A stretch of 58,673 nucleotides of DNA from Clostridia bacterium (lineage in GTDB: Bacteria > Bacillota > Clostridia > Oscillospirales > CAG-272), in NCBI GenBank assembly GCA_017399105.1, contig JAFQEJ010000018.1, positions 1 to 58,673 on the forward strand, written 5' to 3'. Below are positions 1 through 58,673 of this stretch, one piece after another. Made by a program: the position numbers and the translations under genes. The notes beneath the pieces were generated by a model that was given only the letters and a program-made list of their open reading frames with translations, made no database searches and was not told the DNA's origin. Positions within the stretch are counted from its first letter, which is position 1. Every line of letters begins with the position of its first letter.

Positions 1-1172
1 ATGTGTCCGTTCTCCATCAGCCAGCGAACAACTTCGTCAAGGGTTCTCTGGTCGGAGACATCAAACTGCTCGGTGTCATGAGGGCGCTCTTCCTGGGTGT
101 AGCCGCCGACAGAGGTGCGCGAACCGCCGCTGACCTGAGAAACACCGAGTCGGAGCAGTCTGGAGCGGACAGCCTCGGTCTCGCGGGTGGAGATGATGAT
201 GCCGGTATAGGGAACAGCGAGACGGATGCAGGCGGTGATTTTTGCGAAGGTATCGTCGTCGATGCCGTTGTCAAAGACGTTGGGGTCGATATCTGCGGCG
301 CGCTTGATACGGGGGACACTGATAGTGTGGGGACCGACACCGTGAACTGCCTCCAGATGCTCCGCATGCATGATGAGACCGGCAAATTCATATTTGTAAA
401 GCTCAAGTCCAAAGAGTACGCCAAGACCTACATCATCGATACCGCCTTCCATTGCGCGGTCCATCGCTTCGGTGTGATAATTATAATCATGCTTGGGTCC
501 GGTGGGATGGAGCTTGAGATAGCTTTCTTTATGATAGGTTTCCTGGAATAGGATATAGGTACCGATGCCGGCATCCTTCAGCTTGCGGTAGTTTTCGACT
601 GTGGTAGCCGCAATGTTGACATTGACGCGGCGGATAGCACCATTCTTGTGATTGACGCTGTAGATGGTCTTGATGCAGTCGAGGATATATTCGATGGGAT
701 TGTTCACAGGATCCTCGCCGGCTTCGATGGCAAGGCGCTTATGACCCATATCCTGCAGGGCAATGACTTCAGCTTTGACCTCTTCCTGGGTCAGCTTTTT
801 GCGGGGGATCTGCTTATTCTTTGCGTGGTAGGGGCAGTACACACAGCCGTTGACGCAGTAGTTGGAGAGGTAGAGGGGGGCGAAGATGACGATGCGGTTG
901 CCGTAGAAGGCAAGCTTGATCTCTTCTGCGATTTCCTCGATCTTCCTGTTCAGCTCGGGGATGTCGCATGCAAGGAGCACCGATGCTTCGCGGTGGGTCA
1001 GTCCTGCACATACACAGCCCTCGGCAGTTTTCTTAGGGCGTGCCTTTTCGAGGATGGAGTTGATCAGCTCATAGTTGTGCTTGTTTGCCTCTGCATAAGC
1101 GAGGGTTTCGCGGATTTCACCGTCATGGATGAATTCTTCCGCATGAAGAGATTTTGGATTGTAGATTGCCAT
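1..1172 (-). CDS. hydG: [FeFe]-hydrogenase maturase HydG (radical SAM tyrosine lyase), 3' end beyond the left window edge
   Basis: Hand translation of the minus strand from the ATG at 1172 gives MAIYNPKSLHAEEF... with the radical SAM motif CVNGCVYCPY and ThiH/HydG-like downstream blocks. The frame stays open to position 1, so the ORF track did not list it. It lies immediately downstream of hydE. Confidence 0.8.
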   Translation of the reverse strand, partial: MAIYNPKSLHAEEFIHDGEIRETLAYAEANKHNYELINSILEKARPKKTAEGCVCAGLTHREASVLLACDIPELNRKIEEIAEEIKLAFYGNRIVIFAPLYLSNYCVNGCVYCPYHAKNKQIPRKKLTQEEVKAEVIALQDMGHKRLAIEAGEDPVNNPIEYILDCIKTIYSVNHKNGAIRRVNVNIAATTVENYRKLKDAGIGTYILFQETYHKESYLKLHPTGPKHDYNYHTEAMDRAMEGGIDDVGLGVLFGLELYKYEFAGLIMHAEHLEAVHGVGPHTISVPRIKRAADIDPNVFDNGIDDDTFAKITACIRLAVPYTGIIISTRETEAVRSRLLRLGVSQVSGGSRTSVGGYTQEERPHDTEQFDVSDQRTLDEVVRWLMENGH

Positions 1173-1221
1173 GATATCGTCCTTTCTTATGGGTCAGAAA
1201 ATCTTTCCCGTTAGATATTAT

Positions 1222-2271
1222 TTATTTTTTGATGTCTCCTCTGGCGCATACGATCTCATATCCGATCGCTCTCATCCGCGCTGCAAGATTTGCCTTGCAC
1301 TGTGCAGATTCGCTGCCGTCCGAGAGCTTGTTGTTGTAGAGCAGGTATTTACGTCTCACTGATGTGGGAGAGAGGTTGGGCATGACCACGTTGGCTCCCG
1401 AGAGAATGCCCATCTCGCGACCGTCCTCACGCAGGGTGCCGAGGGCAGTAGTGGAAGGAAGGAGCAGTGGTGGATGAATCAGCCGCAGGATGGAGAGCAG
1501 ATAACAGGTCAGCTCTACGCTGCCGGCGGGATGATCGCGGAAGGGGGTATCCTTGTGGGGAATAAAGGGACCGATGCCGCACATGTCGGGCTTGAAGGTT
1601 TCAACAAATTTGAGATCTTCGGCGAGCATGGCGTTTGTCTGATAGGGAGAACCTACCATGAAGCCGCAGCCTACCTGATAGCCGATTTCACGCAGGTCAC
1701 GCAGACAGCGCATGCGGTTTTCGTGGGTCAGCTCAGCGGGATGGAGCTTGGCATAATGCTCTGCATTGGCTGTCTCATGCCGAAGGAGATAGCGGTCGGC
1801 ACCGGCGGCATAGAGCTTTTCGTAGCTCTCGCGGCTTCGCTCACCCAGCGAGAGGGTGACAGCACAGTCGAGATAACGGGATTTGATCTCGCGCAGCAGG
1901 TCACAGAGAAGGGAATCGCTGAAGTAGGCATTTTCGCCTCCCTGCATGACAAAGGTGCGGAAGCCAAGCTCATAGCCTTCCTCACAGCAGGAAAGGATTT
2001 CATCGGGGGTCAGCCGATATCGCTCACAGGCTGAATTGGAGGCGCGGATGCCGCAGTAATAACAGTTGTTCTGACAGATATTGCTGACCTCGATGAGTCC
2101 GCGGATATAGACGGAATTGCCGTAGATCTCACGGCGGATTCTGACAGCACGCTCGGCAAGAGTGGCGGCGGCTTCATCATTCCGTTCGGTGATAAGGCAC
2201 TCATATTCGGCGAGGCTGAGTGAATGGGTTTCTGTCAGCTTGTCGATTAAGGGTAATAAATTATTATTCAT
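1222..2271 (-). CDS. hydE: [FeFe]-hydrogenase maturase HydE (radical SAM, biotin-synthase-like)
   Basis: 349 aa. It carries the CYYCGIR CxxxCxxC radical SAM motif and a BioB/HydE-like architecture (GGE motif, C-terminal region). It sits in an operon with hydG and a TM1266-like gene. Confidence 0.8.
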   Translation of the reverse strand: MNNNLLPLIDKLTETHSLSLAEYECLITERNDEAAATLAERAVRIRREIYGNSVYIRGLIEVSNICQNNCYYCGIRASNSACERYRLTPDEILSCCEEGYELGFRTFVMQGGENAYFSDSLLCDLLREIKSRYLDCAVTLSLGERSRESYEKLYAAGADRYLLRHETANAEHYAKLHPAELTHENRMRCLRDLREIGYQVGCGFMVGSPYQTNAMLAEDLKFVETFKPDMCGIGPFIPHKDTPFRDHPAGSVELTCYLLSILRLIHPPLLLPSTTALGTLREDGREMGILSGANVVMPNLSPTSVRRKYLLYNNKLSDGSESAQCKANLAARMRAIGYEIVCARGDIKK

Positions 2272-2524
2272 TGTTTGTAATTACGCTCGAATAAGCGGTT
2301 TTGACGCTGATGCCCGGGAGCTTGCCAACCTTGCCTGAGAGGGCGGCGATGATATCCTGGGGGGCGTCGATAGCGATACTGATGATATTGATCTTCTTTT
2401 CGCGGTAGGGGATGCCCATGCGTCCGACGATATACCGTCCGTAATCATGAAGCAGGGCATTGAGCGCTTCGGTGCTGTCGGGATTTTCTACGATGATGCT
2501 CATGACAGCGACTCTTGTTTCCAT
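2264..2524 (-). CDS. TM1266-like small ACT-fold 'iron-only hydrogenase system regulator' family protein
   Basis: About 86 aa from METRVAVMSIIVEN...GRMGIPY...IISIAID. It is the first gene of the hydE-hydG operon, overlaps the hydE start by 8 nt, and has GAGGT 5 nt upstream of the ATG at 2524. Confidence 0.6.
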   Translation of the reverse strand: METRVAVMSIIVENPDSTEALNALLHDYGRYIVGRMGIPYREKKINIISIAIDAPQDIIAALSGKVGKLPGISVKTAYSSVITNNE

Positions 2525-2540
2525 TTGATACCTCAAGCTG

Positions 2541-2590
2541 TAAAAAACTGCAAAAAATGATGCCGCACCCGAACAAAAACAGGCGCGGCA
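2541..2590 (-). terminator. Leader hairpin plus U-tracts in the 5'UTR of the hyd maturase operon (candidate attenuator)
   Basis: On the minus strand: UGCCGCGCC-12nt-GGUGCGGCA (9 bp including a G-U pair), followed by UCAUUUUUUGCAGUUUUUU. It lies between the promoter and the start codon. Confidence 0.4.
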
Positions 2591-2660
2591 AAAAGCGTTT
2601 TACAGCATTATATTACCGTCGCCTTTCACGCAGATCAATCTTTATGTCAGGCACACTTAT

Positions 2661-2689
2661 ATCATACCATATAACTATGAAATTGTCAA
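2661..2689 (-). promoter_or_regulatory. Sigma-70-type promoter TTGACA-17-TATGAT for the TM1266-like/hydE/hydG operon
   Basis: Minus-strand sequence ctaTTGACAatttcatagttatatggTATGATata. It would give an approximately 130-nt leader. Confidence 0.5.
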
Positions 2690-2762
2690 TAGGGGGCGTT
2701 TATTTGTCTTAATAATATATTTCCGGTCGGAGATAAAAACGAAAGCGCATCTGTGGGCTGGC

Positions 2763-3083
2763 TCAGAGGAGCTCATCCAGCATCTTTGCCAGTGCTGCCT
2801 TAGTTTTGAAGCCGATGGAGTTTGCAGCAATCTCGCCATTCCTGAATATCAGCAGGGTGGGAATGCTTGCGATGCTGTACTTCATTGCCAGGTCACTCTG
2901 TTCGTCTACGTTGATCTTGCCAACCTTCAGCTTGCCTTCGTATTCTTCTGCGATCTGTTCAACAACCGGACCGAGCATACGGCAGGGGCCGCACCACTCC
3001 GCCCAGAAATCCACCAGAACGGGAATGTCGGAATTCAGTACTTCATTTTCAAAATTTTCGTTTGTGAGAATCAGTTCAGCCAT
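2763..3083 (-). CDS. trxA: Thioredoxin
   Basis: 106 aa with a WAEWCGPCRM active site. Confidence 0.9.
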   Translation of the reverse strand: MAELILTNENFENEVLNSDIPVLVDFWAEWCGPCRMLGPVVEQIAEEYEGKLKVGKINVDEQSDLAMKYSIASIPTLLIFRNGEIAANSIGFKTKAALAKMLDELL

Positions 3084-3106
3084 GATTATTTCTCCTTTGA
3101 TTTTGT

Positions 3107-3754
3107 TTATGAGTTAATTTCGATTAACTGATTGATATAACTGTACAGGGTTTCTTCTGACATAGATCCAAGTTGATAGCCAGCCAGAGAGCCGTCACTG
3201 TTTATAAAAAATGTCATTGGGACAGAATAGACGCTGTATATACTTGACGCAGACAGATTGGTGTCACAGAAGACAGGGAACGAATAGTCATGTTCTTCGA
3301 TATATGCTTTGACTGTCTCGACGGTATCACGCTGACCGTCGGTTAGATTGACCATGAGAAAATTGACACGGTCGCTGTATTCACCGTAAAATTTATCGAA
3401 ATAGGGCATCTCTCTGAGGCAGGGATTACACCAGGTTGCCCAGAAATTAACAATGGTGGGCTTGCCGATATAATCGGAAAGCTTGACTGCATTGCCATCC
3501 ATATCATAGACGGTGAAGTCGGGGGCAGCATTGACAGCGGTTTCTGCTGAGGTTTCGCTGTCTTGAGCTGCAGGTTCTGTGTCTGCAGCGGGTGATGCGC
3601 TAGTCTCGGTTGAAGGAAATTCAAGACCGGAGGGAACGGTAACCGCCGTATCGCCTTCGGTGAGCGAATTGTAACCCACGACTGCGGCGGCGATGAGCAG
3701 GACGAAAAGAACAGCCAGCAGGATGAAGGATAGCTTTTTATTCATGTGAATCAC
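3107..3754 (-). CDS. Membrane-anchored TlpA/ResA-like thiol-disulfide oxidoreductase
   Basis: N-terminal transmembrane helix, a Thr/Ser/Ala/Glu-rich linker, and a thioredoxin fold with WATWCNPC. Confidence 0.8.
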   Translation of the reverse strand: MIHMNKKLSFILLAVLFVLLIAAAVVGYNSLTEGDTAVTVPSGLEFPSTETSASPAADTEPAAQDSETSAETAVNAAPDFTVYDMDGNAVKLSDYIGKPTIVNFWATWCNPCLREMPYFDKFYGEYSDRVNFLMVNLTDGQRDTVETVKAYIEEHDYSFPVFCDTNLSASSIYSVYSVPMTFFINSDGSLAGYQLGSMSEETLYSYINQLIEINS

Positions 3755-3755
3755 C

Positions 3756-4409
3756 TCACGAAAAGAGTGCCATCAGCGCGCTCATATGTCCCAGCATCAT
3801 GAGAATTCCGATGAGAATCAGGAAGATGCCGCAGACCAGATTGATTACACGGTAATGCTTTTTGATAAAGTCGAAGGCACCGCTCAGCTGGTCGATGAGC
3901 ACAGCCGAGAGTAAGAAGGGAATTCCCAGCCCCAGTGAATAAACGGCAAGCAGCAGTGTTCCCTGAAGGGATGTTCCGGCATTGGATGCAAGCATCAGTG
4001 CCGAGCCGAGGAATGCTCCCACGCAGGGGGTCAGGCTCACCGAATAGATGATGCCGAAGAGGTAGGCGGAAAGGATGCTTCCTGCATTTTTCGATGACTT
4101 CATGCCGCCGAAAAAGGGGAGACGGATGACCTCCAGATATGACAGACCGAAGATCACCACAAAAAAGCCGCTTACGGCATCCACAACCGTGCGGTATTTG
4201 GACAGTAAGCTGCCGATGGTACCGGCAAAGAGTCCCAGCAGGCTGAATACCAGTGTGAATCCCAGAACGAAGCTGATGGCGCGGACAAAGATGCGGTGTT
4301 TTTTATCGGCACCTGCCGCAAAGTAGGAGATATAGAGCGGGAGCATGGGGAGCATGCAGGGAGAGATAAAGGAGATGAAGCCTTCGAGGAAGGTGATCAG
4401 ATACTGCAT
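3756..4409 (-). CDS. ccdA: CcdA/DsbD-family transmembrane thiol-disulfide electron transporter
   Basis: 217-aa polytopic membrane protein with conserved Cys in TM1 and TM4 (FISPCMLP, LTPCVGAF). Its stop lies 2 nt from the TlpA-like start. Confidence 0.8.
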   Translation of the reverse strand: MQYLITFLEGFISFISPCMLPMLPLYISYFAAGADKKHRIFVRAISFVLGFTLVFSLLGLFAGTIGSLLSKYRTVVDAVSGFFVVIFGLSYLEVIRLPFFGGMKSSKNAGSILSAYLFGIIYSVSLTPCVGAFLGSALMLASNAGTSLQGTLLLAVYSLGLGIPFLLSAVLIDQLSGAFDFIKKHYRVINLVCGIFLILIGILMMLGHMSALMALFS

Positions 4410-4471
4410 ATCGGTATCCTTTCAAGCAAAGTGAGGTTGTGAATAAGTTTTGCAGGTTTAAGCGTGATTAT

Positions 4472-5218
4472 TCAGGCAAAAAAGATGCGATCATCAGCGA
4501 TATAACGCTTCACATGGAAGCTTTTTTCGAGAATATCGCAGGACAGGCAGTGCTCCTTGGTGCCATGGAAGAGCAGTTTGCCGTGCTCAAGGAGGAGAAT
4601 GTTGTCAGCGATGGTCACTGCTTCGCCAAGATCGTGCATGACGATGAGCAGAGTTTTTTGATGATTCTGTACCAGCGCTTTGATCAGATTGTAAAGCTCC
4701 CGACGCGCATCGGTGTCGAGATAGGAAGCAGGCTCATCCATAAGCAGAATGTCACTGTCCTGCGCCAACAGCATGGCAAGATAGGCACGCTGCTTTTCAC
4801 CGCCCGAAAGCGTATTTACCGCTCGGCTGCTCATGGCGGTCATATCGGTTTGAGATAAAGCGGTATCGATTGCGCTGTGATCGTTTTCTGCCAGTCTGCC
4901 TGTGATGCCGGTATACGGATTTCTTCCGAGGGCGGTAAGCTGACCGACAGTGAGCGGCGTATCGGGGAGCGCTTGGGGAAAGCAGGCAATCCTTTTTGCC
5001 TTCTGAGAAGAGGGGATTCGGGTTAGGGGAATGCCGTCCAGGGTGATGCTGCCGCTGAAGTGCTGCAGGCAGTTGATACATTTGATCAGCGTGGATTTTC
5101 CGCTTCCGTTTTTGCCGAGGAGGACAGTGATGCGGTGGGGCTCAAGCTGAAAGCTGATATTCTGCAGAATGAGGTACCCTGCTGCATTGACATTGAGGTT
5201 GGTAAGCTCAAGCATCAT
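4472..5218 (-). CDS. ABC transporter ATP-binding protein (FecE/BtuD-like)
   Basis: Walker A GKNGSGKST, signature LSGGEKQR and Walker B LLMDEP. It overlaps the permease by 11 nt. Confidence 0.9.
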   Translation of the reverse strand: MMLELTNLNVNAAGYLILQNISFQLEPHRITVLLGKNGSGKSTLIKCINCLQHFSGSITLDGIPLTRIPSSQKAKRIACFPQALPDTPLTVGQLTALGRNPYTGITGRLAENDHSAIDTALSQTDMTAMSSRAVNTLSGGEKQRAYLAMLLAQDSDILLMDEPASYLDTDARRELYNLIKALVQNHQKTLLIVMHDLGEAVTIADNILLLEHGKLLFHGTKEHCLSCDILEKSFHVKRYIADDRIFFA

Positions 5219-6191
5219 AACTCCTCCGTTTCATGAGAAGTACAAAGAAGAAGGGCGCTCCGATGAATGCCATGACGATTCCGACCGATATTTCGGAGGG
5301 AGCGAAGATCAGTCTGCCCGCAAGATCGGAGAGAAGTACCAAAGTCGCACCGATCAGTGCTGATCCTGCAAGCTGATGTCTGATGCCGGCACCCATCATG
5401 CGTCTTGTAATATGAGGCACCACGAGTCCGACAAAGCCGAGCAGTCCCGCATAGCTGATGACAGCAGCGGCGCTCATACTGGCAATGAGGAGAAGAAGCG
5501 TACGCATCAATCCGACACGGATACCGAGGGAGGATGCGATGAAATCTCCCAGTGAAAGTATGGCAAGCTTGTTTGCTAAAAAGAGAGATGCAATGAGGCA
5601 GAGTGCAACGAGCAGCGCAGGGAGGAGCAGTCTGTCGGCTGTGATGCCGCGAAATCCGCCCACCGAAAAGGCGCTGTACTGACTGAGCAGATCGGTGTCG
5701 ATGGCTGTGAGGAAGGAAATGATCGCTTGAAAGAAGGTGGTGCAGGCAATTCCTGCAAGCACAACGGTTGCTCTGCCGCCGCCTGCCTTTTTAGAGAGGG
5801 CAAGAATCAGGAGAGAGGTGAAGAATGCTCCGATAAAAGCGGCGAAGGGAAGCAGAAGGACAGAACCGGGAAAGATGGCAATTGAGAGGATTGCCGCCAG
5901 TCCGGCACCTGCGTTGACACCAATGGTATTGGGACTTGCAAGGGCATTTCCCATGATATTTTGCAGAAGCACACCGGAAACTGCAAGACCGACACCGGCT
6001 ATCAGCGCGGCGGCAAGTCTCGGAAGCCGCACCGAGAAGAGAATGAGTCGCTCGGTTTCATAGCCGCTTTGACCACAGAGCCCTCCGAGGAGCTCTTGTG
6101 CAGAGAGAGATGCACTGCCAATCGAGAAGGAGAGCATTACGGAAAGGAGCAGGAGTATGCTGAGGATAATATATCGAATCGGATACTTCAT
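5208..6191 (-). CDS. FecCD-family ABC permease (iron-siderophore/cobalamin/heme type)
   Basis: About 328-aa polytopic membrane protein. The likely start is MKYPIRY at 6191, giving an ATGA overlap with the SBP stop; the tracked ORF extends to 6293. Confidence 0.85.
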   Translation of the reverse strand: MKYPIRYIILSILLLLSVMLSFSIGSASLSAQELLGGLCGQSGYETERLILFSVRLPRLAAALIAGVGLAVSGVLLQNIMGNALASPNTIGVNAGAGLAAILSIAIFPGSVLLLPFAAFIGAFFTSLLILALSKKAGGGRATVVLAGIACTTFFQAIISFLTAIDTDLLSQYSAFSVGGFRGITADRLLLPALLVALCLIASLFLANKLAILSLGDFIASSLGIRVGLMRTLLLLIASMSAAAVISYAGLLGFVGLVVPHITRRMMGAGIRHQLAGSALIGATLVLLSDLAGRLIFAPSEISVGIVMAFIGAPFFFVLLMKRRSYDA

Positions 6192-7072
6192 GATGTTTTT
6201 TTCAGCAGATCTGCCAGTATGCTGTATGCCTCGACCCAGCGGGAATTGGGCTTGAAATGAAAGCTTTCCTTGGGGAGAATATGCACGCGGCATTCCTTTA
6301 CGGCGGTCAGTGATTGCCAGGTTATCTCGGAAAGCAGCGCCTCCACATTAGATTGTGCCGCATCTTCACTCCCCATCAATGAGAAGAATATATAATCGGG
6401 ATCGGCCAGCAGAATCGCTTCGATGCTCAGTCCGTCAAGGAGATGCGGGGCATCGTCGGCGATATTATAACAGCCGAATTCTTCGAGCATGGCACAGGCG
6501 AAATGATCCTCTGCACATTTTGCTTTAGTGGAGGAGGCGCTTGAACCGGCACGGATAAATAGGATGCTGCTATCGGAAGCATTGGCGGTGAGAATATCCC
6601 GGATTTCCTTTTGCATGGTGAGTGCGTGATCATATGCGGCGGTATTACCCGTAATGCTGCTGAATATTTTCAAGGTGTTTACATAATCATCGAAGGATTC
6701 AACTTGCAGTGAAAGGAAGGGAATGCCTGCAGATTTCAGCAGTGGGACAAGCTCTGTCTGTGCCGGAATGTCAGACGAACAGATGACAAAATCGGGATTC
6801 ATGGATAACAGGAGCTCGGCGTTGACTGTTTTGCCGGCACCGCTGTCCACGAGCGGCGTTCCCTCGGGGACGAAACCACGTTCAATGGATTCTCCGACCG
6901 TGATGTCTACACTGCCGCCTGCCTCCAGCCAGATTTCGGCAAGTGAAGAGAAGAGTACCGCTGTTTTTTCGGGCATTGTTTTCGGCAGCAGTGTATCCGC
7001 AGGAGAAGGTGTACAGGAGATTATGATAAACAGGCAGACTGCTATCAGAAGGGACAGAATGCTCCGCTTCAT
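6188..7072 (-). CDS. Lipoprotein substrate-binding protein of the FecB/BtuF (cluster A-II) class
   Basis: Signal peptide plus lipobox (IISCT) and periplasmic-binding-protein-2 architecture. It is coupled to the permease and ATPase. Confidence 0.8.
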   Translation of the reverse strand: MKRSILSLLIAVCLFIIISCTPSPADTLLPKTMPEKTAVLFSSLAEIWLEAGGSVDITVGESIERGFVPEGTPLVDSGAGKTVNAELLLSMNPDFVICSSDIPAQTELVPLLKSAGIPFLSLQVESFDDYVNTLKIFSSITGNTAAYDHALTMQKEIRDILTANASDSSILFIRAGSSASSTKAKCAEDHFACAMLEEFGCYNIADDAPHLLDGLSIEAILLADPDYIFFSLMGSEDAAQSNVEALLSEITWQSLTAVKECRVHILPKESFHFKPNSRWVEAYSILADLLKKTS

Positions 7073-7998
7073 TCGTTCTTTTCCTTAACGGATGCTGCGA
7101 GAATTTCATCGCGGCGAGCAGTCAGATTCTCTGAGAAAAGCTCGGCTTCAAAGTTTTTTTCACCGACCCTGTCGATTGCAGAACCGAGACGCTCTCCGGC
7201 ATAACCCCTGTCTTTGTACCAGAGCAGGATACGCTCAACGATATCACCGACCTCAGAGGGGGAGAACTTGCCTGAAAGTGCGGTTCCGATACGCTGTTTC
7301 TTTCCCCATGTGCCGCCCGCGTATACGGTACAATAGGCTTCCCCTTTTTCGGGTATGGCACCAAAGGCACATTTTCCTATGCACACGCCGCAGTGAATAC
7401 ACTTGATATCGTCGATGACCGCTTTACCGTCGATAACAGAGATTGCCTTCATGGGGCAAAGCTTGGCGCATTTTCCGCAGCCGCGGCAGAGTTTGCTGTT
7501 GTAGGTGAATTCTGTGTGACCTTCGATTCCCACATCGTTGATACTGGGCTTCATACAGCTGTTGGGACATCCGCCGACCGCAATTTTAAATTTATGAGGA
7601 AGCTTGACCTGTGCCATGCCGATATAAAAACGAGCATGCAGTTCCTTTGCCAGTGCCTGGGTATCAATATTACCGAAAACGCAGGTGCTGCCCTTACAGG
7701 CGGGAATGGGACGCACTTTGGCACCGGTACCGCCGAAGAAGAGACTGTGCTCAGCAAGAAATGCTTCGGCAGCCTCGATTTTATCGTAAGGAATACCCGA
7801 TATTTCTGCAGAGAGACGGCCGGTCATCAAAACCCTGCCGTTTCCGTAAAGCCTGGCACAGGCGGCGATTGCCTCTAATTCTTCGGCAGAATAGCTTCCG
7901 CCGGCGGTGATAACACGCCCGGAAAAGGCTTCGGTTCCGCGATTCAGCAGAAAGCCGCGCCCTTTGACACGGGTGATATCTTCCTTTGATATACTCAT
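7069..7998 (-). CDS. Dissimilatory-type sulfite/nitrite-reductase-like siroheme/[4Fe-4S] protein with a C-terminal 2x[4Fe-4S] ferredoxin domain (AsrC/DsrAB-like)
   Basis: 309 aa with CKGSTC ... GGCPNSC (the DsrAB/AsrC-type siroheme-cluster motif) and CRGCGKCAKLCP ... CIHCGVCIGKC. Its stop overlaps the SBP start by 4 nt. Confidence 0.55.
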   Translation of the reverse strand: MSISKEDITRVKGRGFLLNRGTEAFSGRVITAGGSYSAEELEAIAACARLYGNGRVLMTGRLSAEISGIPYDKIEAAEAFLAEHSLFFGGTGAKVRPIPACKGSTCVFGNIDTQALAKELHARFYIGMAQVKLPHKFKIAVGGCPNSCMKPSINDVGIEGHTEFTYNSKLCRGCGKCAKLCPMKAISVIDGKAVIDDIKCIHCGVCIGKCAFGAIPEKGEAYCTVYAGGTWGKKQRIGTALSGKFSPSEVGDIVERILLWYKDRGYAGERLGSAIDRVGEKNFEAELFSENLTARRDEILAASVKEKNE

Positions 7999-8140
7999 TT
8001 TTTATTCCTCCGTTGCATGATGCACAGTTTTGTCTCATTATATCACATTTTCGCGTACAATGCAAACAGGATATGTAAATTTAAGGAGTTTTTTGATTAA
8101 ATTATTTATAAATCAGAAATATTTATTTGACCGACAGTGC

Positions 8141-8169
8141 TTGACCGAGTGGAGGAAAAGAGTTAAAAT
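8141..8169 (+). promoter_or_regulatory. Candidate promoter TTGACC-17-TAAAAT for the HAD hydrolase gene, preceded by a TTGACCGA direct repeat
   Basis: TTGACCGAcagtgcTTGACCGAgtggaggaaaagagtTAAAATagt. Confidence 0.35.
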
Positions 8170-8208
8170 AGTAGGGTATATGATAAATTAAAGATAAAGG
8201 AAATTTTT

Positions 8209-8913
8209 ATGACCATCAAAACCATTTTTTTCGATATGGACGGCACATTGCTTCCCATGGATCAGGATTATTTTATCAGCTCTTATATGAAGATGCTGGC
8301 AGCGAAGCTGGCACCTCACGGTTATGAACCCGGGGAGATGATCAATTCGATCTGGAGCGGATGTCATGATATGTTCAGCAACGACGGCAGTGTGAAAAAT
8401 GAGGTGCGTTTTTGGGAGCGCATGGAGAAGATCTACGGGGAGCGCACAGCCGCACTTTATCCGCTGCTTGATGAATTCTACAGTGTTGATTTTAAACAGG
8501 CATCCCGATTCTGCGGTCATACACCGAAATCGGCAGAGCTGTTGGCGAAGCTGAAGGCGGCGGGCTATCGTTTGGTACTGGCGACCAATCCGGTCTTTCC
8601 GGCGGTGGCTGTCGAGGCACGCATAGAGTGGGCAGGTGTGATGAAAGAGGATTTTGAATTGATCACCACCTATGAGAATGTTTCTCACTGCAAGCCGAAT
8701 CCGGACTACTACAGGGAGATTCTTTCACTCTTGTTACTTGATCCCACCGAGTGTCTGATGGTGGGAAACGATGTGGAAGATGATATGGTGGCAGAGAGCG
8801 TCGGTATGAAGGTTTTCCTGCTGACAGACTGCTTGATCAATAAGAAGAACGCAGACATTACTGCTTACCCTCAGGGCGGTTTTGAGGAATTGGCAGCTTT
8901 TATCGGTATTTGA
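8209..8913 (+). CDS. HAD-superfamily hydrolase (subfamily IA-like)
   Basis: FFDMDGTLL motif I and a downstream GND..D motif. Confidence 0.8.
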   Translation: MTIKTIFFDMDGTLLPMDQDYFISSYMKMLAAKLAPHGYEPGEMINSIWSGCHDMFSNDGSVKNEVRFWERMEKIYGERTAALYPLLDEFYSVDFKQASRFCGHTPKSAELLAKLKAAGYRLVLATNPVFPAVAVEARIEWAGVMKEDFELITTYENVSHCKPNPDYYREILSLLLLDPTECLMVGNDVEDDMVAESVGMKVFLLTDCLINKKNADITAYPQGGFEELAAFIGI

Positions 8914-8989
8914 TTGGAAAATGAATATGATCACCTCATATGGGAATGATAAGGACAGCAGGTCTAAATTTCAAAATGAGGTGATTTTT

Positions 8990-9652
8990 ATGTTCAAGCA
9001 CGAAAAACAGCTCTTCCATCCGGTTGGTGTGGAGAGGGCGAATCCGCAGTATGCGGCACTGCTGCAGGAACAGCTCGGCGGCGGAAATGGTGAGTTGAAG
9101 TCGGCAATGCAGTATATGTCACAATCTTTCCGCATCAAGGATCAGAAAATCAAGGATCTCTTTCTGGATATTGCCGCCGAGGAATTGGGACACATGGAGA
9201 TGGTGGCACAGACCATCTGTCTGCTGAACGGGCATGATGTGGATGCTGAAAAGGTGCCTTCGGGTGAGATCCAGACCCATGTACAGCTTGGATTGAACCC
9301 CGGGCTGATCAATGCATCCGGTTATTCCTGGACGGGCGATTATGTGACGGTGACCGGCGATCTCTGTGCTGATTTACTCAGTAATATTGCCTCAGAGCAG
9401 AGAGCAAAGGTGGTGTACGAATATCTCTACCGTCAGATCGAGGACAAAAAGGTGCGTGAGACCATCGATTTTTTGCTCAACCGTGAGGAGGCACACAATC
9501 AGCTCTTCCGCGATGCTTTCAATGAGGTACAGGAGAGCGGCTCTAATCGCGACTTCGGTACGACTAAGGCAGCGAAGATGTATTTCTCGCTCTCAAATCC
9601 GGGAGCGAATGCCTTTGCGGGAGGAGATGTGAAGCCGCCTGCCTTTACCTGA
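8990..9652 (+). CDS. Manganese catalase family protein (CotJC/YdbD-like)
   Basis: MFKHEKQLFHPV...ELGHMEMV (the di-Mn ExxH motif). GAGGTG sits 7 nt before the ATG at 8990; the tracked ORF start at 8882 is probably upstream read-through. Confidence 0.8.
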   Translation: MFKHEKQLFHPVGVERANPQYAALLQEQLGGGNGELKSAMQYMSQSFRIKDQKIKDLFLDIAAEELGHMEMVAQTICLLNGHDVDAEKVPSGEIQTHVQLGLNPGLINASGYSWTGDYVTVTGDLCADLLSNIASEQRAKVVYEYLYRQIEDKKVRETIDFLLNREEAHNQLFRDAFNEVQESGSNRDFGTTKAAKMYFSLSNPGANAFAGGDVKPPAFT

Positions 9653-9660
9653 ATTGATTT

Positions 9661-9695
9661 GGGGAGGATGATTTTTACGATCATCCTCCCTTTTG
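9661..9695 (+). terminator. Rho-independent terminator after the Mn-catalase gene
   Basis: GGGAGGATGAT-ttttacg-ATCATCCTCCC followed by TTTT. Confidence 0.75.
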
Positions 9696-9708
9696 TATAG
9701 AATTATCC

Positions 9709-9737
9709 TTGACAATAGCAGATGAATATGTTATAAT
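9709..9737 (+). promoter_or_regulatory. Perfect consensus promoter TTGACA-17-TATAAT for lipoprotein A
   Basis: ccTTGACAatagcagatgaatatgtTATAATaaa. Confidence 0.6.
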
Positions 9738-9793
9738 AAAACATAAAAACATTGAAATGTGCGAAGATAAACATGTAATACGTAGGAGGGACT

Positions 9794-12514
9794 ATGAAAA
9801 AAGTATGTACATCGGGTATCGCGCTGATTCTTGTTTTGCTCATGCTGTTGCTTGCAGGATGTGAGAGTGATACAGGCAGTGATGAAACAGAAGCAGAAAC
9901 AGATACCGTTGCTTCGGTCAGCAGCGAGGTTGACATTACCGGCTACAAGCTGATGAGAAGCGATGTAAGCTCGGACGAGGTGCGTGACAGCTATGTTCTG
10001 GTCAAGAAGATGGCACGGGAACTCTGCGGCGTTGAGCTGGAAGTGGGCACCGATTATAAATCGGAGGATCCTGCCAACCGTACCGAAAAGGAGATCATCA
10101 TCGGTCATACCAATCTTCCCGAGGAAAATGCTGTTTACGAAACGCTTGCCGAGGGAGAGTATGCGATCACACAGAGCGGCAGCAAGATCATTATTGTCGG
10201 TTATACCGACACGGAGACCGTTTATGCCGTCAACCGTTTTCTGGAGCTGACTATGGGATACAATAAGGATAAATATGAAAATCAGCCGATCGGTACATCG
10301 GTGCTGAATATTCCCAACGAGAAGCAGGCAGTTGAAATGCCGTCGTTTGAATCAGGCAGAGTGATTTCTGCTATTCCCGCGATGACAAGTGAAGTTATGA
10401 AGTCTTCCGAATTCAAGCTGAACGGCTGTAAGAAGGAGGGCGACAATATTCACTGGACGAATACCGGTACGGCGGTGGCTGATATCGACACGGGAGAAGG
10501 AAGCTTCCGTATAGAATTTACGGTGGATATCGAAGGCGAAAATATGCCTACCATACAGTTATTTACATATTTTAATAATGCGGAGCATATCTGCATCGGT
10601 ATTTCGGACAGCTTTGTGCGTATCGGAAGAGCGACCTATGAGCGCGGCGGAGCCAATTTCACGGGTGACACCAAGCACTATACCTTCCGCATGGATGTAC
10701 ATCCCGACTCGGGGCGCATGCAGTATTTTGTGAATGGAAAATTCCTCGGCGAGATGAATATTGGTGAGGCGGATGATCCGCTGACCGCTCACTCCAACTT
10801 TGCGCTGGCAGCAGTCGGCGACAAAATTGATGTAACGATTTCGGATATCCGCTGGGAAAACATCGATGACATCGGAGAGAGACGCTACGATGCGCCCAAG
10901 GTGCTGACTGCTGCTGACGATATCTATCCCAAGTCGGAGAAGGCGCCCGGCGATGTGATTTATGTGGTTGAAGGTACAACAGCGTCCAATGAGAATCTGT
11001 TGACCATCGCGACTCTGCAGGGAAATGTCAATCGCACAACCCCCGAAATTTTTATGGATTACCGCAACTACAATCTTGACCACCATCATATGAATATTGT
11101 GGAAGAAGAGGCTTATATTGAGATCCTTCGGCAGAAGGGCAGAACGGTGGAAAACGCCGATATAGAGGAGCTTCTTGTCAAGTATGCTGACCGATACAAA
11201 GGTGTTATTGTGGGAGATGCCTTCGCTACCGTATATGGTGAGAATGTGGTTACCTCTCTTTGCGGTGTGCTTGATGCAGTATATCTGACAGAAAAGCAGT
11301 ATGAGTCGCTGAAAAAACAGATCAAAAAGGATGTGCTTTTCCGCATTGATGCCTATTGGGAATCTCCGGTAGATGCATATATGTGGGTATGGAATACTTA
11401 TGGAGATCTGTTCTCGGATAACATTCTCTTCCATACGCCTTCTATGATTGAGCAGACCGGTCACAATTCAAGAGCATGCCGTGATTATGCGGTCATGTCA
11501 CGTGCTTTTACCTTCTATACACATGGCGTTGAATGTGTGGAGGACTATGATTTTTATATGAATCTGTTTGCCACACGCGCCGCCAACTCGGGCATTGTCG
11601 GATTCGGCGGAGGATGCTTCCCCGAATTTGAGATGTTCCAGGTGGCAGGTCAGTTTGCCAAGTTCTGGACTTACGGTTTCTCCACACCGAACATGTCGCT
11701 TTTCAACAGTCTTGAAGTAGGTGAGCTGAAGCAGAAAGCTCCCACATCGGGTGTACAGCTTGAGAATGATACGGTGTATGTAGCATTTGATATGTCGGAA
11801 GGTGACAATCTGTCCTGGAACTATCACCTTTGGGCACAGAATTTTTCCAATGAAGCAGGACGTGCTGCTTATCCCAAGGGATACTCGCTTTGCGGTGCGC
11901 TCTATTATGTTGCACCTGCACTGATTGAGTATTTTTATGATATTGCTACGGTTAACGATTACTTCTTCCTTGACGGCGGAAGCGTTTCCAATGTGGGATC
12001 ACCCGATTCATATGCTCTGATGTACAAGGATGATGACCGTGAAGTGATCATGAAAGAGATGCTCTCGGTGCTCAATCATGTCTGTGAGAAAACTGATATA
12101 ACTGTTCTTCGTGCGATCAACAATATTTCGGATGAAATGACTCTTAGATTTGATGAAGCCTGCCCCAAGATTACGGCGCTGTTCTCTTCCTACGGTAACA
12201 CAACCTATTCTACCGGCGGAAGCGGAGGAAAATATGCGGATTCTATTAAAATGGTGGGTGATATGGTACGTGTGCGCTGTCATTTGACCAATTTCCAGGC
12301 GGATCTCGGGAAACAGCTTAAAACGCTCGCCAAGCAGGTTAAATCGGATGATGGCATTGTTTTTGCAAAGACCTTTATATATGCAAATTCGGTACTTTAC
12401 GATATTGCAGATCTGAAGAAATATACCGATGAGCTGGAATCTTCGGGTAAGACGATCGTCTATGTGCGTCCCGATGAATATGCGGCGCTCTACAGAGAAT
12501 ACGCATCAAGATAA
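9794..12514 (+). CDS. Large lipoprotein A (906 aa) of unknown function, with a shared ~100-aa N-terminal module
   Basis: Signal peptide with LAGC lipobox, then a Ser/Thr/Glu-rich linker. Residues ~50-160 align with the N-terminal modules of lipoproteins B and C (Y.l..SD...EI.IG.TN....YAVNrFLE). The remainder has no recognisable catalytic motif. Confidence 0.6.
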   Translation: MKKVCTSGIALILVLLMLLLAGCESDTGSDETEAETDTVASVSSEVDITGYKLMRSDVSSDEVRDSYVLVKKMARELCGVELEVGTDYKSEDPANRTEKEIIIGHTNLPEENAVYETLAEGEYAITQSGSKIIIVGYTDTETVYAVNRFLELTMGYNKDKYENQPIGTSVLNIPNEKQAVEMPSFESGRVISAIPAMTSEVMKSSEFKLNGCKKEGDNIHWTNTGTAVADIDTGEGSFRIEFTVDIEGENMPTIQLFTYFNNAEHICIGISDSFVRIGRATYERGGANFTGDTKHYTFRMDVHPDSGRMQYFVNGKFLGEMNIGEADDPLTAHSNFALAAVGDKIDVTISDIRWENIDDIGERRYDAPKVLTAADDIYPKSEKAPGDVIYVVEGTTASNENLLTIATLQGNVNRTTPEIFMDYRNYNLDHHHMNIVEEEAYIEILRQKGRTVENADIEELLVKYADRYKGVIVGDAFATVYGENVVTSLCGVLDAVYLTEKQYESLKKQIKKDVLFRIDAYWESPVDAYMWVWNTYGDLFSDNILFHTPSMIEQTGHNSRACRDYAVMSRAFTFYTHGVECVEDYDFYMNLFATRAANSGIVGFGGGCFPEFEMFQVAGQFAKFWTYGFSTPNMSLFNSLEVGELKQKAPTSGVQLENDTVYVAFDMSEGDNLSWNYHLWAQNFSNEAGRAAYPKGYSLCGALYYVAPALIEYFYDIATVNDYFFLDGGSVSNVGSPDSYALMYKDDDREVIMKEMLSVLNHVCEKTDITVLRAINNISDEMTLRFDEACPKITALFSSYGNTTYSTGGSGGKYADSIKMVGDMVRVRCHLTNFQADLGKQLKTLAKQVKSDDGIVFAKTFIYANSVLYDIADLKKYTDELESSGKTIVYVRPDEYAALYREYASR

Positions 12515-12637
12515 AAATAACATGAATATCACAAGACCCGGCGGATATCACATCTGTCGGGTTTTGTTATGGCATATTTGTATAAAAAATACAGTTGAAA
12601 TTCAGCATTATGACTAATTTAAAGTTAAAATGAAATG

Positions 12638-12666
12638 TTGACAATGTTAGATTTGTGTGATATAAT
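12638..12666 (+). promoter_or_regulatory. Perfect consensus promoter TTGACA-17-TATAAT for the DeoR gene
   Basis: gTTGACAatgttagatttgtgtgaTATAATgca. Confidence 0.55.
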
Positions 12667-12693
12667 GCAATTAGAATAAAATGGAGAGTGAAT

Positions 12694-13431
12694 ATGAATA
12701 CACGCCAGCAGGACATTATCAGCTTACTTGAACAGCGCGGGGAGATGACCATCAAATCGCTTGCCGAGACCTTCGGTGTCACCGAGATGACCATTCACCG
12801 CGATCTTGATTATCTGGAAAAGAAGAACTATCTATTTAAAAAGCGCGGTGCCGCTGTTTTTGTCAACAGCCATGACAGAGAAAGCCGCAGCTTTTATGCG
12901 GATGAAAAACGCAGCATCGGACAGAAGGCAGCCGAGCTGATCAAACCCGGTCAGTCAATTCTCTTCGACAACAGCACAACAGCACTTGAAACAGCGCGTT
13001 TTCTTGATGGAATCGCCGGGCTGACTTTCTATACCACCAATCTGGAAACCGCGGCAATTCTGGCAAAATACCCGAATACCATCATGTACTGCAGCGGCGG
13101 ATATTATTTTCCCGATTCCAAGGGTTTTATCGGAAAACAGACAGAGACATTTGTGGAGAGCATTCATGTGGATCTTTGTGTGATTGGTGCCAGCGGTATC
13201 GATATTGAGCACGGTATCACAGGTCCATATCCCATGCACACTGCGCTTCAGCGCAAGATTATCGATGCAGCCGATTACCGTATTCTTACAGCCGATCATT
13301 CCAAGTTCGGAAAGGCAGCCATTGAAAAGATTGCCGATCTTGACGAGATTGACTGCATTGTTACCGACAGCGGTATTCGGCCTGAGATTTCGGAGGAATA
13401 CGGAAAGCATACGCGAATCATTCTGGCGTAG
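12694..13431 (+). CDS. DeoR/GlpR-family transcriptional regulator
   Basis: N-terminal DeoR HTH (IISLLEQRGEMTIKSLAETFGVTEMTIHRDLDYLEK) and a C-terminal DeoRC sugar-phosphate sensor domain. GGAG sits 7 nt before the ATG. Confidence 0.85.
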   Translation: MNTRQQDIISLLEQRGEMTIKSLAETFGVTEMTIHRDLDYLEKKNYLFKKRGAAVFVNSHDRESRSFYADEKRSIGQKAAELIKPGQSILFDNSTTALETARFLDGIAGLTFYTTNLETAAILAKYPNTIMYCSGGYYFPDSKGFIGKQTETFVESIHVDLCVIGASGIDIEHGITGPYPMHTALQRKIIDAADYRILTADHSKFGKAAIEKIADLDEIDCIVTDSGIRPEISEEYGKHTRIILA

Positions 13432-13531
13432 GTTAAACAGTAAACAACAGCACGGGACTGTTGAAATAAAATCAATTCTTGGAAAGGATGGGTGCATCAT
13501 GAATTCCCGCTGTCATGATGCAGAGATTCAC

Positions 13532-15025
13532 ATGAAAAAATCATTGTTAAAGCCGCTTTCTTCTTTGATCTTGGCAGCGCTGATGATGCTTGGATCCTTT
13601 GCGGCATGTTCAACAGAAGATGGAGGAGCGCAGACTCCTTCGGACGACACAGCGGTCGATCAGACTGCAGCTGATACAACTGCGGCTCCCGAAGAGACCG
13701 AGCTTGTTTATGCAGCCGACATTCCCTCGGGAACCAACTATAACGGCTATAACTTCCGCGTTGCGGTTGCCGATCTGACCACCATTGTCTGGTGTGATAC
13801 CGACTTTTCGATCCTTGAGCCTTCGGCGGATATTGTAGAAAATGCCGTTTATGAACGTAAGACCAAGGTTGAAGGTCAGCTCGGTGTGGAAATCACTCCG
13901 GTTTACTATCTGGGCGACGTTGCAAATGAAATGAGCAAGAGCATTCAGGCGGATGAAAATGCTTTTGATATCGGTTTTGCACCTCCTAAATTTTCGGGTG
14001 CGAGAACGACTGAGGGCTGGTTCCTTGATCTGAATAATTTCCCCAACATCGATCTGAGCGATCCCTGGTGGGATCAGAACTCGGTGGAGGATCTTTCAAT
14101 TAAGGGAAAGCTCTTTACCGTTGCTGGTGATATCGGATATAACTATAAGCGTTCGACTTCGGTGCTTTTCTTCAACAAGAAACTCATCGAGACTAAGCAG
14201 CTGGAGAATCCCTATGATCTGGTTAACAACAATCAGTGGACACTGGATAAGCTTTTCGAGATGGCAGACAACATTTCGGAGGATCTGAACGGTGACTCTG
14301 CAATTTCTCCTGCCGACGACCTGTACGGATTTGCAAACTGTCCCGATACGCTCAATCAGATGATGGTGGGTGCCGGTGTCAATGTTACTGAGTTTGATTC
14401 GGAGGGTACACCCACACTCTGCTTCATGGATGAACGGACTACCTCTGTTTTTGAGAAGATCACCACATTTATTTACGATGATGCCAAGTCCTTTAACTGG
14501 GAGGCTGTCGGCGTCAATGCAGGTACCAAGTTTACCAATGACCAGCTTCTCTTTATGCCTACCGAATTCTGGGTTATTACAACCTATCGCGATATGGCGA
14601 CCGATTTCGGTGTGCTTCCCATGCCCAAGTATGATGCATCTCAGGAGAACTACGGACATATCGTTAACGCTCATGTCGCAGCACTGCTCATGATTCCCAG
14701 AACCAACACAGACAATAATATGACCGGTCATGTGGTTTCTGCGCTTGGTGCTGAGGGAAAGAATCTTATCACTCCCGCATATTATGAGGTTGCGCTCAAG
14801 ACCAAGATGTCCCGCGATACCGAGTCTGAGGCGATGTTTGACATTATTTTTAATTCGATCGACTGGAACGCAGGTGTAATTTACAACTGGGGCGGCTTTA
14901 TGGATACCACACGCAGCATGGTTGGTGCTAAGAATACCGATATCGCTTCTACATACGAGCGTATGGTGAAGCGAATCAACAAAGATATCGAGAAGGTACT
15001 CGAGGCATACAGCAAGCTTGGTTGA
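13532..15025 (+). CDS. Large (~497 aa) extracellular solute-binding lipoprotein (LplA-like ABC SBP family), orphan
   Basis: MKKSLLKPLSSLILAALMMLGSFAACS lipoprotein signal and an Asp/Thr/Ala-rich linker. It is the right length and composition for a family-1 large SBP. An alternative start lies at 13499. No permease or ATPase genes are nearby. Confidence 0.6.
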   Translation: MKKSLLKPLSSLILAALMMLGSFAACSTEDGGAQTPSDDTAVDQTAADTTAAPEETELVYAADIPSGTNYNGYNFRVAVADLTTIVWCDTDFSILEPSADIVENAVYERKTKVEGQLGVEITPVYYLGDVANEMSKSIQADENAFDIGFAPPKFSGARTTEGWFLDLNNFPNIDLSDPWWDQNSVEDLSIKGKLFTVAGDIGYNYKRSTSVLFFNKKLIETKQLENPYDLVNNNQWTLDKLFEMADNISEDLNGDSAISPADDLYGFANCPDTLNQMMVGAGVNVTEFDSEGTPTLCFMDERTTSVFEKITTFIYDDAKSFNWEAVGVNAGTKFTNDQLLFMPTEFWVITTYRDMATDFGVLPMPKYDASQENYGHIVNAHVAALLMIPRTNTDNNMTGHVVSALGAEGKNLITPAYYEVALKTKMSRDTESEAMFDIIFNSIDWNAGVIYNWGGFMDTTRSMVGAKNTDIASTYERMVKRINKDIEKVLEAYSKLG

Positions 15026-15026
15026 T

Positions 15027-17234
15027 ATGAAAAAACGCATCACGGCACTGATTATCGCATGTTTTCTTCTGCTGTGCTCCTGTGACAGTGGAATACAGCA
15101 GGAGACGCTCTCCGACACACTTCTGATATCCGAGGCTGAAACCGAGCTGCCGAAGCTTTCACTTGACGGCTATACGGTGGTGATCAGCGGCGATGCTTCC
15201 GAGCGCGAGAGTGAAGCGGCGAAGGCACTGTACCTGGCGCTGGGGGAGGTTTGTGAGGGAATTGCGCTCTCGGACGATTTCGACGGCAAGCAGGACAACA
15301 CCGGTCGGGCAGAAATTCTTGTGGGCGCGACCAACCGTCCTCAGTCACAGGCTGCACTGGTGGAGTGCGGTGAATTTGAGTTTATTATCCGCAGTGCGGA
15401 GAACAAGCTTGTCATCGCGGCAAAGCGTCCTGAAACTATCGAATATGCGGTGAATTATTTTCTTGAGCACTGTACTGTTCGAGGCAGCGTTGACCAATCG
15501 ATGTCAATACTGCTCTCATATACAGAGCTTGAGGGGATTGAAGCCTACGATTATAATGAGGTTTATAATATGAACTGCACCCGTCCTACCGAAGATATTG
15601 TCTATCCCAGAAGTGATCTTCAGGCATCGCTTGTCGAAACCGAAACACGCAGTGTTTCGAAATCCGACATTTATACCGGCGGCCCTCAGTTTATCGCGAA
15701 GCTTTATACAGAAGCGCTCTCCCGCTCGCCTTCCGGTGAAGAATTTGCTGATGCCACAGCACGAATCTCCGAGAAGGGTTGTACAGTGGAAACACTGACA
15801 GCTTTGGCATATGAGATTTTTGCTTCGGATGAATATAAAAATCACAATCTCACCCGGGAAGAATCCTGCTTCACCCTCTACCGTGCCATCTTCTCACGCG
15901 ATCCTTCGCTTGAAGAGTTGGAGACTTTTGGAGGAAATGCCGCAGACTCTGTGTCATCGCTTACTGCGAGTGATGAGTTTGCGGATATGATGCAGGGGAT
16001 TATCGAAGGACCGTACTTCTGGGGCATTAATCAGGAAGAGGTCTATACAGGAAGTAGCGTGATTCTCGCATCGCAGCTTCAGAAGCAGATCTCAAACTAT
16101 ACTGTGACCAAGCTGCCGCAGGGAACGCTGGTGCTTATGGATACGGTGCTGGTGCTTCCAACGGGTGCAATGCTTGTCACTGAGGGGGAACCGACACATT
16201 ATGCGAAGATGGCGCGCTTTCTGCGACCGGCAGAGAAGGGAAGCCATCACCATCTGATTCAGATGGGAGAAGAATGTGAGATCAAGTCGATTTTTATTGA
16301 CGGCAATATGTCGGCATTTGAGCTCAATGAAACTGCAAACGGAAGCAATACCGTGATTACGGGAAGCTACTGCAATGTTACATACTGCCGCGTGTCCGAT
16401 TCCACCAGCCACCAGAATGTATGGGCGTTGGACGGCACAAGCGAGATGTACATCGCACATAATCTGATCACCGGTTATGCATCCGATCACAATAAGACCT
16501 GGCAGGACGGTATTTCCTGTCTGGCAACCGGATCGGTCATCGAGTACAATGATATCGTCGATACGACAGACGGTGCGATTGCGGTGTTCCGTTATATCGA
16601 AAACTATGCGGCATACGATCATATCCGGGCGCAGAATTCGATCATTCGTTATAACAACATCTTCAATGCAGGTAATTCCGCTTATGTTGCACATGACTAC
16701 GAGACGGTGAATTATTTTAAGATTGGCAATCCTCCTGAATATCCTGCCAATATGACCGGACTTGTCAGCTATGAAAATAACATCTGGACATCCTGGAGAG
16801 CGCATTATCATATGGTGGTTACCTTCTCTACGGTACCGTGGCAGGGACCTGTGGTCAATGACCGTGCCATCGGCGGTTCCTTCTATAACAATTCCTCACC
16901 CGACGGATGCTTTGCGCTCTGTGCCTGCGGAATCAATGTGGACAAGGTTACCGATGCGGCGGTACGGGGCAACAGCTTTCTCTTCTATCTCGGTGACTGG
17001 TGCCGATCTGCGCCGGGAGTGGGAGCTCGTGCATACAGCATCAATGAGGAGAACAGCGGCGGCGACTTCCAGGCTGGCTATGTGAATATGCCGATTGCAA
17101 CAGAGACTGCGACCTTCATCAACACTCTTGCAGGAGGGCTGACGCTGGAGGCTGCCGATACGGTTGAGCTGCAGGGATGGAAGCTGACCGAGGGAAAGGT
17201 GACCATTCCTCTGGAACGCTTTCAGGCAGAATAG
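15027..17234 (+). CDS. Lipoprotein B: shared N-terminal module + DUF4214-like repeats + right-handed beta-helix + C-terminal Cys cluster
   Basis: MKKRITALIIACFLLLCSCD lipobox. The N-module aligns with A and C. Two repeats resemble DUF4214 (FIAKLYTEALSRSPSGEEF.., CFTLYRAIFSRDPSLEEL..). Beta-helix rung-like repeats follow (NLITGYASDH.., EYNDIVDTTDGAI.., IRYNNIFNAGNSAY), then CFALCACGIN...DWCRS. Its ATG at 15027 lies 1 nt after the SBP stop. Confidence 0.55.
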   Translation: MKKRITALIIACFLLLCSCDSGIQQETLSDTLLISEAETELPKLSLDGYTVVISGDASERESEAAKALYLALGEVCEGIALSDDFDGKQDNTGRAEILVGATNRPQSQAALVECGEFEFIIRSAENKLVIAAKRPETIEYAVNYFLEHCTVRGSVDQSMSILLSYTELEGIEAYDYNEVYNMNCTRPTEDIVYPRSDLQASLVETETRSVSKSDIYTGGPQFIAKLYTEALSRSPSGEEFADATARISEKGCTVETLTALAYEIFASDEYKNHNLTREESCFTLYRAIFSRDPSLEELETFGGNAADSVSSLTASDEFADMMQGIIEGPYFWGINQEEVYTGSSVILASQLQKQISNYTVTKLPQGTLVLMDTVLVLPTGAMLVTEGEPTHYAKMARFLRPAEKGSHHHLIQMGEECEIKSIFIDGNMSAFELNETANGSNTVITGSYCNVTYCRVSDSTSHQNVWALDGTSEMYIAHNLITGYASDHNKTWQDGISCLATGSVIEYNDIVDTTDGAIAVFRYIENYAAYDHIRAQNSIIRYNNIFNAGNSAYVAHDYETVNYFKIGNPPEYPANMTGLVSYENNIWTSWRAHYHMVVTFSTVPWQGPVVNDRAIGGSFYNNSSPDGCFALCACGINVDKVTDAAVRGNSFLFYLGDWCRSAPGVGARAYSINEENSGGDFQAGYVNMPIATETATFINTLAGGLTLEAADTVELQGWKLTEGKVTIPLERFQAE

Positions 17235-17252
17235 ACTAAACAATCATTCAGA

Positions 17253-17290
17253 AAGGGCTTAAAGAAAACAAACTTTAAGCCCTTATTTAT
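17253..17290 (+). terminator. Hairpin between the two paralogs
   Basis: AAGGGCTTAAAG-aaaacaaa-CTTTAAGCCCTT followed by ATTTAT. Confidence 0.6.
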
Positions 17291-17307
17291 ACGAGGTGAT
17301 TTATTCA

Positions 17308-18966
17308 ATGAAATTCTTACGTCCCACATCGGATATTGTCTACCCCAAGAGCGATATCATTTCCTCTCTTACAAAACACGAGAGCATCAGCGTTTCCAAG
17401 TCGGATATTTACACCGGCGGCCCGCAATTTATCGCCAAGCTGTATACCGAGGCGCTCTCCCGCTGTCCTACCGGTGCAGAATTTGCTGATGCAACCGCTC
17501 ACATCAAGGAACAGGGCTGCACCAAGAAAATGCTGGCGGTGCTTGCCTGCGAGATCTTCAGCTCGGATGCGTATCAGAAGGCGGCACTGACCCGCGATGA
17601 AATATGCTTTACCCTCTACCGTGCGATTCTCTCCCGTGATCCAATGGGGGAAGAGCTTGCTTCCTTCAACGGTGATGCTGTGACTGCTGTAAAGGCACTG
17701 ATTGCGGGTGCTGAGTTTGATGCATTGATGGAGGGGATTATTAAAGGTCCCTACTTCTGGCATGGAACCAACTACGAGTGCTATACGGGATCGCAGGTGA
17801 TGCTTGCTTCCGAGGTACAGAAGCTGCTGAGACCGGATACGGTCACCGCACTTCCGCAGGGGACGCTTGTGATTGTTGATGAAACGATCAATATGCCCAT
17901 CGGTGCCAAGCTGATCACTGAGGGAGAGCCGACCCATTACGCCAAGATGGCGCGTTTTCTGCGTCAGCGTGATACCGAAAAATATTATGATCTTCTCAGA
18001 CTCAGCGACAGCTGCGATATCCGCTCAATTTTCGTGGACGGCGCGCTTTCGGAATATCATGACAAGCTGATTCCTCCGACTCCTGTGATGGTGCTGGGCA
18101 ATTCAACCTCGGTGACAGACTGCCGTGTGTCCGATTCGATCAGCAGCGTGAATATTTTCATCGGTGCACAGCATGATGTTTATATTGCCCGCAATTTGAT
18201 CACCGCTTATGCTTCGGATCATGATCGAACCTGGCAGGATGGCATCCATAATAAGGCTTACGACGCGCTGATCGAATATAATGAAGTTGTAGATTCGACC
18301 GATGCGCCGATTGTGACCTTCCGTTATTTGCTGAATACACCCGATTACGATCACAAGCGGGCGCAAAATTCGATCATCCGCTTCAATAAGATTTTCAATG
18401 CGGGTAATTCTGCCTACTGTGCGCATGATTTTGAGACAGTGCATTATCTGAAGGTAGGACAGTCTGCCAAGGACGATGCTAATATGACAGGGCTTGTCAG
18501 CTATCATAATGAAATATGGTCATCCTGGCGCGCGCATTTTCACATGATTGCAACCTTCTCTACCGTGCCGTGGCAGGGCTCGGATAATAACGATATGGCA
18601 CATGGAGGTTCCTTCTACAACAATTGCACACCAGAGGGATGCTTTGCCCTCTGTGCCTGCGGAATCAATGCAGATAAGGTCCAGAATGCGGCAATTCGCG
18701 GCAACCGCTTTACCCTATATCTTGGTGATTGGTGCCGTTCCGATCCGAGATTGGGCAAAAGAGCCTACAGCGTGCACGCTGATAACTGCAGCGGTGATTT
18801 TCAGCCGGGATATAGTGATATGGCGATGTATACAGAGAAGGAGACCTTTATTATTAATCTGATTGGCGGACTGCAGCTTGAAGCTGAGGACAGCGTTTTA
18901 CTTGAGAGATGGGAGCTTTGCGAGGGCAGAGTAACCATTCCGATCGAGCGTTTTATGTCAAGATAA
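17308..18966 (+). CDS. Signal-less paralog B' of lipoprotein B (DUF4214-like + beta-helix + Cys cluster)
   Basis: About 60% identity to residues ~185-738 of B over its full length. No hydrophobic N-terminus (MKFLRPTSDIVYPKSD...). GAGGTGA sits 8 nt before the ATG at 17308. Confidence 0.55.
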   Translation: MKFLRPTSDIVYPKSDIISSLTKHESISVSKSDIYTGGPQFIAKLYTEALSRCPTGAEFADATAHIKEQGCTKKMLAVLACEIFSSDAYQKAALTRDEICFTLYRAILSRDPMGEELASFNGDAVTAVKALIAGAEFDALMEGIIKGPYFWHGTNYECYTGSQVMLASEVQKLLRPDTVTALPQGTLVIVDETINMPIGAKLITEGEPTHYAKMARFLRQRDTEKYYDLLRLSDSCDIRSIFVDGALSEYHDKLIPPTPVMVLGNSTSVTDCRVSDSISSVNIFIGAQHDVYIARNLITAYASDHDRTWQDGIHNKAYDALIEYNEVVDSTDAPIVTFRYLLNTPDYDHKRAQNSIIRFNKIFNAGNSAYCAHDFETVHYLKVGQSAKDDANMTGLVSYHNEIWSSWRAHFHMIATFSTVPWQGSDNNDMAHGGSFYNNCTPEGCFALCACGINADKVQNAAIRGNRFTLYLGDWCRSDPRLGKRAYSVHADNCSGDFQPGYSDMAMYTEKETFIINLIGGLQLEAEDSVLLERWELCEGRVTIPIERFMSR

Positions 18967-19065
18967 GGAAAATCTGACAACGTTTTTGACCGATTGGAAT
19001 TGACAAAAAGATCAAACAGCGGTATAATAATGAAAATTGAGTTCATAGTAAGGAAGGATTTGCCT

Positions 19066-20694
19066 ATGAGAAGATTTTCTGTTATACTGCTGTTTTTCTG
19101 TCTTTTGTGGGGATTGATCTCCTGCGGCGAGTCATCGTCAGATGGCACGGAAAGCGAAATACCACCTGATCATGCACAGCCGGTCGTTGAAAAGTTCTAT
19201 CAGATTGTGCGCTCGGATGATTCGAGCAAGACGCTGACAAGTGCAGCGGTGGCATTGAAAAACGCGATTCGTGATAGGGCAGGCTATGATATTGTGCTGA
19301 CCACCGACTGGGACAAAAATCCGGTTGAGGAATACGAGATTCTGATCGGTGAGACCCTTCGAGCTGAGTCGGATGTTGGTGAGCTTGATGCTTCCACCTT
19401 TGTTGTGCGTGAAGTCGGAACAAAAATCGTTATCACCGGCGGCAGTGAAAATGCTGTTATCGCAGGTATCAATTACTTTATTGAGGAGTATGTGAATAAA
19501 ATGGAGAATACAGGAAAGTTTGCACCCCCCACGGGGATCGATGTGAGCGATTCAACGCTCAACCGTCTGCTTGCTCTGAAAACAGATGGATCCTCCAAGA
19601 AGAAGGCATACAGCGATTACATCAAAACATACACCGAGAAGCAGCTTCTCAGCTTCGATGATCTGGATACAAAGAGCCTTCGTACAGCAGATGGCGTGGA
19701 GATCGACTCCACTTATATGCGCGAAGGCAGTGGTGCCATGCGCTGGACTTTGGATAAGGATTACAATGATCTTGTACAGATGATGCAGGTTTCTCGCAAT
19801 GCCTTTGAATTTGCGGTAAAGGATAAGAGAACGACTACATTGAAATTCTGGCTCTTTATCAATGATACCGATCTGATATCCTGCGACCATGATTCTCAAT
19901 ACGGAATCCAGGAGAATCAGGCAACCTTCTTCATCCGTGTGACCGACAAAAACGGACGTACTTACTGCTGGAATCATACCATCACCGATAACGGCTGGCA
20001 CGAAATTGAGCTTTCCTTCAATGTACACAACGGTGTTGATGCCGATTTTGATTATGATCACATCACCGGCTTTTGGATCATGTTCTCGGGTAAAGCTGGG
20101 GCGGTTGTAGAACTGGACGACCTGCGTGCTGTGGAATATACAACCGATTACAAGCCCGAGGCAGTTCCCGCTGAATGGCGCGTGATTACAGATGCGGAAT
20201 ATGATGCGCTTGATGGTGCGATTGTCCAGGAATGGTACGGTACATATTACGATACTGAGGATAAGGTACAGGGCAAGTCTTCGCTTTGCTGTGAAGGTGA
20301 TGCTTCGGTTAATGATTTCCGTTTGATCATTGCAAACACCAGTATCCCCCTGGATTATGATCAGGATGTGCTGGTTTTCTGGATGAAACTGGAGAAGTTT
20401 GCTTCCTGCAATGGACTCTTCCTTGAGCTGAATCATGTACAGGATCAGCATGAGTATGAGAAGTCGGTTTCTCTGGATGAACTGAAGGCATACGGTCTTG
20501 ACAAGGAAAACGAATGGTGTCAGGTTGTCATTCCGCTCACCGATTTCAAACAGAATCTGAAGCCCGATGTATACGGCAAGGGCGAGGATATTGTGATGCA
20601 GAATTTTCGCTTTGTTATGAATCCTGTTTCCGGTATGGATTATAAAGTTCATATGGATCGCGCATATTTTACCACAAAGGATGCGCTGAATTGA
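19066..20694 (+). CDS. Lipoprotein C: shared N-terminal module + two putative beta-sandwich (CBM-like) domains
   Basis: MRRFSVILLFFCLLWGLISCG lipobox; AGGAAGGA sits 7 nt before the ATG at 19066. The N-module aligns with A and B. The C-terminal half is Trp/aromatic-rich and strand-like (KFWLFINDTD..., VLVFWMKLEKF...). Confidence 0.5.
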   Translation: MRRFSVILLFFCLLWGLISCGESSSDGTESEIPPDHAQPVVEKFYQIVRSDDSSKTLTSAAVALKNAIRDRAGYDIVLTTDWDKNPVEEYEILIGETLRAESDVGELDASTFVVREVGTKIVITGGSENAVIAGINYFIEEYVNKMENTGKFAPPTGIDVSDSTLNRLLALKTDGSSKKKAYSDYIKTYTEKQLLSFDDLDTKSLRTADGVEIDSTYMREGSGAMRWTLDKDYNDLVQMMQVSRNAFEFAVKDKRTTTLKFWLFINDTDLISCDHDSQYGIQENQATFFIRVTDKNGRTYCWNHTITDNGWHEIELSFNVHNGVDADFDYDHITGFWIMFSGKAGAVVELDDLRAVEYTTDYKPEAVPAEWRVITDAEYDALDGAIVQEWYGTYYDTEDKVQGKSSLCCEGDASVNDFRLIIANTSIPLDYDQDVLVFWMKLEKFASCNGLFLELNHVQDQHEYEKSVSLDELKAYGLDKENEWCQVVIPLTDFKQNLKPDVYGKGEDIVMQNFRFVMNPVSGMDYKVHMDRAYFTTKDALN

Positions 20695-20738
20695 GATTCT
20701 ACCGGCGAGAAGTGGATTTCATTTACTAAGTAAAAATT

Positions 20739-20770
20739 GGGGTTGACGTTATAAAAGCGTCAACCCTTTT
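20739..20770. terminator. Bidirectional terminator between lipoprotein C and the AI-2E transporter gene
   Basis: GGGTTGACG-ttataaaag-CGTCAACCC flanked by A/T runs on both sides. Confidence 0.8.
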
Positions 20771-20778
20771 GACTTTTA

Positions 20779-21903
20779 TTAAGTTTTGATTTTGTTTTTT
20801 GGCTCTTTTTTATTCATATCATCCCTTACGATGCGATATATGGCTGCTGTTATCGGAACGCCGAGAAGCATGCCCGAGACACCTGCAATACCGCCGCCGA
20901 TTGTGACTGCCGCAAGCACCCAGATACCAGGGAGTCCGATGGAAGAACCAACTACGCGGGGATAGATGATATTGCCTTCAAGCTGTTGGAGAACAACAAT
21001 GAAGATTAGGAAAAGAAGTGCTTGCATGGGGGATTCGGTCAGAATCATGAAAGCTCCAACACCTGCGCCAATATATGCACCTGCTATGGGAATCAGAGCT
21101 GTAAAGGCCGTCAGTGCGCCGATCATGGTAGCGTAGGGGAATCGGAAGATCATCATGCCAACGGTGCAGAGCAGACCGAGAATCACAGCCTCTGTACACT
21201 GTCCAACCACATATTTATGCATACAGTCCTCAAAGGTGACAAAAATATAATGAAGCTTGTCATAAATACCGCTCTTCAGATAATGACGCAGGACACGACC
21301 AGTCTGGGAGAGGAGCTTATCCTTGCTGATGAGCAGATAGACCGCAAAGATAATCGCCAGCAGGGCGGTAACAATACCCGAGAACACCGAGGTAACTGTT
21401 TTAAATACCGTGTCGACGACACTTCCCATACCTGAAGTGAGCATGTTGAATATTTCACCGATACGGGATTTCCAGTCGATTTCAGACAGAAATTTAAAGT
21501 TTTCGTCTGACAGAATTCCGTGATCTTCCAGCCAGATCAGCACAACCTCGATGTAACCGGGCAGCTCAGCTACAAGCAGCTTCACGCAGGAGACAAGCTC
21601 GGGCAGTACCAGACCGATTATGAGTGCGATAATGGCAACCATTGAGAGGATTGCAGCGACAAGACAGACCGGGCGGCGGCTTTTGATCAGAAGCTTTTTA
21701 CTTGTATGGGGAAAATAATTACGTTCATAACAGCTCATGAGAATGTTGAGCAGATAAGCAATGACACCGCCGATGATCAGCGGGACTGCAGCTGTGAAGA
21801 TTGCAGAAAAAATCTCAGCTGCCACTTCCCAGTAGTATACACAGAGAAAGATTGCCACAATACCGGCACCAAAGAGAAGATAACGTTTGGTCTCGGGCTT
21901 CAT
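20779..21903 (-). CDS. AI-2E family transporter (PerM/YhhT-like)
   Basis: About 374-aa polytopic membrane protein with a family-typical C-terminal GVPITAAIYRIV block. The likely start is MKPETKR at 21903, with AAAGGA 8 nt upstream. Confidence 0.75.
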   Translation of the reverse strand: MKPETKRYLLFGAGIVAIFLCVYYWEVAAEIFSAIFTAAVPLIIGGVIAYLLNILMSCYERNYFPHTSKKLLIKSRRPVCLVAAILSMVAIIALIIGLVLPELVSCVKLLVAELPGYIEVVLIWLEDHGILSDENFKFLSEIDWKSRIGEIFNMLTSGMGSVVDTVFKTVTSVFSGIVTALLAIIFAVYLLISKDKLLSQTGRVLRHYLKSGIYDKLHYIFVTFEDCMHKYVVGQCTEAVILGLLCTVGMMIFRFPYATMIGALTAFTALIPIAGAYIGAGVGAFMILTESPMQALLFLIFIVVLQQLEGNIIYPRVVGSSIGLPGIWVLAAVTIGGGIAGVSGMLLGVPITAAIYRIVRDDMNKKEPKNKIKT

Positions 21904-22192
21904 ATCATTTGCCGTCCTTTCAGATAAAGTCATATCTGGCACTATTATAATACAGATCGGATCAATTTGCAACCGAAACATAAGAACATTTTGTGACAGA
22001 TTTTATGAAATATCTGTCAGCGAAGTGATCATGCTCGGTGGTTGGTGAAGACGTAGTAAGAAATGTCATATCATCATATTAAAAAATGCCATATAAGGCA
22101 CAAGTTTTTCCATGTAAATCGCCCGAAAATGTAGTATAATATAAATAAAATGCGGGTTTTGACGGTGAGTATGCCGAAAGGAGGATGGCTGC

Positions 22193-23014
22193 ATGCTTAA
22201 GCAGATCGGTGTAAAAGACGAATTCAACATCAAAATTGCGGCAGCGTTCGGTATGGCTGACACCATCGATGAGGTATATTCCAAAGATAGAATTCGCGAT
22301 GAATATGTCATCCATTTTATCATCAGCGGCAGCGGTTACTTCAACGGTGTGAAGCTCCATCAGAATCAGGGATTTATTGTCCGTCCTTTCATTGAAAATG
22401 AATACCATTATGACAGCGAGGATCCCTGGACATATATCTGGATTATCCTGCGAGGGGCAGAAGCTTCGGGAATTCTTGCAAAATACGGTTTATCGGGCGA
22501 TATGGAAACCTTTGATTATGAATTTCAGAACAATTTCTATGAAGCATACCGTGCGTTAATTGCGGGAGATGACAGCTATGCATCTTATGATTTTCTCATG
22601 GGACTGATGCATATGATGCTTTCTTTTGTACGTATTGATGAAACAAAGCCGAAGTTCAATCGCGGTGAAACACTTGCCATTGAGGCGGTTCGATATATCG
22701 ATCAGAATTACTGCAGAGGGATCAATATTTCGGATATCGCAGCACATTTTTTTGTTTCACACGGCTACCTCAGTAATATATTCTCGAAATATATCGGGGT
22801 ATCACCTAAAGAGTATCTTACTACTGTGCGGGCGCAGCGCTCAAGAGATCTGCTTACCGAAACCGAATATCCGATATCCAAGATCAGTAAGCTAGTGGGG
22901 TACGATGATTCGATGCAATTTTCAAAATTTTTCAAGAACCGTGTCGGAATGTCACCCACAGAGTACCGAGAGCTGCGGAAGAAAGAACAGAATAAAAATC
23001 AAGAGGATGCGTGA
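22193..23014 (+). CDS. AraC-family transcriptional regulator (cupin sensor + AraC HTH)
   Basis: C-terminal HTH_18 blocks (ISDIAAHFFVSHGYLSNIFSKYIGVSPKEYL...) and an N-terminal cupin-like domain. Confidence 0.85.
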   Translation: MLKQIGVKDEFNIKIAAAFGMADTIDEVYSKDRIRDEYVIHFIISGSGYFNGVKLHQNQGFIVRPFIENEYHYDSEDPWTYIWIILRGAEASGILAKYGLSGDMETFDYEFQNNFYEAYRALIAGDDSYASYDFLMGLMHMMLSFVRIDETKPKFNRGETLAIEAVRYIDQNYCRGINISDIAAHFFVSHGYLSNIFSKYIGVSPKEYLTTVRAQRSRDLLTETEYPISKISKLVGYDDSMQFSKFFKNRVGMSPTEYRELRKKEQNKNQEDA

Positions 23015-23035
23015 AAATGCATCCTCTTGATTTTG
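23000..23035. terminator. Bidirectional terminator between the AraC gene and the GH2 gene
   Basis: CAAGAGGATGC-gtgaaaat-GCATCCTCTTG followed by ATTTT. It overlaps the AraC stop codon. Confidence 0.7.
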
Positions 23036-23038
23036 CAG

Positions 23039-25495
23039 TTAACCCATATAAGAATAGAGAATCTTGCCGCTCTTGCTTCCCAGCTTGACCTTATAGGGAC
23101 GGCCGGGGAAGAGATCGAAGAAGTTATCGCCAAGGTCACCGTCCTCTCCGTCAAGATCCAGACAGACGCCGAAGACAAAGGCGTCAGATGTGAAGGTGGC
23201 ATAACCGTCAGAAATTTCCACCTTGATTTCCGATTTGCACATGCCAAGAATATTGTAGGCTTTGTCAACAAAACGGCGACGTGCAAGGGATTCGCCATCA
23301 ACAGCAAGCTCCGCAAAGGGAATCGCACCCTCGGGAAGATTGTTGATCTGTGCGATGACTGCAGAATTGTTAACAGGAAGCATTACATTAAGCTCGCTGA
23401 GCGATATATTGCTGCCGTCGGGCATTGCATAGCCATAAGTCAGCTTTCCTGCCTTAGCTTCAAGATGCTCGCTGATGCCGTAGATATCAAAGCCTACGGC
23501 AGTTTTGACAATATCCACCGTTACGGGAGCGAAGCTGCGCTTGACACCCCAGAATGCGGGTGTGCGGTTGCGGAGATAGTCAACAGTTGTCCAGGAGCGG
23601 GTTGCAGGCCAGCAGTCGTTGTACATCCAGAAGATTGCCGAGGAGGTGGTATCATTCATGCGGCGGCGGAAGTTGAGAATATACTCGGTAAGCCCTTCAC
23701 CCTGCAGAAAACCGCCGTAGTAAACATAGTCGGGGATTGAAAGCTTCTGCAGATCTTCGGTCATACCCAGTTTTTCGGAGAGCAGCATGATGGGATCTTT
23801 GGACCAGTCGGAAACCGAATTATCATGAAGCTTGAAATCATGGGAATACATATATTCCTGCCCTTTTCCCAGCGAAGCCATCATATTGGGAAGCGAAGTG
23901 GGGCCAAGGATGCCGCCCTCGTTGGGGAATCGGCTTTCCATAGTGCGATAGGTGAAGTAATCCAGATTGTGGAAGCCGATTGCCCAGGGATGCTGGTCGC
24001 CTGTCTCGTGTTCTGTGGGGCTGCGTCCGTCGGGAGACCATGGGCTGGAAGGCTGGTAATAGTGATTATCGCCTTCATAATTTAACAAACGGGGAATCAG
24101 AACATAATAAAGCGATGCATCGGTGTATTTATCAATGCGGGCGGTACCGTTCATGAACTGATCGATTTCATTATTGCCGCAGTAGATAACAGGTGAAGCA
24201 TAGACTGACATACGGCGGATATTATGCTTGACTTCGGCGATATAGCTGTCGATGAATTCGCGGTCCCAGGCGGGATAGGTTGCACAGGCACCGACAAAAT
24301 CCTGCCATACGACAATACCCCGCTCATCGCAGAGATCATAGAAATCGTCTGTCTCGTAGAGTCCGCCGCCCCAAACACGGAGTGCATTGAAGTTGTTTTC
24401 CACCGCACGGTCGATGAGCACCTCATAACGGTCACGGGTGAGACGGGACATCAGAATATCATGGGGGATCATATTTCCGCCCTTGGCAAATAGCTGATGT
24501 CCGTTGATGATCAATTTATAATAACGGCCGCCTGCGGGACGGAGAGACTGATCGATTTCCACGCGGCGCAGACCGACACGCTTAGTGATACAGCTCAGAA
24601 TACTTCCGCTTGCACAGTCGGTGATTTTGATTTCGATGCTGTAGCGGTAGGGCTCACCGTGGCCGATAGGATTCCAAAGCTTAGGCTGATCAATGGTGAG
24701 CTGAAGGGGGATGAACTGATCTTCTTTGCTTTCGGTGAATGTTTTTTCAACAGAGGTGCTTACGCCTGTTTCAAGGACGGTGACCTCTGCACGGATTGTG
24801 CGCTCACCCTTGACAGTCAGATACTGACGAAGGCGGAGAGATGCACTGCTGTAGTCTTCTGCAAGATCGTGGAAGATGGAGAACTCATCAACAAAGAAAG
24901 GGGCGATCTCAATGCGGCAGGGCTTGACAATACCCACATTGAGCAGTTGGGGAGACCAGTCCCATTCATATTCCGACTGGGGACGGCGGCAGTACATGCG
25001 TTTGAGAATTGCAGCAGCCCTACGGTTGCAGTAAAGATCTTCGGTGGATTTGTTTTCTGTCTCAAAGAAGCCGCTGTCGAGGCGCACATCAATGTGGTTT
25101 TCACCGGGCATCGCCAGATCTGTGATGTCGAGACGGCAGGGATAATAGGCATTGCAATGCTTGCCAACAAAATTACCGTTTATATAGATATATGCGGCAT
25201 ATTCCAGTCCTTCAAAGACAATGCGAAGGCGGTTGTCCTCGGTAAGATCCTCTGCTGTCAGCGTAAAGCTGCGGGAATAAAGCCAATACTGCTGCTCAAT
25301 GAAGCGGGCATTGTAGATATTGCGTCCAAGATGTACATCTCCGATGTCAGGCTCCAGCATCTCCTGTACTGTACCCGGAACCTGTGCGTCGTAGGTAGGC
25401 TGAAAGGGATTATGTCTCGGCCAGATGTGGATGCCTCCGCGCTCACTGCTGGAGCCCTGGCATTTCCATGTGCCGTTCAGATCGATAATTTTCAT
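23039..25495 (-). CDS. Glycoside hydrolase family 2, beta-mannosidase-like
   Basis: 818 aa with an MKIIDLNGTWKCQ N-terminus and a GH2 sugar-binding/TIM-barrel layout. The WQDFVGACATYP block resembles the WQDFMFA motif of beta-mannosidases. Confidence 0.7.
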   Translation of the reverse strand: MKIIDLNGTWKCQGSSSERGGIHIWPRHNPFQPTYDAQVPGTVQEMLEPDIGDVHLGRNIYNARFIEQQYWLYSRSFTLTAEDLTEDNRLRIVFEGLEYAAYIYINGNFVGKHCNAYYPCRLDITDLAMPGENHIDVRLDSGFFETENKSTEDLYCNRRAAAILKRMYCRRPQSEYEWDWSPQLLNVGIVKPCRIEIAPFFVDEFSIFHDLAEDYSSASLRLRQYLTVKGERTIRAEVTVLETGVSTSVEKTFTESKEDQFIPLQLTIDQPKLWNPIGHGEPYRYSIEIKITDCASGSILSCITKRVGLRRVEIDQSLRPAGGRYYKLIINGHQLFAKGGNMIPHDILMSRLTRDRYEVLIDRAVENNFNALRVWGGGLYETDDFYDLCDERGIVVWQDFVGACATYPAWDREFIDSYIAEVKHNIRRMSVYASPVIYCGNNEIDQFMNGTARIDKYTDASLYYVLIPRLLNYEGDNHYYQPSSPWSPDGRSPTEHETGDQHPWAIGFHNLDYFTYRTMESRFPNEGGILGPTSLPNMMASLGKGQEYMYSHDFKLHDNSVSDWSKDPIMLLSEKLGMTEDLQKLSIPDYVYYGGFLQGEGLTEYILNFRRRMNDTTSSAIFWMYNDCWPATRSWTTVDYLRNRTPAFWGVKRSFAPVTVDIVKTAVGFDIYGISEHLEAKAGKLTYGYAMPDGSNISLSELNVMLPVNNSAVIAQINNLPEGAIPFAELAVDGESLARRRFVDKAYNILGMCKSEIKVEISDGYATFTSDAFVFGVCLDLDGEDGDLGDNFFDLFPGRPYKVKLGSKSGKILYSYMG

Positions 25496-25598
25496 ATGGT
25501 TTTCTCCTTTTAATCGGATAGATTACTATGTTCAGTATACCACGAACCGGTGTCAAAAGCAAGTGAATCACCGATTTCACAAAAAAATCGATACAAGC

Positions 25599-25643
25599 GC
25601 AGAAATCTGCTAAAAAAAATGCAGCTCCGCAATGGAACTGCAT
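25599..25643 (-). terminator. Rho-independent terminator after aroF
   Basis: On the minus strand: ATGCAG-ttccattgcggag-CTGCAT followed by UUUUUUUU. Confidence 0.65.
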
Positions 25644-25651
25644 ATGAAGTG

Positions 25652-26680
25652 TTAAAGCTGATCTGCGAGATCATAAATGAGATGTTCGGTCTTCTCCCAG
25701 CCGAGACAGGGATCGGTGATTGATTTGCCATAGATATGCTCACCGATTTTCTGGCAGCCGTCCTCAATGTAGCTCTCGATCATAAGACCCTTTACAAGCT
25801 TCTTGATATCGTTATTGTGGCGGCAGCTGTGGAGAATTTCCTTAGAGATACGAATCTGCTCGAGATAATTCTTGCCCGAGTTTGAGTGGTTGGTGTCAAC
25901 AATCAATGCGGGATTTTTCAGCTCGGAGCGATGGTAAGCGTCAGCGAGCTTGGCAAGATCTTCATAGTGATAGTTGGGGAAGGAATTGCCGCGCTCATCC
26001 ACATAGCCGCGGAGAATAGCATGGGTGTAAGGATTACCCTCGCTCTGAACCTCCCATCCGCGGTAGATGAAGGTGTGCGAATGCTGTGCGGCGAAGATCG
26101 AGTTCATCATAACCGAGAGGTCGCCGCTGGTGGGATTCTTCATACCAACGGGGATATTGAGACCGCTGGCGGTCATGCGGTGGTGCTGATCCTCAACCGA
26201 ACGCGCACCGACTGCTACATAAGCGAGCAGGTCGTTGAGATAGCGGTGATTTTCGGGATAGAGCATTTCTTCCGCACAGCTGAAGCCGCTTTCCTTCAGA
26301 GCGCGCAGATGAAGCTCGCGGATGGCAATGATGCCTTTGAGCAGATCGGAGCGTCCTTCGGGGTTGGGTTGATGAATCATACCCTTGTAGCCTTCGCCTG
26401 TGGTGCGGGGCTTACCGGTGTATATGCGGGGGATGATGATGATTTTATCTTCTACCTTATCCTGCACCTTGCGCAGACGGGAGATGTAGTCGAGCACGCT
26501 GTCGGCAGAATCTGCAGAGCAGGGACCGATGACAAGAAGGAACTTTTCCGACTCGCCTGTAAAAATTTTCTTGATTTCCAGATCGCGGGCAGCCTTGATT
26601 GCCGCATATTCTTCGGGTACCGGATATTCCGCCTTGATGTCCATAGGAATGGTCAGCTTGCGGATAAAATTCATATTCAT
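25652..26680 (-). CDS. aroF: 3-deoxy-7-phosphoheptulonate (DAHP) synthase, class I
   Basis: 342 aa with the IYTGKPRTTGEGYKG motif. Confidence 0.85.
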   Translation of the reverse strand: MNMNFIRKLTIPMDIKAEYPVPEEYAAIKAARDLEIKKIFTGESEKFLLVIGPCSADSADSVLDYISRLRKVQDKVEDKIIIIPRIYTGKPRTTGEGYKGMIHQPNPEGRSDLLKGIIAIRELHLRALKESGFSCAEEMLYPENHRYLNDLLAYVAVGARSVEDQHHRMTASGLNIPVGMKNPTSGDLSVMMNSIFAAQHSHTFIYRGWEVQSEGNPYTHAILRGYVDERGNSFPNYHYEDLAKLADAYHRSELKNPALIVDTNHSNSGKNYLEQIRISKEILHSCRHNNDIKKLVKGLMIESYIEDGCQKIGEHIYGKSITDPCLGWEKTEHLIYDLADQL

Positions 26681-26701
26681 AAGTCAATATCTCCCTTGCT
26701 A

Positions 26702-27565
26702 TTAATTAGGTTTCTTGTCGAAGAGGGCACGGCGTGCGGTGGAATAACGCATCATTTCGCGCATTCCTTCGGCATCGTCGTCCTCAATCATGATTTTCAG
26801 TCTATCAAGCTCACGCTGGAAGAGATTCATCTGCTTGAGCAGTGCTTCCTTGTTGAGTAAGAATAGCTCGCTCCACATCTCATCGTTCAGGCGTGCAATT
26901 CTTGTCAGATCACGGAAGGAGTCGCCGGTGTAGTCCTCCAGATGCTCGGTTTGCTGGCAGGTCATCAGCGATACCGCGATACAGTGGGTGAGCTGGGAAA
27001 CGAAGGCGATGATTTCATCGTGATCGTCGGGCGAAAGACGGGATACGCGGGCAAATCCCAATACATTACCCAGATCCTCGCATAATTCGATGGCATCGGG
27101 GGTGTTTCTCTCGGACGGGGTTACCACATAGTTGGCACCGCGGAAGATGGAGTCATCACTGTTTTTGACACCGCTGACCTCGCGTCCTGCCATCGGATGA
27201 GCTGCGATGAATTCCACATCGGGACGCAGGATGCTCTGAATTTCAGAGACGATACAGCCCTTGACACCGGTGACGTCGGTGATGACAGCTCCCGGCTTGA
27301 AGAGGTCTTGATGCTCCTTCACCCAGTCAAGGAAAATATGAGGATAAAGGGCGAACACGATGAGATCAGCCTCACCGACGAGTGCAGGATCGACACTTGC
27401 TGCACCTGCAGTGATCATGCCATCCTCCATGGCGAAATCGATGGAGGACTGACTGCGTGTAATCGCCGTGACGCGGTAGCCCTTTTTGGTCAGTGCCTTT
27501 GCATAGCTTCCGCCCAAAAGACCGAGACCGACGATGAGAATATTCATATCTTTGGTAAGCTTCAT
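26702..27565 (-). CDS. tyrA: Prephenate dehydrogenase
   Basis: NAD-binding ILIVGLGLLGGS and a PDH domain. Confidence 0.85.
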   Translation of the reverse strand: MKLTKDMNILIVGLGLLGGSYAKALTKKGYRVTAITRSQSSIDFAMEDGMITAGAASVDPALVGEADLIVFALYPHIFLDWVKEHQDLFKPGAVITDVTGVKGCIVSEIQSILRPDVEFIAAHPMAGREVSGVKNSDDSIFRGANYVVTPSERNTPDAIELCEDLGNVLGFARVSRLSPDDHDEIIAFVSQLTHCIAVSLMTCQQTEHLEDYTGDSFRDLTRIARLNDEMWSELFLLNKEALLKQMNLFQRELDRLKIMIEDDDAEGMREMMRYSTARRALFDKKPN

Positions 27566-28788
27566 TTTATAATTGCCTCCGCTCCGAGAGAATTGAGTAA
27601 TGTAAAGTAATCGGGCAGACTCTTTGAAACAGCCTGTGCGTCGTCGATTCTGCCGCCTGTGACCGTAAGAAGAGTGGCAAGTGCCATAACAATGCGGTGA
27701 TCGTTGTGCCCGTGAAGCAGCTCATCCGGAGCATGGAACGCTTCTGGAATCACGCGAATGGTGTCCTCCTCAAGCTCGGCTTTGACGCCGAATTTTGCAA
27801 GCTCGGCTGCCATAGCAGTACCGCGGTCGCTTTCCTTGATCTTAAGCCGCTTCGTACCGGTCAATGTGATGCCATGCTTTGCAGCAGCCAGAGCCATAAA
27901 AATTGGCCCGAGGTCGGGACAGTCGCCGATATGAACGGTGGGACAGCCGCTCGCAATCTGCGGGAAGATCGTGCGGTAAATGCGGTCACCCTGAAGGCTG
28001 TTTTCATTGAGTCCTGTTACGCTGACATCATGACCGAGGCAGGGAAGTGCCTCAAAAAATGCGGTGTTGGAGTAATCACCTTCAACCGAAACATCGGCGG
28101 GGGTGTATTGCTGATTTCCCGCTATCGAGATGGTATGATGATCGCTCCAATTCACACGGATGCCAAAGAGCGCGAGGGCGGCGATTGTCATGTCAATATA
28201 GGATCTGCTTTCAATCGGTTCACTGATTGAAAGAATGCTGTCATTATCCAAAAGGGGGAGCGTGAAGAGCAATCCTGTGATAAACTGACTGCTGATATTG
28301 CCTGCGATCTCATAAACACCTGCGCTGAGCTTGCCGCCGACCTCGATTGCACCGTCTTTGCGGATAAAGGTCAGCTTCTGTTTGACGCAAATTTCCTCAT
28401 AAACGCTTTGAGGACGCTCCATGAGGCGGGGCGAGCCTGTCAGTGTGAAATGTTCATCCTTAGCTGCGGCTTCGTCGGAGACCATGCAGAGGGGAATCAT
28501 GAATCTCAGCGTACTTCCGCTTTCACGGCAGGCCAGGGAGGCAGCCGGCTTTGCCTTTCGCAGATCAGTGCCGCGAATTTCAACTGCGCTGCCCTTTTTG
28601 GTACAGCTTACACCGAGAGCAGTGAGGGCATCCAGCGTGGCATGCATATCCTCTGAGTCGGAGATTCCCTCGATGTGGGAGATTCCGTTGGCAAGAGCTG
28701 CGCAGATCATCATGCGATGTCCCATACTTTTTGATGGCGGTGCCTGGATAATGCCCTTCAGCCTGGCGGGCTTAATTTCTGCAATCAT
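27562..28788 (-). CDS. aroA: 3-phosphoshikimate 1-carboxyvinyltransferase (EPSP synthase)
   Basis: 408 aa with APPSKSMGHRMMICAALANG near the N-terminus. Confidence 0.9.
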   Translation of the reverse strand: MIAEIKPARLKGIIQAPPSKSMGHRMMICAALANGISHIEGISDSEDMHATLDALTALGVSCTKKGSAVEIRGTDLRKAKPAASLACRESGSTLRFMIPLCMVSDEAAAKDEHFTLTGSPRLMERPQSVYEEICVKQKLTFIRKDGAIEVGGKLSAGVYEIAGNISSQFITGLLFTLPLLDNDSILSISEPIESRSYIDMTIAALALFGIRVNWSDHHTISIAGNQQYTPADVSVEGDYSNTAFFEALPCLGHDVSVTGLNENSLQGDRIYRTIFPQIASGCPTVHIGDCPDLGPIFMALAAAKHGITLTGTKRLKIKESDRGTAMAAELAKFGVKAELEEDTIRVIPEAFHAPDELLHGHNDHRIVMALATLLTVTGGRIDDAQAVSKSLPDYFTLLNSLGAEAIIK

Positions 28789-29231
28789 GCCTGAGCCTTC
28801 TTTCCTGTGTGTTCGATCAGAAGATCCAGCGCTTCGAGATAGCCCTTTGTACCGTGCCCCGAGATGGTGGCGATGCAGGCGGCGCGGATGTAGCTGACCT
28901 GACGGAAATCTTCGCGGGAGGATAGGTCAGAGATATGTACCTCGACAGTGGGGGTCATAACCGATTTGACCGCATCAAGGATGGCGATGCTTGTATGTGT
29001 ATAGGCTCCGGGATTGATGATAATGCCGTCATAGGCGTTATAGGTAGACTGGATGTAATCCACCAGATCACCCTCGTGATTGGACTGACGGAAGGAAACC
29101 TCAACGCCGCGCTCGGCAGCGTAGGATTCAATTTTGGCAGTCAGCTGTGCATAAGTTTCGCTGCCGTAATGTCCTGGCTCGCGGATGCCCAGCATGTTCA
29201 GATTGGGACCATTGATGACCATGAATCTCAT
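28785..29231 (-). CDS. aroQ: 3-dehydroquinate dehydratase, type II
   Basis: 148 aa with MRFMVINGPNLNMLGIREPGHYG. Confidence 0.9.
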   Translation of the reverse strand: MRFMVINGPNLNMLGIREPGHYGSETYAQLTAKIESYAAERGVEVSFRQSNHEGDLVDYIQSTYNAYDGIIINPGAYTHTSIAILDAVKSVMTPTVEVHISDLSSREDFRQVSYIRAACIATISGHGTKGYLEALDLLIEHTGKKAQA

Positions 29232-30484
29232 ATGTGAAAATCCTTTCTGATGGAAGAAACGGTATGCTCAATGTTTTCGTCGATTTTGATCTCGCAGCCG
29301 CAGGTGGCAAGATAACGGTCATAACGCTCTTCAAATCGGCGCTTGATTGCTTCGACTGTGGATGCGAGAGGGCGGTCATCGGTGGGGATCAGTGCTTCCA
29401 GTGCGCGGTTGAGGAAATAGAGACGTCCGTTTCGGCGCAGTGCACGCACATTGTCATCGCGCAAAATCGCGCCGCCGCCTGTAGCGATGACTGCGCCATT
29501 TGTCATGGCAACCTCGCGTACGACCTCTGCTTCAATCTCGCGGAAGCCTGCTTCGCCCTGCTTTTCAAAGATTTCGGAGATTTCGCAGCCGCATTTCTTT
29601 TTGATTTCAGTATCAGTGTCGATAAAGGGACGTCCGAGGGTTTCGGCAAGAGAAAGACCTACGGTGGATTTACCGCTGCCCGGCATACCGGTGAGGACGA
29701 TGTTTTCCTTTTCAGCGCGAATCTCATCGAAAACGCGGTCAAGGATGCCCTCTTCCAGCGGTGTGTCAAGGAAGTATTCGCAAGCCTTTACCGCCTGTGC
29801 AACCAGCATGTATAGACCGCCCTCGCAGGGGAGCCCTCTATCCTCGGTATTGAGAATGAAATTGGTGCGCAGAGGATTATAAACGGCGTCCACTGTGCCG
29901 CACAGCTTCGGGAATTTCGAGATATCGATGGGGCATCCTGCAATATGCGAAGCGCCGTCGGGATAGGGGAACATGCCGCAGGGGGTGGTGTTGATGATTA
30001 CCTCGGCATCAGCGTGGTTGGCGTAGACCTCGTCATAGGAAATCACGCCTTCTTTGGCGCTTCGTCCGGCTATGAGCACCTCTCTTGCGCCCATAGCGTT
30101 GGAAACCGCAATAGAGGTCAGGCAGGTTCCGCCCGTGCCGAGGATGAGAACCTTTTTATCCTTCAGCGACAGTCCGATTCGTTCGATCAGTACAGACATG
30201 CCGTAGAAATCGGTATTATATCCGTATAATTTTCCGTCACGTTTAACGATGGTATTGACTGCACCGACTGCCTTTGCATGCTCGTCGATATGATCGAGAT
30301 AGGGGATGACTGTCTGTTTATAGGGGATGGTCACATTGATGGCGTTGAAGTCGGCGCGTTCCATAAAGGGACCGACCTCATCGGGGGTCAGCTCGGTAAG
30401 AATATATTCATAAGGGGCAAGGCGTGCATGAATCTCCTTGGAAAAGCTGTGGGGGAGATGCTCGCCGATCAGTCCGTATTTCAT
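29228..30484 (-). CDS. aroE/aroK: Bifunctional shikimate dehydrogenase / shikimate kinase fusion
   Basis: N-terminal AroE domain (KYGLIGEHLPHSFS...GTGGT) fused to a C-terminal shikimate kinase (P-loop GMPGSGKST). Confidence 0.85.
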   Translation of the reverse strand: MKYGLIGEHLPHSFSKEIHARLAPYEYILTELTPDEVGPFMERADFNAINVTIPYKQTVIPYLDHIDEHAKAVGAVNTIVKRDGKLYGYNTDFYGMSVLIERIGLSLKDKKVLILGTGGTCLTSIAVSNAMGAREVLIAGRSAKEGVISYDEVYANHADAEVIINTTPCGMFPYPDGASHIAGCPIDISKFPKLCGTVDAVYNPLRTNFILNTEDRGLPCEGGLYMLVAQAVKACEYFLDTPLEEGILDRVFDEIRAEKENIVLTGMPGSGKSTVGLSLAETLGRPFIDTDTEIKKKCGCEISEIFEKQGEAGFREIEAEVVREVAMTNGAVIATGGGAILRDDNVRALRRNGRLYFLNRALEALIPTDDRPLASTVEAIKRRFEERYDRYLATCGCEIKIDENIEHTVSSIRKDFHI

Positions 30485-31584
30485 TTTCTGTCGCCTCCCG
30501 CAAGATAATCGGTACCGTAGCGCATCGCAAGCGCATCGCAGAGTACAAGAGCAACTGCACTGTCCACTACCACGCGGGCACGGTGGACAATAGCGGGATC
30601 ATGACGTCCCCTGATCTGAAGCGGTGTGTTTTCGCAGGTCTTAAAGTTGACCGTCTGCTGCTCTTTATAGATAGAGGGGGTGGGCTTCACCGCGCAGCGA
30701 AGCAGCATGGGAGTACCGCAGGAGATGCCGCCGAGAATGCCTCCGTTGTGATTGGTTGCAGTCTTAATCTCGCCGTTTTCGGCATAGAAGGGATCGTTTG
30801 CACTGCTTCCCATCATGTCGGCAAGGGCAAATCCATCGCCAAATTCCACACCCTTGATGGCGGGAATGCTGAAGAGCATGTGTGCGAGCTGCCCCTCGAG
30901 GGTATCAAACCAGGGTTCACCCACGCCGGCGGGGAAACCGGTGATGACCGTTTCCAAACGTCCGCCTACGCTGTCGCCTTCAGAGCGCGCTTTTTCGATG
31001 GCTGCGCGCATTTTGCCCCCCTTTTTCTCATCAAGAACGGCGAAATCCCGTCCTGCAAGGAGTGCCATATCTTCCTTCAGATTCCCAAAGTCACGGTCAT
31101 AGATACCGGCGCAGGACTGAATGTGTGTGCAGATCTCGATGCCGAGCGATTTGAGTGTCGTGAGTGCAACCGCACCTGCAGCTACCAAACCTGCTGTAAT
31201 TCTGCCCGAGAAATGTCCGCCGCCGCGGATATCGTTGAAGCCGTGATATTTGGCATAGGCGGTGTAATCGGCATGACCGGGACGCGCGATGGAGCGCATC
31301 GATTCATAATCGCCGCTTCTGGTGTCGGCATTTTCGATGATGAAGGTGATGGGCGTGCCTGTGGTTATACCGTCCACAACGCCTGAAACAATCAAAACCT
31401 TGTCGTCCTCACGGCGTGCGGTAGAGAGTGAAGCAACCGATCGGCGGGCTGCCATCTGTGAGACGATGAAATCTTCATCAACCGGGATACCGGGAGCAAG
31501 TCCGTCGAGAATTGCACCGATCATTTTTCCATGGCTTTCACCGAAGATGGTGATGGCAACGCTGTTTCCAAAGCTGTTTTTCAT
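30481..31584 (-). CDS. aroC: Chorismate synthase
   Basis: SFGNSVAITIFGESHG N-terminus; 367 aa. Confidence 0.9.
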   Translation of the reverse strand: MKNSFGNSVAITIFGESHGKMIGAILDGLAPGIPVDEDFIVSQMAARRSVASLSTARREDDKVLIVSGVVDGITTGTPITFIIENADTRSGDYESMRSIARPGHADYTAYAKYHGFNDIRGGGHFSGRITAGLVAAGAVALTTLKSLGIEICTHIQSCAGIYDRDFGNLKEDMALLAGRDFAVLDEKKGGKMRAAIEKARSEGDSVGGRLETVITGFPAGVGEPWFDTLEGQLAHMLFSIPAIKGVEFGDGFALADMMGSSANDPFYAENGEIKTATNHNGGILGGISCGTPMLLRCAVKPTPSIYKEQQTVNFKTCENTPLQIRGRHDPAIVHRARVVVDSAVALVLCDALAMRYGTDYLAGGDRK

Positions 31585-32618
31585 CTGGCAAGTGCCTCCT
31601 TCGCCATGCTCTTGAATTCGGCAAGCGAGGAGGATTTCATCTCAAACCGACCGATTTCGGGGACATAAATATAGTGAATGGTGTCGCCCTCCAGCTTTTT
31701 ATCGTGTGAAAGTGCTTCGAGGGCTGTATCCAGATTGAATTTCGCTGTTGTGGGGAGCCCCGCTTTTTTCAGCACCGAGAGAATGCGGTCACGCACAGCT
31801 GTACTGCACATGGGGAGCATGCCCAGCGCTACGCATTCGCCGTGGTAGAGTCCGTCCTCACCGCGTCTGGGATCATCCTCAAGTCCTGCACAGGCTTCGA
31901 TTCCGTGGCCAAGGGTATGACCGAAATTCAGCACACGGCGCAGACCTTTTTCTGTTTCATCCTGCTCAACAACTGCTTTTTTGATCTTCAGTGAACCAAT
32001 GATGATATCATCGAGGATGGCGCTCATATCTTCATTTTCCATGCGGGTAAAGAGCGCATCGTCAAAGCAGGCCGCCATTTTGATTGCCTCGGAGAGTCCG
32101 TTTGCAATTTGTCTTGCGGGCAGTGTAGCCAGCACATCGGGATCGATCAGTACTTTTTTAGGCTGATGGAATGCACCGATGCAGTTTTTAACTCCGGCGT
32201 GATTGATAGCAGTCTTTCCGCCGATAGAAGAATCCACCTGGGAGAGCAGGGTGGTGGGAATGTTATGAAAATCGATGCCGCGCATGAAGCATGCCGAAGC
32301 GAATCCGGCAAGATCGCCCACAACGCCGCCGCCGACCGCAACTACTGCGTCGGTGCGGGTAAAGCCGCCCTCCAGCATGACGGTGCAGAGATACTCAAGG
32401 GTAGTAAAGGCTTTGCTTGCCTCACCCTGTTCAACCGTGACAACTGTGGGAGCTTTGCAGGCTGATGCGACCTTTTGAGCATATATTTCGGGCACTCCGC
32501 TGTCGGTGACAACGAGAACCTTTCGATTGAGATTTAACAGCTCACAGGCGCGGTCGATGGCACCGTGTTCGATGACAATATCGTAGCTGTTTTTACCGAG
32601 ATCGAGTGTCAGAATCAT
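31581..32618 (-). CDS. aroB: 3-dehydroquinate synthase
   Basis: 345 aa with the GGGVVGDLAGFAS nucleotide-binding block. Confidence 0.9.
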   Translation of the reverse strand: MILTLDLGKNSYDIVIEHGAIDRACELLNLNRKVLVVTDSGVPEIYAQKVASACKAPTVVTVEQGEASKAFTTLEYLCTVMLEGGFTRTDAVVAVGGGVVGDLAGFASACFMRGIDFHNIPTTLLSQVDSSIGGKTAINHAGVKNCIGAFHQPKKVLIDPDVLATLPARQIANGLSEAIKMAACFDDALFTRMENEDMSAILDDIIIGSLKIKKAVVEQDETEKGLRRVLNFGHTLGHGIEACAGLEDDPRRGEDGLYHGECVALGMLPMCSTAVRDRILSVLKKAGLPTTAKFNLDTALEALSHDKKLEGDTIHYIYVPEIGRFEMKSSSLAEFKSMAKEALAR

Positions 32619-32629
32619 AATGAACCTTC

Positions 32630-33721
32630 TTAATCCAATTTCGCAGAATAACTGAAGCTGCCCAGAACCTTCAGCTTGTCACAGCAGGAGGACAGTTCTT
32701 CACGCATCGCTCTGCCTTCATCGCTGTTCATGTTGCCTTCAAGCTCCACATAGAAATAGTACTGCCAGAGCAGCTCCTTCATGGGACGGCTTCGCAGGCA
32801 TCGCATGTTGAAGCCATGGGAACCGATGATGTTGATTGCCTTGGCAAGAGAACCGGCTTCATTGCGAACAGTAAACATGAGAATGGAGTGCTTATCAGTG
32901 CGTGTATCCTGAACAGCAGCACGGGAGAGAACGGCAAAACGTGTGGTATTGACGCTGACCTCATTGATATTCTTTTCAAGAATTTTCAAACCGTAAAGGG
33001 TTGCGGTTTCCTCGCTTGCAATAGCTGCGGTGTGGATATCGCCTGCTTTGGCGACAGCACGTGCGGCGATGGCAGTGTTTTCCGCACGGCGCTCTTCAAA
33101 TCCGTGCTCTTTGATATAAGCTGCGCACTGTGCCAATGCCTGAGGATGGCTGTAAACCTCACGGATATCTCCGATTGTAGCCTCGGGCAGACCGAGAAGA
33201 TGCTGTGTGATGGGAAAATCATAAACGCCTGTCACGTAAAGAGAACCGAAGAAGAGCATGTCTACAACCTGTCCGACCTCACCTGCGGTGCTGTTCTCGA
33301 TAGGAAGCACCGCTACATCGCAGTCGCCGTTGACAACCGCGTTATAGGCAGATTCAAAATCGGGATGAGGAACTCTTGTCGCATCGGGAAAAATTTTGTA
33401 TGACGCGATAGAAGCGAATGCACCTTCGACGCCGCTGAAGGCTACGCGAAGTCCCTCCATCTGTCTTGACTGGAACTGACGGGAGACCTTCATTACATCC
33501 CGCAGAAATTCAACATAGTAGGTGCTGAACGCATCGTCCGAAAGGCGTTCCACATTTTTGCGGATGACGGCATCCTCTCTTGCGCCGTCATATACGGGGA
33601 GTCCATGCTCCAGCTTGTATTCCGAAACCAGCTTGACAGCATGCATTCTGCGGATAAACAGCTTAGCCATTTCGCTGTCAACATGGTCGATTTCTTCTCT
33701 TGCAATTTTCAATTTATCCAT
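32630..33721 (-). CDS. pheA: Chorismate mutase / prephenate dehydratase (P-protein) with a C-terminal ACT domain
   Basis: N-terminal AroQ-type CM helix (AREEIDHVDSEMAKLFIRRM), a PDT domain and an ACT domain. Confidence 0.85.
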   Translation of the reverse strand: MDKLKIAREEIDHVDSEMAKLFIRRMHAVKLVSEYKLEHGLPVYDGAREDAVIRKNVERLSDDAFSTYYVEFLRDVMKVSRQFQSRQMEGLRVAFSGVEGAFASIASYKIFPDATRVPHPDFESAYNAVVNGDCDVAVLPIENSTAGEVGQVVDMLFFGSLYVTGVYDFPITQHLLGLPEATIGDIREVYSHPQALAQCAAYIKEHGFEERRAENTAIAARAVAKAGDIHTAAIASEETATLYGLKILEKNINEVSVNTTRFAVLSRAAVQDTRTDKHSILMFTVRNEAGSLAKAINIIGSHGFNMRCLRSRPMKELLWQYYFYVELEGNMNSDEGRAMREELSSCCDKLKVLGSFSYSAKLD

Positions 33722-33775
33722 ATGTATTGCTCCTTAAAATTCCAGCGCGAAAGCGGCAAAGCTTATATCGCTGAG

Positions 33776-34342
33776 TTAAATATATCCGTTTTCCTTTTTT
33801 TGTGCTGCCTGCTTACCCTGGGTGATCGCTCTTTTCAGGGTGGTCAGATCGGGGGTGATCTCATCGGGAAGGACAAGCTCGTCGGTTTCAGCTTCCATTT
33901 CGTAGTTTTCGAGAATCAGACGGGCTGCTGTAACGCGCGACTGCATGGTGGTGTGGCAGTGGGTGGTAAACATCTGAAGCAGGGAATACCACGAGCTTCC
34001 ATGCTTGCCTGCCATGAGATAGAGCAGCTCGCGCTTTTCAAAAGCAGAAGATCTTCTGATCAGCATGATTAGCTGCTCTTCAAGCTGTCTGTCCTCGTCG
34101 CTGTCGGCAGAATCGGAAACCGTTAAATAATGCAGCGGGTCCAGCCCGAGAAGCTTGAACCATGCGGTATATTGCGTGATATCGGGGAAGGTTACGCCTC
34201 GCTCCCAGTTTTGTATGGTCTTTTTGGAGACACCGAGTCCCACTGCCATATAATGCTGGGATTTTCCGGCATCGTTTCTTGCTTTGCAGAGCAGTGCTGT
34301 AAATCGGGAAGCGTCCTGTTCTCTGCCATAGTCATCCTTCAT
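33776..34342 (-). CDS. XRE-family HTH transcriptional regulator
   Basis: HTH_3 block (SQHYMAVGLGVSKKTIQNWERG). The likely start is MKDDYG at 34342, with AAAGGAG 7 nt upstream. It lies only 54 bp upstream of pheA. Confidence 0.7.
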   Translation of the reverse strand: MKDDYGREQDASRFTALLCKARNDAGKSQHYMAVGLGVSKKTIQNWERGVTFPDITQYTAWFKLLGLDPLHYLTVSDSADSDEDRQLEEQLIMLIRRSSAFEKRELLYLMAGKHGSSWYSLLQMFTTHCHTTMQSRVTAARLILENYEMEAETDELVLPDEITPDLTTLKRAITQGKQAAQKKENGYI

Positions 34343-34639
34343 GATGTGCTCCTTTAAAAAAAGCATATTTAAAATTTGTGAATTATTATGCATAAGCTGC
34401 GGTTATGTTGAATCAAAATTCATTATGCCGCAAAAATCTGCCCGCTTTTTAAGAAAGCTGGCGAAAATTATTTCCTCACGAAGATAAAAAAGAAAGCTGC
34501 GTAACGGCAGCGGGGAGAGTGGATCGTTGTCGCTCAATCTGTTGGCATGAATAAATCAACACTAAATAGCATTATATCATACAGCGAAAAAAATGTCAAT
34601 ATTATAGCTGAAAAGATATTATCAAATTAAAGCATAAAA

Positions 34640-34799
34640 GGGACTGTCGCATTTGCATGCGACAGTCCCTTGAATATTGATTATGCCGGTCAAAAACCGT
34701 CATTTCAGGGCGTTTTACGCCCTGAAACCAATCAATATATGCCACAAAATCGGAAATTTTGTGGCGGGGCTGTTGCAAATGAAAAATTTGCAACAGCCC
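34640..34799. repeat. Array of four different perfect inverted repeats (10-14 bp stems) within 160 bp, 3' of the sigma-factor gene
   Basis: Four hairpins, all perfect and with short A/T-rich loops: GGGACTGTCGCAT-ttgc-ATGCGACAGTCCC (34640-34669); TTTCAGGGCG-tttta-CGCCCTGAAA (34704-34728); GCCACAAAAT-cggaa-ATTTTGTGGC (34741-34765); GGGCTGTTGCAAAT-gaaaa-ATTTGCAACAGCCC (34767-34799). Confidence 0.8.
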
Positions 34800-34823
34800 A
34801 AATTTTACCTATTATTTAAAATA

Positions 34824-36491
34824 TCAGTTATCGTAAACCAGAACCGCCGGAGGACAGCAGCAGTCAAGCTCGGTCAGATGCAGTCCGCGCTCATAGGCTT
34901 CACGTACGACAGCCATGACAATGCAATGGGATGAAATGCAGTAAAGTCGGAAGACAGGCTGATTTTTTAAATGCGCCGGTGGCTTCAGCGGAATACTGTC
35001 AAGGAAGCGGCTGTAGGCATAGCCCAGCACTTCGGTCAGGCTGGTGGTTGCCGCCGATATGAAGCTGTTGATTTCATTGTATTCAGTTCGCGAGAGAATG
35101 GCAATGTCAGGCTTTAATGTGCCATTATCACGCCTCAGCATGCCGAAGGTAATATATCGGTCAATTGTCTGCAGCATGCGCTCATCCAGTTCACCGTTCT
35201 CAGGTGTAACGCCGATGTGTGTGCACCAGAGCAGCTTGTGCATGTCTCTGTTGAGAAAATAGGAATCAAAGCCTGCGGCGGAAGCACGGTAGGGCGAATC
35301 ATAGAAGGGGGTATCAAATTCATAAAGATCGAGGCATTTTGTTCCTCTGTAATCAAGAAGCCGCGAACTGCGGTGACCGCCATGAATCAAATAGTTGCTG
35401 ATTTGATTATCCTTGGCTTCATCGTAAACGGCGGGATAATGGTATGCTACAGCCGACCAGCGGCCACCGTCCTTTCTTTGAGGATAGCTGTTGGGATCAT
35501 TGAAGGATTCCTGCAGCTTCGGGCAGCCGTAAAATTCAAAATCCTGCAGTGCCTTCAGTGTTGCATAACGCTCCAGCTTTATTTTTTGCAAAGGTGTCAG
35601 TGTTTGATAGGAATCCAATTTCCGTATATTGCAGAGAAGTGTGTCCATTGCTGCCCAGAAGGTGTCGAAATGCTCCTTGACAAAGCGCTTCTGCGGCTCA
35701 AAGCGACTGTACCTGTCCTCGGGATGATAAATGATAAAATCGGTATAGATACGACCGCTGTCCTGTCTCACCATTAGCTCGCCGTCAACGAGTCTATCAA
35801 TGACAGGCTCAAGATATACGGTGGGGATACCTAACACTTCTGCAATTTCGGTGGGGAGCAGAGGCTTATCGTAGGCGACAATCAGAATGTTCTGGGCAAT
35901 GAGATCGCCGTTGACAAGTGTGTTCGGTTCACCCTTCCGACCGTCAGAGCCTCCGAAGGTCATTGCCAGTTTGCCTGGGATATATTGCTTCTTATCCATA
36001 TGTTCCTGTCCTTTCGTCAGTCTGTTCCTGAGCTGCCCCCGTCCTGCAGACAGTCTGCTTTTAACCGTTCCCTCGGGAATGCGGAGTGTTTTTGCAATCT
36101 CGGCGACGCTCTCACCTGCGAAATAGTGACGCAGCAGTACCTCGCGGCTCAGCTTTGCCAGATAAAGCAGTTCACGGCGAAGTTCTGCAGCTTCGTCGGA
36201 TTCGCAGACTGTATCAAAAACCTGATCGTCCTCATAAACATCGCCAATGGCATCCATGTTCAGAATCGGCGGCTGTCGGTATAATCTGCGAAGCCGGTCA
36301 TTTGCCTTGTGCATCAGCGTATTTGCCAGCCATGTCCGCGGATACTCAATTTCGTCTCCATGTTTGAGACAGGCAAGTGCTGCCAGCATGGTATCCGAGA
36401 CCAGGTCTTCCGCATCCTGCCGATTCTTTGATTTGGTGAGGGCGAGGGCAAAGAGATCGTCAAAGTAGGTCAGCAGCTCGGTTTTGTTCAT
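34824..36491 (-). CDS. ECF-like sigma-70 family sigma factor fused to a ~380-aa C-terminal domain of unknown function (555 aa, no TM segment)
   Basis: N-terminal ~170 aa has sigma region 2 and region 4 features (LRHYFAGESVAEIAKTLRIPEGTVKSRLSAGR). The long hydrophilic C-terminal extension contains a second HTH-like stretch. GAGGT sits 7 nt before the ATG at 36491. Confidence 0.7.
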   Translation of the reverse strand: MNKTELLTYFDDLFALALTKSKNRQDAEDLVSDTMLAALACLKHGDEIEYPRTWLANTLMHKANDRLRRLYRQPPILNMDAIGDVYEDDQVFDTVCESDEAAELRRELLYLAKLSREVLLRHYFAGESVAEIAKTLRIPEGTVKSRLSAGRGQLRNRLTKGQEHMDKKQYIPGKLAMTFGGSDGRKGEPNTLVNGDLIAQNILIVAYDKPLLPTEIAEVLGIPTVYLEPVIDRLVDGELMVRQDSGRIYTDFIIYHPEDRYSRFEPQKRFVKEHFDTFWAAMDTLLCNIRKLDSYQTLTPLQKIKLERYATLKALQDFEFYGCPKLQESFNDPNSYPQRKDGGRWSAVAYHYPAVYDEAKDNQISNYLIHGGHRSSRLLDYRGTKCLDLYEFDTPFYDSPYRASAAGFDSYFLNRDMHKLLWCTHIGVTPENGELDERMLQTIDRYITFGMLRRDNGTLKPDIAILSRTEYNEINSFISAATTSLTEVLGYAYSRFLDSIPLKPPAHLKNQPVFRLYCISSHCIVMAVVREAYERGLHLTELDCCCPPAVLVYDN

Positions 36492-36582
36492 GATGTTACC
36501 TCGCTTGATTTTTTGTAGCTACACATATATTGTCGTCGGAAAGAAGAGCGGGTTCGATGAATAGGAGAAATTATATAGACAT

Positions 36583-36630
36583 AAATGAAGAAATGAAGAA
36601 ATGAAGAAATGAAGAAATGAAGAAATGAAG
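36583..36630. repeat. Octanucleotide simple-sequence repeat (AAATGAAG)x6, perfect
   Basis: Six tandem identical 8-mers lie between the terminator hairpin of the upstream gene and the TATATAAT -10-like element of the sigma-factor gene. Confidence 0.9.
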
Positions 36631-36660
36631 GAACGGAGCCGTATGATACGACTCCGTTCG
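36631..36660 (-). terminator. Hairpin immediately after the stop of the small ORF 36663-36998
   Basis: GAACGGAG(CCGTATgATACG)aCTCCGTTC. On the minus strand it is followed by CUUCAUUUCUUCAUUU from the repeat tract. Confidence 0.5.
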
Positions 36661-36662
36661 AT

Positions 36663-36998
36663 TTAATCACTGTAGCTGTCGATAATCTGCTCGGCAAGGC
36701 TGAGGAAGTTTTCTTCTCCCAATGTATTGAGCTTAAAAAACATTGCCTGACTTCCGCCCGAGGCTGTCACGATCACACGGAATGTATTGGTATCGCCCAC
36801 CACAGTGAGACTGAGGCTTACGCGATTGCCGCCCGACCAGCTGTATCGCTCATAGATGCGCACGGCACAGGTGACGCCGCCGATTTTATAATCGGAGGAT
36901 TCTTCCAGTGTGACCGAAAGACCGTTTTCGATTTCGCTCCCGAAATAATTCAGAAAGCTGTGCAGATTGCCATTCAGCGTTTTTTCGTATTTTGCCAT
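36663..36998 (-). CDS. Hypothetical 111-aa beta-rich protein, translationally coupled to flotillin
   Basis: Its ATG overlaps the flotillin stop at 36998. No recognisable motif; a Gly/Ser/Thr/Val-rich predicted beta structure. Confidence 0.45.
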   Translation of the reverse strand: MAKYEKTLNGNLHSFLNYFGSEIENGLSVTLEESSDYKIGGVTCAVRIYERYSWSGGNRVSLSLTVVGDTNTFRVIVTASGGSQAMFFKLNTLGEENFLSLAEQIIDSYSD

Positions 36999-38404
36999 TA
37001 CTCTGCTTCGACAGAATTGGTTACATCAGGCTGTGCGCCCTTCTCTGTACCAAGATAGGAGGGAAGCTGCATACCTGCCATGTCGAAAATTTCCTGCATG
37101 GGGGGAATGCTCTTCATCATACCCGAGATAAAGTTGGCGGTGGAGTTTTTGCCGTCCTCGCTGCCCTTGCCCGAATCCCAGACAGTAACCTTGTCGATCT
37201 TGATATTCTTGATCGCATCGACCTGGATCTTGGTGAGCTCTTCCAGCTTGTCGGCAACCATAAGACGGATTGCATCGTTTGCTTCGCCGCCTGCAGCATC
37301 GACGATATTCTTGAGACCTTCAGCCTGCTTGGTGAGCATTTCGCGCATACCGGCAGCTTCAGCCTGCATCTTCATCATGATGGAGTCGGCTTCACCCTTG
37401 GCACGGCGGCGCATCTGCTCTGCTTCAGCTTCAGCTTCGAGCTCAAGTCTGCGCTTTTCGATTTCCATTTTTACGATGACATCTGCCTCGAGACGAGCCT
37501 TTTCAAGCTCTGCACGGGCAAGCTCTGCTGCACGCTCTGCGGCGTAGGATTCCTCTCTTGCGAGAGCGGCCTGAATGTTTTCGGCGGCGGTTGCACGCTT
37601 CAGAGATTCAGCTTCACGCTCACGGCGGATAGCATCCGATTCGGCGATGGCAGCCTTAGCTTCGTTCTCGCCCTTGATTGCCTCGGAGTTGGATGCGGCG
37701 ACGTTGATACGCTGATCGCGCTCTGCATCTGCGGCACCGATGGCACCGGTCTTGTCAGCCAGCGCAACCGAAACCTTTGCGTCGTTAATTGCCTTGGAAG
37801 CGGCTTCCTTACCGAGTGCGCTGATATAGCCCGACTCATCGTTAATATCGGTGACATTAACGTTGATCAGGCGGAGACCGATCTTCTTCAGCTCGGTTTC
37901 CACGTTGCCCGAAACGGCGTCGAGGAATTTGTCGCGGTCGGTGTTGATCTCTTCGATTTCCATGGTGGCGATGATCAGACGGAGCTGACCGAAGATGATA
38001 TCCTCAGCAAGACGCTCAATTTCATCCATCTTCAGACCGAGCAGACGCTCAGCCGCATTTTGCATGATGCCAACCTCGGTGGAGATACCGACGGTAAAAC
38101 GGGAGGGAACATCGATACGGATATTCTGCTTGGAGAGGGCGTTCTTCAGGTCGACGCTGATCGAAACAGGGGTCAGATCGAGGTATTCATAGGACTGAAT
38201 AATCGGCCAGATGAATGCCGCGCCGCCGTGGATACACTTTGCGGAGCGCTGAGTGCCGTCCTGATTGTTGCCGACCTTACCGTAGATGACCATAACCTTA
38301 TCGGAGGGACACTTGCGGTAGCGCGACATGAGAATGATGAAGGTTGTGAAGACGAAGAGCACGATGACGGTCACAAGGACTAACATGGAGGTGTCAATAG
38401 GCAT
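36998..38404 (-). CDS. floT: Flotillin-like SPFH/band-7 protein (FloT/YuaG-like)
   Basis: N-terminal transmembrane helix, SPFH domain, and a long Ala/Glu-rich coiled coil (AEAEQMRRRAKGEA...). Confidence 0.85.
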   Translation of the reverse strand: MPIDTSMLVLVTVIVLFVFTTFIILMSRYRKCPSDKVMVIYGKVGNNQDGTQRSAKCIHGGAAFIWPIIQSYEYLDLTPVSISVDLKNALSKQNIRIDVPSRFTVGISTEVGIMQNAAERLLGLKMDEIERLAEDIIFGQLRLIIATMEIEEINTDRDKFLDAVSGNVETELKKIGLRLINVNVTDINDESGYISALGKEAASKAINDAKVSVALADKTGAIGAADAERDQRINVAASNSEAIKGENEAKAAIAESDAIRREREAESLKRATAAENIQAALAREESYAAERAAELARAELEKARLEADVIVKMEIEKRRLELEAEAEAEQMRRRAKGEADSIMMKMQAEAAGMREMLTKQAEGLKNIVDAAGGEANDAIRLMVADKLEELTKIQVDAIKNIKIDKVTVWDSGKGSEDGKNSTANFISGMMKSIPPMQEIFDMAGMQLPSYLGTEKGAQPDVTNSVEAE

Positions 38405-38471
38405 AGGTTTCTCCTTTTCTTAAAATGTATGTGGTTGAAAAACGAATGACATAAATACAACAGAATTGCGG

Positions 38472-39071
38472 TTACTTTGCACCGACAGGCACCTTGACTC
38501 TTTCCACGATGACACAGCCGACCTCGTCGGTAGCGACGACTCTGACCATTTCACCGGTTTTGAGGGGCTCTCCCTCGCTTGTCATAGCGGTGACCTCGGT
38601 GTATTTGTCCTGGATGGTGATATTCACCTTGCCGGAGCCTGACATCTGCGGAGGGATGGGAATGTATACCTGTCCAACCTTGCCGATGGCATTGGAGAGC
38701 TGGATGTTGCCGTTTGACTGCAGCTTGAGTATCAGCTTGATGAGCAGTGCACAGCCTACAAGAGCGGCAAATCCAACAATCAGCGCCAATGTGATGGCTG
38801 CTGCCGGGACAATGCCGGCGTCAATGAAGAAGACGCCGCTCCAGCCGCCGACCGCAAGGAAAGCCATGATGCCGCGAACCGTGAAGAGGGCGAGACCGTC
38901 ATCACCGACGCTTTCGGGAATACTGTCGCCGTCATCGATGTCTCCGGCACCGTCATCGAGTACGCCGAGCAGCAGAAGCACTGCCTGGAGGATGAAAATC
39001 AGGGTGGAAGGGAAGGCGATGAGGGTAAATATTTTCTGAAGGGTAGTCATGGTGTTGAACCAATCGAGCAT
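38472..39071 (-). CDS. nfeD: NfeD-family membrane protein (YuaF-like)
   Basis: Transmembrane segments plus a C-terminal OB-fold-like tail (GKVNITIQDKYTEV...VVATDEVGCVIVERVK). It is upstream of flotillin, as in the Bacillus yuaF-floT pair. Confidence 0.75.
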   Translation of the reverse strand: MLDWFNTMTTLQKIFTLIAFPSTLIFILQAVLLLLGVLDDGAGDIDDGDSIPESVGDDGLALFTVRGIMAFLAVGGWSGVFFIDAGIVPAAAITLALIVGFAALVGCALLIKLILKLQSNGNIQLSNAIGKVGQVYIPIPPQMSGSGKVNITIQDKYTEVTAMTSEGEPLKTGEMVRVVATDEVGCVIVERVKVPVGAK

Positions 39072-39094
39072 GTGATGTTACCTCCTTTGCTGCA

Positions 39095-39667
39095 TCAGAG
39101 TTTATCAAAGAGTTCACTTGCGTGACCCTTGATCAGCTTTGCGTAATAAGAGAAGATGATGATTTCCAGTGCTGCACAGAGCCGCCGCCTTGCACCCGAA
39201 ACGCGCTCCTCATAATCGGAGGTTACCTCTTCGATGATGGCACGCAGCTCCTCGTTGGAGGTGGAATCCTCTTCTGAAATGCTGTCTAAAATGCGGCAGA
39301 TGTAGTCATACAGGATCGATTCGGGGATGATATCATCCTCTTTTTTATCAAGAGTGCCGTTGATATATTTAAGTAAAAAATCGATACGCTCCAGCAGCAT
39401 GGTGTCGCGGAGCATATTTATGATGAGAATGCGCGACAGCTGGTCGATATTGTATTTTTTCAGCTTGGTATTGGGAAGCCAGCCGCGCTTTACCCAATTC
39501 TGGAGGGTGGAGCCGTCAAGCCCCGAGATCTCGCGAATCTGGTTCAGCATGATGCCGTTGGTGATGTAGAAAATTTTATGCAGGAATTCAAGTCCGGTCA
39601 CATTGCCCATCTTTTCGCGGTTCAGCTGCGTTCCCGGTATATGATCGTCGGTGATGCCGAATTTCAT
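39095..39667 (-). CDS. Cytoplasmic protein, DUF1836-like (putative N-terminal HTH)
   Basis: The likely start is MKFGITDD at 39667, with GAAAGGAG 8 nt upstream. The ISGLDGSTLQNWVKRGWLP block is HTH-like. Confidence 0.4.
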   Translation of the reverse strand: MKFGITDDHIPGTQLNREKMGNVTGLEFLHKIFYITNGIMLNQIREISGLDGSTLQNWVKRGWLPNTKLKKYNIDQLSRILIINMLRDTMLLERIDFLLKYINGTLDKKEDDIIPESILYDYICRILDSISEEDSTSNEELRAIIEEVTSDYEERVSGARRRLCAALEIIIFSYYAKLIKGHASELFDKL

Positions 39668-39746
39668 GGTAGCGCTCCTTTCATCAGCATCCAAAGGTTG
39701 GATGCCTTCATTTGGGGATAATCTCCCACCATATCTTGTGTAATAT

Positions 39747-39775
39747 GATTATAGCATACGGTCATATGATTGTCA
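39747..39775 (-). promoter_or_regulatory. Perfect consensus promoter TTGACA-17-TATAAT for the DUF1836/nfeD/floT operon
   Basis: Minus-strand sequence cctaTTGACAatcatatgaccgtatgcTATAATcat. Confidence 0.55.
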
Positions 39776-39943
39776 ATAGGGAATCGAAAGATTTTATGCA
39801 ATTTTTCGACTTAATCTGGACGGATATAATCGGTCGAAAAATCCCGAATATACTCCTTGACAACGATGATTGATTATGATAAACTACACCCAAGGAGATT
39901 TCCGTTATCGAAACAGAAATTGTATTTAAAGAGAGGTAGAATT

Positions 39944-41020
39944 ATGACAAAGAAACTTCGTATCGGTATTATCGGATGCGGCGGAATTGCACATGCACAT
40001 GCACGTGCTTATGCGGCTTTTGATGATGTAGAGGTTGTGGCAGGTGCCGATATTATTTCCGGCAAGGCACGAGCATTCCTTGATGAATTCGGTTGGAATG
40101 ATGCCGATGCATACGATACCTGTGAAGAGCTCTGTGCCCGTGAGGATATTGATGCGGTATCGGTCTGCACCTATAACATGCAGCATGAGGTCTGTACTGT
40201 GGCTGCACTGAAGGCAGGTAAGCATGTACTCCTCGAAAAGCCGCTCTGTGTCACCATGGAGGAAGCCAAGCGCATCGTTGCTGCCGAAAAGGAATCGGGC
40301 AAGATTCTCACCGTCGGATTCCAGCCCCGCTATGGTGCCAACATGAAGCAGGTCAAGCAGATTATCGAAGAGGGCACTCTCGGTGACGTGTACTATATCG
40401 CAGTTGGCGGCGGCCGCTTCCGCGGTATTCCCGGCAGAACCTTTATCGAGAAGGATAAAGCCGGATTCGGTGCTATTGGCGATATCGGCTGCTATGGTCT
40501 GGATTTTGCGCTCAATTCCATCGGTTATCCCAAGCCGCTTACCGTTTCTGCAACCTCAAGTGCACATTTCGGCAAGAATCCCGAGCTGTATGCTGAGGCT
40601 CATCGCTTCACGGTGGACGATGATTTTGCTTCTGCCTTCATCCGTCTGGAGGGCGGCGTCACTCTGGACTGGCGCGTCAGCTGGGCGATGCATATGGATA
40701 CCCTGGGCGACTTCCTCTTCCTCGGCACCAAGGCAGGTCTCAAGATCAAGGGTAATCCCGGTATGTGCTGGGACGGCACTGCAGGTGAACTGACCCTCTT
40801 CTACAATGACGAGAAGGGCAATCCCACCTCCAAGCCCATTCCGCCCGCTGTGGAAGAAAAGAGCAATCTCTTCAATCAGAAGGTGCGCTCTTTCATCGAT
40901 GCCATCCTCGAGGGAAAGCCGGCTCCCATTCCCACATCGCAGATTATCTATAATCAGGCGATTATAGACGGTATCCTGAAGTCGGCAGCAAGCGGTCACG
41001 AGGTTGAAATCGAGCTGTAA
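39944..41020 (+). CDS. Gfo/Idh/MocA-family NAD(P)-dependent oxidoreductase
   Basis: LRIGIIGCGGIAHAHA Rossmann N-terminus plus a GFO_IDH_MocA C-terminal domain. GAGAGG sits 7 nt before the ATG at 39944. Confidence 0.85.
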   Translation: MTKKLRIGIIGCGGIAHAHARAYAAFDDVEVVAGADIISGKARAFLDEFGWNDADAYDTCEELCAREDIDAVSVCTYNMQHEVCTVAALKAGKHVLLEKPLCVTMEEAKRIVAAEKESGKILTVGFQPRYGANMKQVKQIIEEGTLGDVYYIAVGGGRFRGIPGRTFIEKDKAGFGAIGDIGCYGLDFALNSIGYPKPLTVSATSSAHFGKNPELYAEAHRFTVDDDFASAFIRLEGGVTLDWRVSWAMHMDTLGDFLFLGTKAGLKIKGNPGMCWDGTAGELTLFYNDEKGNPTSKPIPPAVEEKSNLFNQKVRSFIDAILEGKPAPIPTSQIIYNQAIIDGILKSAASGHEVEIEL

Positions 41021-41024
41021 ACAT

Positions 41025-41774
41025 ATGTACATTATCAGCGAAAAGCTCAACAGCTCCTCGAAAAGTGCTCGTGCCATGCTGGAGGCAGAAGATGCATCTC
41101 CTCTTGCAGCCTTTATAACTTCACAGAAGAAATTCGGTGCCCATGCCTGCGATATCAATACCGCTCTTTGCAGCAAGTCCGCAGAATGTATGCGCCGAGC
41201 CTGCAGAATGGTGCTTGATGCAGGAATGGCGGTCTGGATTGACTCCGACGATGCGAGCCTGCAGATGTTGATGCTGGAGGAGCTGGGCAGGGAAGCGGTG
41301 ATCAACTCGGTGACCTCTGCACCTGCATATGACCGTGTGATTACACTGGCTGCTGAATGCGGCGCAAAGGTGGTTGCTATGCCGCGAGGTGAAGCCTCTC
41401 CTGTCGATGAGGCAATGCGGCTTATCGAAAAGCTGACAATATCGGGTATTGACGAGGAAAATATCTTCCTTGATATTATGTCGGGAGCACTGGCAGCTGC
41501 AGATTGCGCAGCGCAGGATGCTATACGCTTCCTCGGTGAGATAAAGGAGAAGCTGCCGAAGATATCAACCGTCTGCGGAATTACCAACATCTCCTACGGA
41601 CTTCCCGATCGGGATCGGCTGAACGCCGCCTTTCTCACTGTGCTGGCAACACACGGACTTGACGCTGTGATATGCGACATCGGTAAGGAATCCATCCGCG
41701 ATTCGATTGTGCTTGCGGATTTACTCTGCGGCAGGGACGAGCTCTGTGCGGAGTATGTGACGTCATTCAAATAA
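41025..41774 (+). CDS. Pterin-binding (DHPS-like TIM barrel) methyltetrahydrofolate:corrinoid methyltransferase-like protein (AcsE/MtrH family), orphan
   Basis: Block-wise similarity to the AcsE/MetH pterin-binding domain: MYIISEKLN vs IIGERIN; ACDIN; WIDSDD vs CLDSTN; AVINSV vs AMINST; IFLDIM vs LYIDPL; CGITNISYGLPDRDRLNAAFL vs [21 protein letters not shown]. Confidence 0.55.
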   Translation: MYIISEKLNSSSKSARAMLEAEDASPLAAFITSQKKFGAHACDINTALCSKSAECMRRACRMVLDAGMAVWIDSDDASLQMLMLEELGREAVINSVTSAPAYDRVITLAAECGAKVVAMPRGEASPVDEAMRLIEKLTISGIDEENIFLDIMSGALAAADCAAQDAIRFLGEIKEKLPKISTVCGITNISYGLPDRDRLNAAFLTVLATHGLDAVICDIGKESIRDSIVLADLLCGRDELCAEYVTSFK

Positions 41775-41799
41775 TCGGTAAAAAATTAATATAAAAGTG

Positions 41800-41860
41800 T
41801 TGACAAGTGTCTGCGATTGTGGTATAGTGAAGATACCACCGTAGACACTTGTCTTTGTTT
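41800..41860 (+). promoter_or_regulatory. Promoter TTGACA-17-TATAGT of the blaI/blaR1-like operon 1, bracketed by an 11-bp inverted repeat (GACAAGTGTCT ... AGACACTTGTC); candidate BlaI-type operators
   Basis: gtgTTGACAAGTGTCTgcgattgtggTATAGTgaagataccaccgtAGACACTTGTCttt. One half-site overlaps the -35 and one lies downstream of the -10. An inner TGGTA-9-TACCA dyad overlaps the -10. Confidence 0.45.
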
Positions 41861-41883
41861 ATGATTTGAAAGGAAGATCTGCT

Positions 41884-42261
41884 ATGACCCACGACATTCC
41901 CCGCCTTCCCGATGCCGAGCTGGATATCATGCTTGTGCTCTGGAGTACCGATCACATGATGAAAGCAAGCGAAATCCTCGAAGCTCTCGAAGGGGAGCAT
42001 TCCTGGAAAAAGGGCACGCTTCATGTCCTTCTGGAGCGGCTTTTGGAGAGAGGTTTTATCGAAGCGAAGAGAGAGAGTAACTACAAGCTCTTTTCGCCGA
42101 AAATTACAGAAGAAGAGTATCGTACATCCGAGTCACGCACCTTCATGAAGAAGCTCTGCCGAGGATCGTGGAAGACGATGGTTGCTTCCTTCACTTCGGG
42201 CAACAAGCTGACCGAGGAAGACATCCGCGAAATTGAGGATATACTCAAAAACGCCAAATAA
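41884..42261 (+). CDS. BlaI/MecI/CopY-family transcriptional repressor (copy 1)
   Basis: Penicillinase-repressor winged-helix N-terminus (ELDIMLVLWSTDHMMKASEILEAL). AAAGGAAG sits 7 nt before the ATG at 41884. Confidence 0.8.
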   Translation: MTHDIPRLPDAELDIMLVLWSTDHMMKASEILEALEGEHSWKKGTLHVLLERLLERGFIEAKRESNYKLFSPKITEEEYRTSESRTFMKKLCRGSWKTMVASFTSGNKLTEEDIREIEDILKNAK

Positions 42262-42272
42262 GGAGGATCATA

Positions 42273-45200
42273 ATGGAATTTCTTGCTGAGAGTATGCTGA
42301 ATATCACTCTGTCCATGTCGGTGATTATCCTATTGATGCTGATCTTCTCTCGCATCGCCGCAAAAAAGCTCACTGCGCGCTGCCGTTATCTGCTGTGGTG
42401 CCTGGTGATTCTCCGCCTTGCCATTCCCGCTGTGGGGCTGCGTGCTCTGCCGCCGCTTTTTACGGTGACACTGCCCGAGACGGTGATTGTGGAGGAAGAT
42501 ATCGCCGAAACGCTGCCCGAGTTGAACGAGCCGCCCTACAGCGTGATGCCACAGCAGCCGTTCGAGGGCAGTGCGCAGGATATCATTGCTGCCCCGCCTT
42601 CAGAGGATATACCGAACATCCCCAATTATACACAGAATATCACGCCCGATACCACACAGGGGATGCCGGGGGAGATAATAACTCCGATTATCCCCGAAAC
42701 CTTACCGGTTACGATGCCTGCGCCCGAGGAGAGCAATATTACCCTCGATCTTACGGTTGTTCTTCGTATCGTCATGCACCTTTGGGCTGTGATTGCCCTC
42801 GGAAGCTTTGCCTTCCGTATGCTGTCCTATCTGCACTTTGTGCTTCGCATGAAAAAGGACAATACAGTCTGTACAGATGAGCGTATTCATGAAATATATG
42901 ACAGCCTCTGCACCAAAAATTCTATCCGACGCAGACCGAGGCTCTGTATGAATGACGGCGTGACTTCACCAATGGTGTATGGTTACTTTAAACCGATCAT
43001 CATTCTCCCTTCGGATATTAAGGATGAATTTGCTCTGCGCGGCATCCTTTTCCATGAGCTTGTGCACTATCGACGCGGTGACCTGTACATGAAGCTGATT
43101 GCACAACTTGCCCTGTCACTGCACTGGTTCAATCCGCTTGTATATATTGCATCCGACCGTCTTGCACAGACGGCAGAACTTGCCTGTGATGAGCGGGTGC
43201 TTGCAGCATGCAGTATGAGCGATCGCGTAGATTACGGTAATGTGATGCTCGATATCATCAAGCAAAGCAGCGAGGAGCGCATCACAAGCAGCTCGATGAG
43301 CACGCACTTCAATCCCCGTACCGACGCGGTGAAGGAGCGCTTCCGCAATATCCTCGATATGCGGCCGAAAAATTTTGCTCTCTGGCTGGTGGTGCTTCTG
43401 ATGATTGCCTGCATTGTTACGGGAACCCTGGTGGCATGCAGCTTTAGCGGCGATGCTGACGGTGAGCAGAACAGTGAAGGGAAGGATGCCGTTACCACCG
43501 AAGCCGATACCGAGTCTGAGGAAACCGAAAGCGCGGAGACGGTGACGAACATTCCAGAGACAGGGGATGACAGACTTCCTCCCGATGTCTTTCCTGTCAC
43601 CGGTATCGACAGTGCGGTGATTCTGACCGGATATTATAACCTCAGCGAGAAAGCATTGGCACAGCTTTCGGCGTCAAGTGAGCATGCGAATAAAGAACTT
43701 GAAAATATGATCCTGATCGGATTGATGGTCAGCGAGGATGACGAGGTTCTCGCGGTTTACAAAACGCTTGGAGGAGATTCCAACCGTTATGCAGCCTATA
43801 CTGGCGGTGAACAGTTCTATTTAAAGGATGCCTATCCCGGTATAAACACGATTGTTCCCACGCAGGAAATGGCGGTTGGATGGGGCATCAATGCTACCCT
43901 CATTTGTGATTCTCAGCAGATTCTGATGGATGAAGCGGGAGACGGAAATTTCTTCTTTGAACAGGGCTGGCTTTTCCAAAAGCGTCATTATCAAGGTACC
44001 ATTCACACCTTCCGTCTGCCCATCAGCGAAGCTTATGTCCCTGACCTCGAGATTCAACGCTCCGAGCGCGTCTTTACCCATAATTGGCAGGAAGCAATGA
44101 TGACGCTGATTCCGGGCGGTGATATCGGAGGCGACGAAAATTGTCTTTATGTGTTTATCACCTACGATATGGCTCAGACCTGGTATGTGACTGCGCTTCC
44201 TGCGCCCGGTGTCTGTGTCAGAGGCAGCGCGAATTATGACGAGTACGGCAATCTCCATGTCTATGCCATAGGCGAGGGAAATTCCGATTACAATCGCTAC
44301 TTCAGCTACAATGGCGGCTTCCGCTTTGTGATGGTGGACGATATGTACCTCGGAGAGGGCACCGCCGTGGAGGTAAAGACGCCGAACGAACACTATTCAG
44401 CATCGGTGAACGGCTTCGCTTATGCCACGCTCTATGATATGATGAAGCAGGGATATCCGTTCCCCGCGCATGGCGATGCCAGTGAGGAATATATCCTCGT
44501 CGGTCCGGGACCGGCGGGCGGTGAGAGTGTGATACTCAAGCCGGGTGATGCACTTTATGATGATGTGTCGGCACTTCTTTACCGCCGCTCCATGCGTATT
44601 TATATCAGCGATGAATGGCAGTATCCCATCGCGGTTGCCTCCGGCAATTCACCGACCATGGGGCAATTCGCGCTGCGCTGGAATCCCGGAAATGCTTCGG
44701 GAGCGGGCTGGAATACATACGATATTATGAGCGGTGACGGAGCAGGCTACAAGAAGATTACCTTCTGCGAGCAGGGGGCGATCATTACCTTTGATACCAA
44801 CCACCGCAGTGTGGAAGGTGGGACTGCCACAAGTCTGTACCGCATTCTCTGCGATCTTACCGAGCGTGGTGAAGGTGTGCGTTCCGACGAGCTTGAAGTC
44901 TACCGCGATGAGCTTCGCGCCCGTGTGATGCTGCTGGTGGACGGTGTTGAGCTGCCGATCCGACTGACCTTTGCAGCGGAAGATAAATCTGCGATTCTTG
45001 TTCAGACCGATACGCCCATCAAATATGACAACATTCTGTCGTATATGCAGATTATCATCGGCGATACATATTCCCGCTTTGACACAATCGATGAGCTGAT
45101 CGCGGCACAGAATGAGGAAACCTGGCAGGAGTTCTACGAGTACGCACTGATGGTGCCCTATGTCTGGCATATCGATTATCTCACTGCCATCAAATCGGGG

Positions 45201-45971
45201 GATACCGCAAGACTCGAGCAGATGAGCGGCGGTCTGACTGCAGGAATGTACGACAGCTACAAGTCACTGAAATTTGCCGAGGGGGACTACTTCGAGATCA
45301 TTCATCTGGGCGATCTGAACAAGCCCTTTTACTGGCATGTTACCATCACCGAAAGTGAAGTCCCCGGACTTCCGGCGGGCGATTATGTGTTCCGTCTTGA
45401 TGAGGGCATCAGAGGTGTCACTCTGAATCGGGAAAATGCACAGTCTGTCGAGATTCACAATTACGGTGTGAGAAGCGATCTGCTCACATGGCTCGGTACC
45501 TGCGGCATGTATGAAATCCCCGATTGGGGAGATTGGGACGCGGCGGTTACCGAGGGACGGCTGGATGAAAGCATTTATGCGGTTGCCTTCGACTATCTCT
45601 CCTGCCGCTACGGATCTATGACCGCAGAGCAGATCAATGACTACGGTTACCGTGCTTTCGGTATCGATGAGCTGTTCTCACATCTTGGGCTGGATGAGAA
45701 TTCCTACGAATATGTCAATGGCAAATACGGTGTGGCAGGGCATGGCGGCGAGATCTGGAGCTATGACATTGTGGACTGTAATTTTGTCGGCGAGTCGGCA
45801 GCGGTCACGGTGCAGTTCTGGGCAGATTGGTCGAAAACAATTCCGTCTCACAGGATCACCTACCGCTTCGGTATTGATGTTCCAGAGGACGGTGGACTTC
45901 CCGTCAACAGTATCGTCGGCATCACCTATGAGAACAGAGGCGCATACGAACCGGCACATACTGCAGTATAA
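42273..45971 (+). CDS. BlaR1/MecR1-like M56 zinc-metallopeptidase sensor with an ~830-aa extracytoplasmic C-terminal domain of unknown function (1232 aa)
   Basis: N-terminal transmembrane helices, the HExxH motif HELVHYRRGD, and the WFNPL/CDERVLA blocks typical of M56. A Pro-rich insertion sits between the first transmembrane helices. After the last TM, the ~830-aa C-terminus has no recognisable domain. Confidence 0.75.
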   Translation: MEFLAESMLNITLSMSVIILLMLIFSRIAAKKLTARCRYLLWCLVILRLAIPAVGLRALPPLFTVTLPETVIVEEDIAETLPELNEPPYSVMPQQPFEGSAQDIIAAPPSEDIPNIPNYTQNITPDTTQGMPGEIITPIIPETLPVTMPAPEESNITLDLTVVLRIVMHLWAVIALGSFAFRMLSYLHFVLRMKKDNTVCTDERIHEIYDSLCTKNSIRRRPRLCMNDGVTSPMVYGYFKPIIILPSDIKDEFALRGILFHELVHYRRGDLYMKLIAQLALSLHWFNPLVYIASDRLAQTAELACDERVLAACSMSDRVDYGNVMLDIIKQSSEERITSSSMSTHFNPRTDAVKERFRNILDMRPKNFALWLVVLLMIACIVTGTLVACSFSGDADGEQNSEGKDAVTTEADTESEETESAETVTNIPETGDDRLPPDVFPVTGIDSAVILTGYYNLSEKALAQLSASSEHANKELENMILIGLMVSEDDEVLAVYKTLGGDSNRYAAYTGGEQFYLKDAYPGINTIVPTQEMAVGWGINATLICDSQQILMDEAGDGNFFFEQGWLFQKRHYQGTIHTFRLPISEAYVPDLEIQRSERVFTHNWQEAMMTLIPGGDIGGDENCLYVFITYDMAQTWYVTALPAPGVCVRGSANYDEYGNLHVYAIGEGNSDYNRYFSYNGGFRFVMVDDMYLGEGTAVEVKTPNEHYSASVNGFAYATLYDMMKQGYPFPAHGDASEEYILVGPGPAGGESVILKPGDALYDDVSALLYRRSMRIYISDEWQYPIAVASGNSPTMGQFALRWNPGNASGAGWNTYDIMSGDGAGYKKITFCEQGAIITFDTNHRSVEGGTATSLYRILCDLTERGEGVRSDELEVYRDELRARVMLLVDGVELPIRLTFAAEDKSAILVQTDTPIKYDNILSYMQIIIGDTYSRFDTIDELIAAQNEETWQEFYEYALMVPYVWHIDYLTAIKSGDTARLEQMSGGLTAGMYDSYKSLKFAEGDYFEIIHLGDLNKPFYWHVTITESEVPGLPAGDYVFRLDEGIRGVTLNRENAQSVEIHNYGVRSDLLTWLGTCGMYEIPDWGDWDAAVTEGRLDESIYAVAFDYLSCRYGSMTAEQINDYGYRAFGIDELFSHLGLDENSYEYVNGKYGVAGHGGEIWSYDIVDCNFVGESAAVTVQFWADWSKTIPSHRITYRFGIDVPEDGGLPVNSIVGITYENRGAYEPAHTAV

Positions 45972-45978
45972 TATTAAA

Positions 45979-46024
45979 GGGACTGACATAAACTTCCGAA
46001 ACGTCAGTCCCTCGTATTATTTTG
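45979..46024. terminator. Bidirectional terminator between blaR1-like 1 and mntP
   Basis: GGGACTGAC-15nt-GTCAGTCCC with T-rich flanks. Confidence 0.7.
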
Positions 46025-46028
46025 GTTA

Positions 46029-46610
46029 TCAAATGAAGCTCTTTACGAAAATCTGCACCCCGATGATGATGAGTATCACACCGCCGAAGATGGAAGCCTT
46101 GCCTGTCAGTTTGGTACCGACTGTTTTTCCGATGACAACACCGGCAAGGCAGATGAAGAAGGTGAGCGCCGCAATGATACCGGCACAAACCAGAGCCATG
46201 GTTTTATTATAATCGGCAATGGTGAAGCCTACCGACAACGCATCGATGGAGGTTGCCACGCCCTGTACGAGAAGCGCGCCCAATGTAAGGCTTTGACGCT
46301 CGCCTGTTTCATCGCCTCCTTTGATGCCTTCAATGAGCATTTTTCCGCCGATATAAAGGAGCAGAATCAACGCAATCCAGGGAATGAAACGGTTGAAAGC
46401 ATTAAACTGATTGGAAATGGTGTGAACACAGATCCAGCCGATCATGGGCATCAGCGCCTGAAAGAAGGCGAAGACTCCGGCGATCTGACACATCCTGCCG
46501 CGCCTCATCTGCGGTTCGTTGAGTCCGTTTGCCAATGACACAGAAAAGGCATCCATGGCAAGTCCGATACCAAGCATGAAGGATACAATAAAGAAATCAA
46601 AATTCCACAT
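46029..46610 (-). CDS. mntP: Manganese efflux pump MntP (DUF204)
   Basis: About 193-aa 6-TM protein with the duplicated DAFSVS / DALSVG motif. The likely start is MWNF at 46610, with GGAG 8 nt upstream. Confidence 0.85.
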   Translation of the reverse strand: MWNFDFFIVSFMLGIGLAMDAFSVSLANGLNEPQMRRGRMCQIAGVFAFFQALMPMIGWICVHTISNQFNAFNRFIPWIALILLLYIGGKMLIEGIKGGDETGERQSLTLGALLVQGVATSIDALSVGFTIADYNKTMALVCAGIIAALTFFICLAGVVIGKTVGTKLTGKASIFGGVILIIIGVQIFVKSFI

Positions 46611-46630
46611 GATATACTCCAAAATGTAAT

Positions 46631-46800
46631 AAAAAATCTCCGTCTGAGCACACAGGCGCAGGTCGGAGACACAAATGGGCAGACTTCATGCGCGGCATGC
46701 ACATGAGTCTCGTAAATGAAAGCAAGCCAGGATCTTGTCCAGTACGTTGACTTACTGCGCACCGAAGAACGGTACGCCTACTACTCCCTCAATTTGACTG
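46631..46800 (-). ncRNA. Probable yybP-ykoY (Mn2+) riboswitch with a terminator expression platform in the mntP leader
   Basis: The minus-strand leader contains the hallmark GGGAGUAG, followed by the helix GCGUACC-guucuucg-GGUGCGC and then ...UUUACGAGACUC... The intrinsic terminator UCUCCG-N21-CGGAGAUUUUUUAUU (46631-46670) lies just before the mntP RBS. This family classically controls mntP. Confidence 0.6.
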
Positions 46801-46805
46801 CAGCT

Positions 46806-46834
46806 ATTATAACACAAACGGGGAGGCTTGTCAA
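46806..46834 (-). promoter_or_regulatory. Perfect consensus promoter TTGACA-17-TATAAT driving the mntP leader
   Basis: Minus-strand sequence ctaTTGACAagcctccccgtttgtgtTATAATagc. Confidence 0.6.
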
Positions 46835-46850
46835 TAGCGAAAGAAGATGA

Positions 46851-46890
46851 AAAAAGGCAGATCGAGGAGATATACTGCCTGCGAGCTGCC
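46851..46890 (-). terminator. Terminator after the serpin gene
   Basis: On the minus strand: GGCAG..AGGCAG-uauaucuccucgau-CUGCCUUUUUUC. Confidence 0.55.
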
Positions 46891-46898
46891 TTAATCAT

Positions 46899-48167
46899 TC
46901 AGTTGATCTGCGAAACAGCGCCCATGAAAATCGGTACGCCCAGCTCACAGTCGAAGATGATGTAAAGGTAGGGGCGGTCGAGTATGACCAACTTGGTTTC
47001 ATCTTCGCTTGGAACAGCGGATGTGGGGGCGGCGATGACAGCGGTAGCGGCTCCCGCTTCGGTTCCTTTGCCGTCTACCTTGATGTAGGTTTTATGGAGC
47101 ACACTGCTCACATAAAGGGGAGAGCCCGCATAGCTTCCCATGGCGCTGAGGTCACATTCCGCACCGAAGAGGTCGGTGATACCCGCCATCTTCAGTATAT
47201 CGTTCAGTGATACCGAATATTCCTGCTCAAATTTAGGCATGCCTGCCTCTACCTTTACCGAAATGGGATTTTTGAGCATCTCGGTCAGTTTTTCGTCGGT
47301 CAGCATGGCGGCATAATCGGCAAGGCTCATACCTTCCTCGGGAAGCAATGCTGCAAAGGCGTATTTTCGGTCTTTGTAATATTTAATGAAGCCAACAGCA
47401 TGCTCGTCCTCCAGATAGGCTCGCTCGGTAGAATACATCATTGAAGCCTCCTGCACCTCGCCTGATGCGGTGGTGAAGCTTCGGGGACGGATGCTGTACT
47501 CGTTGTAGGGCGATTGCCATTCTGCATCAAAGGAGAGGGCATTGATGAGACAAACTACCTCATCGCCGCTGAATCGGTCAATCATTTTAGCGATGCGATC
47601 CTTTGTATTTTCCTTTACCCATGCATTGATGTCGGCGACTGTAGATTGATCGAAGGGCGCTTTAAATAATCCCGCACCGTAGTAACTTTCCCCGACGGCA
47701 TCGAGGAAGGATTCTTTGATTTCAAGCTTGCCGTCATCCTTCATCCAGATGGAATTCGCTGTATGCAGAACCTCATCCTCGCCCTGCATGTAGTGTGATA
47801 TCAGATCATTCAGCTGGGCGGTGCTCATACCGAAAGCGGCTTCAAGCTGTGCGAGAGTGTCACCGGCTGCTCCGTTGGCGGTCATACCAAGGGCTGCAAG
47901 AATGGAGAGCGGAGAGATGCATACCGAATCCTCTTCGTCAAGTGCCTGTCTGAGCAGCGTAAGCGAAAAGCCAACCGCAGTTGCTTCGGGGAGCGATTGA
48001 TTTTTCGCGGAGGACTTTTTTTGCGAAAGCAGATTGACAGCTTTAATCGGCTCTGCGATATGATCGGGAAGATCGGTTTCTTCCAGCTCGGAACTGTTCA
48101 AATAACAGCCGGAGAGAGAGGCAGTGATCATTCCCACAAGTAATAGCATGGAAATCAGACGTTTCAT
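46899..48167 (-). CDS. Serpin-family serine protease inhibitor, lipoprotein
   Basis: Lipobox SLSGCYLN; a serpin-like reactive-centre-loop hinge GTEAGAATAVIAAPTS; the C-terminal block PFIFLIR-like (RPYLYIIFDCELGVPIFMG). GGAG sits 8 nt before the ATG. Confidence 0.8.
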   Translation of the reverse strand: MKRLISMLLLVGMITASLSGCYLNSSELEETDLPDHIAEPIKAVNLLSQKKSSAKNQSLPEATAVGFSLTLLRQALDEEDSVCISPLSILAALGMTANGAAGDTLAQLEAAFGMSTAQLNDLISHYMQGEDEVLHTANSIWMKDDGKLEIKESFLDAVGESYYGAGLFKAPFDQSTVADINAWVKENTKDRIAKMIDRFSGDEVVCLINALSFDAEWQSPYNEYSIRPRSFTTASGEVQEASMMYSTERAYLEDEHAVGFIKYYKDRKYAFAALLPEEGMSLADYAAMLTDEKLTEMLKNPISVKVEAGMPKFEQEYSVSLNDILKMAGITDLFGAECDLSAMGSYAGSPLYVSSVLHKTYIKVDGKGTEAGAATAVIAAPTSAVPSEDETKLVILDRPYLYIIFDCELGVPIFMGAVSQIN

Positions 48168-48204
48168 AACAAAGTCTCCTGTTCGTTTACCGATATGACG
48201 TTAA

Positions 48205-48250
48205 AAAGCAAAAAAAGTTTCGCTGTCTACGGAAAATTTCGCAGACAGCG
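48205..48250 (-). terminator. Terminator after blaR1-like 2
   Basis: On the minus strand: CGCUGUCUGCG-aaauuuuc-CGUAGACAGCG followed by AAACUUUUUUUGCUUUUU. Confidence 0.65.
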
Positions 48251-48256
48251 ATGTTT

Positions 48257-50563
48257 TTAATTAGCGGCGGGAACCTCCTGTACAGGTCTTGTGATGACCG
48301 CACCTCCTATTTCAGAGTTTGACTGCATGATGCAATCATCTGATATCATATAGGCGGAGTAGATTTTGCCAATACCTGTACGGATTTCTCCGGTATCGCG
48401 GATGTAGATGCTGCCCGAGGCAACGTATTCGCCATTTTTTACCGCAGTATAGGTGAGCATGCTGCCCGAAACCGAAGCGACCTCTCCATAATTGAACGGA
48501 TACCACTTTGCGGAGGTGTCATCTATGGTCATCTGAGCGACCTGATGCTTTGGTCCGATGGCATCCTGTCCCATATTGCCAAGGGTGCAGGAGACCGACA
48601 GCTCATCGTAATCAAAGTCGAATTTGAAGCGGAAGAAGGGCGATTTTGCACTGATGTTGGGGGCATATTCCCAATAAACCTTATCCACCGTCGCTTCGGG
48701 GATGAGAGAGTAGATATCCCAGATCATCTGCTTTTCATCCTGACCGTTGAAACGTACAATCCACATGCTGCCGTTGATCTCCCACAGACTGAAGTTGTCG
48801 TTCAGGCGCATCTCGAATTTTTTGCTGTAGAAATCGAGATTAAGATGATTTCCGAGACTGCCTGTAAGAAGCTGATCAAGCTCACTTTCGCTGTAGGGCC
48901 AGGGCGACCATACTCCGCTCATTTCACCGGCAGCAACAATTTCGCCGCTGCTGTGCATAATCTCAAATGTATCTGCCGAAAAATAGTAGAGCATTCCCGA
49001 ATCTCCGGTTGAGAGTGTGGAGCTGAGCGGTGTCATATAGATGCACTGATCAGAGATGTAGCCAACCGGTTCGTCACTTTGCAGATAAGCCTCCGAGCGT
49101 CCCTCAAGCTCGAACATCCAGCGGATGATATTTTCACGCTCGTTGTCAGAAGAATTGTAACCGTAAGCAAGATACAGCTTTCCGCCTTCTGCTTGGATGA
49201 GGTAATAGCAGACATCGTTATCCGGATTGATATCCTCCACATAGTTTGCCCAATTAACCTGCGAGCGCAGGGCTGCGGGATCGAAATTCTTATAATTATA
49301 TTCGTCGAGCATGAGAAACATGTCATCGAAATTTTCTTCGGTGAGCGTCATCTCGGCAAGCTCACCGCACTCGAGCCAATCACCGTAGACGCCGCCTTCC
49401 TGAAGATGACGCGTATAGAGCTTTCCGCCGTCAAGCATGAATTCGGGTGCATTTTCGGTGGTAACCGTGAAGGAATACATGGGCGCATCATAAAGAACGT
49501 CTCTAACATGGTAATATAGTCCGTCGCGGTTGAGTATAACAGAATCAGAGGTTTTATCCTTCTTTGGATTGGCCGCACAGGCGATGATTGCTGCAGCACA
49601 GAGCAGAATCGCAATCGCGGTTACCCATAATGTCGGCTTTTTCCAGCTCAGAATGTTTTTGATGCGTACCTTCACCGCACTCTCTCCGAAGGCAAGGGGA
49701 GCAGGGGCAGGGAAGCGCTTATTGGCTGCAAAGGAGAGAAGCGTGATACCGTATGCCTTGCGGATGCTTTCATCCTGTGCCAGAACACGCTCGTCACAGC
49801 TCATCTCCATATCTCTTGACATCAGTATGAAGGCAAGCCAGCAGAGGGGATTGAACCAGTGCAGAACGAGAATGAGGTAGGCAAGGGGCTTGATGATGTG
49901 GTCGCACCGTTTGATATGGATGCGCTCATGGGTGAGCACATAATGGCGGGCATCATCGTCAAGTCCATAGGGGAGATAGATGCGCGGTTTTATGATGCCG
50001 AGCACAAAGGGGGAGCGAACTTCTTCGGAGCAATAGATGCGATCTTCGATCTTCACTGCTTTTTGCAGCTTCACCAGAAGCAGAATGAGGCTGACGATCG
50101 AATAGATCACCAGTGCCGCCATACCGCATATCCAGAAGAAGGTGAGGATATACATCCAAATCTGCAGGGGATTGGCACTGTACATGGGAGTAGCTGCAGG
50201 GAGTGATCCGGAGATTGCAGAATTGAGGTAGGGAATCCCCACCGTTACCTCTGGTTCTGCCATGAGACCGATATTTTCTGGAATGTAGGTGAGCGTGCCC
50301 GGCGCAATTTCCTGTGCCGCTGACATGTCGAAGGGCTTCAGAGAAAAGAGACTGAACAACGATTCAAAGGAAACAGGACATACTAGACGGAAGGCTGCAG
50401 CACTCCAAAGCAGATATGACCAGCGTTTGGGGGCTTTCTTCAAAAGAAGACGGATGAGCATAACTGCGAGAATCACATAGCTTCCCGTGATGCTCATGTT
50501 TAGAATCTGTCGGAAGATCGGTTCGCTCTCTTCGACTAATATCAGGATCGGTTCAATCATCAT
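48257..50563 (-). CDS. BlaR1/MecR1-like M56 zinc-metallopeptidase sensor with a ~430-aa extracytoplasmic C-terminal domain (768 aa)
   Basis: HERIHIKRCDH (HExxH), and the HWFNPLCW and CDERVLA blocks. After the last TM (TLWVTAIAILLCAAAIIACAANP) a hydrophilic domain follows that is unrelated to that of copy 1. It overlaps the blaI-like gene by 11 nt. Confidence 0.75.
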   Translation of the reverse strand: MMIEPILILVEESEPIFRQILNMSITGSYVILAVMLIRLLLKKAPKRWSYLLWSAAAFRLVCPVSFESLFSLFSLKPFDMSAAQEIAPGTLTYIPENIGLMAEPEVTVGIPYLNSAISGSLPAATPMYSANPLQIWMYILTFFWICGMAALVIYSIVSLILLLVKLQKAVKIEDRIYCSEEVRSPFVLGIIKPRIYLPYGLDDDARHYVLTHERIHIKRCDHIIKPLAYLILVLHWFNPLCWLAFILMSRDMEMSCDERVLAQDESIRKAYGITLLSFAANKRFPAPAPLAFGESAVKVRIKNILSWKKPTLWVTAIAILLCAAAIIACAANPKKDKTSDSVILNRDGLYYHVRDVLYDAPMYSFTVTTENAPEFMLDGGKLYTRHLQEGGVYGDWLECGELAEMTLTEENFDDMFLMLDEYNYKNFDPAALRSQVNWANYVEDINPDNDVCYYLIQAEGGKLYLAYGYNSSDNERENIIRWMFELEGRSEAYLQSDEPVGYISDQCIYMTPLSSTLSTGDSGMLYYFSADTFEIMHSSGEIVAAGEMSGVWSPWPYSESELDQLLTGSLGNHLNLDFYSKKFEMRLNDNFSLWEINGSMWIVRFNGQDEKQMIWDIYSLIPEATVDKVYWEYAPNISAKSPFFRFKFDFDYDELSVSCTLGNMGQDAIGPKHQVAQMTIDDTSAKWYPFNYGEVASVSGSMLTYTAVKNGEYVASGSIYIRDTGEIRTGIGKIYSAYMISDDCIMQSNSEIGGAVITRPVQEVPAAN

Positions 50564-50923
50564 GCTCCTCCTTATGTTCGTTGATTAGTGCCATCAGCTC
50601 AGCAGCATCTTTGTCCGAGATGGTCTTTCCGCCGAGAAAAGATGCTAAAAATCCCGGCAGTGATCCGCCAAACGCCCTCTCGACGAAGCGCTCGCTCTCA
50701 TATGCCTGTACCTGTTCCTTGGGGATCAGAGAACGTACGATGGTATCTTCGTTGGCGGCGAATCCTTTTTCACACAGCTTTTTCAGTGTGGTGTAGGTAG
50801 TAGATTTCTGCCAGCCGAGCTGATTTTTGCATAACTCCACCAGATGACGGGAGGTAAGAGGTTCAGCCTCCCAAATCACGCACATAAATCGGTAATCGCT
50901 TTCGCAAAGCTTGAGATTTTTCA
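50553..50923 (-). CDS. BlaI/MecI/CopY-family transcriptional repressor (copy 2)
   Basis: The likely start is MKNLKLCESDYRFMCVIW at 50923, with AAGGAGG 6 nt upstream. Winged-helix penicillinase-repressor fold. Confidence 0.8.
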
Positions 50924-51037
50924 TTGGATGCCTCCTTGATTCAGAATGGTTGGTAACTACCGACCATCTATAGTCTATAACCACCGACCGAAATTGTCAA
51001 GGGATATTCCATACAGTTTACATAAAATTCAAAATGA

Positions 51038-51066
51038 TTGACGAAAGTGAAGATTTGTGGTAGAAT
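51038..51066 (+). promoter_or_regulatory. Promoter TTGACG-17-TAGAAT for the thrE-like gene
   Basis: gaTTGACGaaagtgaagatttgtggTAGAATgat. Confidence 0.45.
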
Positions 51067-51099
51067 GATACTATCAATTAACAAAATCAAAGGGGCTAT

Positions 51100-52347
51100 A
51101 TGAACATAGAAGAAATTGTATCCGCTGCTCTCGATATCGGCGAGGAAATGCTGGTTTCGGGTGCTGAGGTGAAGCGTGTGGAAGACTCGGTCAGCCGCAT
51201 CATCAAAGCATACATATACGGCGATGTGGATGTTTTCACCATCACCTCCAGCATCATTGTCACGGTGCGCTCGCCAAAGGACGGAATCCATACTCAATCA
51301 CGGCGAATTCTGAAGCATAAAACCGATCTCGATCGTCTCAGCAGACTCAACAACCTGTCGCGTACCGTTTGCCGTGAGCTTCCGCCGCTGGAAAGCATTG
51401 AGTTTGAGCTTGCTAAAATCAAACGAAACAGACAGTACAGTCGGTTTACAATGTTCTTTATTTATGCACTCGTCGCATCCTCCTTTACCCTCTTTTTCGG
51501 CGGTACCCTTATTGACGGTGGGGTGTCTGCCGCTGTGGCGCTTGTGCTCTGTGCAATGACCGATGTGATGGGACGCTTTGATCTGAACCGGATATTTGTC
51601 AATATGATCTGCTCCTTTGCAGCAGGCGTGCTTTCAATTTTGGCAGTGCATGCAGGCTTAGGGCATAATCTGGATATGATCATTATCGGCAATATCATGC
51701 TGATGATTCCCGGAATTGCATTGACAAATTCAATTCGCGATATGATCAGCGGCGATCTGATGACAGGCATTCTGCGTCTTGTTGAGGCATTATTGTTGGC
51801 TGTTTCGATTGCGCTGGGCTTCTCTCTGGCAATGATTCCACTCGATGCGCTGATTATTTCAGGACGCAATGCCGTGCAGACTAATCTGCTTCAGCTTCTT
51901 TGGGCACTGCTCGGCTCAGTGAGCTTTGCAATGCTTTTCAATGTGCGCGGACGTCATCTTTTGATTTCGTCATTGGGCGGGTTCTTCCTGTGGGCAGTTT
52001 ATCTTCTCTGCGGCAACTTCATTTCCAATGAATATGCCCTCTATTTTATCGCGGCGGCAGCGGCTACGGTATATGCAGAGGTCTTCGCCCGCGTCATGAA
52101 AACTCCCACCACGCTCTTTCTGGTTGTTGCGGTTATTCCTCTGGTTCCGGGCGGCAAGCTTTACTACACCATGGAGCATGCGGTAAATGGCGAGATGGAG
52201 CAATTCTTCTCGGCGGGAGCTGCTACCATGGGATTTACCGTTGCCATCGCGGCGGGGATATTATTTATCTCTTCGGTGATGTCGGTGGCTGCTTCACTGA
52301 ATAAAAAATATAAAATAACACATACTACGAAAAAAACAATGAGGTAA
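51100..52347 (+). CDS. Threonine/serine exporter family protein, fused ThrE (DUF1212 + DUF3815)
   Basis: 415 aa. The N-terminal ~250 aa are YjjP/DUF1212-like (MNIEEIVSAALDIGEEMLVSGAEVKRVEDSV...). C-terminal transmembrane helices are YjjB/DUF3815-like. Confidence 0.7.
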   Translation: MNIEEIVSAALDIGEEMLVSGAEVKRVEDSVSRIIKAYIYGDVDVFTITSSIIVTVRSPKDGIHTQSRRILKHKTDLDRLSRLNNLSRTVCRELPPLESIEFELAKIKRNRQYSRFTMFFIYALVASSFTLFFGGTLIDGGVSAAVALVLCAMTDVMGRFDLNRIFVNMICSFAAGVLSILAVHAGLGHNLDMIIIGNIMLMIPGIALTNSIRDMISGDLMTGILRLVEALLLAVSIALGFSLAMIPLDALIISGRNAVQTNLLQLLWALLGSVSFAMLFNVRGRHLLISSLGGFFLWAVYLLCGNFISNEYALYFIAAAAATVYAEVFARVMKTPTTLFLVVAVIPLVPGGKLYYTMEHAVNGEMEQFFSAGAATMGFTVAIAAGILFISSVMSVAASLNKKYKITHTTKKTMR

Positions 52348-53265
52348 ATGATGAAAATAGGACTTTCCAGCTACAGCATGGACAATCTGATGCAGAGCGG
52401 CGAGATGACCATCCTTGATGTGATGTGCTTTGCCAAGGAAAACGGTGCCGAGCATATTGAGCTTGTCCCCTTCGGTTTTACTCTGGTGGATGATAAAACC
52501 GGTGTGTTTAATGAAGAGCTAATTACAGCTATCAAAGCAAAATCTGCCGAGCTTAGCCTTCCCATCTCCAACTATGCGGTACTGGGCGATCTTCTGAAGC
52601 CCGACCGGGATGCCTATCTTGATGAGGTGGAGCGGCTCAAGCTTCATATCGATGTGGCGGCAAAGCTGGGCATTAAGCAGATGCGCCACGATGTTTCTTC
52701 CTTTCGCCGTCCCCTTGAGACCAATACACAGCTCGACTTTGAGCGCGAATTTCCGCAGATGGTCGAAGCCTGCCGTACCCTTGCCGATTATGCCGCAGAT
52801 TACGGAATCACCACACTGGTGGAGAATCACGGCTTCTTTGTCAACGGCAGTGACCGCGTGATTCGTCTTGTGGAGGAGGTTGACCGCAAAAACTTCCGCA
52901 TGGTGGTGGATACCGGCAATTTCGCCTGCATGGATGAGTGCTGTGAGATTGCGGTGAAAAAGTGTATGCCCTATGCAGATATGATTCATCTGAAGGATTT
53001 TTATATCAGAAAGACCTCATCACTCCCCTCTATCGGAGGTCTCTTCCGATGCGATTCGGGTAACTGGTTCTCTACCGTATCGGGATATTCCATGCTGCGC
53101 GGCTCAATTCTGGCGCAGGGGGATCTGGAAATCGGTGAAATGATCGCGACAATCAAGGAATACGGCTTTGAGGGATATGTTTCCATTGAATTTGAAGGAA
53201 TGGAAGACCCCCGCGCAGGCTCGATTGCCGGACTGCAGGCAGCGCGCTATTATACGGAAAGATGA
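52348..53265 (+). CDS. Sugar phosphate isomerase/epimerase (xylose-isomerase-like TIM barrel)
   Basis: 305 aa with the AP_endonuc_2 pattern (MKIGLSSYS..., conserved E/D/H positions). It starts 1 nt after the thrE stop. Confidence 0.7.
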   Translation: MMKIGLSSYSMDNLMQSGEMTILDVMCFAKENGAEHIELVPFGFTLVDDKTGVFNEELITAIKAKSAELSLPISNYAVLGDLLKPDRDAYLDEVERLKLHIDVAAKLGIKQMRHDVSSFRRPLETNTQLDFEREFPQMVEACRTLADYAADYGITTLVENHGFFVNGSDRVIRLVEEVDRKNFRMVVDTGNFACMDECCEIAVKKCMPYADMIHLKDFYIRKTSSLPSIGGLFRCDSGNWFSTVSGYSMLRGSILAQGDLEIGEMIATIKEYGFEGYVSIEFEGMEDPRAGSIAGLQAARYYTER

Positions 53266-53270
53266 ATTAA

Positions 53271-53312
53271 AAAGTCCGGTACAGGTCACACAAAACCTGT
53301 ACCGGATTTTCT
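53271..53312. terminator. Bidirectional terminator
   Basis: TCCGGTACAGGT-cacacaaa-ACCTGTACCGGA followed by TTTT. Confidence 0.8.
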
Positions 53313-53325
53313 TATATTGGCTTTA

Positions 53326-54345
53326 TTATATCGCTTCAATAAGCTTCTTTGCGTTGGTGTAGAAGACCGCTTCCACATCCTTGTCGCTGAGCTTAAGCTG
53401 AGCAGCCACACGCTTGAATGCGCGGATCTGCTCGTACATCATGATGGTGATGTCTGTCTCGTCCGATTCACGCATGTGAGGCTCGCCCTCAACATTGCCG
53501 TAGTAACCGCGGGGAACTACATTGTAATAAACGCCATTTTCGGTGATGCGGTACATACGCATGATGGCAACATACAGGTCGGAGCCGAAGATGAGACGTT
53601 CGGTTCCCACAGCCTCAATGCAAGCCTTGATGGCATCGTCGCAGAGGTTGGCGGTGAAGTCGAACATCATGTTCTTGGTCTTGCCCAGAATGTCAAAGGC
53701 ATCGCCGATATCCTCCAGCGAGTATGCGCGGCCGATGTGAGCAACAACAAGCTTCAGATTGGGATACTTCTCCTCAATCTCCATGAGCTGAGCAATGTTG
53801 ACCTTGTCGCGCAGACGCCCCTCTCTGGGAATATGCAGCATGACAATCCAGCCGTTTCTGTTGCAGACCTCAAGATGCGAGTGGGGGAGGAAGTCGAAGA
53901 TACGGGTTTCTTTGCTGGGAATGTAAGGGGGACAGTTGGTCAGGTAGGGCTTGATGCCGAGGAAGCCGCCTGCCTTGATTTTTGCCTCCATCTCGTCGGG
54001 ATCCATCGCATAGTCGGTGCGGTAGAGGGTGGGAAAGCCGAACTCCAGCCGCTTTTCATATACATAGTCGTTTACCTGGTTGGGATTGCAGAGACAGCCG
54101 CCGAAAACAAGGGGAGTGACTTTCTTGTCGGGGAAGAGCACTGTATAGGTGCGAAGCAGATCCTCTGCAGTCAGCTCATCTGCAATCAGATCGGTCCAGG
54201 TAGAGCCGCCGTTGTGAGAACCGTAGACATCAAAGTGTGCTCTTGTGACATGAGTATGGAAGTCGATAAAGGTATCGGGGACAAAATCCTTTATCTCGGT
54301 TTCGTAGACCTTGCGGTCATAATCGTTGAAAACTAAATTATACAT
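53326..54345 (-). CDS. Amidohydrolase-2 family metal-dependent TIM-barrel hydrolase
   Basis: FIDFHTHV metal-binding HxH near the N-terminus; 339 aa. Confidence 0.65.
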   Translation of the reverse strand: MYNLVFNDYDRKVYETEIKDFVPDTFIDFHTHVTRAHFDVYGSHNGGSTWTDLIADELTAEDLLRTYTVLFPDKKVTPLVFGGCLCNPNQVNDYVYEKRLEFGFPTLYRTDYAMDPDEMEAKIKAGGFLGIKPYLTNCPPYIPSKETRIFDFLPHSHLEVCNRNGWIVMLHIPREGRLRDKVNIAQLMEIEEKYPNLKLVVAHIGRAYSLEDIGDAFDILGKTKNMMFDFTANLCDDAIKACIEAVGTERLIFGSDLYVAIMRMYRITENGVYYNVVPRGYYGNVEGEPHMRESDETDITIMMYEQIRAFKRVAAQLKLSDKDVEAVFYTNAKKLIEAI

Positions 54346-54369
54346 GTTAAACTCCTTTAGTGTTGGAAT

Positions 54370-55713
54370 CTATTCCGCCAGGATACAATTTTTAGCATCA
54401 GCTTCATCCTTGTAGACACCGGCACCGATACCGGCAAGAATCGCTGCGCCCACAGCACCTGCATGGGCACCGTGGATGACACGTACACTGATGCCGCACA
54501 TTTCTTCAATCAGACGGCACCACATGGGATCTTCGGAGGGACCGCCTACCATAACAGCGGATTTTGGACGGATGCCGACTTCGGCAACTTTATCCAGCTT
54601 GGCTTTCAGCAGGGCAACCGTTCCTTCCATAATGGCGCGCGCAATCTGCTTCTTGGAATAGAATGTGATTTTCTCATCATCCGGTTCATCGGTGGGGCAG
54701 ATGGAAAGTCCGCCTGCTCCGGCTTCGCATTCGGCTGCCAGCTTGCTGAGAATGACAAAGGCATTATCGCTGTCATCGATATAACGATTGACATAGAGCT
54801 TGATCTTCTCGGAAACCGAAGCTACCGAAACCATAGCGGCATGGCAGCCGTTGGGGGAGAGGAAGGGATCGATCAGAAAATGTGCATCGGCAATGACATC
54901 GCGGGATTTGACGGGGAAGAGCCCTACCCAGGAGGTACCGCAGGAGAGCAGCATTTCGCCTTCCTCCAATACACCGACACCTCTTGCAGCGGAAGGATGA
55001 TCGAAACTGCCTACCACGACAGGTGTACCGACAGGAAGTCCGCATGCCTCGGCTGCCTCGGAAAAAATACCGCCGACAACCGTACCGCAGGGCATAACCG
55101 GGGGAACCTTGCCATCATCAATGCCGAAAGCGGCGAGAAATTCGGGAATATAGGTACCTGCCTGCTGATCAATCAGATAGAAAGGCGTGCCGGCTGAAGT
55201 GCTGATGCCGAACTTCCCGGTAAGCGAATAGTAAAGATATTCGGTACTCATGCAGACCATGCCGCAGTTGGCGAGAACCTCGGGGGAATGAACCTTCACA
55301 TAACAGAGCAGAGCCAGCGGGAAGGTTTTATAGTCGAAGCCCCATCCGGTGCGGCGGTAGAGTGCATCGGTGTCCATCTCACCCAGCACATTGTGTGCTT
55401 CGTCCTGTACACGGGTATCCTGCCAGTTGAAGATCGGCGTGGAGGGCTTTCCATCCTTATCGAGGACAACAAGATTACCGCTTGCCGAGGATGCACAGAG
55501 ACCGAGAATTTCACCGTCAGCGGCAGCAGCAAGCTTTTTGATGGCTGCATAACAAACCTTAAGATAATCTGCACCGCTGATTTCAAGTCCGCCATTATCA
55601 AGGGATGTATAGACAAAGCCTTCGCGGGCGGTGGCTGCAATCTTGCCGTCGACGGTCAGAAGAACGCCCTTGACCGAAGATGTACCGATATCAAGTCCAA
55701 TCAGATATTGCAC
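54370..55713 (-). CDS. FGGY-family carbohydrate kinase
   Basis: MQYLIGLDIGTSSVK N-terminus and an FGGY C-terminal block (VMVGGPSEDPMWCRLIEEMCGISV...GAAILAGIGAGVY). Confidence 0.75.
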   Translation of the reverse strand: MQYLIGLDIGTSSVKGVLLTVDGKIAATAREGFVYTSLDNGGLEISGADYLKVCYAAIKKLAAAADGEILGLCASSASGNLVVLDKDGKPSTPIFNWQDTRVQDEAHNVLGEMDTDALYRRTGWGFDYKTFPLALLCYVKVHSPEVLANCGMVCMSTEYLYYSLTGKFGISTSAGTPFYLIDQQAGTYIPEFLAAFGIDDGKVPPVMPCGTVVGGIFSEAAEACGLPVGTPVVVGSFDHPSAARGVGVLEEGEMLLSCGTSWVGLFPVKSRDVIADAHFLIDPFLSPNGCHAAMVSVASVSEKIKLYVNRYIDDSDNAFVILSKLAAECEAGAGGLSICPTDEPDDEKITFYSKKQIARAIMEGTVALLKAKLDKVAEVGIRPKSAVMVGGPSEDPMWCRLIEEMCGISVRVIHGAHAGAVGAAILAGIGAGVYKDEADAKNCILAE

Positions 55714-55724
55714 GTGAAGCCTCC

Positions 55725-57089
55725 TCAGATGATGACAACCTTCATGCCGAGCAGCTTACCGAAGTAGGCGATCTCCTCGGCGGCAGCACCGTAGATGAAG
55801 CTGCTGTGATGAGTTGCTCCGTTCTTGCTGAGATTTTCGAGGAAGCTTGCAGTACTGCCTTCAAACTTCATCCAGCCTCTCATGGCCTTGGGGAAGTTAT
55901 CGGGACCGTCCGCAGTCATTTCGCAGGATGCAATCAGCAGCTGATAGTCATCGGAATCACGGCTTACATTGATATAAACGCCCTTGCCGCCCTTCATGCG
56001 GGAATATCCCGGATACGGATTGGAACCGGTGGCATAATTTGTGCCTGCCCGGCAGATCAGGGGCTTGCCATCAATGATGCGGTAGTTCATCTCACCCATA
56101 TGGCTGAGGAAGACCGTGTCGTGCTTCCAGTCGGGGCAGAAAATCTCCACAAAGCTTGTTTCGGGATAGGCGGCAAGGAATGCACCGGTGAAAGAAGCGG
56201 TCAGCGCATCGCCCTCGCCTGCATAACCGATACCTCGCTCCATTGCCTTGCAAGCCTCGATAAAAGGCATAGCGGGAAGACCGTTGATATTGAGGAAGCT
56301 TACCGAGAATGCACGGTATGCTTCATTGTCGAGAAGCTTGCGAATGGTCAGGCAGCTCTTTAATGTCTCGCGGTATTCGCTTTCGATGATATTATCTGCA
56401 AATGCAAATCGAGCAGCGTTAGCCTCTTTTTCTTCTGCGATTTCTTCCTCGGTAATGCTGTCGGCAAGGGAGATAAGCAGCTCAGAGGAGACATCCTCGA
56501 CGGTGATGCCGAAGCGTGCCTTCAACTCGGCAGGATCAACTGCAAAGTCGCCCATACCCGGAAATGCGCCGCCAATCAGACCTACACGCATGGTGGAGAG
56601 TGCCTTTGCTGCAACAGCCGCACGCACATAACCGCAAACACGGTCAATGACGTCGCTTGTGATATAGTGTCCTGCTGCGATAGCATAGGGCTTACCGCGG
56701 CGCTTGAGCATGCTGCACATATCCATAACGCCGTGTATGCCATGATTGGCACCGATCGCATCGGGATTCTGAGTCTGAGTAAATTCGTATGCGGGGGTCG
56801 TATCCAGAACGATGATGGGGAGCTTGGTTGCAGTCAGTGCATCAATCGATTCAAGTGAGGGAGAATATGCCATATGCATGGTTACAATGGCATCAACCAT
56901 TTCCGCTTCAAAGGCTGCAACAACAGCTTCAAATTCGGGCTTGATACGGCAGAAATCGCTTGTGACAACCTCAACATCTCTGTCATTGAATGCCTTGACA
57001 GTGTCATTGTACCAGTCATAAAGCTCGGTACGGTCCGAGCCAACATCGTCGTATAGTTTAATATAAAGGGGAAGTAATCCGATTTTCAT
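55725..57089 (-). CDS. L-arabinose/L-fucose isomerase family protein (AraA-like, short form)
   Basis: 454 aa. The C-terminal GATHHSSFIYG resembles AraA GPVHHTVFS. Its N-terminal domain is alpha/beta. Confidence 0.55.
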   Translation of the reverse strand: MKIGLLPLYIKLYDDVGSDRTELYDWYNDTVKAFNDRDVEVVTSDFCRIKPEFEAVVAAFEAEMVDAIVTMHMAYSPSLESIDALTATKLPIIVLDTTPAYEFTQTQNPDAIGANHGIHGVMDMCSMLKRRGKPYAIAAGHYITSDVIDRVCGYVRAAVAAKALSTMRVGLIGGAFPGMGDFAVDPAELKARFGITVEDVSSELLISLADSITEEEIAEEKEANAARFAFADNIIESEYRETLKSCLTIRKLLDNEAYRAFSVSFLNINGLPAMPFIEACKAMERGIGYAGEGDALTASFTGAFLAAYPETSFVEIFCPDWKHDTVFLSHMGEMNYRIIDGKPLICRAGTNYATGSNPYPGYSRMKGGKGVYINVSRDSDDYQLLIASCEMTADGPDNFPKAMRGWMKFEGSTASFLENLSKNGATHHSSFIYGAAAEEIAYFGKLLGMKVVII

Positions 57090-57115
57090 AATGATGTATC
57101 TCCTTTGTATAGTGA

Positions 57116-57610
57116 TTATTCACCGATGATCATAATCTGCACAGTGCGCTGTCTTGCTCTGGTGCTGTCAAAGTCAATGAAATAGATGAAGCCGAATTCG
57201 CCCAGATCCATTTCGCCGTCATCAACAACGATGGTCTCGCTTCTGCCGATGATAGAGGAGCGCAGATGTGCATCTGTGTTGTGGCAGCCTCTGGCATCCT
57301 CGTCATGCTCCTCGGCAAACTTCAGCGCTTTGGGGCCGGGATGAAGGTAGATGCCCTCATACTTCTGCTCGGGGGAAATGCGCTCCATTGCGTTGACCAG
57401 ATCCTGCTGGAGAGTTTCGAGACCTGTCATGGACATATCAAAGGCACATTCCTGTGTGATGACACAGCAGGTGGTGTGATGGGAGTAAACAACAACGATG
57501 CCGTCCTTGATGCCCGATTTTTTTAAAGCTTCCTTTGCCTGAGCGGTCACATTGTGGAAGGTGACAGCCTTATCGTTGGACTGTACCTTGAATTTTTCCT
57601 TGTAGATCAT
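57116..57610 (-). CDS. YjbQ/UPF0047 family protein
   Basis: The SHHTTCCV motif is like the family HTTA signature. The likely start is MIYKEK at 57610, with AGAAGGAGG 6 nt upstream. Confidence 0.7.
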   Translation of the reverse strand: MIYKEKFKVQSNDKAVTFHNVTAQAKEALKKSGIKDGIVVVYSHHTTCCVITQECAFDMSMTGLETLQQDLVNAMERISPEQKYEGIYLHPGPKALKFAEEHDEDARGCHNTDAHLRSSIIGRSETIVVDDGEMDLGEFGFIYFIDFDSTRARQRTVQIMIIGE

Positions 57611-57611
57611 C

Positions 57612-58325
57612 TTATGCCTCCTTCTGTTTTTTAAGGTCATCGGCAGCGCGTCGTGTGGCGGCGATCATTTCGTCGATCATTGCCAGCGGATCTTCCGCCT
57701 TCATGATGCCCGATGCCGCGCCTGCCGCTTCGGAGCCTGCCATGATGAAATCGTAAACCTGCTGACCGTTTGTGATGCCGGCAGCCTGCTCGATGAGAAT
57801 ATTGGGATCGATCCTACGGATTTCGCGGATGACTTCCTGTACATACCCCATATCGCTGACACCGCCGCCGCTGCCGCCGATCAGCTCGGAGGGTTCGGGA
57901 TTGATGATGTCGGGATGAAGCTCTGCAATGGCACGGGTCTCAGCAACCGAATCGGCGCAGGCAAATACCAGCATATCCAGTTCGTTTGCGCGATCGATGG
58001 TCGCCTTGATCTGGGGAAGCGACATGGGCCTCTCACAGTGGTTGACCACAACGCCTTCAGCGCCCGCTGCCTTGAGTGCTTCGGGGAGAATATCCGCCAT
58101 GCCTCTGCCGGGACGGAGGGTATCCATGTAGGGCGCCAGTACGATCAGATGCTTGGTGTTCTCCACAACTCTGCGGATTTCAACGGCAGGAGTGATGAAG
58201 AGTACGTCGATATCGTACTTCTCAGCAGCCTTGTCGGCGGCGAGGGCATACTCCAGTACCGTATCACCCCAGATATAGTTCTTGGTGCCTATTTCAAAAT
58301 AGGGAGTTCTGATTTTACGTTTCAT
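57612..58325 (-). CDS. Triose-phosphate-isomerase-family (TIM-like) protein
   Basis: 237 aa. VVNHCERP vs TIM ILGHSERR; EPSELIGG vs EPVWAIGTG; a C-terminal Gly-rich phosphate loop. Confidence 0.45.
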   Translation of the reverse strand: MKRKIRTPYFEIGTKNYIWGDTVLEYALAADKAAEKYDIDVLFITPAVEIRRVVENTKHLIVLAPYMDTLRPGRGMADILPEALKAAGAEGVVVNHCERPMSLPQIKATIDRANELDMLVFACADSVAETRAIAELHPDIINPEPSELIGGSGGGVSDMGYVQEVIREIRRIDPNILIEQAAGITNGQQVYDFIMAGSEAAGAASGIMKAEDPLAMIDEMIAATRRAADDLKKQKEA

Positions 58326-58337
58326 GCCTGCCGTCCT

Positions 58338-58673
58338 TTATCTCTGCTGCTGAAGTGTGTAGTGCACGTCGTAAGCCTTTTCTTCCTCTGTGTATTTGCG
58401 CTTGGTATCGATGACTTCGCCGTTGTTCCACTTGCGGTCACCCACATCCTCGGTGGTGCCCATAACGGTTACATTGAGCTGGCGGCGGCGTGCTCTGACA
58501 TGATCCCAGTCGATGAAGTAGATGTGTGCGAACTCGCCTCCGTCAAGTATGCCGTCCTTGATGGTCATGGTTTCGCTTCTGCCGAAGAATACGGAACGGA
58601 GATGACCGTCTGTATTCATGCTGGTGTAGTCACCGGGCTCGTTGACATAGCGGCCGAACTGGGAGTGGATGGG
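58338..58673 (-). CDS. Second YjbQ/UPF0047 paralog, 5' end beyond the right window edge
   Basis: The C-terminal ~90 aa align with YjbQ 57116-57610 (GHLRSVFFGRSETMTIKDGILDGGEFAHIYFIDWD vs AHLRSSIIGRSETIVVDDGEMDLGEFGFIYFIDFD) and carry an extra ~40-aa Lys/Glu-rich tail. Confidence 0.6.
   Translation of the reverse strand, partial: PIHSQFGRYVNEPGDYTSMNTDGHLRSVFFGRSETMTIKDGILDGGEFAHIYFIDWDHVRARRRQLNVTVMGTTEDVGDRKWNNGEVIDTKRKYTEEEKAYDVHYTLQQQR

Follow-up and report, generated by a model that had tools for sequence, protein, structure and literature searches.

The DNA analyzed here encodes two paralogous, non-canonical members of the BlaI/BlaR1 family (BlaIR) which most probably act as regulated-proteolysis switches, each repressor controlling its own promoter and each system responding to a signal other than a beta-lactam. 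The window is a single 58.7-kb contig from the metagenome-assembled genome of an uncultured gut Clostridia. It carries two pairs of genes for a BlaI repressor (PF03965) and an M56 protease-sensor (PF05569), at positions 41884-45971 on the forward strand (pair 1) and 48257-50924 on the reverse strand (pair 2), separated by mntP and a lipoprotein serpin gene. All six expected open reading frames were found in the ORF listing of the window, and the identification of two BlaI/BlaR1-type pairs, first made in a sequence-only reading, is borne out by profile scores far above the cutoffs and by intact protease and cleavage-site features; the start of blaI-2, placed there at 50923, is corrected to the ATG at 50924. 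In each pair, blaI is adjacent to or overlaps blaR in the usual I-then-R order. The same reading had both pairs converging on the intervening island, which is true of pair 1, whereas mntP and the serpin gene share the strand of pair 2. The two sensors, BlaR-1 and BlaR-2, share 27% identity over their M56 modules and the two repressors 24%, with no further M56 or BlaI paralogues in the contig. Both pairs have a PF03965 repressor within five genes of the PF05569 protein, the criterion by which BlaI is associated with 96% of M56 proteins (PMC13492132, J Bacteriol 2026).

The repressor of pair 1, BlaI-1 (blaI-1, 41884-42261, forward strand), is a 125-aa winged-helix protein of the BlaI/MecI family (PF03965, E 1e-25; E 4e-14 against MecI/BlaI structures), and that of pair 2, BlaI-2 (blaI-2, 50553-50924, reverse strand; 11-nt overlap with blaR-2), has 123 residues (PF03965, E 4e-18; E 1e-6 against MecI). 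In alignments, the N101-F102 cleavage site of MecI corresponds to Ser-Phe in 'MVASFTSG' of BlaI-1 and in 'FLASFLGG' of BlaI-2, so that the P1′ Phe is kept in both repressors (LN/F aligned with AS/F). Assignment of either protein to CopY was rejected, because the TIGR02698 scores (70 and 40 bits) stay below the cutoff of 122 and the C-terminal Cys cluster is absent from both.

The sensor proteins share a well-preserved protease module (PF05569 scores of 158 and 185 bits, where 31 is the cutoff). BlaR-1 (blaR-1, 42273-45971, forward strand; 1232 aa; PF05569, E 2.7e-46) begins with a membrane/M56 module delineated by the PF05569 match, alignment, and hydropathy (residues 1-392; 42273-43448), which comprises four hydrophobic helices, the last ending at about residue 392, and a Pro-rich outer loop of ~100 aa (residues 55-160) with a dN/dS of 0.54 versus 0.14 for the core. 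The corresponding module of BlaR-2 (blaR-2, 48257-50563, reverse strand; 768 aa) lies at 49565-50563, matches profile positions 3-296 with an E-value of 2e-54, and has its last hydrophobic helix ending at about residue 333. The HExxH...ExxxD zinc site and the Asp after HExxH can be read directly in both proteins (H261ELVH, D270, and E302xxxD306 in BlaR-1; H212ERIH and E253xxxD257 in BlaR-2). The HExxH and WFNPL/CDERVLA blocks previously claimed for both sensors are recognizable as HELVH/HERIH, WFNP, and E-L-A-C-D or E-M-S-C-D. Using as reference the functional residues of Staphylococcus aureus BlaR1 named in PMC9834060, alignment with its structure (8EXP) places the HS/F autocleavage site at TH/F in 'STHF' of BlaR-1 and identifies an equivalent of Arg294. 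The loop Phe of BlaR-2 ('PLAFGES', LA/F) and its Arg come from a reading by eye, and the Phe is a weaker assignment for this reason than that of BlaR-1, which was aligned.

Beyond these modules, the two sensors carry ~840 and ~435 extracytoplasmic residues, as judged by hydropathy, close to the ~830 and ~430 estimated before. Neither ectodomain resembles the penicillin-binding domain of BlaR1/MecR1: Pfam returned nothing for either at E ≤ 10, PF00905 included, and a sequence search of the PDB with both sensors yielded no match beyond the M56 part. The ectodomains are also unlike each other (BLASTP, best E 0.21). Their parts evolve under purifying selection (dN/dS of 0.09-0.17), by which measure they are real proteins. 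It should be noted that the best-scoring NCBIfam models are blaR1_generic, BlaR1, and MecR1 (NF000326, NF033108, NF033109), which could suggest ordinary sensors of beta-lactams or peptidoglycan fragments whose penicillin-binding or PASTA-like domains have diverged strongly; these models match the M56 part only (profile positions up to 330) and far below cutoff (NF000326, 123 and 84 bits versus 400). Furthermore, no beta-lactamase or PBP genes are labeled by Pfam within 10 kb on either side of the locus, and the confident structural model of the BlaR-1 C-terminal domain described below looks NTF2/cystatin-like rather than like a transpeptidase, which largely refutes this explanation for that domain and leaves it extremely improbable overall. 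Since neither sensor has a penicillin-binding domain, the evidence supports the earlier view that they are predicted not to be beta-lactam sensors of the BlaR1/MecR1 kind. The description of the ectodomains as giant and unrelated holds for the lack of relationship, but they are less unusual than was implied, as ~94% of M56 proteins have no transpeptidase domain (PMC13492132).

The BlaR-1 ectodomain consists of two parts with different distributions. The proximal part (43449-45086) comprises an acidic low-complexity linker (residues 393-450) and an orphan region of ~490 aa (451-938); among 1.84 billion representative sequences it matches its own cluster alone, and it is 74% identical to the homolog P0002 with a dN/dS of 0.17. 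The C-terminal part, hereinafter CTD (residues 939-1232 plus the stop codon; 45087-45971), belongs to an unnamed family of ~290-aa domains with the motifs GHGG and VTVQF[YW]ADxSKTVKSH, which uncultured gut Clostridia carry in lipoproteins as well as in further M56 sensors, and which recurs on sensors of both the M56-1 and M56-2 types. This recurrence had been missed in the sequence-only reading. Comparison of the CTD-family profile with the BlaR-2 ectodomain and with the BlaR-1 middle region revealed no relationship, and the middle regions of other M56-CTD sensors are unrelated to that of BlaR-1. Judging from sequence comparison, BlaR-1 is an example of a recurrent sensor architecture composed of the M56 module, a variable middle, and a conserved C-terminal domain, the ~490-aa middle being lineage-specific. 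The family alignment was built from matches in the representative search; a word-indexed search with the CTD profile retrieved only a 154-aa fragment, and a profile search of genome contigs with an 8-sequence alignment gave 22 CTD-family loci. None of these adjoins M56 or BlaI genes and no partner gene recurs among them; two of the 22 adjoin ECF sigma factors. Structure prediction and a Foldseek search, proposed earlier as a check, gave a confident model for the CTD only (pLDDT 88). The model looks like two alpha+beta halves of NTF2/cystatin-like type, and an NTF2-like module (7sjy) is among the Foldseek matches, with a weak probability of 0.08.

The BlaR-2 ectodomain (residues 334-768; 48257-49564, reverse strand) is an orphan, lineage-specific region of 435 aa. 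Its only relative among 5.8 billion proteins is P0003 (79% identity), and its dN/dS is 0.13. The AlphaFold2 model computed with this sole homolog is unusable because its pLDDT is 32.

Both pairs are preceded by sigma-70-type promoters overlapped by dyad and direct repeats. The pair-1 promoter (41800-41854, forward strand; TTGACA-17-TATAGT, 11/12 in the promoter scan) contains two boxes of the AGACAnnTGTCT type, at 41801-41812 and 41843-41854, which occur nowhere else in the window and serve as arms of a 19-nt inverted repeat (41802-41820/41835-41853); this promoter/operator-like sequence is identical in L029. In the pair-2 promoter (50946-51000, reverse strand; TTGACA-17-TAGACT), the GGTCGGTnGTTA repeat is present twice (50978-50989 and 50954-50965) with TATAGACTATAGAT between the copies, the second copy lying inside a 22-bp palindrome, ATGGTnGGTnnnnACCnACCAT (50946-50967), and the region is nearly invariant in the relative L001 despite a dS of ~0.9. 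The putative operators are assigned from symmetry and position only, and two readings are possible for each promoter. A search for BlaI boxes, carried out on the 58.7-kb contig rather than genome-wide as first suggested, found operator-like repeats only at the two own promoters, in agreement with the earlier statement that no regulon is visible locally.

From these features, we infer a proteolytic signaling scheme. In each pair, a dimer of the winged-helix repressor would bind the repeats overlapping its own sigma-70 promoter. Its partner would be the M56 zinc protease, which spans the membrane with four helices and exposes a large C-terminal domain to the outside. If activation proceeds as in S. 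aureus BlaR1, the ectodomain would respond to a ligand or perturbation, presumably not a beta-lactam, and shift the autoinhibited protease. Cleavage of the repressor would follow at the conserved Ser-Phe bond, located between its DNA-binding half and its dimerization half, and would derepress the operon. Locally, pair 1 appears to control only itself, whereas the most plausible local output of pair 2 would be the downstream lipoprotein serpin, reached by terminator read-through. The large ectodomains could also be understood differently: they may serve in a non-sensing role, for example, as a surface scaffold, or as binding or decoy modules that an autoregulated envelope-stress circuit produces as its output. 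We regard this as improbable, even though the pair-1 operon consists of blaI-1 and blaR-1 only, its boxes are confined to its own promoter within the contig, free lipoproteins with the CTD exist and have no conserved signaling partner at the 22 loci, and Clostridioides difficile CenIR is likewise without a known inducer (CenIR paper, 2026). The contig represents 58.7 kb of the genome, so that more distant targets lie outside the view, and signaling is favored by the conservation of the catalytic and autocleavage features of the M56 module.

Of the two genes between the pairs, mntP (46029-46622, reverse strand) encodes a member of the manganese efflux family (PF02659, E 6e-36); the ATG at 46610 is the start chosen by gene callers, and the protein as called in L025 has 193 aa. 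It has its own promoter and leader (46623-46834; TTGACA-17-TATAAT with TG, 12/12 in the promoter scan). The leader of ~175 nt is structured (fold z-score -2.2), ends in a terminator hairpin (46631-46670), and carries an L1-like motif, GGGAGUAG, as well as UUUACGAGAC. The description of mntP as riboswitch-controlled is not sustained: there was no Rfam match to yybP-ykoY (RF00080), whose covariance model describes a four-way junction with conserved L1 and L3 loops, at the gathering score and none to any family even at E ≤ 10 in the 301-nt leader region (46600-46900), three thresholds and region sizes having been used, and manual reading of the leader revealed neither a P4 hairpin nor a UUGACA element. 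Between the convergent blaR-1 and mntP genes, an inverted repeat, GGGACTGAC...GTCAGTCCC (45979-46011, read directly), is possibly a bidirectional terminator; it received no score in the terminator scan.

The second gene (46899-48167, reverse strand) encodes a serpin of 422 aa (PF00079, E 1e-75, 255 bits, profile positions 5-369) with a signal peptide and the lipobox LSGC. Its hinge, GTEAGAATAV, is Ala-rich and of the inhibitory type, so that the protein is predicted to be an inhibitory serpin; its dN/dS is 0.14. The gene follows blaR-2 by 89 nt on the same strand, and the promoter scan found no sigma-70-like promoter between the two, a placement which had escaped the first reading. The order of pair 2 and serpin is kept in GCA_053312775.1 (L001) at a dS of ~0.95, without mntP and pair 1 alongside, although an EamA-type gene sits there between blaR-2 and the serpin gene, and the synteny comparison covers two closely related species. 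This arrangement, together with the hinge and the lipobox, would fit a protease-responsive switch dedicated to the serpin, in which exogenous serine proteases of host or microbial origin act at the BlaR-2 ectodomain, the activated M56 protease cuts BlaI-2, and the increased blaI-2/blaR-2/serpin transcript provides a surface coat of lipoprotein inhibitor. We nevertheless consider it unlikely. Directly after the blaR-2 stop codon there is a strong terminator-like hairpin (48210-48251, reverse strand; 12-bp stem followed by a T7 run; terminator scan), none of five more distant metagenomic serpins (30-37% identity) has an M56 or BlaI neighbor, and we found no literature linking serpins to BlaIR systems.

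The hairpin itself raises another explanation. The 9-mers TGTCTGCGA and CCGTAGACA are both present in it as well as in the pair-1 operator-like sequence, a motif with only two occurrences in 58.7 kb (0.05 expected), and the hairpin is 95% conserved in L001, loop included. BlaI-1 might thus also bind the repeat at 48220-48251, in which case pair 1 rather than pair 2 would gate the serpin, as a roadblock or operator; a BlaI of Clostridium thermocellum binds the similar GTCTAT-N5-ATAGAC (PMC8457756). Such cross-talk seems quite improbable, given that the 9-mers are spaced unequally at the two sites (6 versus 22 nt), that the repeat is no AGACAnnTGTCT box, that the element is a textbook hairpin with a T-run, and that the lone arm substitution in the relative retains a U.G wobble, as expected for RNA.

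BlaIR switches devoid of a penicillin-binding domain include almost none with a known signal or output. The locus contributes two such switches that are well preserved and have ectodomains of unusual size under selection, defines a recurrent ~290-aa extracellular domain common to M56 sensors and lipoproteins, and offers a surface serpin as one concrete candidate output. A more far-reaching proposal, that pair 2 and the serpin form one unit sensing extracellular proteases or damage while the CTD is, in parallel, a new extracellular sensor module, is decidedly unlikely in our estimation; if true, it would constitute a previously undescribed pairing of BlaIR input and output, a new way for gut bacteria to control serpins, and a sensor module that uncultured gut Clostridia use both in M56 sensors and in free lipoproteins. 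The locus is of value as a lead to the signals to which non-canonical BlaIR systems of gut anaerobes respond; understanding of the family is unchanged.

Among known systems, BlaR1-BlaI of S. aureus and Bacillus licheniformis and MecR1-MecI share with the present pairs the M56 gluzincin HExxH...ExxxD signature, the P1′ Phe of the autocleavage loop, an adjacent winged-helix repressor with an x-Phe cut site, and an autoregulated operon with dyad operators, here predicted. They differ in having a C-terminal PF00905 sensor domain and a divergent beta-lactamase or PBP2a gene, in the P1 residue (Asn, here Ser), and in gene order (here I then R), whereas the ectodomains described here (435 and 840 aa) have a fold that is unassigned or, in the CTD model, apparently NTF2-like. 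A second group comprises C. difficile CenIR and other non-canonical BlaIR systems (PMC13492132), with BlaI upstream of an M56 sensor that has no transpeptidase domain; the C-terminal region of CenR is without a known domain and falls into the same class, M56 with an unannotated C-terminus, the commonest of 254 architectures. In CenR, this region is short, with disorder predicted, in contrast to the very large ectodomains under purifying selection found here and the CTD, which is confidently folded in the model. As BlaIR systems without a penicillin binder are now known to be common, forming the majority of the family, the two pairs are further members of it. The clostridial paralogs BlaI_0696 and BlaI_1845 of C. 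thermocellum, studied by DAP-seq, control their own expression within very small regulons (1-3 operons), and their binding sites are arrays of GTCTAT/GACTAT-type repeats that accommodate four protomers (PMC8457756); similar hexamers are present in both promoters here (GTCTGC/GTAGAC and TATAGAC/TATAGAT), although the candidate repeats differ in sequence and spacing. Finally, the RsgI-type anti-sigma sensors of C. thermocellum are likewise transmembrane regulators with swappable extracellular modules, RsgI9 carrying an S1C-NTF2 bi-domain, and the weak 7sjy match to the CTD is to an NTF2-like module; their cytoplasmic logic is that of an anti-sigma factor, whereas here it is that of a protease and a repressor.

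All six genes described in the sequence-only reading are present, as judged from open reading frames and family matches, in a window that spans the whole 58,673-bp contig of an NCBI MAG labelled 'Clostridia bacterium'. Pair 1, consisting of the repressor gene blaI-1 (41884-42261) and the M56 sensor gene blaR-1 (42273-45971), lies on the plus strand, followed on the minus strand by mntP (46029-46622), the serpin gene (46899-48167), blaR-2 (48257-50563) and blaI-2 (50553-50924). The locus had been placed correctly, except that pair 2 was ended at 50923, one nucleotide short of the 50924 that blaI-2 reaches. Similarly, the convergence proposed for the two pairs on the mntP/serpin island holds for pair 1 but not for pair 2, which is on the same minus strand as mntP and the serpin gene. 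BlaR-1 (1232 aa) is deposited at NCBI as MBQ4574467.1, 'M56 family metallopeptidase', and BlaR-2 (768 aa) as MBQ4574470.1, 'hypothetical protein IJA85_04655', with 767 aa and another start; the latter label stands despite 185 bits on PF05569 (window 48257-50563). An identical gene order is found at the same locus in metagenome assemblies with the record-name prefix XIEF21-1, and the sole moderately diverged relative of the locus is encoded in GCA_053312775.1 (hereafter, the relative). Elsewhere in the window, four successive large ORFs of 613, 738, 556 and 566 aa (13184-20694, plus strand) went unmatched in Pfam at E<=1e-5. In a 555-aa protein (34824-36491, minus strand), the N-terminal part is an ECF-type sigma-70 domain with regions 2 and 4, to which a C-terminal extension of ~390 aa is fused; this extension is unmatched in Pfam and lacks any obvious membrane helix.

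Both sensors score far over the cutoff of PF05569 and both repressors match PF03965, with 27% identity between the M56 modules and 24% between the repressors of the two pairs; assignment of the repressors to CopY was rejected, their TIGR02698 scores being under the cutoff. By hydropathy, the last membrane helix spans residues 369-392 in BlaR-1 and 312-333 in BlaR-2, and the C-terminal part beyond it, outside the membrane, comprises ~840 and ~435 residues, respectively. Alignment of BlaR-1 to the cryo-EM Staphylococcus aureus BlaR1 sequence, with key residues as defined in PMC9834060, recovered equivalents of H201/H205 (H261ELVH), D210 and E242xxxD246 (ELACD), as well as of Arg294 and the autocleavage P1' residue Phe284 ('STH|F'). 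The corresponding motifs of BlaR-2 are HERIH and EMSCD, together with 'PLA|F...KVR', read by eye off a pairwise alignment. The A-S-F of both repressors aligns with the MecI cut site N101-F102, and a Phe at P1' is described as almost invariant across the family (PMC9834060). Given these family matches, catalytic residues and cut-site alignments, the core apparatus by which the repressor would be proteolysed in a regulated manner looks intact and presumably operates.

The suggestion that these are not beta-lactam sensors is borne out by several lines of evidence: neither ectodomain has a match in Pfam at E<=10 or, by sequence, among PDB chains; of the NCBIfam blaR1, BlaR1 and MecR1 models, no more than the first ~330 positions are matched, at 84-123 bits versus cutoffs of 400-1200; and no beta-lactamase or PBP gene is located within 10 kb. 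As also proposed, the two ectodomains are unrelated, with nothing in common on comparison. That of BlaR-2 has a single relative (79% identity) among 5.8 billion proteins, yielded no usable AlphaFold2 model (pLDDT 32), shows no similarity in profile comparison to the family of the BlaR-1 C-terminal domain (CTD) and remains an orphan. Comparison with the relative (dS ~0.8-1.2) gave dN/dS of 0.17 for the BlaR-1 middle region (residues 451-938), 0.09 for its CTD, 0.13 for the BlaR-2 ectodomain and 0.08-0.14 for the M56 cores; since the values are comparable to those of the cores, the orphan parts are, to judge from substitution patterns, functional protein domains. The sole fast-evolving region of BlaR-1 (0.54, against 0.09-0.17 for the rest) is a Pro-rich outer loop of ~100 aa between early membrane helices (residues 55-160; window 42435-42752). 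S. aureus BlaR1 has an extracellular loop, EL1, which docks into the sensor domain.

A word-indexed search of the 5.8 billion proteins with the BlaR-1 ectodomain retrieved two relatives only (98% and 78%), and exhaustive HMMER comparison with 1.84 billion representatives yielded 44 proteins at E<=1e-3, of which 17 reached E<=1e-10, with every match confined to the last ~290 residues. This CTD (window 45087-45971) carries the conserved motifs GHGG and VTVQF[YW]ADxSKTVKSH. The majority of its relatives are proteins of 310-370 aa that bear a signal peptide and lipobox Cys, after which comes a low-complexity linker. Eight, from other uncultured Clostridia, are M56 proteins in which the CTD is joined to modules like that of BlaR-1 or BlaR-2 (P0039 and P0015/24/28/30/31/32/42): in seven the module is near that of BlaR-1 (E 1e-60 to 1e-70; 654-1216 aa in total), P0039 couples a BlaR-2-like module to the CTD, and P0024 (654 aa) represents the minimal form, without a middle region. 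The joining of the CTD to both module types and the composition of P0024 indicate domain shuffling among these sensors, and, because other M56 proteins carry the CTD, BlaR-1 is a member of a recurrent architecture, 'M56 - variable middle - CTD'. Among the other members, the middle regions show partial relatedness to one another; the ~490-aa region of BlaR-1 showed no relation to them and stays an orphan. An AlphaFold2 model of the CTD from a 30-sequence alignment is confident (pLDDT 88, pTM 0.87) and consists of two halves, each a helix and a curved sheet. The top Foldseek match is a tandem NTF2-like protein with E 2.4e-4 but TM of only 0.17, so that the predicted NTF2-like fold is tentative and carries little information on the ligand. 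The CTD is encoded in 22 GTDB genomes, all uncultured Clostridia, Oscillospiraceae or Eubacteriales MAGs, mostly from animal gut; none has an M56 or BlaI gene near the CTD gene, and there is no recurring partner gene. In two of the 22, an ECF sigma factor adjoins the CTD gene, a hint that other signalling systems use the domain as well. At these loci (L017, 3120-6747; L010, 1794-6174), a free CTD-family lipoprotein is encoded just downstream of the ECF-type sigma factor, in L017 with a putative anti-sigma factor and a membrane protein in between.

The pair-1 promoter, TTGACA-17-TATAGT, lies inside a 19-nt inverted repeat, the arms of which hold TGACAAGTGTCT and AGACACTTGTCT, both similar to the core sequence ACAnnTGT of the boxes of BlaI, MecI and CopY. 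That of pair 2, TTGACA-17-TAGACT, is accompanied by two GGTCGGTnGTTA repeats spaced 24 nt, with TATAGACTATAGAT between them and the second inside a 22-bp palindrome; over this ~60-nt stretch, the relative shows almost no change. The blaI-2 promoter shares its intergenic region (50925-51099) with a divergent promoter for a ThrE-family membrane protein gene (51100-52347), next after which lies an AP_endonuc_2/xylose-isomerase-like gene; the promoter on the ThrE side, TTGACG-17-TAGAAT, ~50 nt from the closest pair-2 repeat, is also kept in the relative. In Clostridium thermocellum, BlaI half-sites determined by DAP-seq and EMSA are GTCTAT-N5-ATAGAC and GACTAT, and the BlaI regulators there control their own expression and have regulons of 1-3 operons (PMC8457756). 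With AGACAnnTGTCT and GGTCGGTnGTTA/ATGGTnGGTnnnnACCnACCAT standing for the candidate operators, the operator-like motifs of the two pairs are found nowhere else in the 58.7-kb contig, with one exception. A hairpin just after blaR-2 (48220-48251) has TGTCTGCGA and CCGTAGACA in common with the pair-1 repeat (41808-41847), and these are the only two sites in the contig where both 9-mers occur together, versus 0.05 expected. The hairpin (48210-48251), of 12 base pairs with a T7 tail, was scored as an intrinsic terminator; between the window and the relative (dS ~0.95) it is 95% conserved, loop included, the one arm substitution retaining a U.G pair. We read it as a terminator, which leaves the shared 9-mers unexplained.

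Locally, the serpin, which has a lipobox and an inhibitory-type hinge, is the best candidate for an output of pair 2, albeit a weak one. In its favour, the gene starts 89 nt past blaR-2, a promoter scan found no sigma-70-like promoter for it, and in the relative it is again downstream of pair 2, with an EamA-type gene in between, pair 1 and mntP not being alongside. The case is weakened by the intervening hairpin, by the conservation being seen in two related genomes only and by distant serpins, none of five having an M56 or BlaI neighbour. In the reactive-centre loop (window 46950-47010), the hinge and proximal loop are identical in both species; around the predicted P1/P1', V-P-S-E-D in the window is replaced by V-L-I-E-E in the relative, a difference suggesting that the target protease may have shifted. 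For mntP, riboswitch control could not be confirmed, because its leader has no Rfam yybP-ykoY match at any threshold tried, up to E<=10, and manual reading found no visible P4 hairpin or UUGACA element. Within 46623-46834 (minus strand), the gene has a perfect promoter of its own (TTGACA-17-TATAAT) and a leader of ~175 nt with a terminator at 46631-46670. L1-like and 3'-strand-like motifs are present in this leader, where GGGAGUAG and UUUACGAGAC recall yybP-ykoY loop strands; one possibility is a Mn2+ leader that has diverged or been reduced.

The class to which the sequence-only reading assigned these pairs is real, but it has already been described, in a survey of ~15,000 M56 proteins (J Bacteriol, July 2026; PMC13492132). 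There, only ~6% carry a transpeptidase domain, M56 followed by an unannotated C-terminal region is the commonest of 254 architectures, BlaI lies within five genes for 96%, and CenIR has no known inducer (PMC13492132); an atypical BlaIR system is also described in Pseudomonas aeruginosa (2026 preprint). Collectively, both pairs are further members of this non-canonical BlaIR class, and what is particular to the present locus is how large and how conserved the ectodomains are, together with the CTD family, the modular M56-X-CTD architecture and a possible serpin output.
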